Assembly (NCBI RefSeq): GCF_026210795.1
Contig: NC_089430.1
Location: 1,178,001-1,242,000 of the forward strand
Origin: Rhizophagus irregularis
Taxonomy: Eukaryota
Length of the DNA stretch: 64,000 nucleotides
Direction of reading: 5' to 3'
In this document: positions 1-64,000 of the stretch, piece after piece
Layout: every line of letters begins with the position of its first letter
Numbering within the stretch: position 1 is the first letter of the stretch
Program-made: the position numbers and the translations under genes
The notes under the pieces: generated by a model
Told to the model about the DNA's origin: nothing
Database searches by the model: none
The model's input: only the letters and a program-made list of their open reading frames with translations

Positions 1-320
1 CCCGTATTAAGTATAGCGTTCATGTGACAAATAATGTGTAGTAACAAATAGAATTTGTCAACTGAAAAAATTCTCTGTCCTCAAAATACTTATAAAAAAC
101 AAAAAAGCAGCAGCAGGGGTAACATAGTGATAAAAAATTCGTCATATGATTTTTGTGCATTTTTGCAGGATTTGGTTATTGATTTAATCGATCACGAGTT
201 ATCATCTTTAATTAAAATTGATTTCTTGACCAAATAAATTTTGCTTAAATTGGACGATCAATTTTACCCTCACAAACCCAGCCATACTAATTGATCATAG
301 TAATATTATATTATATAATA

Positions 321-1269
321 CTAGCAGTTGCCCGTTGCTTCGCACCAGGAGTAGTAGTATTACTATATAATATTAAATTTTTAGTCACAATTAGAAGTTC
401 ACTTTGATTAATAATTAGATTATGAGAGTAATAAAATATAAATTAATTTAAATAAAATAATATGCAGGTAAATATTGTTATGTATCCATATAATTAAAAA
501 CAATCTCATCAAAAAAAAAATATTTTTATGTGAATTTATTAGTCAGGAAATAATATTGAAAAAATTAATCTCAATAAACAAAAAAGTTCTCATTACAAAA
601 TTATTAATATTGTTATGTATCTATATAATTAAAAACAAATTAACTAAAAAAAAATTTGTTGATACTAAAAAAAAATATTTTTACACGAATTTATTAGTCA
701 GAAACAATATCATTGACTAAAAAAAATCTCATCAAACATCAAAAAATTTGTAGGACATAGTTCTAATTTGATTATAGTTTTGATCCGATCTAAACTAAAA
801 AAGAATATTAATGTTCTTTTGGGTTAAAAAAAAAATTCTAAAAATTTTGATAAATTCCGATTAAAAAAAATCCAATAAAAATATAATAAAAAAAGAATAA
901 GAAAAATTTTGGTTAAAGTTAACCGAAGGGATAAAAAAATTAATAAAAAAGATTAAAAAGGTAGTTTCAGTTTTTACGGTAAAATCCGAAAAATAAAAAA
1001 TAAAAAAAAATTATTATTGTTTATCTAATAGAAATGGTTAGTTGTGGTAACTAAGAGAGTAGTAATAACCGTACTTTTTTTTGTTAGTATTAATTTATTA
1101 GAATAAAAAAAAAATCCAATTAAAATTTTAATTAACCGGAAATGTATCAGTTTAAAGATTTTCTTAAACGAAATAGATCGGGCGCAAGAATATCACACTT
1201 TTCAATGTTACACAATTCAAATTATTTATATGGGTAATCTAAATATGACAATTTTTTTAATTAGATAGA
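321..1269 (-). mobile_element. Putative non-autonomous Helitron
   Basis: On the minus strand the 3' end is a GC-rich imperfect hairpin followed by CTAG|T (plus strand a|ctagcagttgcccgttgcttcgcacc at 320-346). A candidate 5' end A|TCTATCTAATTAAAA lies at 1269. The interior is AT-rich and non-coding. Confidence 0.55.
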
Positions 1270-4200
1270 TGATGAATAAATATGAATTAGTTTTTTTATG
1301 CGAAAAATTATTATTAAAATGTTAGACAATCGAATATCCTTTTTTTGTTTGATTGAACGACGAAATTGATTAAGAAATCAATTGCACATTGTCAATCAAG
1401 ATTAATCAATTTTTGATTGATCATTCATCTGCAAGATTGATCAATTCATTAAGGATTATTTTTGAGTTAATTAAATACCTAATCCGCAGTCTTTAGTATC
1501 AGTTATTGCTTATCCCACAAATTTTAACAAAAAAAAATATAAATATAAATAACTAGTTGATTGAATGGTCACCCTTACATGACTCTTAATTTAACCCAAA
1601 TTATCAAGTAATTTTTGACTATTTAATAGAAGTTCAAAAATTATAAAACATAAATAAAATTTTAAAAAGTAATAATTTCATGTCACTATTACATGATTAG
1701 TTAAATATTTGATTGGATAATTTTGGTTATATGATTAATTATTATAATTTAATAGTAACTGAAATATTTTTTTCTTATAGACTCTTGTGCAATCATTTAA
1801 CTTTATCTTTTCTTTATTTTCTTCAATAATATACAATTGTTTTTTTAAATACAAATATATTATTTAACTGATTTAAAAAGTTTTACATGAACTTTGTTTT
1901 ATTGAAAAAAATTGAAAACATAAAAAACTCTATGTTAATATTATGCAATATAAAGCCAATCAAACTCATAGTTATTACATCACAGATCACAGTCCAAGCT
2001 TTTCTTAAAGTGTTACAGGATGGTTCATGATTGAATCATTTTGAAAAACACAAAAACTGTTGCATATAACTATAAAATTTTTCTTTAATTTTTATTATTA
2101 TTCAGATTATAATTAGTGATTGGTGATAATTAATATTTAAATATGTAGATTACAAATAAAATTACATTATATAATTTAAAAAATTATGGTAATAAAATAA
2201 GGTTTATTCTGTATGATCACCACTTTAGATGTAACTGATCATTTCTAAGTTGGTTTTTAACAAAAAAAAAAAGTGATATTCAAAATTATTCGAAGTATAT
2301 AACTAGATGAGGAATCTTATCCAAGTCCTGCTTCAATTGAATTAAACGATTTACCCATTAATATAATTATCGAAAATAATAATGAAATTAATGTTGAAAA
2401 TGAAATTGTTTGACTCAAACTTCTTTCAAATAATTTTTAACATAATGAACGTTTAAAATAGTTAATATACACTATAAATCTAAATTTAAGCTATTATTAT
2501 TGTATCATTCTTTATTTATGATAAATTAATCTAAGATATATATTTTTAATGTTAAAGAATAAAAAGTATTAATTATGTTATATGGATTCATGTACGTTCG
2601 TTTTAACATTTTAATTTAAAGTCATAATAAGGTCGGGAGTGTCGTATATTGGTGTGGGTTTAAATGTTTAACACGAAATAATAAATTTTTATCAAAAAAT
2701 TTCTTGAAGCGTAAAAAGTACAAAAAAGATTATTTATTACTGTATTACTTCAATTACTAGGACAAAATTAATTAATTACTCATTTAATTAATTACTCTAT
2801 TAATTAACTGGCTAAGCAATTCTTATTTATTTGTTTGCAACGTGTCATAAACTATAAAATATTTTTATATTTTATCTTGGTAAATTCAAATAAAGAATAT
2901 TTAAATTATTGATTAAAAATACTTAAAATACTTAAAAGTTTTTAATATTCGTATCTTTAAATATAGATTGGGTCTGGTTATCATTATACTACTTGTTATA
3001 GGCTCCAAAACAAACATGGCATGAATCACAGACCCACATTATTATTAAAAAGTGGCCTAGAAGAGAAATTTCTTACACATTTGACGTGAGTTAGTTGTAC
3101 AGTATTTACATTTCATGTCTCCAATTTATTATGTTATTCGTTTAAACAATGACATAAAAGTTTCGCATCAGCAAATTTTAACTTCCCTATTTGTGCTATA
3201 TAAATTTGGTACGGCTTATAGTCATAAAGGATACCTAATGTTAACTTATAATTTGAAAGTAAATTTCATCAATTAGAACAGATTCAAATTAACGTATACT
3301 TTCATAAGAACCCAATCTTAAGTTTGGCATTCAAGTTAAATAATAAAAATTTATTAAGTATAAATTAGTTAATGGGCAGACAGGCAGACATGAAATCTTG
3401 TTATTAGTAGCACGTATTTAGATTCCGCATTAACTCTTTATATAAAATACTTTTTCTAAGGGGTTCTCAAGCGACTCCTCAATGGGATAACATAGTGATA
3501 CTCAATCATTACGACCAATTTAAATAAAGATCACGATTATATTTTGAGCAAACACTCTTCGCTTACTTAATTATCATATTGTCCTTCAAAGAGTCGTAAT
3601 AAATAAAGAAAACTATGCAACAAGCAAAAGAAATATCTCCAGCGGTAATTCAAAATGCTCTCTTTGTAGATTACACAAACCTTCAAATGTTGATGAGTCT
3701 CCGACTGTGTAACAATAAATTAGGCAAGAATAATGCGAAAATGTGCCGGAGTTTATCTGTTAGGTATGGGAAGATTTCTATCCAGAATTCTGGTGATGTC
3801 TCTTTTTTCATATTTTCAAATTTTTGGACGAGATGGTTATGATCCATATGACTTACTTGGTTGCTTGTAGTGCTTGAATTATCCCATCAATGATAATTGA
3901 TAAATTTTAGCCAATCAGCGTAACCCTATGGAAAAAAGATGTTTTAGACCTCCAGTTTTATTTATCGGAATTGAAACTCATTTAATCTTTCATGACCGAT
4001 ATTCCTGTAATTAAATTGAAAAGAAACGACATACAGAAAAATTTTAAGATTATCCTTTACGGTAAATTTAGTTTGTTTAGTCTTCAAAATAAATTTTCGA
4101 AAATATTCAATCACGAGAATTTATATTATGGTGGAGAAAAATTTTGTTTACCGTAAAAAGAATAAGTTTTTCAGACGATTTTACTTTCCTGAATATATTT

Positions 4201-4476
4201 TATTTTTATTTTTTTTTAGCTTTATTTAAATTCTAAATACGATTTTTTTGGTAAATATGAAAAAGTAAGTTTATCTATTTTATTGTCGCTGTATTGCTGA
4301 AGCTATTCTTTTTAATTTAACAAGATTATTCTAATGAATAAATATACATATATATAATCAATTGATTAGAATATAACATCAATAGAACATAGTAATTTTC
4401 TAAGCTTTATTAATAATTATATTTTAATTAAAATGAGTAGTAGTAATTCAAAAAAAACTCATCGCTATTAATTTTC

Positions 4477-5945
4477 CTATACAATTTGAAACACTTCACA
4501 TTCTTCTATATTAAAGAAATTATCAGTTCTAATCGATTTTTCATAATATTTTTTTGTACTAGAACAACATATATAATCCCATATAATAAGATCACCTCCA
4601 CCAAATGATGGACCAGATAAAGACCAATTATATATAGCAAATTTTTCATTCACTACGCGGCTTAAAACATAATTGTCAATTCTATCATTGGTAAAAGAAA
4701 ATATAAAACTATCTTTAGTAGTTTCATAATATCCATCAGATCGATATTCAATTGGATTATACCCTCCAAGAATTTCGTTACTATCTTTCACTTTAATAAT
4801 TGTTACTGTGCGAGGTTTATTATCGCAAATTAAATGAAATTTATTTGCTGAATGTCCGTCACGAGATGCGCGAAATAATAATTTAAATTTATACGAAGAA
4901 GCCAACTTGTCCGTGATTTCTAATCTATCGATCCATTTTGAGATTAATTCAATATGTTGATAAGTTATAATTTCTGAATCAATAGTTCTCTCATTTTCAT
5001 CATATTCCGATTTATCAACTGGTTTGCTATTAGGATCTGAAAGACTTAAAAAAGCTTTTAATAAATCTTTATATAAATTTTTGGGAAATATTTTTTCATA
5101 AGGTAATACTTTTTCTAAAAATTCTTTAGAAGTTAACTTATAAAATTTAATAAATGGAATACATCCTTGTAAAGTATTCTTTAAACTTTTGAAATCATTT
5201 TTTGAAAAGTTTGTAAGATCAGAGGGAAGGTCGAGATTTTGAGCAAGTCCCCATTCAAGAACATATTCCCAAATTTGAATTTCACTTATTTGACGATTAT
5301 CACTTTGAATAATTGTAACTAAAAGTTTTTCTGGGATTGAAGAAAAATTTAAAGAATTAAATATCTTATCTGGTCCTTTAGAAATTAAATCAGTACAATA
5401 TTTTTGAAGTTCCAAGAAAGAATCATTCTCATAGCTTGTTTGATATATCAAATTAAAATTTTGTTCCATCCAATTTGTTTTATTTTCAATCAAATAAAAT
5501 TGTAGATATGTGATTAATTCTTGAAGATTAAGTTCGCTAGCAGCAACTAAAACTTTAATTAAGTCTAAAGTATCATATTCGTTCAAAGAAAGTTTTCCAC
5601 CGTATATATACCTGAAATAAAGAAAATATTCTTAAATTAAAATATTATTAAAATAAAATTTATTTAATCGTCTTTAAAAATTAATTACCTTAAAATTATT
5701 TGAAAAATTTCTGGTAAAATGTTTGATAATTTAATATGTGCCAAAGTACCATCATTTTTCTTTTTATTAGTTGACAAAATTCTTCGCAAGTAAGGAGAAC
5801 GATAATGTAAAATAACCATGTGAGCACGAAAGACTTTTACGTAAGGGTCATTACCAACTTCAATAGTAATATCATAATATTCTTCATCATTTAATATTTG
5901 GAGTAAATTTTGTGATAATTTTGGTAAAAGTTTATTATCATCCAT
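4477..5945 (-). CDS. BTB/POZ-BACK-TLDc domain protein (2 exons: 5945-5689, 5611-4477; about 463 aa)
   Basis: BTB motif YDITIEVGNDPYVKVFRAHMVILHYRSPYL. The GT..AG intron 5688-5612 joins ILR|YIYGGKLSL in frame. A BACK-like middle is followed by TLDc motifs (LLFRASRDG..FHLICDNK, ILGGYNP, SFIFSF, GPSFG, EVF). Confidence 0.92.
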
Positions 5946-7207
5946 TTTTTATAAATTTTTTAACGTTAGCGAAAAGAAAAAGTATTAATCCAAATACGTA
6001 AATGTTAGACCTTATATAATTTTCATTGTACTCTGTGCAACATAACATTATATTATGGACTAAAAATAAATATGGTTAAACCTGCTGCATCTTCGTGTAA
6101 TTCATGTGTAACAAAGAATATATATTTATCTCGTTACTGCGTATGAATAAATTTTTGGTTTATTGCGTTTAAGCGTTAAAATAATGAAAATCATAAAGAG
6201 TATAAAAAAGATAATTGTAACATGTTCAAGATATTTATAAGTTTCAGTGCAGTAATAACTAACTAATAAGTTTATAGTATTACTAATAATACAAATTGAA
6301 ATAATATGACATAAAATTTGGTATTATCCTTCGCCCATAAGTGTCGACAAATAAAGAATTTTTTGATAGTATCGAGTAAAATCTTTTTGAATAAAATACA
6401 AAATAATCAATACGGAATTAATGAAAAAAATTTCAGAAATAATTTTACATTAAATTTATTTAAATTGATTTTTAAGTAACCAATCAATTCTTTTGGCAAG
6501 TTCGTAATTTTTTGAAATATCGTAAATATTATGTAACGTGAATATTCTTTAAATAAAGTAAACGAGTTTTAAATCCAAAATTAGATTTTTAGGTAGTAGT
6601 GGTAATTGTACATCCTCCGTCTAAGGAAAAAAAAAATACAAGAGAATTTTCTTATTTCCACGAGATTATAAAATTTCATTTTTTATTTTATTCGTATCGA
6701 CTAATTTTGAAACCGTAATAATTAAATTTACGCATCATTATTTATAGAAAATATAATAAATTATAAATCTAAAAAATTCAGTGGGAAAATTTTATAATAA
6801 TCATGTGTTTATTCATAAAATTTTTCTATCTGGCGTTATATAAAAAATGTATATCATTTAATTAGACAATGTTAAAATGTCTCAAGATTTTAATAACCAA
6901 GTTAGTATACTACTTTTTGATTGTAACAGTATTTCAAACGACCGGACTATTATATATTAATTTAAATTTGCTTCTACAATATTTTGGACTATAAATTTAT
7001 AATGGATTAATGTATATTTTTGATACAAGTTCCAATAATTTCATTTATTAACGTTATGAACCAACAAATTGGTTTAATCCATTCTATATACATAAGAATC
7101 AGGAGAACAAAAATGGAAGACTTTAAAAAGGTATTTTAAAATTCTAAAGCAGCTCATTGTTTTACATTACTTTGTATTCGATCGATGATAAAATTACGTT
7201 ACCGTAC

Positions 7208-7587
7208 TAGAGGTTGGAACCGACCAAAAAAACCTTAATCGATTAATAATCGATTAACTAAGGGCCCTAATCGATTAATAATCGATTAATATTAAAATAT
7301 TAACAATTTTTTTTTTTGACCGCAGATTGCACCAAATTGTTTTTGATCATACATTTAGTTATAGGAAAGTCTTATTTATTATTATTATCATTAAAAAATT
7401 AATACAAATTCTTCCAAGTTCGGAGAACACGTGACCAAAAATTCACAGCTCTGGGCCGCATTAGATAATTTGACCAGAATTATGGGATGATAATTTTAAT
7501 CGATTAACCGATTTTTGAGATACCTTAATCGATTAACAGTCTTAGTCGATTAATCAATCGATTAACCTTAATCGATTCCAAACTCTA
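7208..7587. mobile_element. hAT-like MITE (380 bp)
   Basis: TIRs TAGAGGTTGGAACCGA / TAGAGTTTGGAATCGA, perfect 8-bp TSD TACCGTAC (7200-7207, 7588-7595), and subterminal AATCGATTAA repeats. Confidence 0.88.
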
Positions 7588-8962
7588 TACCGTACACGTT
7601 ATAATAGTTTTTAATGTAAATGTGCCATAATTCAGGTCATTGAATCACTTTGAGATTTTTGATGATAATAACAATAACATATAGAAATTGAAAAATTTGA
7701 GAATTATTACTTACCACAATTACAATGAGCATAGCATTTGTAGCAATTTTCACAAGCTTCTTTATTACTTATGGCGCCTTCACCAAATCTCGCGATACAG
7801 TGACAGCTATCCCCATACGTTTTGCCAGTACTTCCACAGCAATAGCAGCCTAATAATAAATAATAATAAATAAATTTTAATTAGTTTATAGTCTACGCAT
7901 AGGAGAATATTAGGCAAGTTATATCTCATATCAAAATCTCAAGTGATTCAACGACCAATTTTACTCACACATTATTAACATCTACGATTTGTAGAAGGAA
8001 GGAGAATACTGCCGCTTTAAATATTATTTTCAAATGATTATTACGATCATTTAAAATGAAAATGATCTGCTAAAGGCGTTAAGTCTTATGTCATGATTTT
8101 CATTTGAATATCAAAGCCACATTCCTTTAGCGGTTAATCCACTCTTGAAAATCCTCACAAGCATGTGTGTTCTTTGTCTCATTTCTATTCATATAATCAC
8201 AATTTAAATAATATTATCTAATCTTTACTAACAGTAAATGCCCGATATAATGAACTTTTTTTTGGAAAGTTATGGGAGTCCAATTGAAAAAAATCTGGAC
8301 TATTGGGCTTGGACTAATTGGAGATAGTCCATTCCAAGTCCGATTGAATTCTTATAGTTCCAGTACTTTTGAGTTAATTCATTAATATTATTAATCCAAC
8401 AATTTTATTTCAAGCTTGATAATTTTTGTAAATAAAAATAATTAGTTAATTATTTTGATTCTTCTAAATCTTCAAACTAAATTGTTATATATGACTATTT
8501 AGAATAACTAGTAATAGTATGTGACAATTTATCCAATAAAATTTGGATTTGTACTTATCAAAGTCCAATAGTTCAATTATCCAATTGTTCAATTGTCCAT
8601 TGGCCCAAAAAGTCATCATTACAACTTTCTAATTAACTGAATTTAATCAAGAGTGATCGTTACCGACGAATAATTAATTCAACAAATTATATTTTAAAAT
8701 TATATTTTAAGGATTTTTTTAATGTTGGATTTAAGAATTTCTATGAATTCTTCTTTGACATAATTATATTGTTCTTTTTTAGATTTATTTTTTCTACCTT
8801 CAATCAAATTTTTACGTGAATAATAAATAATCTATCTTAAAGTTTCGTTATTACCGTAATTGTAGAAAAACTAAAAACGTGATAGCTAATTAATGAATTC
8901 GAAAATACAAACTGTTTAAAACAGTTTGTTCTCTTGATAATTAATAATTTTACAGGAAACTA

Positions 8963-10117
8963 GTGTACTTTTGGATATAGTGAGTGAGTTTATTTTTGAA
9001 AGTATACTAATAAATTAATAAAAGATTTTTTTATAACAATAGATTGTGTTAGTGAGATTTATAAAAAAATTCAATGAGATTTTTTTTTAATAACAATAAT
9101 AGATTGGTATCATAGTACAATGGATGGTATAGTACAATGGATTGATTTAATAAAATTTTTTGTGTTTTATTTTAATAACAATAGATTGGTAACAATAAAA
9201 AATGTTGCAAAAACATTAATAATGAATTGGCAAATCATATTGGTTTTCAATAATTACTAGTCGCAGTAATAATTGTCTATTACCAATCTATTGTTATTAA
9301 AAAAAAGTCACCAAAAATTTTATCATACCTATTGTTGTTAAAATAAATCCCAAGAAATTTTATACCTAGTATCTTTTGTACTATACCAATTAATTTGTCA
9401 TAAAAAATTCCAGAAACTGATCTATTGTATTAATAAAAAATCTTAGAAAATTCTTTATATCTATCCATTATAAGTTATAACATACCAATCTGTTGTTATC
9501 AAAAAATTTTTTATATTGATCTAATGACTCTATTGTTAAAAAAAAAGTTCAGAAAATATATTTATATCAATCTATTATTAAAAAAAAAATTCAGAAAATT
9601 TTTTTATATCTATTCATTGAACTATACCAATCTATTGTTAAAAAAATCTCAAATTTTTTTTATATATCTTAATCTATTTTATAAAAGTTTATTAAGTTAT
9701 CTATTACCTATTAGTAGTATTAGTATTACTGGAAAAAATTTTACTAAAAAACAATTATTAACTTAATAAGTTAATGATTGTTATTACCAATTTATTGTTA
9801 TTAAAAAAATCACAAAAATCTTATTAAATAAATCTATTGTACTATGATACCAATCTATTGTTTAATATTAAAAAAAAATCACTAAAAATGTTATCATACC
9901 CATTGTTATTAAAATAAATCCCAGAAAATTTTATTATATCTATCTATTGTACTATACCATTATATTATTAAAAAAAAAATCCTAGAAAATTTTTTTATAC
10001 CAAACTATTATTAAAAAAAAGTCTCATTAAATTTTTTTATAAATCTCACTAAACACAATCTATTGTTTATAAAAAAATCTTTTATTAATTTATTAGTATA
10101 CTTTTACAAAAGTACAC
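8963..10117. mobile_element. Foldback-type non-autonomous TIR element
   Basis: TA|GTGTACTTTTG ... CAAAAGTACAC|TA termini, an inverted repeat of about 90 bp (about 8998-9088 vs 10014-10105), and internal degenerate AATCTATTGTTA repeats. Confidence 0.65.
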
Positions 10118-10126
10118 TATTTTTTT

Positions 10127-11145
10127 TTGATTTTTAGCTAACAAAAACGTCAAGTCTGACGTTCTTAGCTAATAAAAATCATTTTTCCTTGATTTTTAAT
10201 AACAAAAACGTCAAGTCTGACGTTTTTAGCTAATAAAAATCATTTTCCCTTGATTTTTAATAACAAAAACGTCAAGTCTGACGTTTTTAGCTAATAAAAA
10301 TAATTTTCCTTGATTTTAATAACAAAAACGTCAAGTCTGACGTTTTTAGCTTATAAAAATTATTTTCCTTGATTTTTAATAACAAAAACGTCAAGTCATA
10401 CGTTTTCAGCTAATAAAAATCATTTTTCCTTGATTTTTAATAACAAAAATGTCAAGTCTGACGTTTTTAGCTAATAAAAATCATTTTTCCTTGATTTTAA
10501 TAACAAAAACGTCAAGTCTGACGTTTTTAGCTAATAAAAATCATTTTTCCTCGATTTTTAATAACAAAAACGTCAAGTCTGACATTCTTAGCTAATAAAA
10601 ATCATTTTTCCTCGATTTTTAATAACAAAAACGTTAAGTCTGATGTTCTTAGCTAATAAAAATCAAATTTTCTTGATTTTTAATAACAAAAACGTTAAGT
10701 CTGACGTTCTTAGCTAATAAAAATCATTTTCCTTGATTTTTAATAACAAAAACGTCAAGTCTGACGTTTTTAGCTAATAAAAGTCATTTTCCTTGATTTT
10801 TAATAACAAAAACGTCAAGTCTGACGTTTTTAGCTAATAAAAATTGATTTTAATTACAAAATCATCAGACTTTTGATTAAAAAAAATCATTTTTTTTTTG
10901 ATTTTTTAATCACAAAAACGTCAAGTCTGACGTTTTTGATTAAAAAAATCATTTTTTTTGATTTTTTTTGTATTTTTTTTTGATTTTTTAATCACAGAAA
11001 CGTCAGGTTGATTAAAAAAATCAATTATTTTTGATTTTTCAATCACAAAAATGTTAAGTCTGACGTTTTGATTAAAAAAAAATCAATTTTTTTTTGATTT
11101 TTCAATTACAAAAACGTCAAATTTTTGACGTTTTTGATTAAAAAA
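10127..11145. repeat. Tandem repeat with a unit of about 60 bp (about 12 clean copies to about 10850, then degenerate)
   Basis: Unit TAATAACAAAAACGTCAAGTCTGACGTTTTTAGCTAATAAAAATCATTTTTCCTTGATTTT, with an internal inverted repeat AAAAACGTCA-AGTC-TGACGTTTTT. Confidence 0.93.
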
Positions 11146-11272
11146 AAAAATTTTTTTTTTCACATTTTAATAAAAAATGATACTATTTCATGATCTGTCA
11201 AGTTAACATTCTTTTTGAGCAGCACAGTTAAACTCAGCGCAAAAAGTTTCCATAGTGAATGTTCACTTTCTC

Positions 11273-11326
11273 TGTACATGTTCATGTTCATGTTCATGTT
11301 CATGTACATGTACATGTACAAGTACA
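11273..11326. repeat. Hexamer microsatellite (TGTTCA/TGTACA)n
   Basis: Directly visible. Confidence 0.85.
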
Positions 11327-11604
11327 TAATAATATAATATATTACATATTAAAAAATTCTTCTTTATGATTTTTTCTGTGCAACAATGAGGCTTGATGAT
11401 TGACAAAATTTGTTTGTTGTACATACAATGTTTGTACTTATATGATCAACGCTTTTGAGTATAATTCATTTTGCATAAATATTATTGCCAATATATTCCT
11501 ATACTAATAAAGCCATAAAGGCGTCTAATAATAAAAAAAAGAAAAAAAAAGATATTTGCATTATCTTTTCCAGTCAGAAAGAATTTTGATATAATTATAT
11601 AGTA

Positions 11605-14600
11605 ATGGCTCTTAGTAATGATAAAGGTAATAATCATATATATAATATAAACATTTAATACAATTAGAATTCTAATATTTCAAACAAATTTTTAATGTAA
11701 TAAAACTAGTTTCTGGTAATATTGAATTATTTGAAAGAAGTAGTACTAAAGAATTTGGAGGAAATGACTCTAAGGAATTCAAAGAAAGTGGCTTTAAAGA
11801 ATTTGAAAAAAGTACTACCAAGGAATTTAAAGGTATATTAAATATGCTAAAATATTAAATTTTTATTTGTAAATACATTTAAATGCTATCTATAATAATA
11901 CCTTATATAATATACAAATATAGCTCGTAAGTTAATAGGTTATCTTATAATCGAATAATAATGGAATTACTTATCATTTTTATTACATTCCATGTAATTA
12001 AATAATTCATTTAATGATTAAAATACTATAGTCAGTAAGTTATTAGTTATTTAAACTTTTAATTCTTTATTTTGTTTATTTTACATAATATTCAATAACT
12101 AAATTCTTTTTTTAATTAACTATTTAATAATTAATTGTATTACAGACGGTAAGTTACAATATCATATTTATTTGTTTAATATTTTATTATAATTCAACTA
12201 ATTATATTTTTAATTAAACAACTAGATTGTAAGTGATATATTTAATTTACAGTAAATACTTTATATTATATTTATTTTTAACTAATAATTAATTAATAAT
12301 ACTAGGGTTTAAGTTATAGATTTTTATATTTCTATTATTTATATAATTTAAACTAACTAAATTCTTTATTTATATAGATCGTAAGTTATAAGTTATTTAT
12401 TCAATTCTATTATTACTTGTTGTTATAATATTTACATATAATTTAAACTAACTAAATTCTTTATTTAAAAAATTATTTTATAGGGAGTAAGTTATTTATT
12501 TAATTCTGCCTATTATTACTTATTGTTATAATATTTACATATAACTTAAACTAACTAAATTTTTTATTTAAAAAATTATTTTAATAATATAGGGAGTAAG
12601 ATATTTATTTGTTTCTATTAATACTTCTTCCTTATAAAAAATAAATGTCCGGAAAAGATGATATAAAATTTTAGGTTAAAGCAATTATAATGATGATCAC
12701 TTGTTGATCATCTTTTTGTAACAAATTTTATGAAAAAATATTTCAGGTCAATTTCCAGACAAATTCCGGACAAAAATGAATGTCCAGAAATGAGCGTGTT
12801 TTGGATCAATTTCTGTCCAGAAAATGTCTAGAAAATGTCCAGGTACTTTTAGACAAATTTTCCAGACAATTTCTGGACAATTTCCGGACACTTATTATTT
12901 ATAGGGCCTGTTATAATATTTACATATAATTTAAACTAACTAAATTATTTATTTAATAGATAGTAAGTTATAAGTTATTTATTTAATTCCGTTATTACTT
13001 ATTGATATGACATTTACATATAATTTAAAACTAAATTCTTTATTTAAAAATTATTTAATAATTTAGAGAGTAAGTTATTTATTTAATTCTATTGTCACTT
13101 ATTGTTATAATATTTGCATATAATTTAAACTAACTAATTTCTTTATTTAAAAAATTATTTAATAATTTAGAGAGTAAGTTATTTAATTAATTCTATTATT
13201 ACTTATTATTATAATATTTGCATTAATTGCATATAATTTAAACTATTAAACTAATTTCTTGTTTAAAAATTTATTTAATAATATAGGGAGTAAGTTATTT
13301 TTTTAATTACATTATTACTTATTGTTATAATGTTTGCATATAATTTAAACTAACTAAATTCTTTGTTTAAAAATTTATTTAATAATATAGGGAGTAAGTT
13401 ATTTATTTAGTTCTATTATTATTTATTGTTATAATATTTTCATATAATTTAAACTAACTAAATTATTTGTTTAAAAATTATTTAATAATACAGGGAGTAA
13501 GTTATTTATTTATTTCTATCACTTATCATTATAATATTTGCATATAATTTAAACTAATTAAATTCTTTACTTAAAAAATTATTTATTAATATAGGAAGTA
13601 TTTATTTATTTAATTCTATTATTATTTATTGTCATAATATTTGCATATAATTTAAACTAACTAAATAAAAAATATTTAATAATATAGGGAGTAAGTTATT
13701 TAATTAATTCTATAATTACTTATTATTATAATATTTGCATATAATTAAACTAACTAAATTCTTTGTTTAAAAATTTATTTAATAATATAGGGAGTAAGTT
13801 ATTTATTTAGTTCTATTATTATTTATTGTTATAATATTTTCATATAATTTAAACTAACTAAATTATTTGTTTAAAAATTATTTAATAATATAGGGAGTAA
13901 GTTATTTATTTATTTCTATCGCTTATCGTTATAATATTTGCATATAATTTAAACTAATTAAATTCTTTACTTAAAAAATTATTTAATAATATAGGAAGTA
14001 TTTATTTGTTTAATTCTATTGTTACTTATTGCTATAATATTTATATATAATTTAAATTAACTGAATTCTTTAATTAAATAGATCGTAAGTTATAAGTTAT
14101 TTATTTAATTCTGTTATTATTTATTGTTATAATATTTGCATATAATTAAACTAACTAAAGTTTTTATTTAAAAAATTATTCAATAATATTGAGAGTAAGT
14201 TATTTATTTAATTCTATATTATTGTTATAATATTTTCATATAATTTAAACTAACTAAATTCTTAAAAAAATATTTTGTAATATAGGGAGTAATTATTTGT
14301 TTAATCTATTATTACTTATTGTTATAATATTTATACTAACTTTTTACTTATAAAAATTATTTAATAATATAGCTTGTAAGTGATTTGTTGTTACTATTGT
14401 TTATTTATTTTATAAATATTTATTTGTTAATTGAATTCTATTCATATAAATTTCCGTTAATTTAGTTAGTAAGTTGTGAATTATAAGTTATTATTATTTA
14501 CATTTATACAAAAACTAAGACATAAGACATATATTATATTTAAATTTCTATTTAAATTTTAGAGTAAGTGTTGATTTTAATCTTAAATTTTAGTGTAATT

Positions 14601-16006
14601 TTTAATATAAACTTCAATAATAATTTTAATTGCTTAAATCTATATAGATATGGAAAAAGTGGAAATGCAATTATGGATAATTTTATTTCGGAAAAAAATT
14701 TAAAATGGATTCCTTATGATAAATTTGAAAATATTGAATATCTTGATAAAGGAGGATTTGGTACTATATACAAAGCTAATTGGTTTTATAATAATGAAGA
14801 TAATAAAGTAATTCTTAAATGTCATAATAATTTAAGTGAAAATTTGAATGAATTTTTAAATGAAGTATGATAATATTTTATTTATTTTTTTAATTTGAAT
14901 CATAATTAATTTGTACTAATATATTATCAACTTTTTTATAGTGGGAATATCACGTAAGTTGTTTAGATTCAAATGATATTATTTATTTTTATGGGTTTAC
15001 AAAAGATCCAGATACTTTGAAATATATGGCAGTAATGGATTATGCAAACAAGGGTAATTTAAGAGGAAACTTAACAATAATAATCAAAAGTGGTTGGAAT
15101 AAAAAATTATATATGTTATTTGGAATTATTTCTGGACTTAATGGTATACATAGACAAAATCTTATTCATTGTGATTTTCATGATGGCAATATTTTAAATC
15201 ATAATGAAAGAAAAGTTTATATTAGTGATTTAGGATTATGTAAATCTATAAGATCATTTTTGAAAAAATATGATATTTATGGTGTTATACCATTTATGGC
15301 ACCAGAAGTTTTAAGAGGCAATTCTTATACTCCAGCTAGTGATATATATAGTTTTTCTATGATTATGTGGGAATTTACATCTGGGGTACCACCATTTAAT
15401 AATAGAGCACATGATTTTCAACTTAGTTTAAGTATTTGTGAAGGTGAACGTCCTGAAATTATTGAAAATGCTCCACAATGTTATGTAGATTTGATGAAAA
15501 AGTGTTGGGATGAAACCCCATTAAAAAGGCCATCTTCTGAAGAAGTGTTAAATATTATTAGTGATTGGATTTTTCTTCCATCTAATGTGAAAGTTGAAGA
15601 TATTAATGAAGAATTAAAATGCAATATTATGGAATTTATAAATGCACCAATTGAGCATAACAATAATCTTGCTACTGAGTCTCATCCACAAGCATATTAT
15701 ACAAGTCGCTTACTTGATTTTACTAGTAAACAGTTGAATGAAACTCTTAAAAATAGAGATTTGCAAGCTTATTATTCAAGTCAATCTACTAGTGGAAAAG
15801 TGAATGAAGAAAGTGAAGATTCACAAGCTAGTGTAAAATTAAATGAAATGCTAGTAAATAAAGATTTAGATGATTGTATAGTTAATTTGAAGTCATTAGG
15901 TATGTAATATAGTACATAAAAAGAAATAATTTTGCAAATTATTTCAGTTATGTGAAATTAATTTTATTTATTTAATTATTTAGATATTAAAACAGATAAA
16001 AAATAA
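11605..16006 (+). CDS. TKL-like protein kinase with a micro-exon-encoded N-terminus (exons 11605-11626, 11710-11832, 22 x 3 nt, 1 nt at 14563, 14648-14864, 14942-15899, 15984-16006)
   Basis: The kinase exons are clear (WIPY, GGFG, VILK, HCDFHDGN, DLG, APE, DIYSFS, GERP, CW..P..RP). The 5' model rests on AG/GT sites and on phase consistency from ATG 11605 to the 14648 exon. Confidence is about 0.95 for the kinase part and lower for the 5' model. Confidence 0.82.
11920..14570 (+). repeat. Tandem intron/micro-exon array (unit of about 80-115 bp: ..CTAAC..TAG|NNN|GTAAGT..)
   Basis: 25 YAG-N(1 or 3)-GTA modules, two of them with a broken site. The units from about 12350 to 14340 are highly similar and most carry an ACTAAC branch-like motif. 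Confidence 0.85.
12630..12906. mobile_element. CCC-ended MITE (CMC/CACTA-like) inside a micro-exon intron
   Basis: TIRs CCTTATAAAAAATAAATGTCCGGAA / CCCTATAAATAATAAGTGTCCGGAA, imperfect 3-bp TSD CTT/CCT, internal TGTCCAGAAA repeats. It interrupts the intron consensus. Confidence 0.75.
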
Positions 16007-19000
16007 CTAGTAATAATTATTTGTCTTTTTATAAGAATTTATAGTTTTTTTTATGTGATATTTTTAGTTTGTAATTTAAATAATTCCTTTTTTTATATTT
16101 TATTCTTTTATTCATATATGTATTCTCTTTTTTCAGAATTATTTAAACACTAAGGCTAGAGTAGTAAATATTTTACAAATTTCTTAGTTTGTGATAAAAT
16201 AAATTTTTTTTTAACTTTCCCAAATATTAAATATAAATTATAAAATAATTCTAAAATATAAAATTTAAAATAAAAATTTTTTTTATATTCATTATTTCAA
16301 TAGCTAATTGTATTTTATTTATATTGTTAACTTTTATTCTTAATATTATATTTAAAACCTGCAAAAATATTCTTTATCAATTTAAGAAATTATATTATTA
16401 AAACAACATTATACATAATTATACATAATTACTCTAACTTTATAAAAAGTAATGACAGGCAGTCTAATGGTCAAATTGTGAAATACAAATTTTTTAAAGC
16501 TTTTTTGCTTACAGCATTTGTAAAATTATTTCAGTAGTTATTTAGAATTTTTTTATTCAGATCATATTAACATTTCCTAATAAAGATGTATATGGAAGTT
16601 ATTCAGCATGTCTAAGTGACAAAAAAGCAATTAATTTTACATTTGCCTATTCAATTCAGAAGGTTATTTTTGTCTTATAAGCTAATTTTAAATAAATCTT
16701 TTTAATAATCTTAATCCTTCACATTTGATAATTGATTATGTAAAAGGTATTTGCACAAAATATGACTTTTTAATTTATATTTTACAAAAAATTTTATTGT
16801 TAGTTGATCATATATACAAGTTTTTTGGAATAATATCCATAAAAATAATCATTTATTAGACTTTCTCTATAGAGAAATAGAGATAATACAAATAATGTAA
16901 CAACTAATAATAATAAAACAAAGATGTTGATCTAACAAAAATCTTTTCCACTGGATAAATAGTAAATTGAAAATATAATGAAGTATACAATTATAATAAC
17001 AATAGAAGTAAAGGAAGCAATAAGTATTAAAGAACACCTGATAAAATTTCCACCCTGATTTTCAAGCGCCACTGATTGCTAGAATTATTCGAACCAATCA
17101 AAATGATTTTATGATTTGAAACGTAAACATATTTTAAGAAATAATTGATAACCAACAATTATTCATATTTTTGTTTTTACTTAAGGTTTTTCCAGTACAA
17201 TTCCATCATGTTTTACTTTTACATAGGTTCACAAGTGGATCTTCCGTTGCTGATAAACTTACATCATCTTTACGTAATCTTTATAATAATTTAAATCAAA
17301 CTACTGAAATGTTGTTCCACACACAGGTAATCTAATAATTTATTATCTTATTTTTGAAAGGATTTTATTACCTTAGTACTACTATTTTGTGATAGTCTAT
17401 TTATAGTATGTTTATAGTATTATAGTATCATATTTTTATAACAACGTAATTTAATTTATTTTATGTTTTTCCTTCCCCCTTTCTTTACGATACATTTTTA
17501 TTAGTTTTTAATTCATACAATGATTTTGATTTTTCAAGACTGTCACAAAAAAAAATCTTGTAGGTGCCGGTTTATACAAATTATTTTAAAAAGGTATTTA
17601 ATTTAATTTAATATCAAAAGGTAAAATGATTAAATATTCTAATCATTTCAGAACCTTTGGGTCGCCAAATAAGATTTAAAAATATTTTAATTTTTTCATA
17701 TAATAAAATACTAGGTGAAAAGAAATACAAAATATTCATTCATTTATAATGACGATTTAAATTAGTTTCAATTTACAACAAGATTTTTTTGAGCCAGTTG
17801 AATAAAATTGATCTAAATATTAATCTGGGAATAGTTGCTGTTACTGCTGAAAAAGAAGAATATTTATAAATAAAATTTGTGCAAGTTATATTCTTAATAT
17901 GAATGATAATAATCCAAATGCTTTAAAATGGATAAAAAGTGTAAAATCTAATGGTTAGTGAAGTATGATATTATTGTAAATTCGTAATAAAAGAATTTTT
18001 CAAACAACATGGAATAGAACAAATAATACATTTTAGTTGTAAATTGCAAATTATTGGATTACTATAGCAATGTATTCAAAAAAAATACTTTATGCATATT
18101 CATAGCAAGTTTTCAATATGTTATTACTTAATGCTTTATATATATATATATTTGAGAAGTGTTTTCCCTCAATTTGCTCAAAAGTAATGCTGATGGTTTA
18201 TGCAGTAAGAATGCTGGAGTCAAATTATATCTATTCTGAAGCAAGCAAAAATTTCATATTATCCTATACTAAGTCAACATCCTAGTTTACATCAGATGGT
18301 GAAAAACTAGGTCTTCAACAAAGAGATCATTAATTGAACATTATATGACAAGCGAAATTTACTTCCTACGTGCGAAATATATTTTTATTTTAAAATAATA
18401 TTTTCAATGAACTTACTAATATCATTGTTACATTAGTCCAATTATCGAGATTTTGTTTAAATCTTTTTGAATTACAAGTTTGACACTTAATCCTTCTCTG
18501 TATTTATTTGCTTGCACTCAAAACATCTTTCAAATTTTTCTTCATTATTTTTTGAATGACAAGAACCACAATATTTATCTTTAACTACTTGTTTGCGACT
18601 TTGTGTCGAACACATACGTATTTAGTTCTTCTCAATTTAATTGATTAATAACGCAAATAAACTAGTTTATCAGCAAGTTTACCATTAAAATTTTTTAATT
18701 TTTTTTTAGTAAACTTAACTGCCGGAAAATGTTAAAAAAAATTTATAATGAATAGTCATCAAATTTGTCATTATAAATCAAAATAGTTACTATAAAAGCT
18801 TCTTATTCTAAATGGCTTCTATGAATTTAAAAAATGATGAATGTAAGAATAGGATGAAGAATAAGTCAGCGTTGATATTAGTGAGTAGTGATACAGTAAG
18901 ATCATTAACAGGAAATATCTCTAACGTGAGAAATTCATTTCTTATGTTATGGAGGTAACGTTCAGAGATATGCATATTTATTTATTTATTTATTTTTTTT

Positions 19001-19009
19001 AAGGAATGA

Positions 19010-19035
19010 CTAGGCGTAACCCGTCGAGGATGATA
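19010..19035 (-). mobile_element. Probable Helitron 3' end (degenerate hairpin + CTAG)
   Basis: a|ctaggcgtaacccgtcgaggatga has the same architecture as the end at 321. The 5' end could not be located confidently. Confidence 0.35.
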
Positions 19036-20620
19036 CTTGCCATCAAGTAAGAGAGTAATAATAACACACTTATATATTGTTACCATATCTTAAAGAAATT
19101 CATTATAGCAATCTATTGTTATAGAAAAAAATTATCTCACTAATTAATATGAAAAAACAAATTTCCAGAAAAATTAATAATAACGATCTATTGTCATGAA
19201 AAAAAAAATTCCCCATAAAAATTAATTATAGTGATATATTGTTATGAAAAAGAATTATTGGTACAAGAAAAAAAAATTTAAAAAAGGGGGAGCCGAAAAA
19301 ATTAGATCGGTTAGAAAAAAAAAACGAAAAAAATAAAAAAAAAATTTCATTGGATTAGATGAACAACATGCATGACTTGCTGATCAAGCGGGTCTTAACT
19401 ATAAAAAATGATGTAATGCAAAACCTCCATTACTAGCCTCTTGGGATAATGTAATCAGCCGCAGCTGCTGTTTATCTTTTTTTTTTTTACCGATTCTTCA
19501 AAGACTGAAATTATTTTTTATTAGTATTTTTTATTCTTCGGTTTTCTTTCAATAGTTTTTGTCTAATATCAAAAAAATTTTATTAATCATTTTTTTTATT
19601 TTCAGTATTTTAGTTCAATACCAAAATAAATATTTTCTAATCATTTTTTTTTGTTTTTGGTTTTTAAAAGTTCAATATTATTTCTTTGGTTCAAAATTTT
19701 TTTTATTGGTTTTTTTTTATCCTTTATTTTACTTTTCAGGTTTTTTACTATTATTCATTTTTGATTTTGCAATTTTTTCTTATTGTTAAATAGATTAAAA
19801 GTCTTTTTTTAAACACAAAATTGGAGTTTGTTAGGATAATGTAGTTTATTTCTAATTTTTATTATTTTTCTTAGTTTGACCTAACTATGTTTTCCGGTTA
19901 TAAAAAATAATACACATGTATGACACATTATTATTATTACACAAGTATTCCCTTATTTCTATTGCATAAAAAAAACGCTTATAAATATCCATTTTATAAT
20001 ACATCCCAATTTCAGTTCATTATGCAACCTAAAAAGTAAATTATAAAATAAATAATTAGTAAAATTGAGAATTATAGATCAAGTAGACGAAAAATATTGT
20101 TAAGTATGTCAAGACATTCGAGTGGATAGGGTTGAATATAACGTTCAATTTACTTGAATTGGTGTATGGCCTGAGAAGTAAGTTGAACTCTGATGAAAAA
20201 CTGTTTCGCAATGGGGTTGTACCTTTTTTTTTTATTTTTTTTTTAGTGGTGAACGTATTAATTATATGATAGAGAACATACAATCAAAACCAAAGTAAAA
20301 CTGAAGTTTGAAAATAAACAAAAGTCTTAATACCACACCTTCACCATATCCAATGAAGTAGTAGTATTTTTCATATACTAACAGCCCTAATATACACTTG
20401 TTTTGGGAAACAGGATTCAGTTTGAAAATAATTTACTATACTCATTCATTATTTGAATTATCGAATTTTAAGTTTTAATTAAAGTTAAAAAAAAAACTTC
20501 CATTTTGATTAATTATACGTAGGTATTATCGGTAAGATCATTTCGATAGTAAGGCATTTTAGGAAAAGGTTTACTTTATAGGAATTAACCAAAAATTAAA
20601 ATAAATTCCTGCATTGTTTG

Positions 20621-20854
20621 AGGACCCAGAAATATATATAAAAGGGTCAGGTTTGAGTTTGCGTATTTTGAACTAAAAAAATCATGAAAATCTTACCTTT
20701 TTTAGATAATTTTTGATAATTTCAGTCAGAATTTTATTTCCTATTATAGTAACCGACTGACATTATCATAATTCCGGCCCTGAAAACATGCGTACAGCTC
20801 ATAGTAAAAAATTTTTTTCATCACCTGACCCCTATATATATATTTCTGGGTCCT
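20621..20854. mobile_element. 234-bp MITE with 8-bp TSD
   Basis: TIR AGGACCCAGAAATATATATA..GGGTCAGGT at both ends and a perfect TSD ATTGTTTG (20613-20620, 20855-20862). Same family as the element at 36557-48448. Confidence 0.9.
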
Positions 20855-22366
20855 ATTGTTTGTATGAAAAACCTGTTCTAACTTGATTTTCGTCTAGATC
20901 TCAAAACTATATCAATTAACATGATGAATTTTTTTGCAATCAAAAAATCAATGACTTTTTTTATTTCTTTTTTTCTTTTTTTTTAGGATAATGAAAGAGA
21001 AGAATTTAAAATTAATTTTAGCAGATATTTTTGTAATTACGTTCTTTATGATGAAATCAAATTTAATTTTTTAGTTATATTTATGATTAATCGACAAATT
21101 TTTTCTACAAAAAAAAATTGGCAAAAAATTTAGGTAACAATTAATTTCGATTTTTTAATTGGTTTTTTTTTTAAATGATGACCTATTTTACTTTATTTTA
21201 TTTTTTTCCAAATTTATTATTATTATTAAATTTCGATTAAATTTGACATATTCCATAATTATAAATCTTAACGTGACAAATTTGTTGAACGTTCTACTTT
21301 GCATTTTGGGGTGTTTATTTCCGATAGTTCGATTGAAAAAGAGAATCAGTTGATATTCTGCTATTGTTGTCAATACACCACGAATTTGTTGAGAGATTAA
21401 ATAGATTAAATACTAGTGGTTACTCATAATGCAACAACATCTAATGACTGTAAAAAATTATCCTTATATATGTATAATTTAATAAAATACACTGCTGTAC
21501 ATACTGTACAAAGTACATATATTACCGGTATGTGTATTACTGTATTATGTACTTACTATATTACCTCTTAATTTACAAAAGCCAGTTGGTAATTTCTCTG
21601 TAAAGTGTGTTTTGGTCTAATATTAGTCTTTGGGAAAACCTTTCGCTTATCACTTTTAAAGAGGTCGTTGTTAATTGATAAAATTCACATTTTATATATT
21701 TTGAAAACTTCTAAACTATAAATTACAATAATTTTACTTTTAAGTGTAGCTTGACAACTCTTTATATTAATTCTTTCGATCTTATGGATAATAATATAGT
21801 AATATGGAATTGTTAGGAACTAAATTGTCTTGAAAAATAAAATTATTTGACTTTAATATCTTTTTTATTTTATTTTGATAATTCGTGTGTTAGAAAAAAA
21901 AATCATATACTAAGCAATTAAAATCATGTATCCTAGATAAATCACTTATTTGGTAAATCAAATTTGACTGATTGATCCCGGGCTCCTGAAGTGCTGAATA
22001 ACTACTATGTATTAATGATATTAAATTTATAATATATTTACAACAAATATTGCATTCAATATTTGTTCCTTTATATAGTCAAAATATAGAGAACAAGCGG
22101 GCGAAAAGTATTTTAAATGACAAGTTTCTTTTAACCTTATTCTTTTCGTCGCTTCCAATTTAATACACTAACGAATCAAAAATTTTCAACTTTCAATATA
22201 GCGTGAATATAAAAAAAAAGTCTTAATTTTATTATATAAAAAATTGTAATGTTCCGTATACATGATTATGTTCATTTAATGTAATTTTTGGCTTCATGAT
22301 CTCAAATTTTGAATAAAAATCATAATATACTATTGTATTTCAATATTTACGCAACAAGGTTACAAT

Positions 22367-22516
22367 AAGGGCAGTGATATATATTAGCTAATATTAATTT
22401 AATAGTAAGATGTTATGACCAATCACAACCATTTCACATGGTTTATATTATGTGACCTAAGATTATCTTTTACTCCCCCACCCCTAAAATATTAGCTAAT
22501 ATATGTCATTGCCCTA
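22367..22516. mobile_element. Short inverted-repeat element (MITE-like)
   Basis: AGGGCAGTGATATATATTAGCTAATATT ... AATATTAGCTAATATATGTCATTGCCCT. No convincing TSD. Confidence 0.5.
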
Positions 22517-24285
22517 ATTTTACATGTTATAAAGTTAACTGGAAGACTGGTCATAAACGGATAAACCACACGATGAATACTCCATATTAATAAACTAAGG
22601 GTTTGAAAAAGTATACTAATGTTTGGGACGCAGAATAACTTTAATTTGTTTGTCATTTAAGAGAGTTGAACGATTTCATATTTTGAACATTATTTCTACA
22701 ATTCAAAATCAACCAACAAGAGTAATATTTATAACTCTGCTTAGTAGTAGTACTTCAAATTTTGACGTGTTTCTTCTGACAAAATTTAAGCACTTTTTAT
22801 TTGGAAATTGTCCAGGTTATATCTATATTCCAAAGTATTGCTGAGCCAATAATTGGATTAACGGCTTTTTTTACTCCCAATATAGGAATACGGTTGCTAC
22901 TTGCTTCTTCGATTAGATCAATTAGTATTTGGTTGCATCCCTTGGCTGCATGAGGAACTAGGGATAAAAACAACTCCACCAAATTTTCATTGTCAAGCCA
23001 AGGAAAAGAATTATGTAATAGGCTAGGATCTCATTGGTAATTGTAATAATTTTTTTTTGACCTTTGATTAGATAGGATTCTGCTTCTTTCAATTCAATTT
23101 TCTGTTCTTAAGTTTTCAGAAAGTTAGAAGTAAAAGTTATTTCCACATGATGGTTTCTTTCATAGTTAAATACATCATTGACTGATATTTATTACAGTAT
23201 TAAGTTTTAGATAACGATAATTAGCTTATAACTTTATAAACAAATAATATATGGCATAAATAACCTAGAAATGCTTCATCTATACCTAAATTATGTCTTC
23301 AAAATGAATACATCATGTTTTAACTCAAAAAGTTTCCCAATTATTTAATTCTATAAATAAGAATTCACGTGCGTTAAAATTAAAAATGATCGGCCGAATT
23401 TTTTATAGAATTCTCAGCCCACGTTACAATCGTTACATGGTAGATCAGAAATACGTAATTATGCATAACAGCATAAGTATTGTTCTTACTTCAATATATA
23501 ATTGACTGATATAAATTAAAAAAAATGCTCTGTCTATGTATCTAATTTATGGCTTTGGAATAATTACATTCCCCAATTTTCTTAACAATCGTGTTATTTC
23601 AATTCTATCAAGTGCGTTGTAAAGTCTAAGCCCGTGATAGATCACGCTGCCACCTTAGCCTTAACAAAATAATACTTTATTAGTAATATAAATAAATACA
23701 ATAATATGCTTGGTTTAGTAAACACATCCACAAAATTCGTATCGTTTTCCACTCGGTCAAATATCACCCCTTTTTATATACTATAACAACCTTATAATAA
23801 ATCCTCTCTGTAAAAAATAAAATCCCCTGTCAATTTCACCTTTTTACAGTTTGTATCTTTTCAATTTTTACACTTCCAGAATATGTAATATTCATAAATT
23901 ATCCCTTCTGTAAGATCCCTAAATTATCCATTCTGTAAAATCCCCAAATCACATATTTTCTAGTTTAGCGTCATCTTAGACATTAAATTTGTAACATTAT
24001 ACAATTCTAAATTACTAAAATTTATATACTAATTCTAAATATAATACTGCGCCCCACAATTAATAAATTTACTACGGCATTACAGCGTTTAAATTAAAAA
24101 TGATCAGCAATAATCGGTTGTAAAAATTCAGCCCACATTATGGCTGATCAGCAGTACGTAATTATGCATAAGTATTCTTCCAGTATCAGGCGAAATTATT
24201 TTTTTCTTACTACTACTGGAAATTTTTTTTTAATTTCTGCCTTTTATATGTATTGATTTTAGTTGAGAAAACACTCAATGGATTC

Positions 24286-24529
24286 TAAGGTTGCTTGCCG
24301 AAACCTAGGGGTTTAGGCAAGATGGCGTTTCGCCGAAAAGCGAAATTCTGCCGAAACTATATTAAAGTTATATTAAAAAACTGGCGAAACTTTGGAGAAT
24401 GGTGAAACTGCCAAAACTTATTATAAATGCCGAAACTGCCAAAACTCTGCCGAAACTATAATAAATCTATAGTAAAATTTTGATGAAACTAATTGTAGGA
24501 TTTTGAAGAGGTTTAGACAAGCAACCTTA
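24286..24529. mobile_element. hAT-like MITE (244 bp) inserted at a kinase start codon
   Basis: TIR TAAGGTTGCTTG..CAAGCAACCTTA, perfect 8-bp TSD ATGGATTC (24278-24285, 24530-24537), internal GCCGAAAC repeats. Confidence 0.9.
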
Positions 24530-27500
24530 ATGGATTCCTTTATCAAAATTTTTAAAAAGAAGATTAAGTCATGTGATTGTGATTATGAATGTAACGCAAT
24601 ACGGTTTAAACAAAATTTTAATAATTGGACTAGTGGTAATAATGATATCAATAAATTTATTCAAAATACTCAGCTATCAGACCATAATCATTATTGGGTA
24701 GGAAATGCATTAGAATGGATACCTTATGATAGACTTTATGATGTTAAATATATTGCAGAAGATGATGAGTTTGGCAAAGTGTACAGAGCAAATTGGATTG
24801 ATGGATGCATGAATGAATGGAATGATGAAAATTGGGAAAGAAAAGGTCAAAATATGTTTGTAATTCTGAAAATTTTAAAAAATCCATCAAGTATTACGTT
24901 AGAATTTATAAATAAGGTATTATAAATTTATCCAAAGTTTCATTTTTTTTGACATTGTAATATGCCATTTTGTGAAAAAAAAGTTGTTTTAAGAAACAAA
25001 TGGTTGAATATTTTATTTTTACCAATATTTCTAACTTTAATATATTGTAGATTGCGGTATCTCATGAAGTTCATGGAATAACTCAAGATCCAGAAACTAA
25101 GAACTATATGGTAGTTGAGTGATATATGTGAAAAATGTAATAAAGTATGTAATTCAATACATTTTCAACGAAATTTCCAAAATTGGACTAGTGGTAGTAA
25201 TGATATTAATAAATTCATTCAAGATACTCAGCTATCAGTTCATGATGATGCAAGAAAGTTGTTAGAATGGATACCTTATAATAGACTTTATGATGTTAAA
25301 TATATTGCAGGAGATGATGATTTTGGCGGCAAAGTGTACAGAGCAAATTGGATTGATGGATGTATAATTAATGATGATTATAGATTTTGGGAGTATGACA
25401 GTAGTTGGGATAATAAAAATCAAAATTGGATAAGAAATAATCAAAATATGTTTGTAATTCTGAAAATTTTAAATAACCCAGCAAGTATTCCCTATGAAAA
25501 AAAAATTCTTTAAAATATACTTAAAATGTACTTAAATATTTTAAAATATATCTAAAATATACTTAAAATTTTTAAATGTACTTATAATATACTTAAAATT
25601 GCAATTTTAAGTATATTTAAAGTATAAAATTTTATACTTAAATTACATTTAAAATATACTTAATTGCAATTTAAATATAATTTAAGTATAATTTAAGTGC
25701 AAAATTTTATACTTTAAATATACTTAAAATTGCAATTTTAAGTATATTTTAAGTATATTTTAAAATGTTAAGTATATTTTAGGTATATTTTAAAACATAT
25801 AAGTATATTTTAAGTATATTTTAAAAAATACATAAGTATATTTTAAGTACATTTTAAAGAATTTTTTTTTTATAGGGATTACATCAAAATATATAGATAA
25901 GGTATAATAAATTTATCAAACGTTTCATTTTTTTTTTGTAAATTATAATATAAATTAATCACATTGTACTACTATGCCATTTTGCGAAAAAAAAAGTTGC
26001 TTTAAGAAACAAATGATTGAATATTTTATTTTTACTAATATTTCTAAACTTTAATATATTGTAGATTGCGAAATCTCATATAGTTTATGGAATAACTCAA
26101 GATCCAGAAACTAAGAACTATATGGTAGTTGAATGATATATGTGAAAAATGTAATAAAGTATGTAATTCAATACATTTTCAACGAAATTTCCAAAATTGG
26201 ACTAGTGGAAATAATGATATTGATAAATTCATTCAAGATACTCAGCTATCAGCACATACTTATTATGAGGTGAAAAATGCATTAGAATGGATACCTTATT
26301 ATAGACTTTATGATGTTAATGTATTGCAGAAGATGATGAGTTTGGCAAAGCGCACAGAGCAAATTGGATTGATGGATGCATGAATGAACGGAATGATGAA
26401 AATTGGGAAAGAAAAGGTCAAAATATGTTTGTAATTCTGAAAATTTTGAATAATCCATCAAGCATTACATTAGAATTTGTAGAATTTAAAAAGAAGGTAT
26501 AATAATATTCCATTTTGTGAATCATAATATAAATTAACCATACTGTACTGTGCCATTTTGTGAAAAAAATTGCCATTTGTTTTAAAAAACATATTTGAAA
26601 TTTTATTTTACTAATATTTCTAACTTTAATACATTGTAGATTGCGGTATCTCATAGTAGAGTTTATGGGATAACTCAAGATCCAGAAACCAAGAACTATA
26701 TGGTAGTCTTGAATGATATATGTGAAAAATGTAATGTAACGTGTATGTCAATACGTTTTCAACAAAATTCCCAAAATTGTACTAGTGGAAATAATGATAT
26801 TGATAAATTCATTCATACTCAGCTATCACATACTGCTTATTCAATAAAATGGATACCTTACGATAGATTTGATGATATTGAATTCATTGCAAAAGGTGGA
26901 TTTGGCATAGTGTACAGAGCAAATTGGATTATGGAAGGGGTTGTGGCCTTGAAAACTTTGAATGATTCAAAAAATATTACATTAGAATTTTTGAATGAGG
27001 TATAAATGATTTGTAATTTTTAAACTTGAAAATTTCGATTTGTTAATAATCTTCATTTTTAATTATAGATTATATTGCATCATAAAATAAATTATTCACA
27101 TAATATTATTAAGTTCTATGGAATAACTCAAGATCCCAAAACAAAAAATTATATAATGATTTTAGAATATGCAAAGAATGGAAGTTTACGAACATGTTTA
27201 AATACAAATTACAATAAAATTGGGTGGTATAATAAAATAAAGAATTTATATGACATTGTATCTGGGCTTGAAAGTATTCATCAAAATGACTTAATCCATC
27301 GGGATTTACATGCTGGCAATATACTGATGAATGAAAATAGGATGTATATAACTGATATGGGATTATGTAGACCTGCATCAGAAAATATAAAAAATAATGT
27401 CTATGGCGTATTATGTTATATGGCGCCTGAAACCTTACAAAAGCACAATTATACCAAAGCTTCTGATATTTATAGTTTTGGTATAATTATGTACGAAGTA

Positions 27501-28495
27501 ATTTGTGGGTTACCTCCATATCATGATGTATGTCATGACAATATTTTGGCAATAAGAATTTGCCAAGGACTTAGGCCAAGGTTTAATATTATAGTACCAC
27601 AATTAATTGTAAATTTAATTAAAAGATGTTTAGATGCAAATCAATTAAATCGTCCAACAGCAAAAGAAATTAAAGAAATTTTGGCGCAATGGTGTTGCGA
27701 AGTGTTTAATAATCAAACAGAATTAGGAAAGCAAATTATAGAAGCAGAAGAAATAAATAATAATTTACCAGTGAACAGTACACCTTCAATCAGTTTAGGG
27801 TTATCATATACAATGCATTCAAAAGCTATTTATACAAGTAAATTACTTAATTTTAATAATCTTTCCAAACCAAAAAATACTGATGATTATTATGAGCAAA
27901 ATGATAATATAATTAGCTTGAAATCTTTAGGTATTATATATTAAAGAATAATTGAATTAATTGTAAAAAATGCTAATATATTTTTATTTATAAATAGCAT
28001 CTTTACAAATTGATATTTCTAAATTGAATATTAATGATCTTTTAAAACCAAAAAAATCCTGATGTTCGTTATGATAATATGATTAGCATGGAATCTTCAG
28101 GTATTTTTAAAAGAATATTCCAAATTAATGATAACTATACTAATAATAATTCATTCATTAAGCAGAATCCTTACAAATTGATAATTTACAATTAAGAATT
28201 GGTGCTGAACCAGATAATTCTGATTATTCTTACGAAAAAAATGATGATATGATTTCTTCAGGTATTTATTAAAAAAGTATTCAAAAAATTAAAAAATAGT
28301 ACATATTAATTAATTTATTATTCATTAAATAGAATCTCTACAAATTGATATTTCTCAAGTCTCAACTGAACGTTAGTAAAAATGGTCTTAAATATAAATA
28401 GAAAACAAAGCTATTATATATATGTAGAATATACTTATTTTATTTGTTCGTTTTTTAGACCAGGATAGCCAATCTAAAGGCAAAGAAAAAATTTA
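24530..28495 (+). pseudogene. Disrupted TKL-like kinase with four tandem N-terminal modules; the catalytic part (26640-26999, 27069-27930) is open
   Basis: Four copies of CxxC..F..NWTSGN..IDKFIQ..WIPY modules. Frameshifts occur near 25113, 26127 and 26320, and a MITE sits in a coding exon. The kinase domain has GGFG, VALK, HRDLHAGN, DMG and APE. Short repeated 3' exons follow to about 28495 (end approximate). Confidence 0.8.
25490..25877. mobile_element. CCC-ended MITE (CMC/CACTA-like, 388 bp) in a kinase exon
   Basis: CCCTATGAAAAAAAAATTCTTT..AAAGAATTTTTTTTTTATAGGG with perfect 3-bp TSD ATT. The interior is a foldback of AAAATATACTT repeats. Removing it restores PASITSKYIDK|GT. Confidence 0.9.
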
Positions 28496-31400
28496 GACCG
28501 ACTATAACCATTTTGCTATATCTATTAGTTATTGTAGAATTTTTTTTCTAATTATATTTTCACCATTATGGTTTAAAAATTTAATTATCATTAATCTTCG
28601 TAGAAAGGTGATAAATTTAAACTTTATTATAGTTTAAAGAAGAGGTTATTTTTTCTTTTTTTATTTTGCTTTTCATTTAATAATTAGTGAATTGCAACTT
28701 TTGAGTAGTTATAATGATAAAATGGAAGAATAGGAGAAGGAATAGAAATATTGTTAGATAAAATTTTAAATTATACTGGTCTCATTGTTTAACTTTTATG
28801 TATTTTTATTCAGTTATCTTATATTTACTCAATTCATTAATTAAACAAAAACTTTTTAAAACTAAAATGTAGAGTAATAAAATTAATAATTTGTTTCTAA
28901 TTAAAAAAATTAAATTATATTGCAAAATGGAATAAAATGTTCAGTTGTCCATAATTACTATATTACAGCTTTACTGATGATATTTTTTAATTTATCCATT
29001 AAGGTCGAATTCACATAAAAGAACTAGTAACTCATAAATTTATTTATCTTTTTTTTAAAGTAAACAACTCAGCTAAACGCATTTCTTTATTAAGTAAATA
29101 ATGTATGAGAACAAGTTATATAGTGAACATAGAAATACTTGAAATTATACAATAACGAATCTCTCCATTCCGAGCGAACTTTGGCCCCTACCAGTCACCT
29201 TTAACCATTACAAATAACCCAAAAAAAAAATTATATTAAAGAAAGAAAGTCACAAATTCGGGAGGAAAAGCAAGATCACATAAAAACCCTAGGATATTTG
29301 TAACCTTCTAAACGAAAATAAATACCAGACGCCACCCTACATATAGAATCTAAAACAAAAAACAAACACTATTAACGCAAAGGATGGCTACAAAAAAAAA
29401 GATGATGTAATCTATTTGTGCGAACTAAATGTGGTTCAAAAATTACGTAATCGTTATCGATCATACCATCACCGCGGTGCTGACGACAATCCAAAACTTC
29501 CGAATTTGTTCCAAGCACATGTAAAATTTGTACTGCGCCACATAACTGAAAAAATTCTCAAGAAGCCTTAGAAACACGAAGCCCAGAAACAATCCAAGTA
29601 TAGCCGAAATCGAGAAAACGTTGTCGGTCCTCGTTCAAAACTTATAGTTTACCGCAGAAACAGCGTGGTGCGCAAAGCCCTTTATATTTATATGGTAAAG
29701 AACGCTTGTCATTTGACCTGTAAAAAATCTGATCCGTGTTTTATCTTTACATATTTTCTCCGTAAATGTATCATTTTAATGGAATTTATAGCCTTAAATC
29801 ATGGAAATTTTCATCTCGCTAACATGGATATCCGTGAATGTATCATTTTCACGGAATTTTTACGGAAGACACGGAGAAATAATGGAAATATTCGGATAAA
29901 AATTTTTATAGGGTTGTTGGCAAGTAGAACTCTTGCAAAAGGCCTATAATAGTTTTCTTCTTATCAACTATCCATGACAAAAGGCTCAAACCGAAAGTAA
30001 AGGAGCAAAAAACAAGTTGGTATTGTGTTTGGTGTCAAAAAATGAACTTTTTATAAGCATTTTATGAACTTTTCCAACTATTGTTATGTCCTAAATTTGT
30101 GGACCAGTTATTATTATACTTACCATATACAGTAATACTATATTAACAATATTTAATTCTAGTAACAATTTCTTTTAAAGTTTTATAATATACTTAAAAA
30201 TTATATATTTGGAAAAGTTAATAGAATTTTGTTGAAATTGTTATTTAGATAACTATATTTATTTTTTTTTTATTGAGTGTTAGGCAACAACTAAATACTT
30301 TAAAGACATTAATTAATATTACTGATGATAAATTATCTTCTAAACAAAATAATTCATCCTCACAAGATAATTCAATTAATGATAATGTTGAATTACAAAA
30401 TCATGTGTTCCTCTTCAAAAAATTTCTTTGTCTCCAAATTCCTTAGGAAATGAAATGCCTATATTTCAAAATTGTACCTTTTCAAATGTTTCTTTTTACA
30501 TACAAAAATAGTTTCGATTTTATAATTCTTTATGTATAAATGCAAATAATATAATATCATTTTTTATCTTCAATAGTATAATAATAAGTTTAATAATAAA
30601 AGTGTAATTTATTATGTGATATAAACATGTTCCGTGAAAATATCAGTAAAAAAAGTCACAGAAATTGATTAGTAAAAACCGTGGGATAATAAAAATTATT
30701 CTTTTAACGCAATTGTTAATATAAGGATTTTAAAATTATTCTCTTGATTTCAGTTGACATAACTATCCCTTATGTAGAAAAAAAAACAAATAATAATATA
30801 ATGATAATCAAGATTTTAAATATGATTTAATCCTAATTCATAATATTAAAGTTAATTTCAAGCTTGATTGATGGTACTTAATTTCAGAGGAATTGTATTT
30901 CTTTATTTCCATAAACAGGGTTCTATGATCTATCGCCTGCATCTTATTCTTCATTCTGATTCTTTCCATAAAAGCTGATAATTCTTAACCACAACGTAGC
31001 TACAAAAAGAATAGCATAATTTATGTGAAATTGTTACATGGTTCATTCTTGCTATAAATAATTTTCTCGATTAACAAATATAGAAAGAACGGCTGGCATA
31101 AAATATTCACATTATATTTGATACTTGATTAGCACAATAGGACCTTTTTTGCTATAAAAGTTTCATAATCAATTTTGTTAATCATACGAATTTCAAATTC
31201 GGAATTTGAAAGTTAGAATAACCTTACATTTTTTTTTGAACATATAAAAATATAATAAATATTAAAATAATAATCTTTAATATTCATTCGTATTGATTTA
31301 AATTTAGTTTTACAAATTAATAATTATGCAATGTCACGTACTGGACGGATAGTAAGTATAATGTCCCTTGTGTCCCTTAGGGTTGGCGCTTTATTGCAAA

Positions 31401-31743
31401 ATTATTGCATGACACATAAATTCCGTGATCATATAGGGAATATGATTTTTTGGTCAAAAACATAAGATATACTTTTTTTCGTACCACAAACTTCCTATAA
31501 AATTCATGAATAGTCTTATCGATTAATAATTAATAGAAACTCATTCTTTCCATAAAAATTCTCCTATTTTAGCCGATAAAGCATAAATTAAATAGATAAA
31601 TGATTCCATACTTGCCAAAAAAAGCCGATTGATAATGATCATCACGTATTCATTTATTGGATTTTGTCGATCACATGGATCACATAAATTTTTATAAAAG
31701 CATAGCAGAATTATTTTGATTAATTACTAATACTATTCGTATT

Positions 31744-33129
31744 ATGGATCAATCAAACGAAGAAGAAAATAAACATGGATGGTGTGTAGAATGTCAACAA
31801 ATAAATACTGGACGGCTTTGGTGTCGAGCTTGTAATTCAAAAAGATTTCAACAAAATTTTAGTAATTGGACTAGTGGCAATGATGACGTTGATAAATTTA
31901 TTCAGAACTGTCAGTTGTTAGCAAAAGATAAATTTCAATTATTAGAGTGGATACCTTATGATAGATTTTATAATATTAAATATGTTGCAAAAGGAGGATT
32001 TGGTAAAGTATATAGCGCAATTTGGAAGGACGGACATATATCACATTGGAATCTGAGTAAAAATAGTTGGGAAAGGCGTGGTTCAAATAAACATGTGGCT
32101 CTTAAAAGTTTAAATAATTCACAGAATATCACATTGGATTTTATTAATGAGGTATAAATTAATTATTGTGAAAATTTTTTATGTTTATTTTTATTTGTTA
32201 ATTCACCAGTAATTTATTTAATAATTTAGATTATACCACATGTTGAATTAATTCTACCAAATCAATACATTGGATATTATGGAATAAGTCAAGACCCAGA
32301 CACTAAAGATTATATTATAGTTTTGACGTATGCTGGAAAATTACAAAATTATTTTAAACGTAAAGCGCCATATAATAGAAAACAGCCTTTTGATTTAAAA
32401 CTGAGACGTAGGATTATTGCTTTGCTAGATATTGTAAATGGACTTAAGAAAATTCATGAAAAAGAAATACTTCATCGAAATTTACATGTTGGAAATATAT
32501 TAGTCTTTAAAAAAATAGCTTACATAACTGACATGGGATTATGTAAACCAACAAATTACAAGGAATTTAATATTACGGATAATAGTGTGTATGGTGTTTT
32601 ACCTTATGTAGCTCCTGAAATTTTAAGGGGACAACCTTACACTAAAGAATCCGACATTTATAGTTTTGGTATAATTATGTATGAAGTAATTTCAGGAATA
32701 CCTCCATATAATGGAATTGAACATAATGAATATTTAGCATTGAAGATCTGTGAAGGGTTGAGACCGAGATTTAGTATTAATGTACCTCAATTAATTTTGC
32801 ATTTAATTAAAAGGTGTTTAGATGCAAATCCACTAAATCGACCAGATGTGAAGGATCTTTCAAAAATTTTTCATGAATGGTTAGATGAATTTAAGCGACA
32901 TAATAGGGAAAAAACAGAATCAACTAAAACAGAATTAATTAAACAAATTGAGGAATCAGAAAAAATTAATAATAGCTCAACAGTTTCTACTAATTTATCT
33001 TTAACAAATGAACTGTGTTCTAAAGATATTTATACAAGTAAATTACTTAATTTTAATAATCTTTCTGAACCAAAAAATTCTGACGATTATTATGAAAATT
33101 ATGATAATATATCGAGTATTTTATTATAG
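31744..33129 (+). CDS. TKL-like kinase-fold protein, probable pseudokinase (exons 31744-32151, 32230-33129)
   Basis: CxxC/WCxxC N-terminus, WTSGN, WIPY, GGFG, VALK. The phase-0 intron keeps the frame. The catalytic loop reads HRNLHVGN; DMG and APE are present. Confidence 0.88.
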
Positions 33130-34433
33130 GGTTGTTTATTTTTGGGTACAAATATATTGTTCGAAATCTACAACTTTTTTTTTTATTAAGTTTAGCAAAA
33201 TCATTTTATGATCATCTAATTTGATCATAATACAAAGATTGAAATACAAAGAGATTTAATTCATTCGTAATTAACTGTATAAGTTATTTTTACGAGAGAT
33301 ATTTTATCATTGGAAATTTTATTTTGATAAATGGATGTATGTACAACGCTGACTAATCATAGTGAATCATAATTTTTCCTTATATAATTAAGATAAATAA
33401 ATCAGTCTGTAATTGAACAATATTTTCATTTTCATATTTATAAATTTATTATATTTAGTGAGTTTATTAAAAAATATATATATATATAATGTAAAATTGA
33501 AAACTACGGTATTACACTTATTTCTAGAACTGGTGACCGGCACCACATCATGCGATTTATAAAATTTTTATTTTATGCAGTGTAAAATTTGTTTACCTTG
33601 ATCACATGACCCTATAGTTTCGATAATCATATTAGGGTTATGAATAGAATCGTCAAGACCTTGACGACATTGTGGATCTTGGGTAATGGTAATTGAGGCG
33701 ATAGTATTATTTGTAATTTTTACTAGAGGAAACTCAGTAGGTTCAATAAAGTTGCTAATTATTTTCAGTCATACGAGTGTCTTACCCTTTTTCGTTATGT
33801 TTTTTATGTTGTTTAATTTATTTATTTCTGATAGTATTTTCCGAGTTCTCACTGTCACTAATAGCTTCAGACGAGCCAAATACTGTAAGTAGTATCTTTG
33901 GATGCTTGTGCAACGGTGGCCAATCAATTTTAAATTCAATCATGGACTGCTGAAACCAATCAATCAATCAATCAAGAAATTTGGGAGCAACAAATTTCAT
34001 TGTTCAATTACAAACTGATTTTATTTATGTAAAGAAATCTATAATTAGCGTTAAACATAAACTAGATGCTTGTCGTGTACTGTAATTATCAAGAGCATGA
34101 AAAAAATAAATAAAATAAAATAAGGATAAGAAATAAAATAAAATAAGAAATAAATAAAATAAAAAAAGTTTCATGATACACTATAATTAGTGTTAAACAT
34201 AAACTATATACTTGCTATATACTGTAATTATCAGGAGCATAAAAAAAATAATAATAAAACAAAATAAAAATAAAATAAGCAAATCATATAATAAACTATG
34301 ACCGGTGTTGAACGAAAACCATGTGTGTTTTCAATCACATATAATATCATTTAATATCAAAAACGAAAAAAGTATATAAATAAATCAAAATGCATCTTAA
34401 TTATTCTATGATTTTTAACTTGTATTCGTAAAT

Positions 34434-36032
34434 TTAATCAGTAATTGCACATTCTAAACAATCGTCATTACTGAATTTTAGAAAATACTCTGTAAAAGAA
34501 TTAAGTAATTAATATAAATAATATGTTAACAAATAAAAAATTTGTTTAAATTAAATTGTTTAATACCTGAATACTTGATTATGTTATCACTTGATTCATA
34601 ATAATCATCAGAATTCTTTGGTTCGGGAAGATTATTAAACTTAAGTGCTCTACTTTTATAAGTACTATCCTCTGAATGTATCATTTTATTTGTCAAAGGT
34701 GGATTACTAGTAGCCGATAAACTATTATTAAGTTCTTCAATTTGTTCAACTAATTCTGATTTACTTTTCTTATGACTTCTAATCTCTTTAATCCATTGAC
34801 GAAAAATCCTTGCTAATTCTTTTGCTCGTGGGCGGTTTAATGGATTTGCATCTAAACATCTTTTAAATAAGTACACAATTAATTGAGGTACTTTGGTGGT
34901 ATCGAATTTAGGTCTTAATCCCTGACAGATATTTAGTGCTAAAAATTCATCCTGAGCAACATTATAATATGGAGGCAATCCTGAAATTATTAAATACATA
35001 ATTATACCCAAACTATAAATATCAGAAGCTTGGGTATAATTTCCTCCTCTTAAAATTTCAGGAGCCATATAAGGTAAAACACCATACTTCTTATCTTCTA
35101 ATTCATCATAATTTGCCGGTTTACACAATCCCATATCAGTTATACAGCTTATTTTGTCAGATACTATATTTCCAACATGTAAATCTCGATGAATTAGTTC
35201 TTTGTCATGAATTCCATTAAGTCCACTTGAAATATCAGATAAAATATAGAGTTTATTTATCCACAATCTCAACAAAGCCTCTTCACTCGTATTATAAATT
35301 TTATATCTTTTCAATTTCAAAGCACTTTGTAAATTTCCATTTCTAGCATAATTCGTAACTATAATATATTCCTTTGTAATGGGATCTTGAGATATTCCAT
35401 GACATTTAATAACATTTCGTATATACTCATTTTCATGAATTTTAAGGTATGATGTAATCTAATTATTTTTTAAAAAATTGGTTAATAAATTAATAAATTA
35501 AAAATAATCAAAATTATTAATAAGTTAAATTATATTATCATACTTCACTAATAAATTCTAATGTAATATTTTGCGATTCATTTAAACTTTTAAGAGCTAC
35601 TTGTACTTTTGCATATCTTTGCAGTTGATTTTTATACTTATCCCAAAGTAAAATAAAGCCGTCTTTCCAAATTGCACTATATACTTTACCAAATCCTCCT
35701 TTTGCAACATATTTAATATTATAAAATCTATCATAAGGTATCCATTCTAATACTTGATAACGATTTCTCGCTGTTAATTGAGTATTTTGAATTAACTTAT
35801 CAATGTCATCATTACCACTAGTCCAATTACCAAAATTTTGTTGAAATCTTTTTGAATTACAAATTTGACACCATTCTTTCTGTGTATTTACTTGCTTGCA
35901 TTCAAAACATTTTCCATATTTTTTCTCACAATATTTTGAAAAACACGTCTCACAAAATTTTGTTTCTGAATCTACTTGTTTGCATCGAATACACTTTTTG
36001 TATTTTATTTCTTTTTCATTCAATTGATTCAT
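34434..36032 (-). CDS. TKL-like protein kinase (exons 36032-35544, 35458-34567, 34489-34434)
   Basis: Several CxxC pairs, WTSGN, GGFG, VALK, HRDLHVGN, DMG, APE. GT-AG introns sit at positions shared with the paralogues. It is convergent with the 31744 gene. Confidence 0.9.
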
Positions 36033-37292
36033 AGCTTAAATATATTATTTGTATGTTTTCTACTGAAAATTTATTAAAAAAATCGCAACAAATGTAGAGT
36101 ATATAAGCATGATTGATAGGATCGACAAATGAAACTTGTTTAGGACTCCCATTCTTACCGAGATTTATTTCATTATTAACTGAAATAGATTAACTACATT
36201 TATAGAAAGAATGAATTTTTTTGTGATTCATCTTGATAGACATCTCAATTTGTATAAGTTGTTAGCTTCTTATGGAAAAATAAAACAGTGTTGACGCAAG
36301 TAATACTATTCAACCATATATTGAATCATACAAGAAAACTTTTAATGTGAATAAATTAATTTCTAACTTTTCAATGTAACATCAAAGAAATGCATACTAA
36401 TATTTTAAAGGAAAAAATGAAATTTATATTACTCAAAGATCTATAAATGATATAATTTCCATATTTAAAAGTTAATGACTAGTTTCACTAACAATAAAAT
36501 TTAAGCCGTACCAAATTACCCGGGTCTTCATATGATGCAGTAACACTTAGTGTGATAGGGCCCAGAAATATATATACAGGGTAGGGTACACAGATGCGTC
36601 ACCATTATAATGGAGTTAGACGGATGGTTTGCGCACAATTTAAGATTTCATCCATAGTTATGTCATCAAGATTGCGTATTTTTATAAAAATTTTTATATG
36701 TAAAAAATTAATTTGCGAATTTTGGCTTAAATTTAGTTGATTTTATATATATTAATATATTAACTGTACGTACTTATTTAGCTAACCGCATTGTAATCTT
36801 CAGTATTAATTGAAGGAAATTCTAAGGATTGGAAAGTATAATTTTGACTATTTTGAAAAATATTATTTAAAAATGGTAAAATAGGACAAATTTTATTTTT
36901 CATATTAATATTTGATTTTATAAATAATACATCGGGAGTTGTATTCTATGTAGATTTATGTGAAAAAATATATGTAAAATCTACATACGCTATTCTATGT
37001 AGTTTTAAGGACCCAACGTGGAATTCACATGGATCTGATTTTACGTGTAAAATTGATTTATATGGAATTTATATAAATTTTTTATTTAGATTCAAATAAA
37101 TTTTATGTATTTTTTAAATAGTTAATATTATAAATTGTAAATTGCGAATTTATTATTATTTACTTTAAATAGTATGCAATATTACGTCTTTCTATAGCTA
37201 TTACATTTTATGACTAACTAGTAATCATCTGATGATACTGAAATAGAATCATTATTATTACTTTCATCATCCTATAAAAAATATCATATTAA

Positions 37293-38005
37293 TGTTACCA
37301 CCGATTTGTGTAGTTCGGGAGGGCAGTAACAGAAATATATACGGGTTAATTTATAGAATTTGACTAACAATAGGCAGTAATCGGCAATAAATCGTGAGGA
37401 AATGGGTAGGGTTTATCAACAATTAGCAATAGATTTATAAACAATGTATATTTATTGAATGTATAACAATCGGAAATAAAATTGACAATAAAAACAATAA
37501 CGAAATGTATAAAATTGGAGTGATCGGCGGGTTCTTTATTAACAATTACAAAAGAATTTCCTAATATTACTGCCTCTGCCGGCGCTCTGTAATATTCCCA
37601 AGGTTCTATCTAAGTGTTAATAATCGAAAAATCACTTCCCCGAAACCTCAGCGGAATTTCTTCCCTTAAATATTATTCAAAATTTGGGACGATTAGTGCT
37701 TTGGCCAACTCGCCCGTTATTCAAATCGTCCAAAGTACAACTCGTTTTCCGGTCAAATCGTCCATTGTACGAATCACCCATCACAGCCATAATTGATTCC
37801 CACCAAGCCATACGCCACATTTCCTATAAACTATATATATAAATTGTATAAATAAACTATATAAATAAAATAAACTATACTATATAAATAAACTATATCA
37901 AATAAAAATAAAATAAACTAAATATAAATAAATAAATAAATAAATAAAATATACTATAAAAAAATAAATCATATAAGAATAACTATATAAAAAATTCCCG
38001 TGACA
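37293..38005 (-). repeat. 3' LTR (713 bp)
   Basis: Direct repeat of 44901-45613; only two mismatches were seen by eye. Confidence 0.97.
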
Positions 38006-38014
38006 TTACCCCCT
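38006..38014 (-). other. Polypurine tract
   Basis: Minus strand AGGGGGTAA immediately before the TG of the 3' LTR. Confidence 0.65.
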
Positions 38015-38041
38015 GAAGAAGGGTGAGCCCCTGCGAACCTT

Positions 38042-38659
38042 TTACAAGGTTTCGCGCATTATTCGTCGAGCTTCCGGTAATAATTCGTCATAAAAGTCTC
38101 CTTCACTCATTTTAGTTAAACGCGTCGGGCAAATGTAGGCGACTTTAGTCAGACATTGGACTCCTCTTATCGCGAAGAGTTCGTAAACTCTCCGAGAAGT
38201 TTTCTTAACATCTTTAGCGAATCGTTGTCCAACTTGTTCTTGAAGGATTCCATAGTCCTTCTTCGTCCATCCTCGAAGAGACAAGAGCTCGCCTAAATAA
38301 TAATAGACCTCTAATCTTTCGTGAACGCTTTTCTGTCGGAAGGTGGTCTGTCGTATCATTCGGGTTAATTTCCTCAATAGTTCATCTTCGTTCCCTCCAA
38401 GATAATTCGGTCTTTGATACTCGTAATTTGTCAGGTGATGAAGGTCTATCTTACAACGATGCACGATTTCGCTTTGTTCATCGTAGTCTAGAATCGTCTT
38501 AAAATCAATAGAAACGATTCTTTCGGCATCAGAAAGCAACAAATTCGTTGGGGTGATGTGAAACTCTTCATACTCCCCTTTTTCCTCTAACCACAATTGT
38601 AAGAGAGCCTTCAGTTGTCCTTTGAACTTTTCGGAGAAGGTTTCCATGATAACTGTCAT
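38042..38659 (-). CDS. Extra ORF (205 aa) in the env position of the retroelement; unknown, apparently soluble and helical
   Basis: Intact ATG-initiated ORF between the integrase and the PPT, with element-like composition. No obvious signal peptide or TM segment. Confidence 0.75.
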   Translation of the reverse strand: MTVIMETFSEKFKGQLKALLQLWLEEKGEYEEFHITPTNLLLSDAERIVSIDFKTILDYDEQSEIVHRCKIDLHHLTNYEYQRPNYLGGNEDELLRKLTRMIRQTTFRQKSVHERLEVYYYLGELLSLRGWTKKDYGILQEQVGQRFAKDVKKTSRRVYELFAIRGVQCLTKVAYICPTRLTKMSEGDFYDELLPEARRIMRETL

Positions 38660-38721
38660 TTTTCGTCCTTTGAAGAGTCACGGCTATTTAAATGTCTTTT
38701 GGCTGGTCTCTTCTCACGCTA

Positions 38722-39981
38722 TTAATTAGTAATCGTTCTTTCATAATATGAGCGAATCTGGTCTGCGTGGACAACTTTTTTCCGAAGTTTTCCCTCTAAG
38801 GTCCTTAACTTGTAAGTTCCGTTTGGTCTCACATCATGAATGTAATAAGGGCCATGCCACTTTGAGTCAAGTTTCTTGGCTCTAAAGTTGCGTAATAGGA
38901 CCTTTTCACCAATTTGGTACCGGTGTTCCTTAATTTGTTTGTTATGTCGTTCTACTTGCCGTTTTTGCGCATGTTGAATATTCTCATTTGCTTGCTGTCG
39001 ATCATCAATCAAGTTTCCGGCTAGCTGACCTAATCGTCGGAAATATAAATCTTCAAAGCCTCGATCGGATCTATCCTCAAAAGGATAAGTTGGAACTTCC
39101 AGTTCGATCGGCAATACTGCGTCTCGCCCATAGGTGAGGTAAAAAGGTTCATAACGGGTAATGTTTTGACGCATGGTTCGATAGGCAAACAAAGCCGAAG
39201 GGATGAATAAATCCCAATCATCTTTTCTTTCTATACAATATTTCGCTAAAAGTTCACAAAGGGTCCGATTAAACCTTTCTACGAGACCATTCGTCTGTGG
39301 ATGATAGGCAACAGACAATCGGTGCGTTATACCAAGGCGTTTACACAACGAATCGAGCATCTCGTTAACGAAGTGTGTCCCTTGGTCGGTTAACAATTCC
39401 TTGGGGCACCCGTGGCGGCAAACAATATCTTCGTAGAAAAACGAGACTACCGAAGTAGCCTTTGCGTCCGGAAGAGCACGTGCTTCTGGCCACTTTGTCA
39501 GATATTCGGTGGCTACTACAATATACTGATTGCCTTTCTTGGTCAATGGTAGGGGTCCCACGATGTCCATCCCAATCCGGTCGAAAGGTTGACCCACTTT
39601 AATAGGGTGAAGAGGTTCGGTTTTGATCGGCCGCTTCCTTCTTTGACAAGTATCACATGCTTGTACATAAGCTTTGATGTCGTCGCCCATCTGGGGCCAA
39701 AAATACTTTTCCTTTATTGCGCGAAAAGTTTCATTGAATCCAAAATGTCCAGCGAGTGGATCATCATGGAAGCCACGCAATATTATTTCCATTTCATTCT
39801 TTTTGATCACTCGCATCGGTCGTTGAGGATTTCTTATATTTCGTCGGTATAATATGCCATTCTTTATTATATAACTGCGGGCTTTATTCTTAAAATTCCT
39901 TAATTGAGTAGTATCGAAGTCTGCAGGTAGCGTTAAGTCATCCAAGTATCGTATCAATCGGTAGTATGTATCCGTATCCAT
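38722..39981 (-). CDS. Stand-alone retrotransposon integrase (419 aa)
   Basis: HHCC zinc finger (HDDPLAGH..CDTC), DDE core (MDIVGP, LTDQG, LVERFN) and GPY module. No chromodomain is evident. Confidence 0.93.
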   Translation of the reverse strand: MDTDTYYRLIRYLDDLTLPADFDTTQLRNFKNKARSYIIKNGILYRRNIRNPQRPMRVIKKNEMEIILRGFHDDPLAGHFGFNETFRAIKEKYFWPQMGDDIKAYVQACDTCQRRKRPIKTEPLHPIKVGQPFDRIGMDIVGPLPLTKKGNQYIVVATEYLTKWPEARALPDAKATSVVSFFYEDIVCRHGCPKELLTDQGTHFVNEMLDSLCKRLGITHRLSVAYHPQTNGLVERFNRTLCELLAKYCIERKDDWDLFIPSALFAYRTMRQNITRYEPFYLTYGRDAVLPIELEVPTYPFEDRSDRGFEDLYFRRLGQLAGNLIDDRQQANENIQHAQKRQVERHNKQIKEHRYQIGEKVLLRNFRAKKLDSKWHGPYYIHDVRPNGTYKLRTLEGKLRKKVVHADQIRSYYERTITN

Positions 39982-40070
39982 GGCTGGGTTAAATCAATAG
40001 GGTAATCCGAAAATCAAAATCAAAAAATGCGTGTGTCCCGGGTATTGTTTGGAAAAAGATTTTACTTCTA

Positions 40071-43000
40071 TCAGATGCGCGATAAGCTATCTACGTTAGA
40101 GTGTCTTTTTCTGGCGTGATGAATAGTATCAAAATCGTACGATTGTAGTTTCATGACCCAACGGGCCAATCTTCCGTTTGGAGTCGTCATATTAAATAGA
40201 TGACAAAGCGCAGAGTGGTCAGTAATAAGCGAAAAGTGGCTTCCGTGCAGATAATAATGAAATTTTCCAATGGCCCAAACAGCGGCCAAACATTCCAGTT
40301 CAGTAGCAGTGTAGTTCTTTTCAGCGGGTAGTAAGGAGCGACTAGCATACGCAACAACCCGTTCGTTACCGTCTTCATCCTTTTGCGATAACACAGCTCC
40401 CAAGGCAAACGTAGACGCGTCGGTAAACAGAATAAAAGGTCGGTTCCATTGAGGATACGTAAGAATGGGAGAAGAAATGAGACAGTTCTTCAAATATTCA
40501 AACGCCTGTTGTTGCGCATTGGTCCAATTAAACGGGACGTTCTTTTTCAATAGTTTATTTAGCGGATTGGCGATTTTTGAAAAATCTTTAATAAATCGTC
40601 GGTAGTACGAGGCTAATCCTAAAAATCCGCGTAATTGCGTCAAGTTCGTTGGTCGCGGGAAGTCCTTGACTTTACTAATTTTTCCAGGATCAGTACGGAT
40701 TCCATCCTTGCTGATAACATGTCCAAGGAAAGCTAATTCGGTAGAAGCAAACTTGCACTTTTCGGGATTTAATTTAAGCCCTGCATCCCTCAACCGGTCG
40801 AATATTTTTCGTAAATGCTGGAGGTGTTCGTCAAACGTTCGGGAATAGATATTCAAATCGTCCAAATATACAACGACGAATTTCCATAGTTCATCAGCGA
40901 AGCACCTCATCCATCAGACGTTGGAAAGTAGCGGGTGCGTTACATAGCCCAAACGGCATTACAGTAAATTGGAAAGTGCCGAACTGGGTAATGAAGGCGG
41001 TCTTTTCCCTATCCTTAGGGTTCATTTCTACCTGCCAATAACCGCTGGCCAGGTCCAACGAGGTAAACCAGGCGGATCCTCCAAGCGAATCCAACATGTC
41101 ATCGATGCGTGGTAAAGGATATTCGTCCCGTTTGGTCACTTTGTTTAACGGACGATAGTCAACACAAAATCGAAGCTTTCCATTCTTCTTACGAACCAAA
41201 ACTACCAGAAAAGCCCAGGGTCCTCGCGACTTTTCAATCAAATTTTGTTGCAACATTCGGTCAATTTCACCAGCGATAAATCTCTTTCCATTCTTGAGGT
41301 TCGATACCATCGTTTTTTAATGGGAGTAGCGTTTCCGACGTCAATCGTATGTTGCACAAGATCAGTCCGACCTAACTGAGTTGCATCCCACGCAAACAAA
41401 TGTTGGTACTGTTGCAGAAGGTCTACAAGGTTCGTTTTCTGTTCCTTCGTCAAATCTCCCATTGGTAACTCAAATAATTTGGCGTCCCATTCTTGAGTGA
41501 GTTCGGCATGTCCGAAGTGTAAAGGGACCTCGTTCTGGCGTTTCCATTCGTCAGGATCTTTCTTTTTGCAATAGAAACAGAGTTGTCGATCATGTTCATT
41601 AGCGACGTCAACTACTTCTTCTAACTGTACTTCGCTCGGCATTGCATCTTGTACTAAATTGTCAGGATCCAGATTTCGGTTCTCGAAATCGGAACTGATT
41701 TCTGCGACGATTCTTGGCGATAACCGTTGTACAGTAATGTAGTTAGTTAATTCTTCATAACATCGGGAGCAGGAATCGCTTGGTGAAACTAATCGGTCAC
41801 CACACCAACATCGGGCGGTAGGCCCTTTCCAGTCATATGTCCAGGTCGCTCGTTTGGGTGGCTTTCTTTGAAACTGTTCATTTAGTCGAGCGAAATAGGT
41901 CCATAGATAGAAAGACTTGTCTAAATAGACTCCTCCTTTGGTTAATACAAAATTTTCCTTGGGGTAAATTCCGTTGATTACAACTTCTTGAAATCGGCAG
42001 GTCAATTGGAGCGAAAAATTCTGTTCGATGCGCGGGGAAGGCCTTTGTTTTACTTTAAAATGACAGAATACTTTTTCGTCAAGGTCTTCTTCCTCGTATT
42101 CTTCCTCTGTCTCCTCTTCTTCTTCGCTCATATCTTCCTCCTCTTCTTCTCCTTTTCGATTTGTCTCCTCTTGTTTCCTCCGTCTTTCCATTGGTATTTC
42201 TAAATATTCGATCGGAACTTCAATGTCTTTTCCTTCCCAGTGGATGAGCATGTTGGCAGTTTCATAATCAATATTAGCTTTTACTTTCGATAACCAATCG
42301 TTTCCAACAATCGCACTATAGGTCATAGCGTCGGTGACCACCACATCAACTGGGATGGTCACTCCTTTAATAGTAATGGGAAAGTTAAGTACTTCTCCTA
42401 AAGGCCGTTTTCGTTCTCCGTTAACGTTAATCATCAAAGTGGTCGAAGGCCGATCGATAGCTATTCCAAGGTCATTTAATAGTCGGCATGAAACAATGCT
42501 TCCAGCTGCCCCGCTATCGAGAATCAAAGGGATCTCTTGTCCTTTTACTTTAGCGTCACAATATAAGGCCGTCGCATTCGGATTATCTTGATCGGAAAAT
42601 TGGGCAGCTAACTTAGTTGTTCGGGTACCCGGTTTTCGTATACTCTTTCCGACGTCACTTCGTAATTTAGGCGAAATCTGGAACAACTGTCTGAACGAAA
42701 TATTCGCTCGTTGCTGTTGCAAATCGGCAACAATATTATACGGTTGAATGTGGGCTGCAATAGATGGTTGAGGTTTTTGTAGTGGCCTCTTTCGGGCTAC
42801 CATTTTTTTCTTCAGTCGGATTGGAGTAGGTTGAACTGTGGAGATGGTAGGTTGGACTATTCTTTGTACATTCCCTTGCACAGATTCGGTACTCCCTGTT
42901 GGTCGAATTTCTTCCATTCTTACGGTCGGTTCAACAGCAACATCAGTCGTAATAGGGGGATCTTCTTTCTCTTCTTTGGTCTTTGCATAAGGATGACTCC

Positions 43001-43112
43001 TCGTGACCGGTCGATTTCTTTCAGCAGGATACGCTTCGAACAACGTACAAAATGAGGGGTTTTGTTCCGGTTTCGCACCCTTACCCTCAAAGGATGCACC
43101 TTCTAGTTTAAA
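40071..43112 (-). CDS. pol: pol (protease-spacer-RT-RNase H), reached by -1 frameshift; two internal 1-nt indels (about 41279 and 40896)
   Basis: Protease ILDSGA. RT motifs RFCVDYR, LDLASGYWQ, MPFGL, YLDD. RNase H motifs FTDAS, TELE, ITDH, NVDSLSR, followed by TGA TAG. Confidence 0.93.
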
Positions 43113-44860
43113 GACTGACTGGTAGCTCCGAGCTGATTTTGCGCTGCTAACTGTTGTATTAAAGTCTGAAGTGTATTTGGATCTATGGCCGCTTTATCGT
43201 TAATGGTATTTGTTCCTCTATTCGGACATCGTCGACTGATATGTCCGGGCTGTCCGCAAGCATAGCAAGTAACCGAAGGGTTGCCAGGAATTACATTTCG
43301 GTTATTTACATTATCTCGAGGATTAGGATCGTTATTTCGTGGAGGTCGATATCGATTGGGTTGTGTTTCGACCTTCCTGGTCAATTCACCAACTTGCGTA
43401 ACGAGGGTGGAGACAATCTTTGCTAACTCGGTCGTTTCTGATTGGACGGTAGTTGCATAATTACTCGGCTTCTTCTTTCCTTCCCTCAAAGTGAGTTCAC
43501 ATGCACGAGCTCTATCGATAGCTGCCTGTAATGTCTGATCAGCAAAAGGCTTAACGGCTACATATAGTTCGGGTAGCAATCCGGAGATAAATTTCCGCGC
43601 TTGAATATTGTCCGGGTAAGCAAACGCTCCATCATTAATTCGTTGGTATAGTTCCTGTACTGAGGACGCATATTGATCCACAGATTCTCCGGGTTGCTGC
43701 TGTCGTTGATCGAGTTCTGTTGACCATAATTCGACTAAAGCGGGCGTTCGAAACCTTTGTTTAAAAACATGTTCGAACGTATTATTATTGGCAGCACCGT
43801 CCCAGGCGTTGATAGGATTCCCAACTACCGTCTGATACCATACGGCGGCAGCTCCTTTTAAATACGCTGGAACGACTTGGAGTTTACGAACGTTATTCCA
43901 TCCATTGGCCGCGCAAGCTAAATTAAATTCGTTTAACCAGGCGATTGGGTCTTGATTTCCTCCGTAGAAGGTCGGAACTTGTGCAGCTTGTGTTCCTCGG
44001 TTATGCATCGCATTATTATTGGCGGTAAGAGTAGCGTTTAATGCGTTTACGGCATTATTAACATTCGCCCAATTGTTTCCTCCAGCGCCAAGAGCGTTCG
44101 TTAAATTATTTAGGGCGTTCAACAAGATATTAGGATTGAATCCTCCACCAAGGGCGGCCATTCCGGGTACTTCTGGTTCTTCGAATAGCTGGTTGAGATG
44201 TAAGTCTTCGTCAGCGAATAATAGCCCAACTGGTTCCGGCTCAGGGAATAATCGGTTTAAGTTTAAATCTTCGTCAAGAAATAATAATCCTACTGGTTCT
44301 TCCCTGAAAAGACTTTCGATGTGTAAGTATTCGTCAGTAAATAATAGTCCTGGGGTCGCCGGTCCCTGGTTTAATAATCCGTGAAGTAAGGGATGAAAAT
44401 TGTTGGGGATATCAAAACTTCCGGTGGAACTATCGGAGTCGGTTGATGCGTTTGCTTCGCTAATTTGGTATAATTCTTCAAAGGGATCCTTTCGAAAAGT
44501 ATCGGTAAGGATATACGCGTTATATAACTCTTGTCGTAATTGAGTGTAGGGTCGAGGCTCAATAGAATACCGGATACTAAAAACAATCGAGTAAATGGCT
44601 TCCCAAGTTTCTACAACAGTTAGGGAGGCGTCAAGGTTTATCAGAGCCTGTTGGGTATTTCGTGTGTATTCGATAGCTGGATTCTCAACGGAATACCAGT
44701 TCCAGAAATGGTCAAATTGTAATGTATTGGGTAGAGGCGGATGGCAACGGATACACGATGGGTCGCGATGATAAAAGGTAACTTGATCTATTCGGTTATA
44801 AAGGCGATGCCAACGGTTATGTATTCGGTTCTGCGTAAATAATATCTCGTAATCGACCAT
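43103..44860 (-). CDS. gag: Gag (585 aa) with an atypical 233-aa N-terminal extension
   Basis: Capsid-like motifs (PTFYG..DPIAWL, YLKGAAAVWY, QQPGESVDQY, FISGL) and a CCHC knuckle CYACGQPGHISRRC. Confidence 0.92.
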   Translation of the reverse strand: MVDYEILFTQNRIHNRWHRLYNRIDQVTFYHRDPSCIRCHPPLPNTLQFDHFWNWYSVENPAIEYTRNTQQALINLDASLTVVETWEAIYSIVFSIRYSIEPRPYTQLRQELYNAYILTDTFRKDPFEELYQISEANASTDSDSSTGSFDIPNNFHPLLHGLLNQGPATPGLLFTDEYLHIESLFREEPVGLLFLDEDLNLNRLFPEPEPVGLLFADEDLHLNQLFEEPEVPGMAALGGGFNPNILLNALNNLTNALGAGGNNWANVNNAVNALNATLTANNNAMHNRGTQAAQVPTFYGGNQDPIAWLNEFNLACAANGWNNVRKLQVVPAYLKGAAAVWYQTVVGNPINAWDGAANNNTFEHVFKQRFRTPALVELWSTELDQRQQQPGESVDQYASSVQELYQRINDGAFAYPDNIQARKFISGLLPELYVAVKPFADQTLQAAIDRARACELTLREGKKKPSNYATTVQSETTELAKIVSTLVTQVGELTRKVETQPNRYRPPRNNDPNPRDNVNNRNVIPGNPSVTCYACGQPGHISRRCPNRGTNTINDKAAIDPNTLQTLIQQLAAQNQLGATSQSLN

Positions 44861-44876
44861 ACAAAATAGTAAGGGC

Positions 44877-44897
44877 CGATCCTTATAAGGAGCACCA
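44877..44897 (-). other. Primer binding site
   Basis: TGGTGCTCCTTATAAGGATCG begins 3 nt after the 5' LTR. Its complement CGATC-CTTAT-AAGGAGC-A-CCA has the geometry of a tRNA 3' end. Confidence 0.85.
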
Positions 44898-44900
44898 AGT

Positions 44901-45613
44901 TGTTACCACCGATTTGTGTAGTTCGGGAGGGCAGTAACAGAAATATATACGGGTTAATTTATAGAATTTGACTAACAATAGGCAGTAATCGGCAATAAAT
45001 CGTGAGGAAATGGGTAGGGTTTATCAACAATTAGCAATAGATTTATAAACAATGTATATTTATTGAATGTATAACAATCGGAAATAAAATTGACAATAAA
45101 AACAATAACGAAATGTATAAAATTGGAGTGATCGGCGGGTTCTTTATTAACAATTACAAAAGAATTTCCTAATATTACTGCCTCTGCCGGCGCTCTGTAA
45201 TATTCCCAAGGTTCTATCTAAGTGTTAATAATCGAAAAATCACTTCCCCGAAACCTCAGCGGAATTTCTTCCCTTAAATATTATTCAAAATTTGGGACGA
45301 TTAGTGCTTTGGCCAACTCGCCCGTTATTCAAATCGTCCAAAGTACAACTCGTTTTCCGGTCAAATTGTCCATTGTACGAATCGCCCATCACAGCCATAA
45401 TTGATTCCCACCAAGCCATACGCCACATTTCCTATAAACTATATATATAAATTGTATAAATAAACTATATAAATAAAATAAACTATACTATATAAATAAA
45501 CTATATCAAATAAAAATAAAATAAACTAAATATAAATAAATAAATAAATAAATAAAATATACTATAAAAAAATAAATCATATAAGAATAACTATATAAAA
45601 AATTCCCGTGACA
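44901..45613 (-). repeat. 5' LTR (713 bp)
   Basis: Direct repeat of 37293-38005. Confidence 0.97.
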
Positions 45614-47304
45614 TTAATAAAAAATATTATATACGATAATTAATATTGAATTTACATTGTACTTACTGCATATTTAATTAATTTTGAAATAATATAGTCT
45701 TCATCCATTTCAATCTTTGGATGTTCAGGATCCAGCATATTTTGAACACATGCCTTAATTACAAAAGTGTTATTTTTAGTTGCACTTTTACCAAACACTT
45801 TTGTAACAATTTGATAAAGTAGCGACTCATTATCTTCATCGGAGGTTTCAAGATTTTTGTACCACTACCGGACTTTATCACTTGATTTCCATATAGCAAG
45901 TTCTGTTTGGCTAGTAGATGTATCCACTTTATCTAATTGACCTTTTAAACATGACCATGTATGTCGACGTATTGTTCCGAATAAACTTCCACGATATGAA
46001 CAGCAATATGAACCAACCTAAACAATTATTCATATAATTGCACAATTATTAGCATAATATGAATAAATAAAAAAAAAATTACTAATAAACCATTTAAATT
46101 TACCTTTTCCTCAATTCTCCGCCACAAGATGTTCCATTTAGTTGGTTGTTCATATTTTTGCATTTTCTCAGGAGCCATTACCGTTAAATGTCTTTTTATA
46201 TGTAATGAAAGGGATTCTTCCTTCTGATATAAGCAATCATTTATTATTTCCTTAACTCCATCTTCCACATATTGCTATATAAATAAAAATTAAAAATAGA
46301 TATAAAAAGTATTTTACAAATATGCATACCTCCCACCACTCAGACTTTTTCTTTCCTTCTATATTACTTTCCAATTTTTCAGTTATAGATCTAATTTGTT
46401 TGATTTGTGTTTGAATTTGGCTCATAGACTTTTCTTGTTTCTGAAACATAATCATGGTTTGATCAAACATCTTTTCATGAAGGTCAAAAAGTCTCTTTAT
46501 TTGATCTTCAATAACTATATTGAATATTTAAATTATTAAAAAAATTAGTATATATTAATTATTAATTATATTAGTTTTGAAACATACCATTAATATTTTG
46601 ATTGGTAACACCAGTATGAATTTGATTTTGGTCAATGTCAACCAATGGTAAATAGGGAGCATTTACGTTTCTATCTTCAACTGTAATTGGTAATTGTGGT
46701 TCAGATGAATCTTTCAATAGATTATCATCTGTAATACTAATTATATCATCGGTCAATGATGATATATCAAGCACAAATTTTGGAGTGGGAGAATTATCAT
46801 TAGTATTAAGCATAGTTTTCAAATTAGATGGCTTAGATGTATCATCGCTAGTCAATGTGTTATTGATTGTAAATTTTGAAACTAGTGGCTTGTTAACTTT
46901 CTGTGTATGAGTTTTCCGTTTTTTCTTTTCATTGTTTAATGCAGAGTTCGTATTTGTTTCAAATTTATCAATAATCTAAATAAAAAAAAATACATGTACT
47001 GTAAAATATACAAATGACAAATATTATTCAATAGTATTTACAGTTTCAATGTCTTGTTGATCTTTCACTTTACGCTTTGAATTTGATCTAAGATTCCTTA
47101 TGGTTTAAAAAAATTAACAAAGGAATAATAAAATAAATAATGAAAGATAAAGTAAATAACAGGGAATATGAAAATTAAAAAGAAAACGAGAAAGTAAAGG
47201 CAAAAGTAAAAGTAAAAGGATAAAAAGTTTATTCCTATTTATACTATTTTAGAAAGTTTAAGTTTATTTATACTATTACTAAATAAAAAAATAATGAAAA
47301 GATT

Positions 47305-47480
47305 GGGAGATATGGAAAGGAGATATGGAAAGGAGACGAAAATAATGAAAAAAAAAGAGATATAAAAAGGAGATATGGAAAGGAGAGAAAGGAGACGAAA
47401 ATAATGAAAAAAAATAGAGAAGATATGGAAAGGAGACGAAAAAATGAAAAAAAATAGATATAAAAAGGAGACGAAAAAGT
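47305..47480. repeat. Purine-rich short tandem repeats (GGAGATATGGAAA / GGAGACGAAAA)
   Basis: Directly visible, inside the CATC element. Confidence 0.7.
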
Positions 47481-49440
47481 AAAAAAGTTTATTTTTACTA
47501 AAATAAACTATTTATACAGTATAAAATGATATGATATCATTATAGAAAATATACTGACCTCGCTATAAAATTTGTTACCCTTTTTAGTTTAAGTTATCTA
47601 TGGGCTGATTCATTACTATAAATGGCCATTAATAATGATTTTATAGTATAAGTGCGTTAAATGTTTTTTCTTGATCATTTAACATGATTTTATTACTTTT
47701 ATAAAATTAATAGTACACTATTTATATTATCAAATTTAATTAAAGGTTCTTTTAATTTTCAATAATGTGGACATGTAATATTTGCTTTAAAACATTTGAT
47801 CACTCAACAAGTTATTATAATCATTGACAAGTCACAAATTCAATTATGAAACAAATTTGAAAATCAAAAGATATATGAATATTTTTTAAACCTATAAAAA
47901 TTTATACAAAAATTTTATATGAAATATGTATTAAATTTTTATATTTATATAATTAGTATATGAAATACTTGCATAATATTTATTTGACTATAATTTACAT
48001 GTAAAGTTATATTTATATAATTCTATATCTATATAATTTTACTTTTAATAATTGCGTAATGTGTACTTGACCATAAATTATATATAAATTTATATTTAAA
48101 TAGATTTATATTTATATAAATTTTAAATAAAATATTTATAAAATTTTTATAGCTAAATAAAAACCAAATAAAAAATATATACGTATTATAGACTTATAAA
48201 AATTTATATAAAAAATTTATATTGGGTATATATAGGGTTATAGACATTACATAAACTCTATAAAAAATATAACTGCTGATGTATAAAGGTCAATAATTAA
48301 TATGAACTTAATTTATTTGCGTATTTTTGTAGGATTTTCAATATCAGGTGTCAATTATGCGTACTACTCATATGAAAAGTCCCTGCGTACAGCTCATAGT
48401 AAAAAAATTTTTCGCCACCTGACCCTTATATATATATTTCTGGATCCTAGTGTAATACATTATTTGATTTTCAATTATCAATTATTATACTCAGAGGACG
48501 TAGATTTGTGATTTATTACGACAAATTGATGGTATCCCAAATTTAAACAATCATGATTGAAAAACTAAGTTTTATTAATATTTAATACCATTAGAGCGTT
48601 ATGGACAATTATAACAAGAATACAGCATTAAAAAAATTATTAATATATTTTATTAAACTCAAACGATTGCTATATTGATAAACAGAATGCGTCATTAAAT
48701 CTCTCTCTATATGCATATTTATTTTATTTTTTATTATATATATATGTTTTTTAAGAGAAAGTATATAAAATTATTACACTAAATAAATTTTCATTCATTT
48801 CATAAGTAGGCGTGAATATTCACAAATTAATGATCTTCTGAGATTAATTTATAAGTTGTGCGGTTAATTATGATTTATAAATTTTTTGACCCAGAAATTA
48901 CGAAATTAATCCCCTGTCGCACTCATGATCACCTTCATACTAATTTTTAAAAATTGCGAGTGATTAGCTGAGTTTATAAATGACTGGGAATCATCGTTTA
49001 GATATTTCCCGGCCTCATATAGATAGCCGGGAAATTACTAATTTTAGTTTAAAATAGTTAAGTTTAAAATAGTTAATATTTAATGAGTGACACGCTCCAG
49101 GGAATTACCCATGAAATAAATAATACAAATAAATAAATATATATATTTTCAAGAACTATTTGCATCAACCATTCTTTACGTAGGAAAATACAAATAATAT
49201 TAAGTATAATAAACAAGATCAATATATAATCAGCAGTTTTCAAACAATTTACGAGATAATAAAGAAATGTGATCAATTAATATCATCATCAAAGTAACAT
49301 ATTTCTCCGAAATTAAGCACCTCTTTTTGCATATAATTCCGGCCAGAATAAACATAATTTAGGTCAAAATCATAATTCTGGTCAGGGCGCTTTATTTTCC
49401 GGTAGTGCTTAATTTCGGAGGAATACAGTATAGTGGTATG

Positions 49441-49942
49441 CTTATTTCCATAAATAGGGTTCTATCGCCTACTTTATACTGATTCTTCCCATAAAAGCTT
49501 ATAATCCTTAACCACAATGAGCTACAAAAAGAATAGCATAATTTATGTGAAATTGTTACATGGTTCATTCTTGCTATAAATAAATTTCTCAACTAACACA
49601 TATTCAAAGCACGACAGGGAATCATTTTTGCTATAAAAAAATTTGGAATTAAAGTTTGAAATTAATTACTTTTCGGAGCGGTGATCAGACTAGATATAAA
49701 AATATAATAAGTATTTGAAATAATAAAATTTAGTATTCGTTCACAAATTAGATATTATTATTTTTTACTTGTTTGTCTATATTTACACATGAAAAATTTG
49801 GATATACCTTTTTTCGTATCACAAATTTCATGCAAGATTTGACTCATTCAATTTTCCTATTTCGGTCGATCAAGCATAGATAGATGATTCCATACTTGCG
49901 CCAAAAAAAGCCTATCTTATTCTGGTTGATAATGATGATCAT
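49441..49942 (+). repeat. Diverged copy of the region upstream of the 31744 kinase (about 30901-31642)
   Basis: Shared colinear blocks such as GCTACAAAAAGAATAGCATAATTTATGTGAAATTGTTACATGGTTCATTCTTGCTATAAATAA and GATTCCATACTTGC. Confidence 0.85.
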
Positions 49943-49981
49943 CTAAATCTTAGAATAATCATTCTTGCCATAATAACTTAT

Positions 49982-50110
49982 CTAGGGGATTGGAATCGAT
50001 TTCCATAATTAGAATCAATTTTAGAATCGATTAATCGCGATTAATCGTTTCTCAAATTTTGATTCTAAAATTCGATTTTCGATTTCGATTAATCGTTTCT
50101 AATCGATCGT
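49982..50110. mobile_element. Single end of a hAT-like element related to the 7208 MITE
   Basis: TAGGGGATTGGAATCGAT followed by AATCGATTAA repeats. The other end was not found. Confidence 0.55.
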
Positions 50111-51740
50111 GCAACATTAAATTTGTGAAAGGAAAATTTCCGATGACCACAAATTTAACATATAAATCATTTGATTATTATAATAATAATCAGTGATCGG
50201 CGGTAACTCTGGCCAAGCTTATAATTCCGGCCAGAATTAAGACTTTAGTGTAACCCATGTCCGATTGTCACGTGATTTATCATTCGTAATTCTGCACGTC
50301 ATTATCTGTTATAGTTTAGCAATCCAATTTTTTTATTTTACTGTAAAAATAATTTTGTATTCTTAATGTAGACATTTCATGTATTAGGTATGCCTTCTTT
50401 TCATATGTTAAATAGAATTTTATTTTTCTATTTATTTATTTACTGAAATTAAGACTTTTTTTTATTTTTATTTAAATAAGTCTCTAGTATAGCCTAAAAA
50501 ATCGAATAGAATTTTATTTGATGTTTTGATCCGGATAAAAAACATTGTCCAGATAAATGAATAAATAAAAAAAATATCCGGTTTCTATCTGATAAACTTG
50601 ACATTTATATTTATGAAAACAGATGTTCAAGAACTATCGTGGAGTATAATTTATTTTGGCAAGTTAAATTAATAAAATTAAGCAACAAGAAATTTCGTTT
50701 AAGATATAAATCAATTAGTATATAAGGCAGAATTTTTATCTTTAGAGTATCTAAATGAAATATATACATGAGGCAAATTCTAAACAATTTTAGACGAATA
50801 TAAATTGCAGATGAATAATGGACGAATTATTCTAAATTTATCTTTTTACTTTAATTATCAAATTCATTTTTTATTTTCTAAAAAATTCGGTAAAGATGAA
50901 ATTTATTGCTGATCTGCTTGTGTAACAATCACCTGACTGCAACTACAGCGGGGGACGGCTGAAACTAGCAGACTTTTTGGCATAGAAATGTTTGCCATAG
51001 TAAATTCCTAAATTTGTAAAATAAATTAATTGTAGATCTATACTAAAAGTTTCAAGTGATTTTAATTTTCCAAAGCAAGTAATTCCTGCTGTTAACTGCC
51101 GCACCAGCCGCATTCAGGCACATTTATGCAGATTTATGCGCCTAAAACAGGTCGCGAAATGATGCACACTTTTGTCAAGCCATACATTATATACAGAAAC
51201 TTGTAATAATGTGTATATACATATATTGATAATTAAGAAAACTTTATTTTAACTTCCATTTTTTTATTTCCAATTATGTGGAAAAGAATGACGTTATTTA
51301 TAGAAATAATAGAATTAAAAGAAATTCTTTGTTATTTTATGTTACTAGTTTTTTTTTTTTTTCAGAAAAATGTGTACTTTGTATTTTATTTGATACATTG
51401 AGGCTGAATCAAAATATGTATTCATAATAATCAAAATGGTAATACGCATATTCAAAAATTTTATAAAATATCGGTGTAATAAATGAACTTTTGTCAGTAG
51501 GATAATAAACCTATTAACAAAATACTCTTACATCAAAAAAGTTTTAAGGTGTGTTTGGAAATTTTACCTTTTCTGTAAAAGAACTCCTAGTAATTATTTG
51601 TAACTGTTTTTAACAATGATCAAATTTAACCTTCTTTACTCATGCTACTTCTACTTAGCTTCCTCTAATCTCTTACGCTTAACTTTGAGGTTACTCTTCA
51701 TTATCAGCCTATCTATTTAAAGGAAGTTCAAGAGTCTCAA

Positions 51741-52997
51741 ATGCCCCCTACCTCTTTCTCAGCTTTTCAACTGCCTAAAACTCAAATACAGAGAAAACAT
51801 GAGTTGGTCGCTGGTCTCTTTAAAGAGATCTTAGAAAGATTTCGGGACTGGGATCTGTGTCGAGAATCGCCCAGCCTTTTCCTGGTGTATGCCTATGACA
51901 ATCCCTCTGTTGGTCGAGCTGACGCTGGGGTTTCCCGGAATTTGATTCAATGGTTGTCCAGTTTACGTTTCCATATTTATTCTGACTGCACGGTAAGCGG
52001 ATATAATACTTTAGCGTTTCAAACCACTTTGATGAATACAGCCAAGGCTGATGACGTACTGTCCAGTCAGCTTTGTTTATTGCCGAATCACTCAGAGTCT
52101 GTAGATAGAGTTATTTTATGTGGATCAGAAGTACTGGGACGCTATATAGAAACTTCATATTACCAGAGCTATTATCAGTCACTCAAAAGTGCCTATCAAA
52201 AAGCTTTAAAACAATTTGATGGGATCGACAGCATCAAGGAGGCATTACGTGAGGTCGTTAATCACAATCTGAAGGAAAAGGAGTTTCACCATGTGTTAAC
52301 AGAACTGGCCTTTTTGCATATTCGGTATGATTACAAGCAAGAAGATCATGGTATCATTCCAGTTTTACTCAATGGAACATTTCAGAAATGCTTTCCGGCA
52401 TTCATTGTAAAATCAACCACCATTTGCATCTATGAGCCTTCTTTGTACGTCCCAGGGAATTGGAATGGTGAAGAAACCTATCAAGATCAAGGTGTGCATA
52501 TAGGATTTTTCAAACTGTTAAAACGGCTACTTGTAAACCAGGAAAGGCGCATTCAACTCATCGAAGAAGAAGTCTACCATTCTTGTATTCAAGCATTGCG
52601 AAAGAATCATTCCAAGGTGTTAGAACCACAGGCATTTTCAACCTATATGAAAGATGCCTACCTAAAAGTCTTAGACAAACTGCTGGAAGATGGTACAACC
52701 TTCCTGCGACAACTTGGTCCTGAAACTTCTCCAAAACCTATTCCTCAATGCAAACAAAATAGCATGTTACAAACTGCTCAAATTCTTGAGGTCATGCAGG
52801 CTCAAACTCAAATTGAGTCTTTAATTGAAGCTAAAGTCAGTGCTCTTAAAATAGATCTTAAATCTTATCTTCAATCTGAAATTCATTTAGTTAAATCTTC
52901 CATAGATTCTAAACTTGAAGCTATGCAGGAAGCACAAACTTCTCTGAATTCTAAATTAGAATTAATTTTGGCTTCATTAAATAAACCTTCTAGATAG
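51741..52997 (+). CDS. Intronless 418-aa protein with a predicted alpha/beta (TIR/SEFIR-like) N-terminal domain and a C-terminal coiled coil
   Basis: Long uninterrupted ORF, visibly GC-richer than its flanks. Pattern LFLVYAYDN..LIQWLSSLRFHIYSD..VDRVILCGSE..ELAFL..IIPVLL, with heptad repeats at the C-terminus. Confidence 0.85.
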   Translation: MPPTSFSAFQLPKTQIQRKHELVAGLFKEILERFRDWDLCRESPSLFLVYAYDNPSVGRADAGVSRNLIQWLSSLRFHIYSDCTVSGYNTLAFQTTLMNTAKADDVLSSQLCLLPNHSESVDRVILCGSEVLGRYIETSYYQSYYQSLKSAYQKALKQFDGIDSIKEALREVVNHNLKEKEFHHVLTELAFLHIRYDYKQEDHGIIPVLLNGTFQKCFPAFIVKSTTICIYEPSLYVPGNWNGEETYQDQGVHIGFFKLLKRLLVNQERRIQLIEEEVYHSCIQALRKNHSKVLEPQAFSTYMKDAYLKVLDKLLEDGTTFLRQLGPETSPKPIPQCKQNSMLQTAQILEVMQAQTQIESLIEAKVSALKIDLKSYLQSEIHLVKSSIDSKLEAMQEAQTSLNSKLELILASLNKPSR

Positions 52998-53359
52998 TTT
53001 TTATAAATAATAAAAAAATAATTTTTGTTAATATTCAATACTTTCTTTGAGTAATTTACATTATATACTTATCACGCATAAAATATTTGAGTACGCATTC
53101 TACAATAGCTTTGTTCCCTTTTGTTGGTTCATTTTAATTTCTGTTTAGCCCTAACCATTATATTCATTGAATGTACAGTTTTGTGTGAATGATATAAATG
53201 TATTAAAAAAACTAATACTCAAGTTTCATTGCGAAATTTTACCTTAAATTTTGCAATTACTGAAATAATGGTATACTAATTATGCTAACCAGTCAACCCA
53301 AGCCATTTATTTTTTGTCTAGCGATCTACATATACCTTTATCCATACTTAAAAAAGGAG

Positions 53360-53492
53360 CAAAAATTTACTATTAGCTCTACGCATTTTTTTCAGGGCCG
53401 GAATTATGATAATGTCAGTCACCTACTACAATAAGTAATAAAATTCTGACCAACATTATTGGAAATTATCTAAAAAAGGAAAGATTTTCATG
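53360..53492 (-). mobile_element. Fragment homologous to the interior of the 20621 MITE
   Basis: The reverse complement matches about 20683-20815 (GACTGACATTATCATAATTCCGGCCCTGAAAA, GTCAGAATTTTATT). Confidence 0.75.
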
Positions 53493-54788
53493 GCTATTTT
53501 GACATATCCTACGCGTTTATTTCGTTACCTATTTAGTATTGCTCGGGGTCCTCTGGTCTATGAAGTGAAGAGTCGTGTTTTACCTCGTGGCGTGTCATTT
53601 TTATGAAGAATAATTTTTTTCAATTTTGAAAGAAAAAAAGGAAGCGAAATAAGAAAGTATCTGTATTTTCATGAAGGAAATTGATTAGTTTATACCATTT
53701 TTGTAAGCATGGGATAAATTACTAAGTGTTGTTTAATCTAATAATTTATACGTTTTCCTTTATGGTAAAAGATTATGGTCTCGGATAAACTAGTAAACAA
53801 TTTAAAATTTACTCTGTTTGCATACATTATTGTGTACAATAATTTTACAAATTATAAGTATTAAAAAAAATTATCTATATTATTTTTAATTTAAACAAAT
53901 AAACCTTCTTAATATTGTTTTTTTATGTTTTTTCTATACTTATTCTATAACTTACAAAACATAATCATTTGAATAAATTCCGATCACTGATCCAAACTTA
54001 AGAGGCATAAGAATGAAAAGAAAAAAAAATTTCGAAAAAAAATTAGTAAAAATAATAAGAAAAAAATTATTAAAAATAAAATTCGGAAAACACTGTAGCA
54101 CCGCAACATCGATCATCGATCTGAACACCGATTAAGCCTAAAAGAAGAAATATATTAAATACATTTATATATAGAAAATATATGTATAAAAACATTAATA
54201 TAATTAATATAGAATATTATAAAGGAAATAAAATTAAAAAATAATTGAAAAAATTAAAAAAAAATTCGGTTTTAAAAAAAAACTGGAACTGACCGAACGC
54301 ATTGTATCGAGTTAGTAATACAAACTAAGCTTTTTTTCGTTAATTAGTAAAAAAAAGTTTCCTATTAAAGTTTGGAACGTACACATGAACTCGATAACCA
54401 ATCAAATAATGCAGTGGGGTGTGACGGTTGTGACACAAAAAGTCACGTGATTTTTCGTGACATTTTTTTCAGGTTACGCTGGTAAAGTCTATTATAATGC
54501 GCCATACTGTTCAAAAATCCCGGGTGGCCACCCTGGATGCATCCAGGGTGATTTTGAAAATTTACCCTGGATGCAAACATTACCCTGGATGATCATTGAA
54601 TTTCTACACGAGTCGTTACATATTATCGGTCACGTGATATATCACATTGCTCGTCTTAGCCAATGAGGATTCAATTTTTGTGATATCATCATTCTTATAT
54701 TACTACCATTAGATTCATCTAAGCAAAAATGAAGCCAATAAGATATAAATTATTGGTTTCTAATTATTAGTTTCATCAGGAAATTTTA

Positions 54789-57718
54789 CAGGTGATATAT
54801 AGCAATATATATCACTTTATCGATATATATCTTATTATTTATAAAATGTGATATATATTGATAATAATCGCACTCGTCGAGTAGTATCGATATAGATAAA
54901 AACGATAAATCATCAAATTTAAACCTAAATGATAAATATCGATATTTAACAAATAATAAACAATCGATATTTAACAACAATCGATATTTAACTTAAACAA
55001 TAGATATCAAATTTTACACATCAAAATTTAATTTTATTTAATTATTGTAATATACAAATAAAACGAAATAAAAATATAATAAATACAACATTAAATATAT
55101 TTCTAATTAAATAAAATAAAATAATAAATGGTTCACAACAGGATGTTGCGAAACCAAAATGGCAGAATCCAAAACTTATACACCAAATTTCTCATGTCTA
55201 AAGGCCCAGCCGTCTAAAAAAAAAAGAAAGACCTAAAAAATTAAAAATTTTATTTAAAAAAAAAAAGTTTCGAAATGAAACCCTTATAACTTACCGATCC
55301 AAAATTTAAAGTCGAAGCTGATACATACATAAAAAAAAAATTAGAAAATTTTACTTTAAAAAAAAGCCAAAAAAAGTTTCAAAACGAAAAGAAACTTTTG
55401 AAACTTACCAATCTGAAAGAAAGATTAAAGCCAATATATGCCTAAAAAAAAAGAAATTAATTAAAAATTTTTTATTTTTAAAATAAAAAGAAATAAGTTT
55501 TGAAATGAAACTTTCAAAACTTACTGATCTGAAGCGCAAAACCAAACCGATACCTAAAAAAAAGGAAAAATAATTAGATTATTTTATTAAAAAAAAACCT
55601 AAGTTCGAAAGAAAGAAAGAAACTTTCGAAACTTATCTAAAGCCCAAAAGGAAGATTAAAGCCGATATCTAAAAAAAAAGAAAAAAAAATAGTTTTTTTT
55701 TTCAAAAAAATATTACTAAAGTTTCGAAAGTTTTCACTTTAAAACTTACCTATCCAAACTCCAAAGCCCAAAAGGAAGAAAAGCCAATATCTAAAAAAAA
55801 GAAAGAATATGAAACGTTAATAAACGCTTCGTTACTGTAAAAAAAAAAATAATAAGGACTAACCACTGAATTCCAAAGCGTTAAAAAAGACCTGGCTGTC
55901 TAGAATTTTCCACGCGTCCAAAGGTCAAAATGTGATAAACCCTAAAAAAAAAAGAAAGGTTAGTAAGGTCAAAAAAAAAAATTAAACCCAAAAATTCACA
56001 AGCTGAAATGAAAATGTTCCTAAAAAAAATTCGTAATTTTTTTACTTGGTGAAAAGCGGTTAATTTAGGTGAAGGGAAGGATGAAAGAGAGGAGGAAATA
56101 AAAGAAAGGGAGAGAGGGTAACGGAGAGAGAAGAAGAACAAAAGAAGTGGGAAAAGGCAAAAACGGAGGAGAGGAGGAAAAAAGAAGAACGAAAAAAGGG
56201 GAAAGGGAAAAATGGAAGAGAGGGAGGGGTATTTTGTTAAAAAAAGTTTAAAAATAGTTTAAAAAAGTAGATTATTAGTATTACGTGATACGTAATATGC
56301 GTAATACATAATTTTATAAGAATAGAGGGGATTCAGTTATCGGTGAAACTTAAAATTTTATTGCAAAAATATTTTTTAAAAAAATTATTTTGCAAACATA
56401 TTTATTTATTCAAAATAATCTTATTTAATGAATTTTATATTAAAATTTAAGTCACACATTTACGATTTTAAAGAAAAAAATCCCGCATTTATTTTTAATC
56501 AAGTGGTACAAAAAAAAATAATATCAATAAATAAAAAAGATAAGTAAATTACAATGATCAAGGAGAAAGATGCTAATAAAAAATGAAATAACAATGGAGT
56601 AATGGAAAGTAATAAAAGATGAAAGGGAGTAAAAAAGAGTAATGAGAAGTGATAAGAAACAAAAAGGAGAAATAGAGAGATGAAAAGGAGTGATAGGAGT
56701 CGAAGAGGAGTGATGGGAGACGAAAATGGTGATGGGAGACGAAAAGAAATGATGGGAGACAAAAAGGAGTGATGGGAGGCGAAAAGGAGTGATGGGAGAC
56801 GAAAATAAACGATGGGAGACGAAAAGTGGTGATGGGAGACGAAGAGGACGGAGTGATGGAGACGAAGAGGAGTGATGGGAAACGAAGAGAGTGATGGGAG
56901 ATGAAAAGAAATAATGGAAGACGAAAAGGAGTGATGGGAGACGAAAAGAAATGATGGGAAGATGAAGAGGAGTGATGGGAGACGAAAAGAAGTGAAGAGG
57001 AGCGATGTTCTCGTTATACTGCTTAATGGAGACGAAAAGTAGCGATGGGAGATAAAAGAAATGATGGGAAGATGAAGAAAAGTGATGGGAGACGAAAAGG
57101 AGTGATGAGAGACGAAAAGAAGTGATGGGAGACGAAGAGGAGTGATGGGAGACAAAAAGAAGTGATAGGAGAAGAGGAGTGATGGAAAATAAAAAGGAGT
57201 GATGGGAGACGAAGAGGAGTAACGGAGGACGAAAAGGAGTGATGGGAGACGAAAAGAAATGAAGAGGAGTGATGGGAGACGAAAAGAAGTGATGGGGAAC
57301 GAACAAATAAACATGACGTGATCATGTGGCCAATCTGGCCAATCAAATATTAAAGCTGTTGACCCAGGCGATGTGGCTCTTTTTTATATAGTTATATTGA
57401 GATTTAAAATATGTGTATATATGTACATTAAATATCACCAATTAACTTTATAAAACAATATTGCTAACTTAATTATGGATAACTTTCAATTACTAACAGT
57501 TACTTTGTGATAATTTTTGATAATTGACAGTATCCCAAATTATCATTATGATAATATTTGATAATCATCAATATCATGAAATAACTTGATGATAACTATC
57601 GATAATCATATCTGCAGATAACGCAGATAATTATTATTAATTATCATATTTTGTTAATTATCAGCATTTTACAGCGATAAATATCGATAAAGTGATATAT
57701 ATTGCTATATATCACCTG
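54789..57718. mobile_element. 2.9-kb non-autonomous TIR element (CAGG ends, hAT-like)
   Basis: Perfect TIR of about 38 bp, CAGGTGATATATAGCAATATATATCACTTTATCGATAT, with subterminal GATA/ATCGAT repeats. TSD not clean; no transposase. Confidence 0.8.
56590..57305. repeat. Purine-rich minisatellite with a unit of about 20 bp (GATGGGAGACGAAAAGGAGT)
   Basis: About 30 degenerate copies, with an internal higher-order duplication. Confidence 0.92.
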
Positions 57719-57749
57719 GAAAAATTTCCTAATGTTATAAGATAACTCA

Positions 57750-58230
57750 AGCAATATTTTGTACAACGCTTTTCATCAATAATGATATAAAAAAATATTT
57801 GCAAAATGTTTTTTATATATTAAAACACTTAGAAAAAAACGTTTCGCAACGTTTTTTATCAATAATAATGTAAGAAAATGTTGCAGGATGTTTTTTTATA
57901 TTAAAACATTTAAAAAAACGTTTTGCAACATTTTTTATTAATAATAATATAAAAATATATTAAGAAACGTTTTTTTATATTAAAACACTTAGAAAAAAAT
58001 GTTTCGCAATGTTTTTTATCAATAATAATATAAGAAAATGTTGCGAAACGTTTTTTTATATTGAAACACTTAAAATTTTTTTATATTATTATTGATAAAA
58101 AACGTTGTGAAACGTTTTTTTTCTAAGTATAAACGTTTTTTTTTAAAGTGTTTTAGTATTTTAATATAAAAAATGTTTCACAACATTTTTTTATATTATT
58201 ATTGATAAAAAAGATAGAAAAACATTTTTT
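57750..58230. repeat. Direct and inverted repeats of AAAACGTTTCGCAACGTTTTTTATCAATAATAAT
   Basis: Three direct copies followed by two inverted copies. Confidence 0.7.
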
Positions 58231-58234
58231 TTAA

Positions 58235-59760
58235 TAACGCCAATAGATCGTTATAGATATAATAAAATCTTTCAGATTAAATTTTTTTTTCTAATAATAG
58301 GTATAATTAGGGATGGCAACAGTCGGTCATGGTCAGTCATCGGTCGGTCATAACCGGTCAAGAACCTTTGACTGACCGACCGACCGTTTGACTGACCGGT
58401 CTGACCCACCGGTTAACCAACCGTTTGACCGACTGGTTAACCGATCCTGAAAACGTTTGCGAAACGTAATTTAATTGAAATACTTAATAAAAAATGTTTT
58501 CGCAACGTTTTCTATTAAAATAATTAAAAAAACGTTTGTGAAACATTTTTTTTATTAAATTACATTTCGCAAACGTTTTCAGGATCGGTTAAATGGTCGG
58601 TCAAATGGTCGGTTAACCGGTCGGTCAGACCGGTCGGTCAAACGGTCGGTCAGAGGTCTTTGACCGACCGATATCGGTCACGGTCATGACCGGTCATAAC
58701 CGGTTAATGACCGTGACCGTTGCCATCCCTAGGTATAATACGTGAGACAGATATTGTATAAATAAAAATTTCTAATAATGCCAATAGATAATGTAATAAA
58801 ATCTTTCAGAAATTTTTTCTAAATTTTTTCTAATAAAATTTTCTGATTTATTTTTTTAATGCCAATAGATCGCTATAGATCTCAGAAATTTTTTTTTTAA
58901 TTTTTTTTCTAATAATGGGTTTAATGCGTAAGATAATATTGTGTAAATAAAATTTTCCAATTTTTTTTTTTATAATAATGCCAATAGATCGCTATAGATC
59001 TTTCAGAATTTTTTTTTAAAATTTTTTTTTTCTAATAATAGGTATAGTACGTAAGACAATATTGTATAAATAAAATTTTCCAATTTTTTTTTTATAATAA
59101 TGCTAATAGATCGTTATAGATATAATAGGATATTTCAAAAATTTTTTCTAAATTTTTTTTTCTAATAACAATAGATCGTATAATAATAAATAAGGCAGAT
59201 ATTGTATAAATAAAACTTTCCAATTTTTTTTAATAATAGCAATAGATCGTTATGGATCTTTCGGAATTTTTTTTTGAATTTGTTTTTTCTAATAGGTTAA
59301 AATTTTCCGATTTTTTTTAATAATGCCAATAAACCTAACAAAATCTTACAGAAATTTTTTTTTAATTTTTTTTTCTAATAATAACAATAAATTGTATAAT
59401 ACATATAACTGATATTGTATAAATAAAATTCTCTGGTTTTTTTTTTAATAATGCCAATAGATTGTTATAAATATAATAAAATCTTTCAGAATTTTTTTTT
59501 AAAAATTTTTTTTTATAATACATAAGAATATTGTGTAAATAAAATTTTCTAATAATGCCAATAGATCATTATAAATATAACAAAATCTTTCAGAAATTTT
59601 TTCTAATTTTTTTCTAATAACAATAGATAGTATAATAATACATAAGGCAGATATTGTATAAATAAAATTTTCTGATTTTTTTTTTAATAATGTCAATAGT
59701 TCATTAAATATCTTTCAGAATTTTTTTTAAATTTTTTTCTAATCGTAACAATAGATTGAT
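58235..59760. repeat. Degenerate tandem array (AATGCCAATAGATCGTTATAGAT...GATATTGTATAAATAAAATT)
   Basis: Recurrent units of about 110-130 bp, interrupted by the 58308 MITE. Confidence 0.7.
58308..58731. mobile_element. hAT MITE (424 bp) with Ac/Ds-like TIR
   Basis: TAGGGATGGCAAC..GTTGCCATCCCTA, perfect 8-bp TSD GGTATAAT, subterminal GACC/CGGTC repeats, near-complete foldback. Confidence 0.93.
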
Positions 59761-59768
59761 ATACTGTA

Positions 59769-60800
59769 CACTCCCCTACAAAAAGTATCCGACCACCCTA
59801 AAAATTAAAAAATCATAAAAAATTCAGTGGGCCCAACAATAAATTTATATTTATTTTAAAAGTTCAAGACATGAGACTTTTAAAAGTGTTTTTTTTAGCT
59901 TAATTATTAGTAAAAATTGGCGGAAATTTTTAATTTTAAAAATGGCAAAATTCTTAACTTTTTAACTAGAGCAGTTACGGCCAAACGAATGCCAGAAATC
60001 AATTCTTTGACTAAAAAATAGCTTATGTTTAAAAAATCAGAAAGGTTGGACTGGTAGTTGCCGAAAAATCCACCACTGAAGATCAGAATTTTTATATGTA
60101 AAAACGGTAAAATCTACGGTGTACCGTTTGAACGAAAAGTGCCAAAATTTCGAAAAATTGATTTTTCGAATTTTTGAATTTTAAAATCTCCTTATAAGGA
60201 GATTCTCCTTATAAGGAAAATCTCCTTTTATGGCAATGTAACGTTACACAAATGTCTAAATAAGGAAGTTGGTGTTACCAAATTTCCTTTTTGGACGTTT
60301 TGTGTAACGTAGATCTATCCTATAAAAGGAAAATTTCCTTATAAGGCGATTTTAAAAGTTCAAAATTTCGAAATTTCGAAATTTCAAAAAAAAATTACCA
60401 TAAAAGGAAATTTTTTTTTAGATTTTTGAAATTTCGAAATTTCGAAATTTTGAATTTGAAAATCGCCTTTTAAGGAAATTTTCCTTTTATGTAAGGGATC
60501 TACATTGCACAATATTTAATTTATAGTGCCAGCCAGAATTATAATCTCCTTATATGGAAATTTTGTTTAAAAATATTTTTTTAACAAATCTGGTGGCTAA
60601 ACTATTTACCCGAATTCCGAAATCATGTGTTAATATTTATTTTTACCAAAAATTGGAGTAATCCTGGCCGGATTTAAGAAAAATATTAATGTAACGTTAC
60701 ACAAATTTCCAAAAAAGGAAATTTTGCTTCTCGCAAAAAATTGGAAATTTGGTTTCACAAATACTCCAAAAAAGGAAATTTACATGTCGATCACTTAATT
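59769..60800. mobile_element. Left end of a Tc1/mariner-like element with palindromic subterminal repeats
   Basis: TA|CACTCCCCTACAAAAAGTATCCGACCACC resembles Tc1-type TIRs, followed by CCTTATAAGG and TTTCGAAA foldbacks. The right TIR was not seen and the extent is approximate. Confidence 0.5.
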
Positions 60801-60929
60801 CCGGCCAGCATTATAAATTTTTTATATTCTTTATTAATTAAAAAAATTTAATTTTTTAACTTTTTAATTTTTTTTAATAATAATAATAATAATTATTATT
60901 ATTATTAGCATTATATTAATTTTTTAATT

Positions 60930-63900
60930 ATGCAAAATAATTATCAATTTTACCAATGGCTGGTATCTTCTAATATTTGTATTTGAATAATACATATTTT
61001 TAATGAAGAAAAAGCAATATATGATAAAATTTATATTAATAAAATTTTTAATAATTTTTATTTTTTTTTGTTTTTTTATCAAATTTTCAATTATACAAAA
61101 TAAATATTTATATTTAAGTGATGTATTAAATATGTTTTTAATGAAAAGAAAACAATATATAATGAATTTATTTAATATTCTTTTTAATAAATTTTTTTAT
61201 AATTTTATATTTTTATTTTTTAATTTTTCTTAAAAAACTTTTTAACTTTTAACTTTTCTTAATAAACTTTTTAATTTTTTTGTTTTCTTTTATCAAATTA
61301 TTTTCAATTATACAAAATAATTATCAATTTTACTAATGGCTAGCATTTTCCAATATCTGTATTTAAGCGATATATTAATATTTTTAATGAAGAGAAAGCA
61401 ATATATGATAAAACTTATATAATATTCTTTTTAATAAATTTTTAATAATTTTTATATTTTTTTTAATAAACTTTTTTTATAAACTTTTAATAAAAATTTT
61501 AATTTTTTTTAATAAGCTTTTTAATTTTTTTTAATTTTTTTTGTTAATTTTTTTAACAAATTTTCAATTATACAAAATAATTATTACTGATTTTATTAAT
61601 AACTCAATATTTGTATTTAAGTGATATATTAAACATATTTTTAATGAAAAGAAAACAATATATAATAAACTTATTTAATATTCTTTTTAATAAAATTTTT
61701 TATAATTTTTATAGGAATATATTTTTTTTTCACTTGCAATATGTCACATCTTCCTTTTTTTTGGTAATTTTTATATATTAATTATGTTGATCATTTTGAT
61801 CATATAACTTTGTTAAGATTTCCCATTTTTTTAAAAAATCCTGGTGTGAAACCTTATGCACTTATTATGTACTATAAGAAACCTTATACTATTGTATTTT
61901 TAACCGCTCTGCAAGTTTTCTCAATATATCAAAAGAGATTTAAATTGTCATTTTGACTTTTATATGTAATATGTTATAGGAATCCTTATAAGAAATATGT
62001 ATACGGAAAGGATACGTTTTGTATACATTTTATGTATGTTTTTATAGATTCCGTATACAAATTCCATATATTTAATAAGCAATTCATTTTTGAACATTTT
62101 TTAAAAAAACTAATGTATACGAAAAAAATTAATCATGCAGAATGTATACGGAATTTTTAAACTTAAGATAATTTTACCTATCATAACACAAGATCACATG
62201 ATTGTTTATTGTTTTATTATGATACATTTTTTGTTTTTTATATAAACCCTTACTTGATCTTCTGATCTTCCTTTCTGTCTTTCCTTTCCTTTCTCTTTCT
62301 CTTATCTTATTTTTGTTATTTTTTCTAAATTTTTCTTCTTTCTTTGTCACCCCCTTTTAAAAATAATTTTTTTTTTCGTACCTCACTTTAAAAAAAATTT
62401 TTTTTCGTCACTCTCCTTTGAAAAAAAATTTTTTTTTGTCGCTCCCTTAAAAAAAATTTTTTTCTTTTATTTCCACTCTTCTTTTTTTTGAAAAAAAATT
62501 TCTTCTTTCTATTTCCTTTTCCTTTTTATAAAAAAATTTTTATTTTTCTAACTTTGACGTCCTCCCTTTAAAAAAAAATTTTTTTTTAACTTTCCTAACT
62601 TCGTTATTCCTTTTTTTTAAAAAATATTTTTTTTGGTTTATTCTTTATTCCCCTTTCTTCTTTATTTATATTTAATTTCATAGGCCAGCAGATTTTTTTT
62701 GTGAGAATATTCAGTTTCTTTTTTTTTTGTAGATCAGTTTGGGAGTCCTTTTCTTTTTGTAGGATGATTCAGGATTTTTTTTTTTTTTAAGTCAGTTCAA
62801 ATTTTTTTGTTTTTTTGTATGTTAGGTTCAAATTCTTTTCTTTTTGTAGGTTGTTTCAGTTTTGTTGCTTTAGAGTCTTCTTTTTTTGTAGGTCAGTTTT
62901 GGATTTATTTTGTTGTTTTAGTTTCTTTTTTATCAGATGCTTCATAATTCTTTTCATTTATGTAGGTCAGACATTCTGGAGTTCTCTTTCTTTTTTTGTA
63001 GGAATGCTGACCTTTGGTGACTTGGACGATTGCAGATACTATATGAAGGGGGGGTTTTGTTTCCAATTAAGTTAGACGTTCTTATGTTTCTTTTTTTTGT
63101 TCTTTTAGGTTGTTTGATCCAAATGAACCTGGACTTATAGATAATTTAGGTTGCAATAGGTGGTTTTAATAAAGAGGGAATTTTCATAATGTATTTGTAC
63201 TTTGTTTATTTTTTATTTTTAATTTAATTTAATAAAGTGAAATTAGATTTATGTAAATACAATTATAGTAAACTGTAATACAAATAGTAAATTCAGTGAC
63301 CAAATCATATAAATTTCGTGATAAAATCAGTGATCAAATCATGTAAATTCCATATAAATCCCGTGCAAATTCCATATCCAAACCATATTTTTGGTGATAT
63401 GGAATTGTGCATTTTTCCGTATCCTATTCAAATTATTTTCAATTATACAAAATGATTATCAATTTTACTAATGGCTAGCATTTTCCAATATTTGTATTTA
63501 AATGATATATTAATGTTTTTAATAAAGAAAAAGCAATATATAATAAAACTTATATAATATTCTTTTTAAATAATTTTTTTATTTTTTTTAATAAATTATA
63601 ATAAACTTTTTTTATAAACTTTTTAATTTTTCTTAATGAACATTTTAATTTTTTTTTTTTATCAAATTTTCAATTACAATCAACCCTTGTTATAACAAAC
63701 CCTAGATTCTAGACCTCAACTTCGCTATAAGGCTATAGTGAAGATTTTAAGAGATTTAATTAGTTAATTTATTATAACAAGGGAAATTTATTATAGTTGT
63801 CTGAAAAATTCACTATATCAAGGGTTGACTGTATACAAAATAATTATCAATTTTACTAATAGCTAGCATTTTCCAATATCTGTATTTAAACGATATATTA

Positions 63901-64000
63901 ATGTTTTTAATGAAAAGAAAGCAATATATAATAAAACTTATATAATATTCTTTTTAAATAATTATTATATTTTTTTAATAAATTATAATAAACTTTTTTT
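60930..64000. repeat. AT-rich tandem array of units of about 150-270 bp (TTTTCAATTATACAAAATAATTATCAATTTTACTAATGGCTAGC), interrupted at about 61710-63430
   Basis: Copies at about 60930, 61085, 61300, 61560, 63435 and 63668. Confidence 0.75.
63677..63831. mobile_element. 155-bp Tc1/pogo-type MITE
   Basis: TA|CAATCAACCCTTGTTATA..TATATCAAGGGTTGACTG|TA. Removing it restores the host repeat TTTTCAATTATACAAAAT. Confidence 0.85.

Follow-up and report, generated by a model that had tools for sequence, protein, structure and literature searches.

What does a protein gain, if anything, when part of its coding sequence is delivered one codon at a time by exons of three bases? We asked this question about a locus of Rhizophagus irregularis, in a window of AT-rich, eukaryotic-type DNA (by window we mean the whole 64-kb stretch that was analysed), where a run of such exons is predicted to join an N-terminal repeat to a kinase domain. 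An earlier note had proposed that these exons encode a stop-free tract of arginine and lysine, which could act as a signal with a charge that depends on exon inclusion. Two things have to be distinguished here, namely the architecture of the gene and the peptide that it happens to encode in this copy, and our results give them very different weight.

Results

A kinase gene of an expanded Rhizophagus family

The predicted gene comprises 28 exons separated by 27 GT..AG introns of 77-364 nt and encodes 469 amino acids with a single terminal stop; in the spliced model, micro-exons account for 67 of the 1,410 coding nucleotides (Table 1). The main kinase exon scored 111.6 bits with PF07714 (PK_Tyr_Ser-Thr), against a Pfam cut-off of 23.1. 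Of 1,989 candidates from a protein search with the same exon, 451 matched at E<=1e-80; the best was 83% identical over the full query, and the named ones among the matches listed were Rhizophagus kinases. Compared with Rhizophagus family members, identity of the kinase exon went up to 90%. The catalytic motifs VILK, HCDFHDGN, DLG and APE all lie in an unbroken frame of the DNA sequence. Given the PF07714 score and the Rhizophagus kinase matches, the gene is, by its predicted protein, a member of the expanded Rhizophagus Tyr/Ser-Thr (TKL-like) kinase family, within a repertoire put at 2,533 members in the available part of the source (PMC10234402).

Pfam gave no families other than kinase-type ones in the two kinase exons, and no match above cut-off in exon 2. 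The N-terminus of the predicted protein is hydrophilic as judged by eye, and the N-terminal 75 residues of a paralogue with the same N-terminus (P0006) had no usable match in the ESM Atlas. Exon 2 does contain the eight-residue KEF repeat described earlier, with a 24-nt period and 3.5 copies (11729-11813). Its charge is near neutral in this gene (9 D/E vs 8 K/R); the repeat is acidic in 8/8 paralogues examined, for example with 11 D/E vs 5 K/R.

Table 1. Features of the kinase gene and of its micro-exon array, in window coordinates.
Feature	Position	Strand	Basis
Exon 1, start codon, 22 nt, phase-1 donor (predicted)	11605..11626	+	same N-terminus in database paralogues, e.g. P0006
Exon 2, 8-residue periodic xEF repeat, ends in phase 1	11710..11832	+	repeat and frame analysis
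5' block, five 3-nt exons at 11924, 12032, 12146, 12226, 12378	11924..12380	+	site scan
Dead unit, acceptor intact, donor changed, in a 149-nt intron; likely skipped	12306..12308	+	sequence
Central tandem array, ~100-nt intron+triplet units, 75-99% identical	12381..14375	+	unit alignment, Tandem Repeats Finder
Central exons, first part	12484, 12593, 12960, 13067, 13171, 13287, 13391, 13494	+	site scan
MITE-like insertion, 26-nt terminal inverted repeats, within one array intron	12630..12906	.	repeat analysis
Eight exons behind the eight arginines, (GGA,GGA,GGA,GAA) x2	13287..13997	+	unit alignment, spliced frame
Central exons, second part	13595, 13688, 13791, 13894, 13995, 14082, 14286	+	site scan
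Dead unit, TTG in place of the TAG acceptor; likely skipped	14192..14194	+	sequence
Terminal 3-nt exons CTT (14373) and TTA (14466)	14373..14468	+	site scan, paralogue RNA consensus
1-nt exon (A), TAG-A-GTAAGT, phase 1 to phase 2	14563..14563	+	spliced frame; motif shared with L001 and L002
First kinase exon: YGKSGN..., Gly loop, VILK	14648..14864	+	Pfam, read consensus
Main kinase exon (HCDFHDGN, DLG, APE) and C-terminal tail	14942..15899	+	Pfam, homology
Last coding exon with stop, predicted	15984..16006	+	spliced frame

Twenty-two predicted three-base exons in a tandem array

Between 11924 and 14468 there are exactly 22 sites of the form [CT]AG-NNN-GT(AAG/AAT/ATT), whereas dinucleotide shuffles of 11833-14647 (n=300) contained 0.34 on average and 3 at most. 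Under a stricter pattern, YAGNNNGTAAGT, all 18 matches of the 64-kb window fall inside the array block, for a chance expectation of 0.51. Tandem Repeats Finder described the central array as a period of 103 with 13.4 copies and a super-period of 400 nt. The outer introns are more diverged than the central units; in the 5' block, the four introns compared share 41-62% identity with one another and 51-77% with central units. Array introns measure 77-113 nt except for three longer ones, and their donors are strong. The intron that hosts the MITE-like insertion retains intact splice sites, and the dead unit near the 3' end of the array would shift the frame if it were read as a one-base exon.

Paralogue RNA and the one-base exon

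We aligned reads to 14620-14900 at 84% likeness from three raw-read runs (two studies) and one contig run; one of the raw-read runs is only presumed to be RNA, and behaves as such. Because so few of the 2,527 raw reads aligned are near-identical to this copy (5 at >=99% and 20 at 95-99% likeness to the window), the reads report on paralogues. In the intron, none of the three raw-read runs had any depth at 14620-14639, and 175 of 912, 172 of 1055 and 59 of 560 reads, respectively, had loose ends before 14651. In each of the three runs, where nearly all reads come from paralogues, the consensus of these loose ends closes as CTT-TTG-A-ATT, which places CTT and TTG at the positions of the terminal three-base exons and matches the predicted phase-1 tail (here CTT, TTA, the single A and the kinase exon). 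A further 17 consensus letters hold the same triplet register, mostly as ATG, ATT, ATC and GTT. The register extends over about eight exons upstream and is Asp-rich, not Arg-rich, by hand translation of a consensus that takes the majority letter of each column across many paralogues (agreement 0.61-0.69) and does not represent one molecule. As a control for ordinary splicing, loose ends behind 14864 fit the start of the next exon. At the consensus level, the phase-1 micro-exon tail is seen in the mRNA of paralogues; for this copy it is predicted.

The frame of the kinase imposes a further element, since it breaks without the one-base exon. Versions of the last micro-exon with 5 or 7 nt were discarded, as they produced a stop codon and lost the frame. 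The RNA tail alone does not prove the one-base exon, because paralogues whose kinase exon starts with AA would yield an identical mRNA; that such paralogues exist is suggested by 9 of the 82 database protein models, which have LE directly before the kinase exon. In two distant soil contigs (L001 and L002), TTTAG-A-GTAAGT likewise precedes the kinase exon by one intron; the site is thus intact in two of the three same-subfamily loci with upstream DNA and is changed in the third, L003. Altogether, the paralogue tail, the zero intron depth and the need of the frame for a one-base exon support the earlier view that the triplets behave as phase-1 coding exons.

The intron unit in distant relatives

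The three loci came from a metagenome scan in which 340 pattern matches were reduced to six loci, three of them belonging to this kinase subfamily with upstream DNA; the others (L004-L006) were uninformative. L001 and L002 show 62-64% identity in the kinase exon. Intact AG-NNN-GT sites were found in L002 and L003, and L001 had no intact three-base site in the 525 nt upstream of its one-base exon. When the intron unit of L002 was compared with 14 central units of the window, identity was 75-87%; the kinase exon reached 80%, the last intron 62% and shuffled sequences 63% (max 70%). Therefore, the intron unit is either constrained or exchanged between loci.

These relatives bear on a reading in which only the flanking micro-exons are real, the central units being an intron-derived satellite that splicing mostly removes or that lies in a little-used gene copy. 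The scarcity of reads at >=99% likeness would fit this reading, as would the MITE-like insert and the two broken units in the array. Moreover, splice sites are not significantly better conserved than intron bodies, with GT/AG deviations from consensus at 1/64 vs 93/1387 (P=0.12, 16 units). However, GT and AG are both kept in 15 of the 16 central units scored, the kinase frame and its catalytic motifs are intact, and the same unit with three-base sites occurs in distant relatives. We regard a spliced-out satellite or little-used copy as the least probable of the explanations considered here.

Public annotations appear to miss or mis-phase the array

Protein searches gathered 335 proteins, of which 82 carry the kinase family motif. 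The RNA-supported tail, or a correctly phased tract, was present in 0 of these 82, and 16 read SK just before the kinase exon, a dipeptide that gene finders produce when the one-base exon is extended into its donor. Nine paralogue models chosen by visual inspection (POG77171.1, POG70100.1, RGB39444.1, PKY46521.1, PKC63825.1, PKY50234.1, POG80531.1, RGB33918.1 and RGB28678.1), have a stretch rich in G/I/L/M/V at the position of the array, 17-59 residues long in the eight measured. This locus likewise reads as G/I/L/M/V-rich in phase 0, and the nine stretches appear, judging from the protein models, to be the same arrays read in the wrong phase. A phase-0 reading of the array, Gly/Ile/Leu-rich like the public models, was rejected on two grounds: exon 2 ends in phase 1, and the AGTAA that those models require is absent from the RNA tail. 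The micro-exon architecture, as read from the sequence, is real, and it is probably family-wide and mis-annotated.

The arginine tract is probably a recent and local product

Joined in phase 1, the predicted micro-exons give the 23-residue peptide already noted, with 14 Arg/Lys and eight consecutive arginines, and continue in frame into YGKSGN within the 469-aa open frame. It was also correctly seen that the GGA and GAA exons both yield arginine, because the preceding exon ends in A. Indeed, any repeated GGA unit in phase 1 reads as arginine automatically. The tract is open and stop-free as claimed, but not beyond chance: 58.7% of 20,000 permutations of these triplets are stop-free too, vs 6-8% of random triplets, and we dropped this property as evidence of selection.

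The eight exons behind the arginine run are two copies of a four-unit block. Identity between the halves is 96% across three units and 90% across all four, with units 14 and 18 at 99% and units 15 and 19 at 97%; undoing one such doubling leaves four arginines. The run is therefore likely, from these unit alignments, to be a by-product of recent tandem duplication of a ~100-base intron+triplet unit.

A different proposal holds that the tract has been selected as a signal (for targeting to the nucleus or nucleolus, binding of nucleic acid or anionic lipid, or cell penetration) with its charge set by exon inclusion. It can draw on the 14 basic residues out of 23, on the two exon variants of the run both giving arginine, and on a KKRR in the predicted tract that fits the monopartite nuclear localization pattern. 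The maximum number of Arg/Lys junction codons was computed for eight of the nine models, under the assumption that their stretches are mis-phased arrays. Three arrays could be mostly basic (P0046 19/24, P0134 15/20 and P0138 10/16), but the other five (7/35, 12/31, 15/34, 21/43 and 25/58) cannot reach one half, and the consensus of expressed paralogues is acidic. A basic tract may thus occur in some paralogues without being a family rule, and the basic character is not kept. With the run being a recent doubling, GGA units giving arginine by default and a stop-free outcome expected, a conserved-signal function of poly-Arg is not supported; poly-Arg appears peculiar to this gene copy, and we hold a selected signal to be quite improbable. 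One observation points the other way. Triplets deviate from consensus more often than intron bodies (11/48 vs 93/1387, P=0.0004, for 16 non-independent units of which the last is possibly chimeric), which in these alignments is a hint of diversification; the residues could have been under selection instead of arising as a by-product.

The length of the tract might also vary by splicing. Both GAA exons of the arginine block have weaker GTATTT donors, and skipping the two would leave six arginines. This raises the possibility of a splice-level generator of diversity comparable to the nank genes of Tuber: the central three-base exons of the present gene would be optional, and the full run of eight arginines would be one isoform among many. 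Skipping is frame-neutral by construction, only 6 of the 276 possible skip junctions would create a stop, and besides the weak donors two units of the array are broken. On the other hand, the paralogue consensus keeps the triplet register for about eight exons with no sign of exon 2, so that the majority does not undergo wholesale skipping, and introns of 77-113 nt (bar three) with strong donors contain nothing that would impose mutual exclusion. We consider optional central exons unlikely as the main explanation.

Discussion

We favour, with moderate confidence, a scenario in which self-recognised short introns and a frame-neutral intron+triplet cassette give each paralogue a linker of its own, the eight arginines being one recent outcome. 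The linker between the N-terminal repeat and the kinase domain would be assembled by splicing, codon by codon, out of 22 three-base exons and a single-base one. In fungi with short introns, recognition proceeds intron by intron and exon size is irrelevant. Each short intron of the array would bring a GTAAGT donor, a CTAAC-type branch point and a YAG of its own; with these signals in every intron, splicing would follow intron definition and the size of the exons would be immaterial. Unequal crossing-over or conversion, between units or between paralogues, would then add, delete or swap single codons. Since each unit contributes exactly three bases in a constant phase, no frameshift should follow its gain or loss. 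As a consequence, each kinase copy would acquire its own low-complexity linker, Arg-rich here and Asp-rich in the most highly expressed paralogues. The last step is the least certain: the linker may be disordered, and its charge might influence the kinase's partners, location or self-inhibition, none of which would require a set composition.

One could imagine a bolder version, in which a large AM-fungal kinase subfamily possesses a dedicated diversity generator. Copying and exchange of a conserved ~100-nt intron cassette, both inside a gene and among paralogues, together with alternative inclusion would produce, codon by codon, a hypervariable peptide beside the kinase domain for specificity or non-self sensing, under diversifying selection. 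Every public annotation examined would then have overlooked this peptide or read it in the wrong phase. We put this forward tentatively and regard it as rather doubtful.

The poly-Arg itself matters less than the architecture of the array, which offers a clean test of how the spliceosome handles back-to-back codon-sized exons. AM fungi have long been regarded as asexual. If the array is family-wide, it would provide a concrete mechanism for sequence variation within the unexplained AM-fungal kinase expansion, and the N-termini of many Rhizophagus kinase models would be wrong. Public Rhizophagus irregularis kinase models differ from the present one in that they either omit the array or apparently translate it in phase 0, with a spurious SK added. 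No report of micro-exon arrays in Glomeromycotina kinases was found in a search of the openly accessible literature, judged mostly from titles listed.

The closest precedent is found in another mycorrhizal fungus. According to the passages that cite Iotti et al. 2012 (PMC4986451, PMC10197012), the nank (NACHT-ANK) genes of Tuber melanosporum contain codon-sized mini-exons that are alternatively spliced. As far as these passages describe them, the two systems have in common multiple 3-bp exons, an expanded and fast-evolving family, a mycorrhizal host genome and frame-neutral protein variation. They differ in that the protein is here a kinase and not an NLR, in a member of the Glomeromycotina and not of the Ascomycota, and in that the exons are here in phase 1, the frame is set by a one-base exon and growth occurs by tandem duplication of DNA. 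The micro-exon genes (MEG) of Schistosoma, in the sections of PMC10526429 that we consulted, have exons of 3-81 bp and introns of up to 5 kb and encode secreted proteins. Runs of short exons, and protein variation through duplication and splicing, are shared with these genes as described there; in contrast, micro-exons make up 67 of 1,410 coding nucleotides here, the introns are of ~100 nt and the product is a kinase of intracellular type.

Isolated tiny exons are on record in fungi and plants. The accessible part of PMC12230235 lists 27 three-base exons in 26 genes of Coprinopsis cinerea and 13 one-base exons, and the portion of PMC8831610 at hand describes one-base exons in plant APC11/VPS55. 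Within the limits of these extracts, such exons resemble ours in having ordinary flanking introns and GTRAGT donors, in being essential for the frame and in having been missed by annotation. The 22 consecutive three-base exons of this one gene approach the 27 annotated genome-wide in Coprinopsis, on the figures given in that part of PMC12230235. There and in plants, to the extent covered by these sources, tiny exons occur about once per gene, whereas here 22 follow one another in an array that duplicates itself.

The intron unit in related loci and charge of the N-terminus

The intron unit that separates the micro-exons was also found in two metagenome loci of the same kinase subfamily, L002 and L003, where the protein of the adjacent exon is only ~60% identical to that of the gene under study. 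In L002, the unit is more alike to those of the studied gene than is the DNA of the coding exon, which suggests that it is under constraint or has been exchanged among loci. The exon 2 repeat, for its part, is near neutral in the studied copy versus acidic in all eight paralogues examined. We therefore infer that the N-terminus of this copy, as a whole, has shifted towards basic relative to its paralogues.

Neighbouring elements

The additional kinases in the window belong to other subfamilies and are 28-54% identical to P0006, a database paralogue with the same N-terminus as the studied kinase; a strict 3-nt exon pattern was not found in this cluster. One array intron holds a MITE-like element with internal 11-nt repeats, and the tandem repeat upstream of the gene has a near-palindromic core.

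Features in the window and in related loci
Feature	Position	Strand	Details
~100-nt intron unit	L002:34-129; L003:200-308		in kinase genes
384-residue ORF	4477-5631
61-nt tandem repeat	10119-10844		12 copies, 93% matches
Exon 2 repeat	11712-11831
MITE-like element	12630-12906		26-nt terminal inverted repeats (88%)
Kinase gene cluster	24476-36035		Glomeromycotina-type
LTR retrotransposon-like element	37826-45590	minus
442-residue ORF	51669-52997		intronless
20-nt GA-rich tandem repeat	56499-57383		28.5 copies

Further downstream, the LTR retrotransposon-like element carries repeat blocks matching each other at its two ends and ORFs that, by eye, resemble gag, protease, RT, RNase H and integrase, in interrupted frames, and the GA-rich repeat gives long open frames of low complexity. 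The 442-residue ORF does not appear similar to the fungal genes around it and may be of horizontal or endobacterial origin. The 384-residue ORF resembles by eye the BTB-BACK-TLDc family, which is common in these fungi.

Follow-up and report, generated by a model that had tools for sequence, protein, structure and literature searches.

In Fusarium, the CYP621A P450 genes harbour a single-nucleotide exon that joins a phase-1 donor to a phase-2 acceptor (PMC12940212). In Arabidopsis, the single-nucleotide exon of APC11 is constitutive and was tested by mutation in protoplasts (PMC4674806), while a long-read annotation of the mushroom Coprinopsis cinerea comprises 13 one-base exons in 13 genes (PMC12230235). 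As for exons of three bases, the NACHT-ankyrin genes (nank) of Tuber melanosporum contain tens of them, and protein diversification by alternative splicing was proposed as their role (PMC4986451, PMC13449251 and PMC10197012, on Iotti et al., 2012). In Schistosoma, micro-exon genes (MEGs) are described as having short symmetric exons in series, the smallest of 3 nt.

The locus considered here lies in a 64,000-nt stretch of the Rhizophagus irregularis genome (NC_089430.1, positions 1,178,001 to 1,242,000), hereafter the window, in which a predicted array of 3-nt exons is followed by a one-base exon, the A at position 14563, and then by a kinase domain. With CYP621A, it has in common a fungal host, a bridge from phase 1 to phase 2 and a single nucleotide serving as middle base of a codon, as well as retention across relatives, public RNA reads (here those of paralogues) and omission from annotation. 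The CYP621A exon has an ordinary exon on either side and belongs to a conserved enzyme motif in orthologues that are single-copy, whereas the Rhizophagus one comes after a 3-nt array in a large paralogous kinase family, where the residue, Lys or Glu, is set by the preceding exon. With APC11, the likeness is a single A between AG and GT that the frame needs, a stepwise removal being proposed for APC11; the latter has no micro-exon array and was mutation-tested, whereas the Rhizophagus exon is known from sequence and RNA reads. Coprinopsis likewise illustrates the use of 1-3-nt exons by fungi, but its one-base exons are scattered catalogue cases, for which the available part of that source describes neither an array nor a family-wide adaptor role (PMC12230235).

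The nank genes resemble this locus by their many tandem 3-nt exons, by belonging to an expanded gene family and by occurring in a mycorrhizal fungus; they are, however, immune-receptor genes of an ascomycete, whereas the present ones are kinases of Glomeromycota with predicted array exons, and the window gene exhibits kinase domains only, not the NACHT-ankyrin combination. MEGs encode small secreted proteins and have long introns, unlike the tandem introns of about 100 nt and the putative cytoplasmic-type kinase domain found here. All in all, the site shares with the APC11/CYP621A type of exon the AG and GT borders with ordinary introns, the need of the frame, conservation and family RNA, and the gene belongs with the expanded Rhizophagus kinases (PF07714/PF00069) by its kinase domain and its close Rhizophagus paralogues. 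An earlier note on this DNA considered 1-nt exons as very rarely reported, which is roughly right but dated given the 13 of a single mushroom (PMC12230235). A literature search, outside which most subscription papers and supplements lay, found nothing on micro-exons in Rhizophagus kinases, nor, with most subscription papers again outside it, on one- or three-base exons in the arbuscular mycorrhizal lineage. One-base exons are thus already known; what is new is the setting, in which a frame adaptor concludes a run of codon-sized phase-1 exons in a family of Rhizophagus kinases.

Gene model

Inspection of the sequence confirmed the one-base site reported by the earlier note, TTTTAG-A-GTAAGT with the A at 14563, between introns of 94 nt and 84 nt that are both of the GT..AG type. 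The gene model around it reads as follows:

11605..11626, + strand: exon 1 (coding part), 22 nt, ending in phase 1; similar N-termini in the public relatives P0006, P0007, P0018 and P0246
11710..11832, + strand: exon 2, 123 nt, phase 1 to phase 1, with acidic Glu/Ser/Lys-rich repeats of 24-nt tandem period; same frame in the relatives
11924..14468, + strand: array of 22 predicted 3-nt exons, all in phase 1, with introns of about 80-110 nt
14373..14375, + strand: second-last 3-nt exon, CTT; the same triplet is present in the RNA consensus and in X1 contigs of paralogues
14466..14468, + strand: last 3-nt exon, TTA here and TTG in most paralogues, including loci L002 and L003
14469..14562, + strand: intron upstream of the A, 94 nt, GTAAGT..TTTTAG; its 3' part retained in four part-spliced paralogue reads
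14563..14563, + strand: likely one-base exon A, middle base of codon N-A-A, from sequence, phase, conservation and paralogue RNA
14564..14647, + strand: intron downstream of the A, 84 nt, GTAAGT..TATAG; 2+2 paralogue reads link its donor to the kinase exon
14648..14864, + strand: first kinase exon, starting in phase 2 with YGKSGN... of the glycine-rich loop
14942..15899, + strand: main kinase exon, 3' end approximate; PF07714 (E 5e-32) and PF00069 (E 4e-30)

The phase arithmetic of the earlier note holds, as both exon 1 and exon 2 end in phase 1, the 3-nt exons keep this phase and the kinase exon begins in phase 2. Joining all 22 accepted 3-nt units and the A leaves 1389 nt free of stops, whereas a stop arises at codon 89 when the A is left out. 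The junction codon of the window copy is then A-A-A (Lys), assembled from three exons, and it becomes Glu in the paralogues with TTG. In the array, which is mostly built on a 103-nt tandem unit, 19 of the 22 exons are followed by a GTAAG donor, the three weaker ones being at 13595, 13995 and 14286. Paralogue reads continue from 14864 into the main kinase exon.

The DNA of the window is AT-rich and eukaryotic, and neither prokaryote genomes nor viral contigs gave a match when scanned. Relatives of the kinase domain amount to 775 proteins at E <= 1e-60, and the named proteins among the best 120 of these are all from Rhizophagus and up to 90% identical; a search with the exon-2 peptide found no longer relatives. 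Elsewhere in the window, a 61-nt tandem repeat in twelve copies lies at 10119-10844, about 760 nt upstream of exon 1, and identical direct repeats 7608 nt apart enclose a GC-richer interior at about 37293-45600, an element that looks like a recent LTR retroelement.

Chance level and routes to an open frame

In the 64 kb, YAG-N-GTAAGT has a single occurrence where 0.52 would be expected, and 40 of 100 shuffled sequences also reach one; taken alone, the one-base motif is not above chance and proves nothing. Its 3-nt version, by contrast with the 0.51 expected, is found 18 times, all in the array, a count reached in none of 100 shuffles. Isolated AG-(1-4 nt)-GTAAG sites outside the array, at about 55531, 55415, 32644 and 32530 on the - strand and about 59045 on the + strand, may be due to chance or be ordinary exon ends.

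The phase match, which the earlier note took as independent support for the whole array, does exist but weighs less than was thought, since several other routes restore the frame. On paper, the frame can also be opened by a one-base T at 14594, by 7-nt extensions of a 3-nt exon or by phase-1 acceptors at 14568, 14751 and 14754. The claim that one extra nucleotide is needed and that it yields a Lys codon therefore stands in that the model is open with the A and closed without it, yet on paper the A is not the sole route. With a motif at chance level and a phase match that is not unique, the argument needed evidence from outside the window, and conservation together with RNA does lift the one-base exon above chance.

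Conservation across kinase loci

With a profile of the first kinase exon, 49 metagenome loci were fetched. Five of them (L001-L005) are of the same subfamily as the window gene, matching from the first residue of the kinase exon with 62-69% identity. The conservation of AG-N-GT in paralogues, suggested as a check by the earlier note, is borne out in all five, which have TTTAG-A-GTAAGT 72-96 nt above a phase-2 kinase exon, as the window likewise has AG-A-GTAAGT. In the alignment of the window with these loci, the 12-mer TTTAGAGTAAGT is invariant (6/6), so that donor and acceptor of the one-base exon are invariant consensus sites in all six, while the introns around it are 55-94% alike (mean 0.69) and the next-longest invariant run is 4 nt.

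A sister subfamily of 14 loci (L006-L008, L010, L011, L013, L014, L016, L017, L020, L023, L024, L029 and L031) has arrays of 3-nt exons too, but its kinase exon starts in phase 1; the last micro-exon is of 3 nt in 14/14 and of one base in 0/14. The phase was called by script in 13 of these loci and by eye in L011, for which the homologous TAG (phase 1) was preferred to a later AAG (phase 0) picked by the script. L023 and L024 are near-duplicates, and the count omits 30 of the 49 loci, which have no array, are cut short or start inside the kinase. In other words, the one-base exon is the last array unit only where the frame needs it, that is in the phase-2 and not in the phase-1 subfamily. Judged from these alignments, the contrast of six versus 14 is consistent with the prediction for a frame adaptor, yet it comes from two clades and is close to a single evolutionary event.

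Evidence from RNA

Raw poly(A) RNA runs under the same species label were mapped over 14385-14870, where 848 reads of X21 and 933 of X22 were placed. Reads at least 99% alike to the window copy number 2/848 and 0/933, respectively; almost all reads thus come from paralogues, from which the splicing of the A in the window copy is to be inferred. Before 14651, the loose ends of 156 and 149 reads in the two runs give the consensus ...CTT TTG A ATT, where ATT is the start of the kinase exon in paralogues, and eight contigs of X2 end as CTT TTG A ATT too. Over 30 letters, the agreement with the consensus is 0.60 and 0.63 for the reads and 0.69 for the X2 contigs, and the mixed loose ends may stem from different paralogues.

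The contigs of X1, which cover introns, show the paralogue genomic exons CTT and TTG, each followed by a donor, and a loose end at 14401; at 14468, A is replaced by G at a depth of 194.5 out of 215.2. At the one-base site, the X1 pile-up reaches a depth of 2094-3005 (14538-14571) versus 128-217 in the five preceding bins. Because the genomic exons are CTT and TTG, the extra A of the RNA must come from a separate exon, and the paralogue RNA reads CTT-TTG-A-kinase. Skipping of the A predicts TTG ATT and an extension by GTAA predicts GTAA ATT, neither of which is the consensus. Translated in the frame of the kinase, this consensus is open, as ..D-D-G-D-A-F-E-F-G. As to the comparison of included and skipped cDNA called for by the earlier note, the included form is, for the paralogues, the consensus in all three runs with a loose end listed at this place (X21, X22 and X2).

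Besides, two reads in each of the two RNA runs join 14563 to the kinase exon while retaining the upstream intron. Below the listing threshold of 3 per run, these four joint reads show the use of the 14563 donor in paralogues and suggest that the downstream intron can go first, though their source could be a copy devoid of the intron. One X1 contig jumps from 14563 to 14658, with undetermined letters between.

Taken together, the A at 14563 is a one-base exon spliced by the paralogues and likely a fixed frame adaptor in the window copy too. The exon is real at the family level and presumably used in the window copy.

Alternative explanations

Among the competing readings, the one that fares best accepts that the family uses the exon but takes the window copy as silent or decaying, or its kinase as made from a downstream start, so that the site would never be used here. 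It would agree with the scarcity of near-identical reads (at most two among some 22 million records), with the damage to array units near 12304 and 14192 and with the 277-nt insertion into one of the introns. It would also agree with the in-frame ATG that follows within the kinase exon, a start used by many public models. It is nonetheless unlikely, as the 22 accepted units and the A join over 1389 nt without a stop and both splice sites of the one-base exon are intact; the RNA runs, moreover, may be from another strain or condition.

Less probable still is the on/off switch proposed by the earlier note, in which the exon is real but regulated and its skipping turns off kinase translation. Leaving out the A does bring the stop at codon 89, partial skipping is frequent among very small exons, with 33% of transcripts lacking an artificial 1-nt exon in work cited by PMC4674806, and a minority skipped form would be possible in an RNA output made of consensus only. 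Inclusion is, however, the consensus in X21, X22 and X2, the strong donor and acceptor do not vary among the six copies, the exon ends the array only where the frame requires it, and the published one-base exon of APC11 is constitutive (PMC4674806). The skipped form was not seen in the paralogue RNA consensus of the three runs, an output that gives no count of skipped reads, and the switch is left unsupported.

A frame mended by a longer exon running into the donor, either AGTAA as a 5-nt exon, the array then being read in phase 0, or a 3-nt exon lengthened by GTAA, exists on paper and could claim the S-K that precedes the motif in 12 of 65 public proteins with an FGKSGN-type motif, or the A-R-K, A-C-K and S-C-K of P0246, P0253 and P0261, after an exon-2-like stretch or similar, but it is highly improbable since GTAA would be expected before the kinase exon instead of the TTGA found in the RNA consensus, the joint reads depart from 14563 rather than 14567, and the second GT is in a weak context (GTGTTG, GTTGTG).

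Other routes were rejected. The rival one-base site is the following:

14594..14594, + strand: TTTTAG-T-GTAATT, restoring the frame on paper, rejected

As a bridging exon, this T is of 1 nt in L001, of 2 nt in L004 and absent from L002, L003 and L005, and it is missing from the RNA consensus. The acceptor at 14568 was rejected because it is the AAG inside the donor, those at 14751 and 14754 because the kinase N-lobe would be cut, and a 4-nt exon TTGA because the paralogue DNA has TTG and then the donor. The case that the earlier note had set against its own model, that is a frame mended by another acceptor or donor, thus disagrees with the paralogue RNA.

As for the public gene models, the N-termini of the fetched relatives are erratic. 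Residues of the S-K or A-R-K type would fit exons that a predictor extended into the donor GTAA, as a detour round the missing base. The junction F-[EK]-[FY]-G was found in 0/240 public proteins, the junction residues of the RNA consensus in 0/381 of those fetched, and a wider pattern, over the same number of 381, retrieved six proteins with L-E-F/Y-G, those inspected being preceded by intron-like sequence. The public gene models appear to misread this kinase family.

The predicted array of three-base exons

The array being in phase 1, its codons are split between exons, the first base lying in one and the other two in the following one. The linker so spelled is predicted to be Arg-rich in the window copy, and it is Asp-rich in the RNA of expressed paralogues; with the mapping from 14385, the RNA match concerns the last two 3-nt exons only, and in paralogues only. 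Between adjacent 3-nt exons, phase-1 stops occur at 2 of 117 junctions versus 6.1 in shuffles (P = 0.02, the loci not being independent), and 4 of 253 exon pairings of the window copy give a stop. The exon before the A is constrained, since a T-ending one joined directly to it gives TAA (e.g. 14373-14375 or 12226-12228 with 14563).

Phase-1 arrays of 3-nt exons precede two kinase subfamilies (window 11924-14468 and the 14 sister loci, with up to 29 units in the latter), and as a finding they probably outweigh the one-base exon. A one-base CAG-A-GTAAGT unit lies in mid-array in L007, at about 1258, and a two-base TAG-GG-GTAAGT unit in L023, at about 299, both shifting the frame if included; these are either broken units or further adaptors. 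Stops appear in L005 and L020 when all array units are joined. In the window, a damaged unit at about 14190-14200 (TTG-AGA-GTAAGT) has lost its acceptor, leaving a cryptic one-base site GAG-A-GT, another at about 12302-12315 (TAG-GGT-TTAAGT) has lost its donor, and a MITE-like element of 277 nt with 26-nt terminal inverted repeats is inserted in one array intron at 12630-12906.

Proposed mechanism and origin

In the fixed frame adaptor favoured here, the array would end in phase 1, the kinase exon would start in phase 2 and the single A would supply the missing base, as the middle of codon N-A-A. The two introns beside it are probably removed one after the other, downstream first, an order drawn from the few reads (four) that lack the downstream intron and keep the upstream one; once the downstream intron is gone, the A would be the first base of the kinase exon and the AG before it an ordinary acceptor. 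Stepwise removal around a micro-exon, with the second intron first, has a discussed precedent (PMC4674806). Protein variation would likely arise from the upstream 3-nt exons rather than from the one-base exon.

Regarding its origin, an array unit probably shrank from AG-AGA-GT to AG-A-GT, and such a reduction is illustrated by L007, where a one-base A in mid-array stands beside a sister unit that has AGA. Against the adaptor reading, arrays do decay, and a site of the AG-A-GT kind may therefore be a broken unit instead. Alternatively, it is possible that an intron was gained one base into an ancestral phase-1 kinase exon, because 10 of the 14 sister kinase exons begin with A.

Concluding remarks

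The Rhizophagus kinases show the smallest possible exon used across a family, with support from RNA. A one-base exon beside 3-nt exons is an extreme test of the spliceosome, as the sites are too close for simultaneous binding, and the part-spliced reads make the order of intron removal testable. Besides, the one-base exon would explain the erratic or absent N-termini in the public models of these kinases. Re-annotation is likely needed for many copies and would bring to light a variable linker in a family that ranks among the most expanded ones of these symbionts. More tentatively, and with considerable doubt, a large hidden family of kinases in arbuscular mycorrhizal fungi could build this N-terminal linker by mixing and matching dozens of phase-1 3-nt exons, with the one-base exon as a fixed gate. 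If so, each skipped 3-nt exon would rewrite a neighbouring codon, and the exon before the A would set Lys, Glu, Gln or a stop (T-A-A), so that a single cassette would provide peptide diversity as well as an off state.
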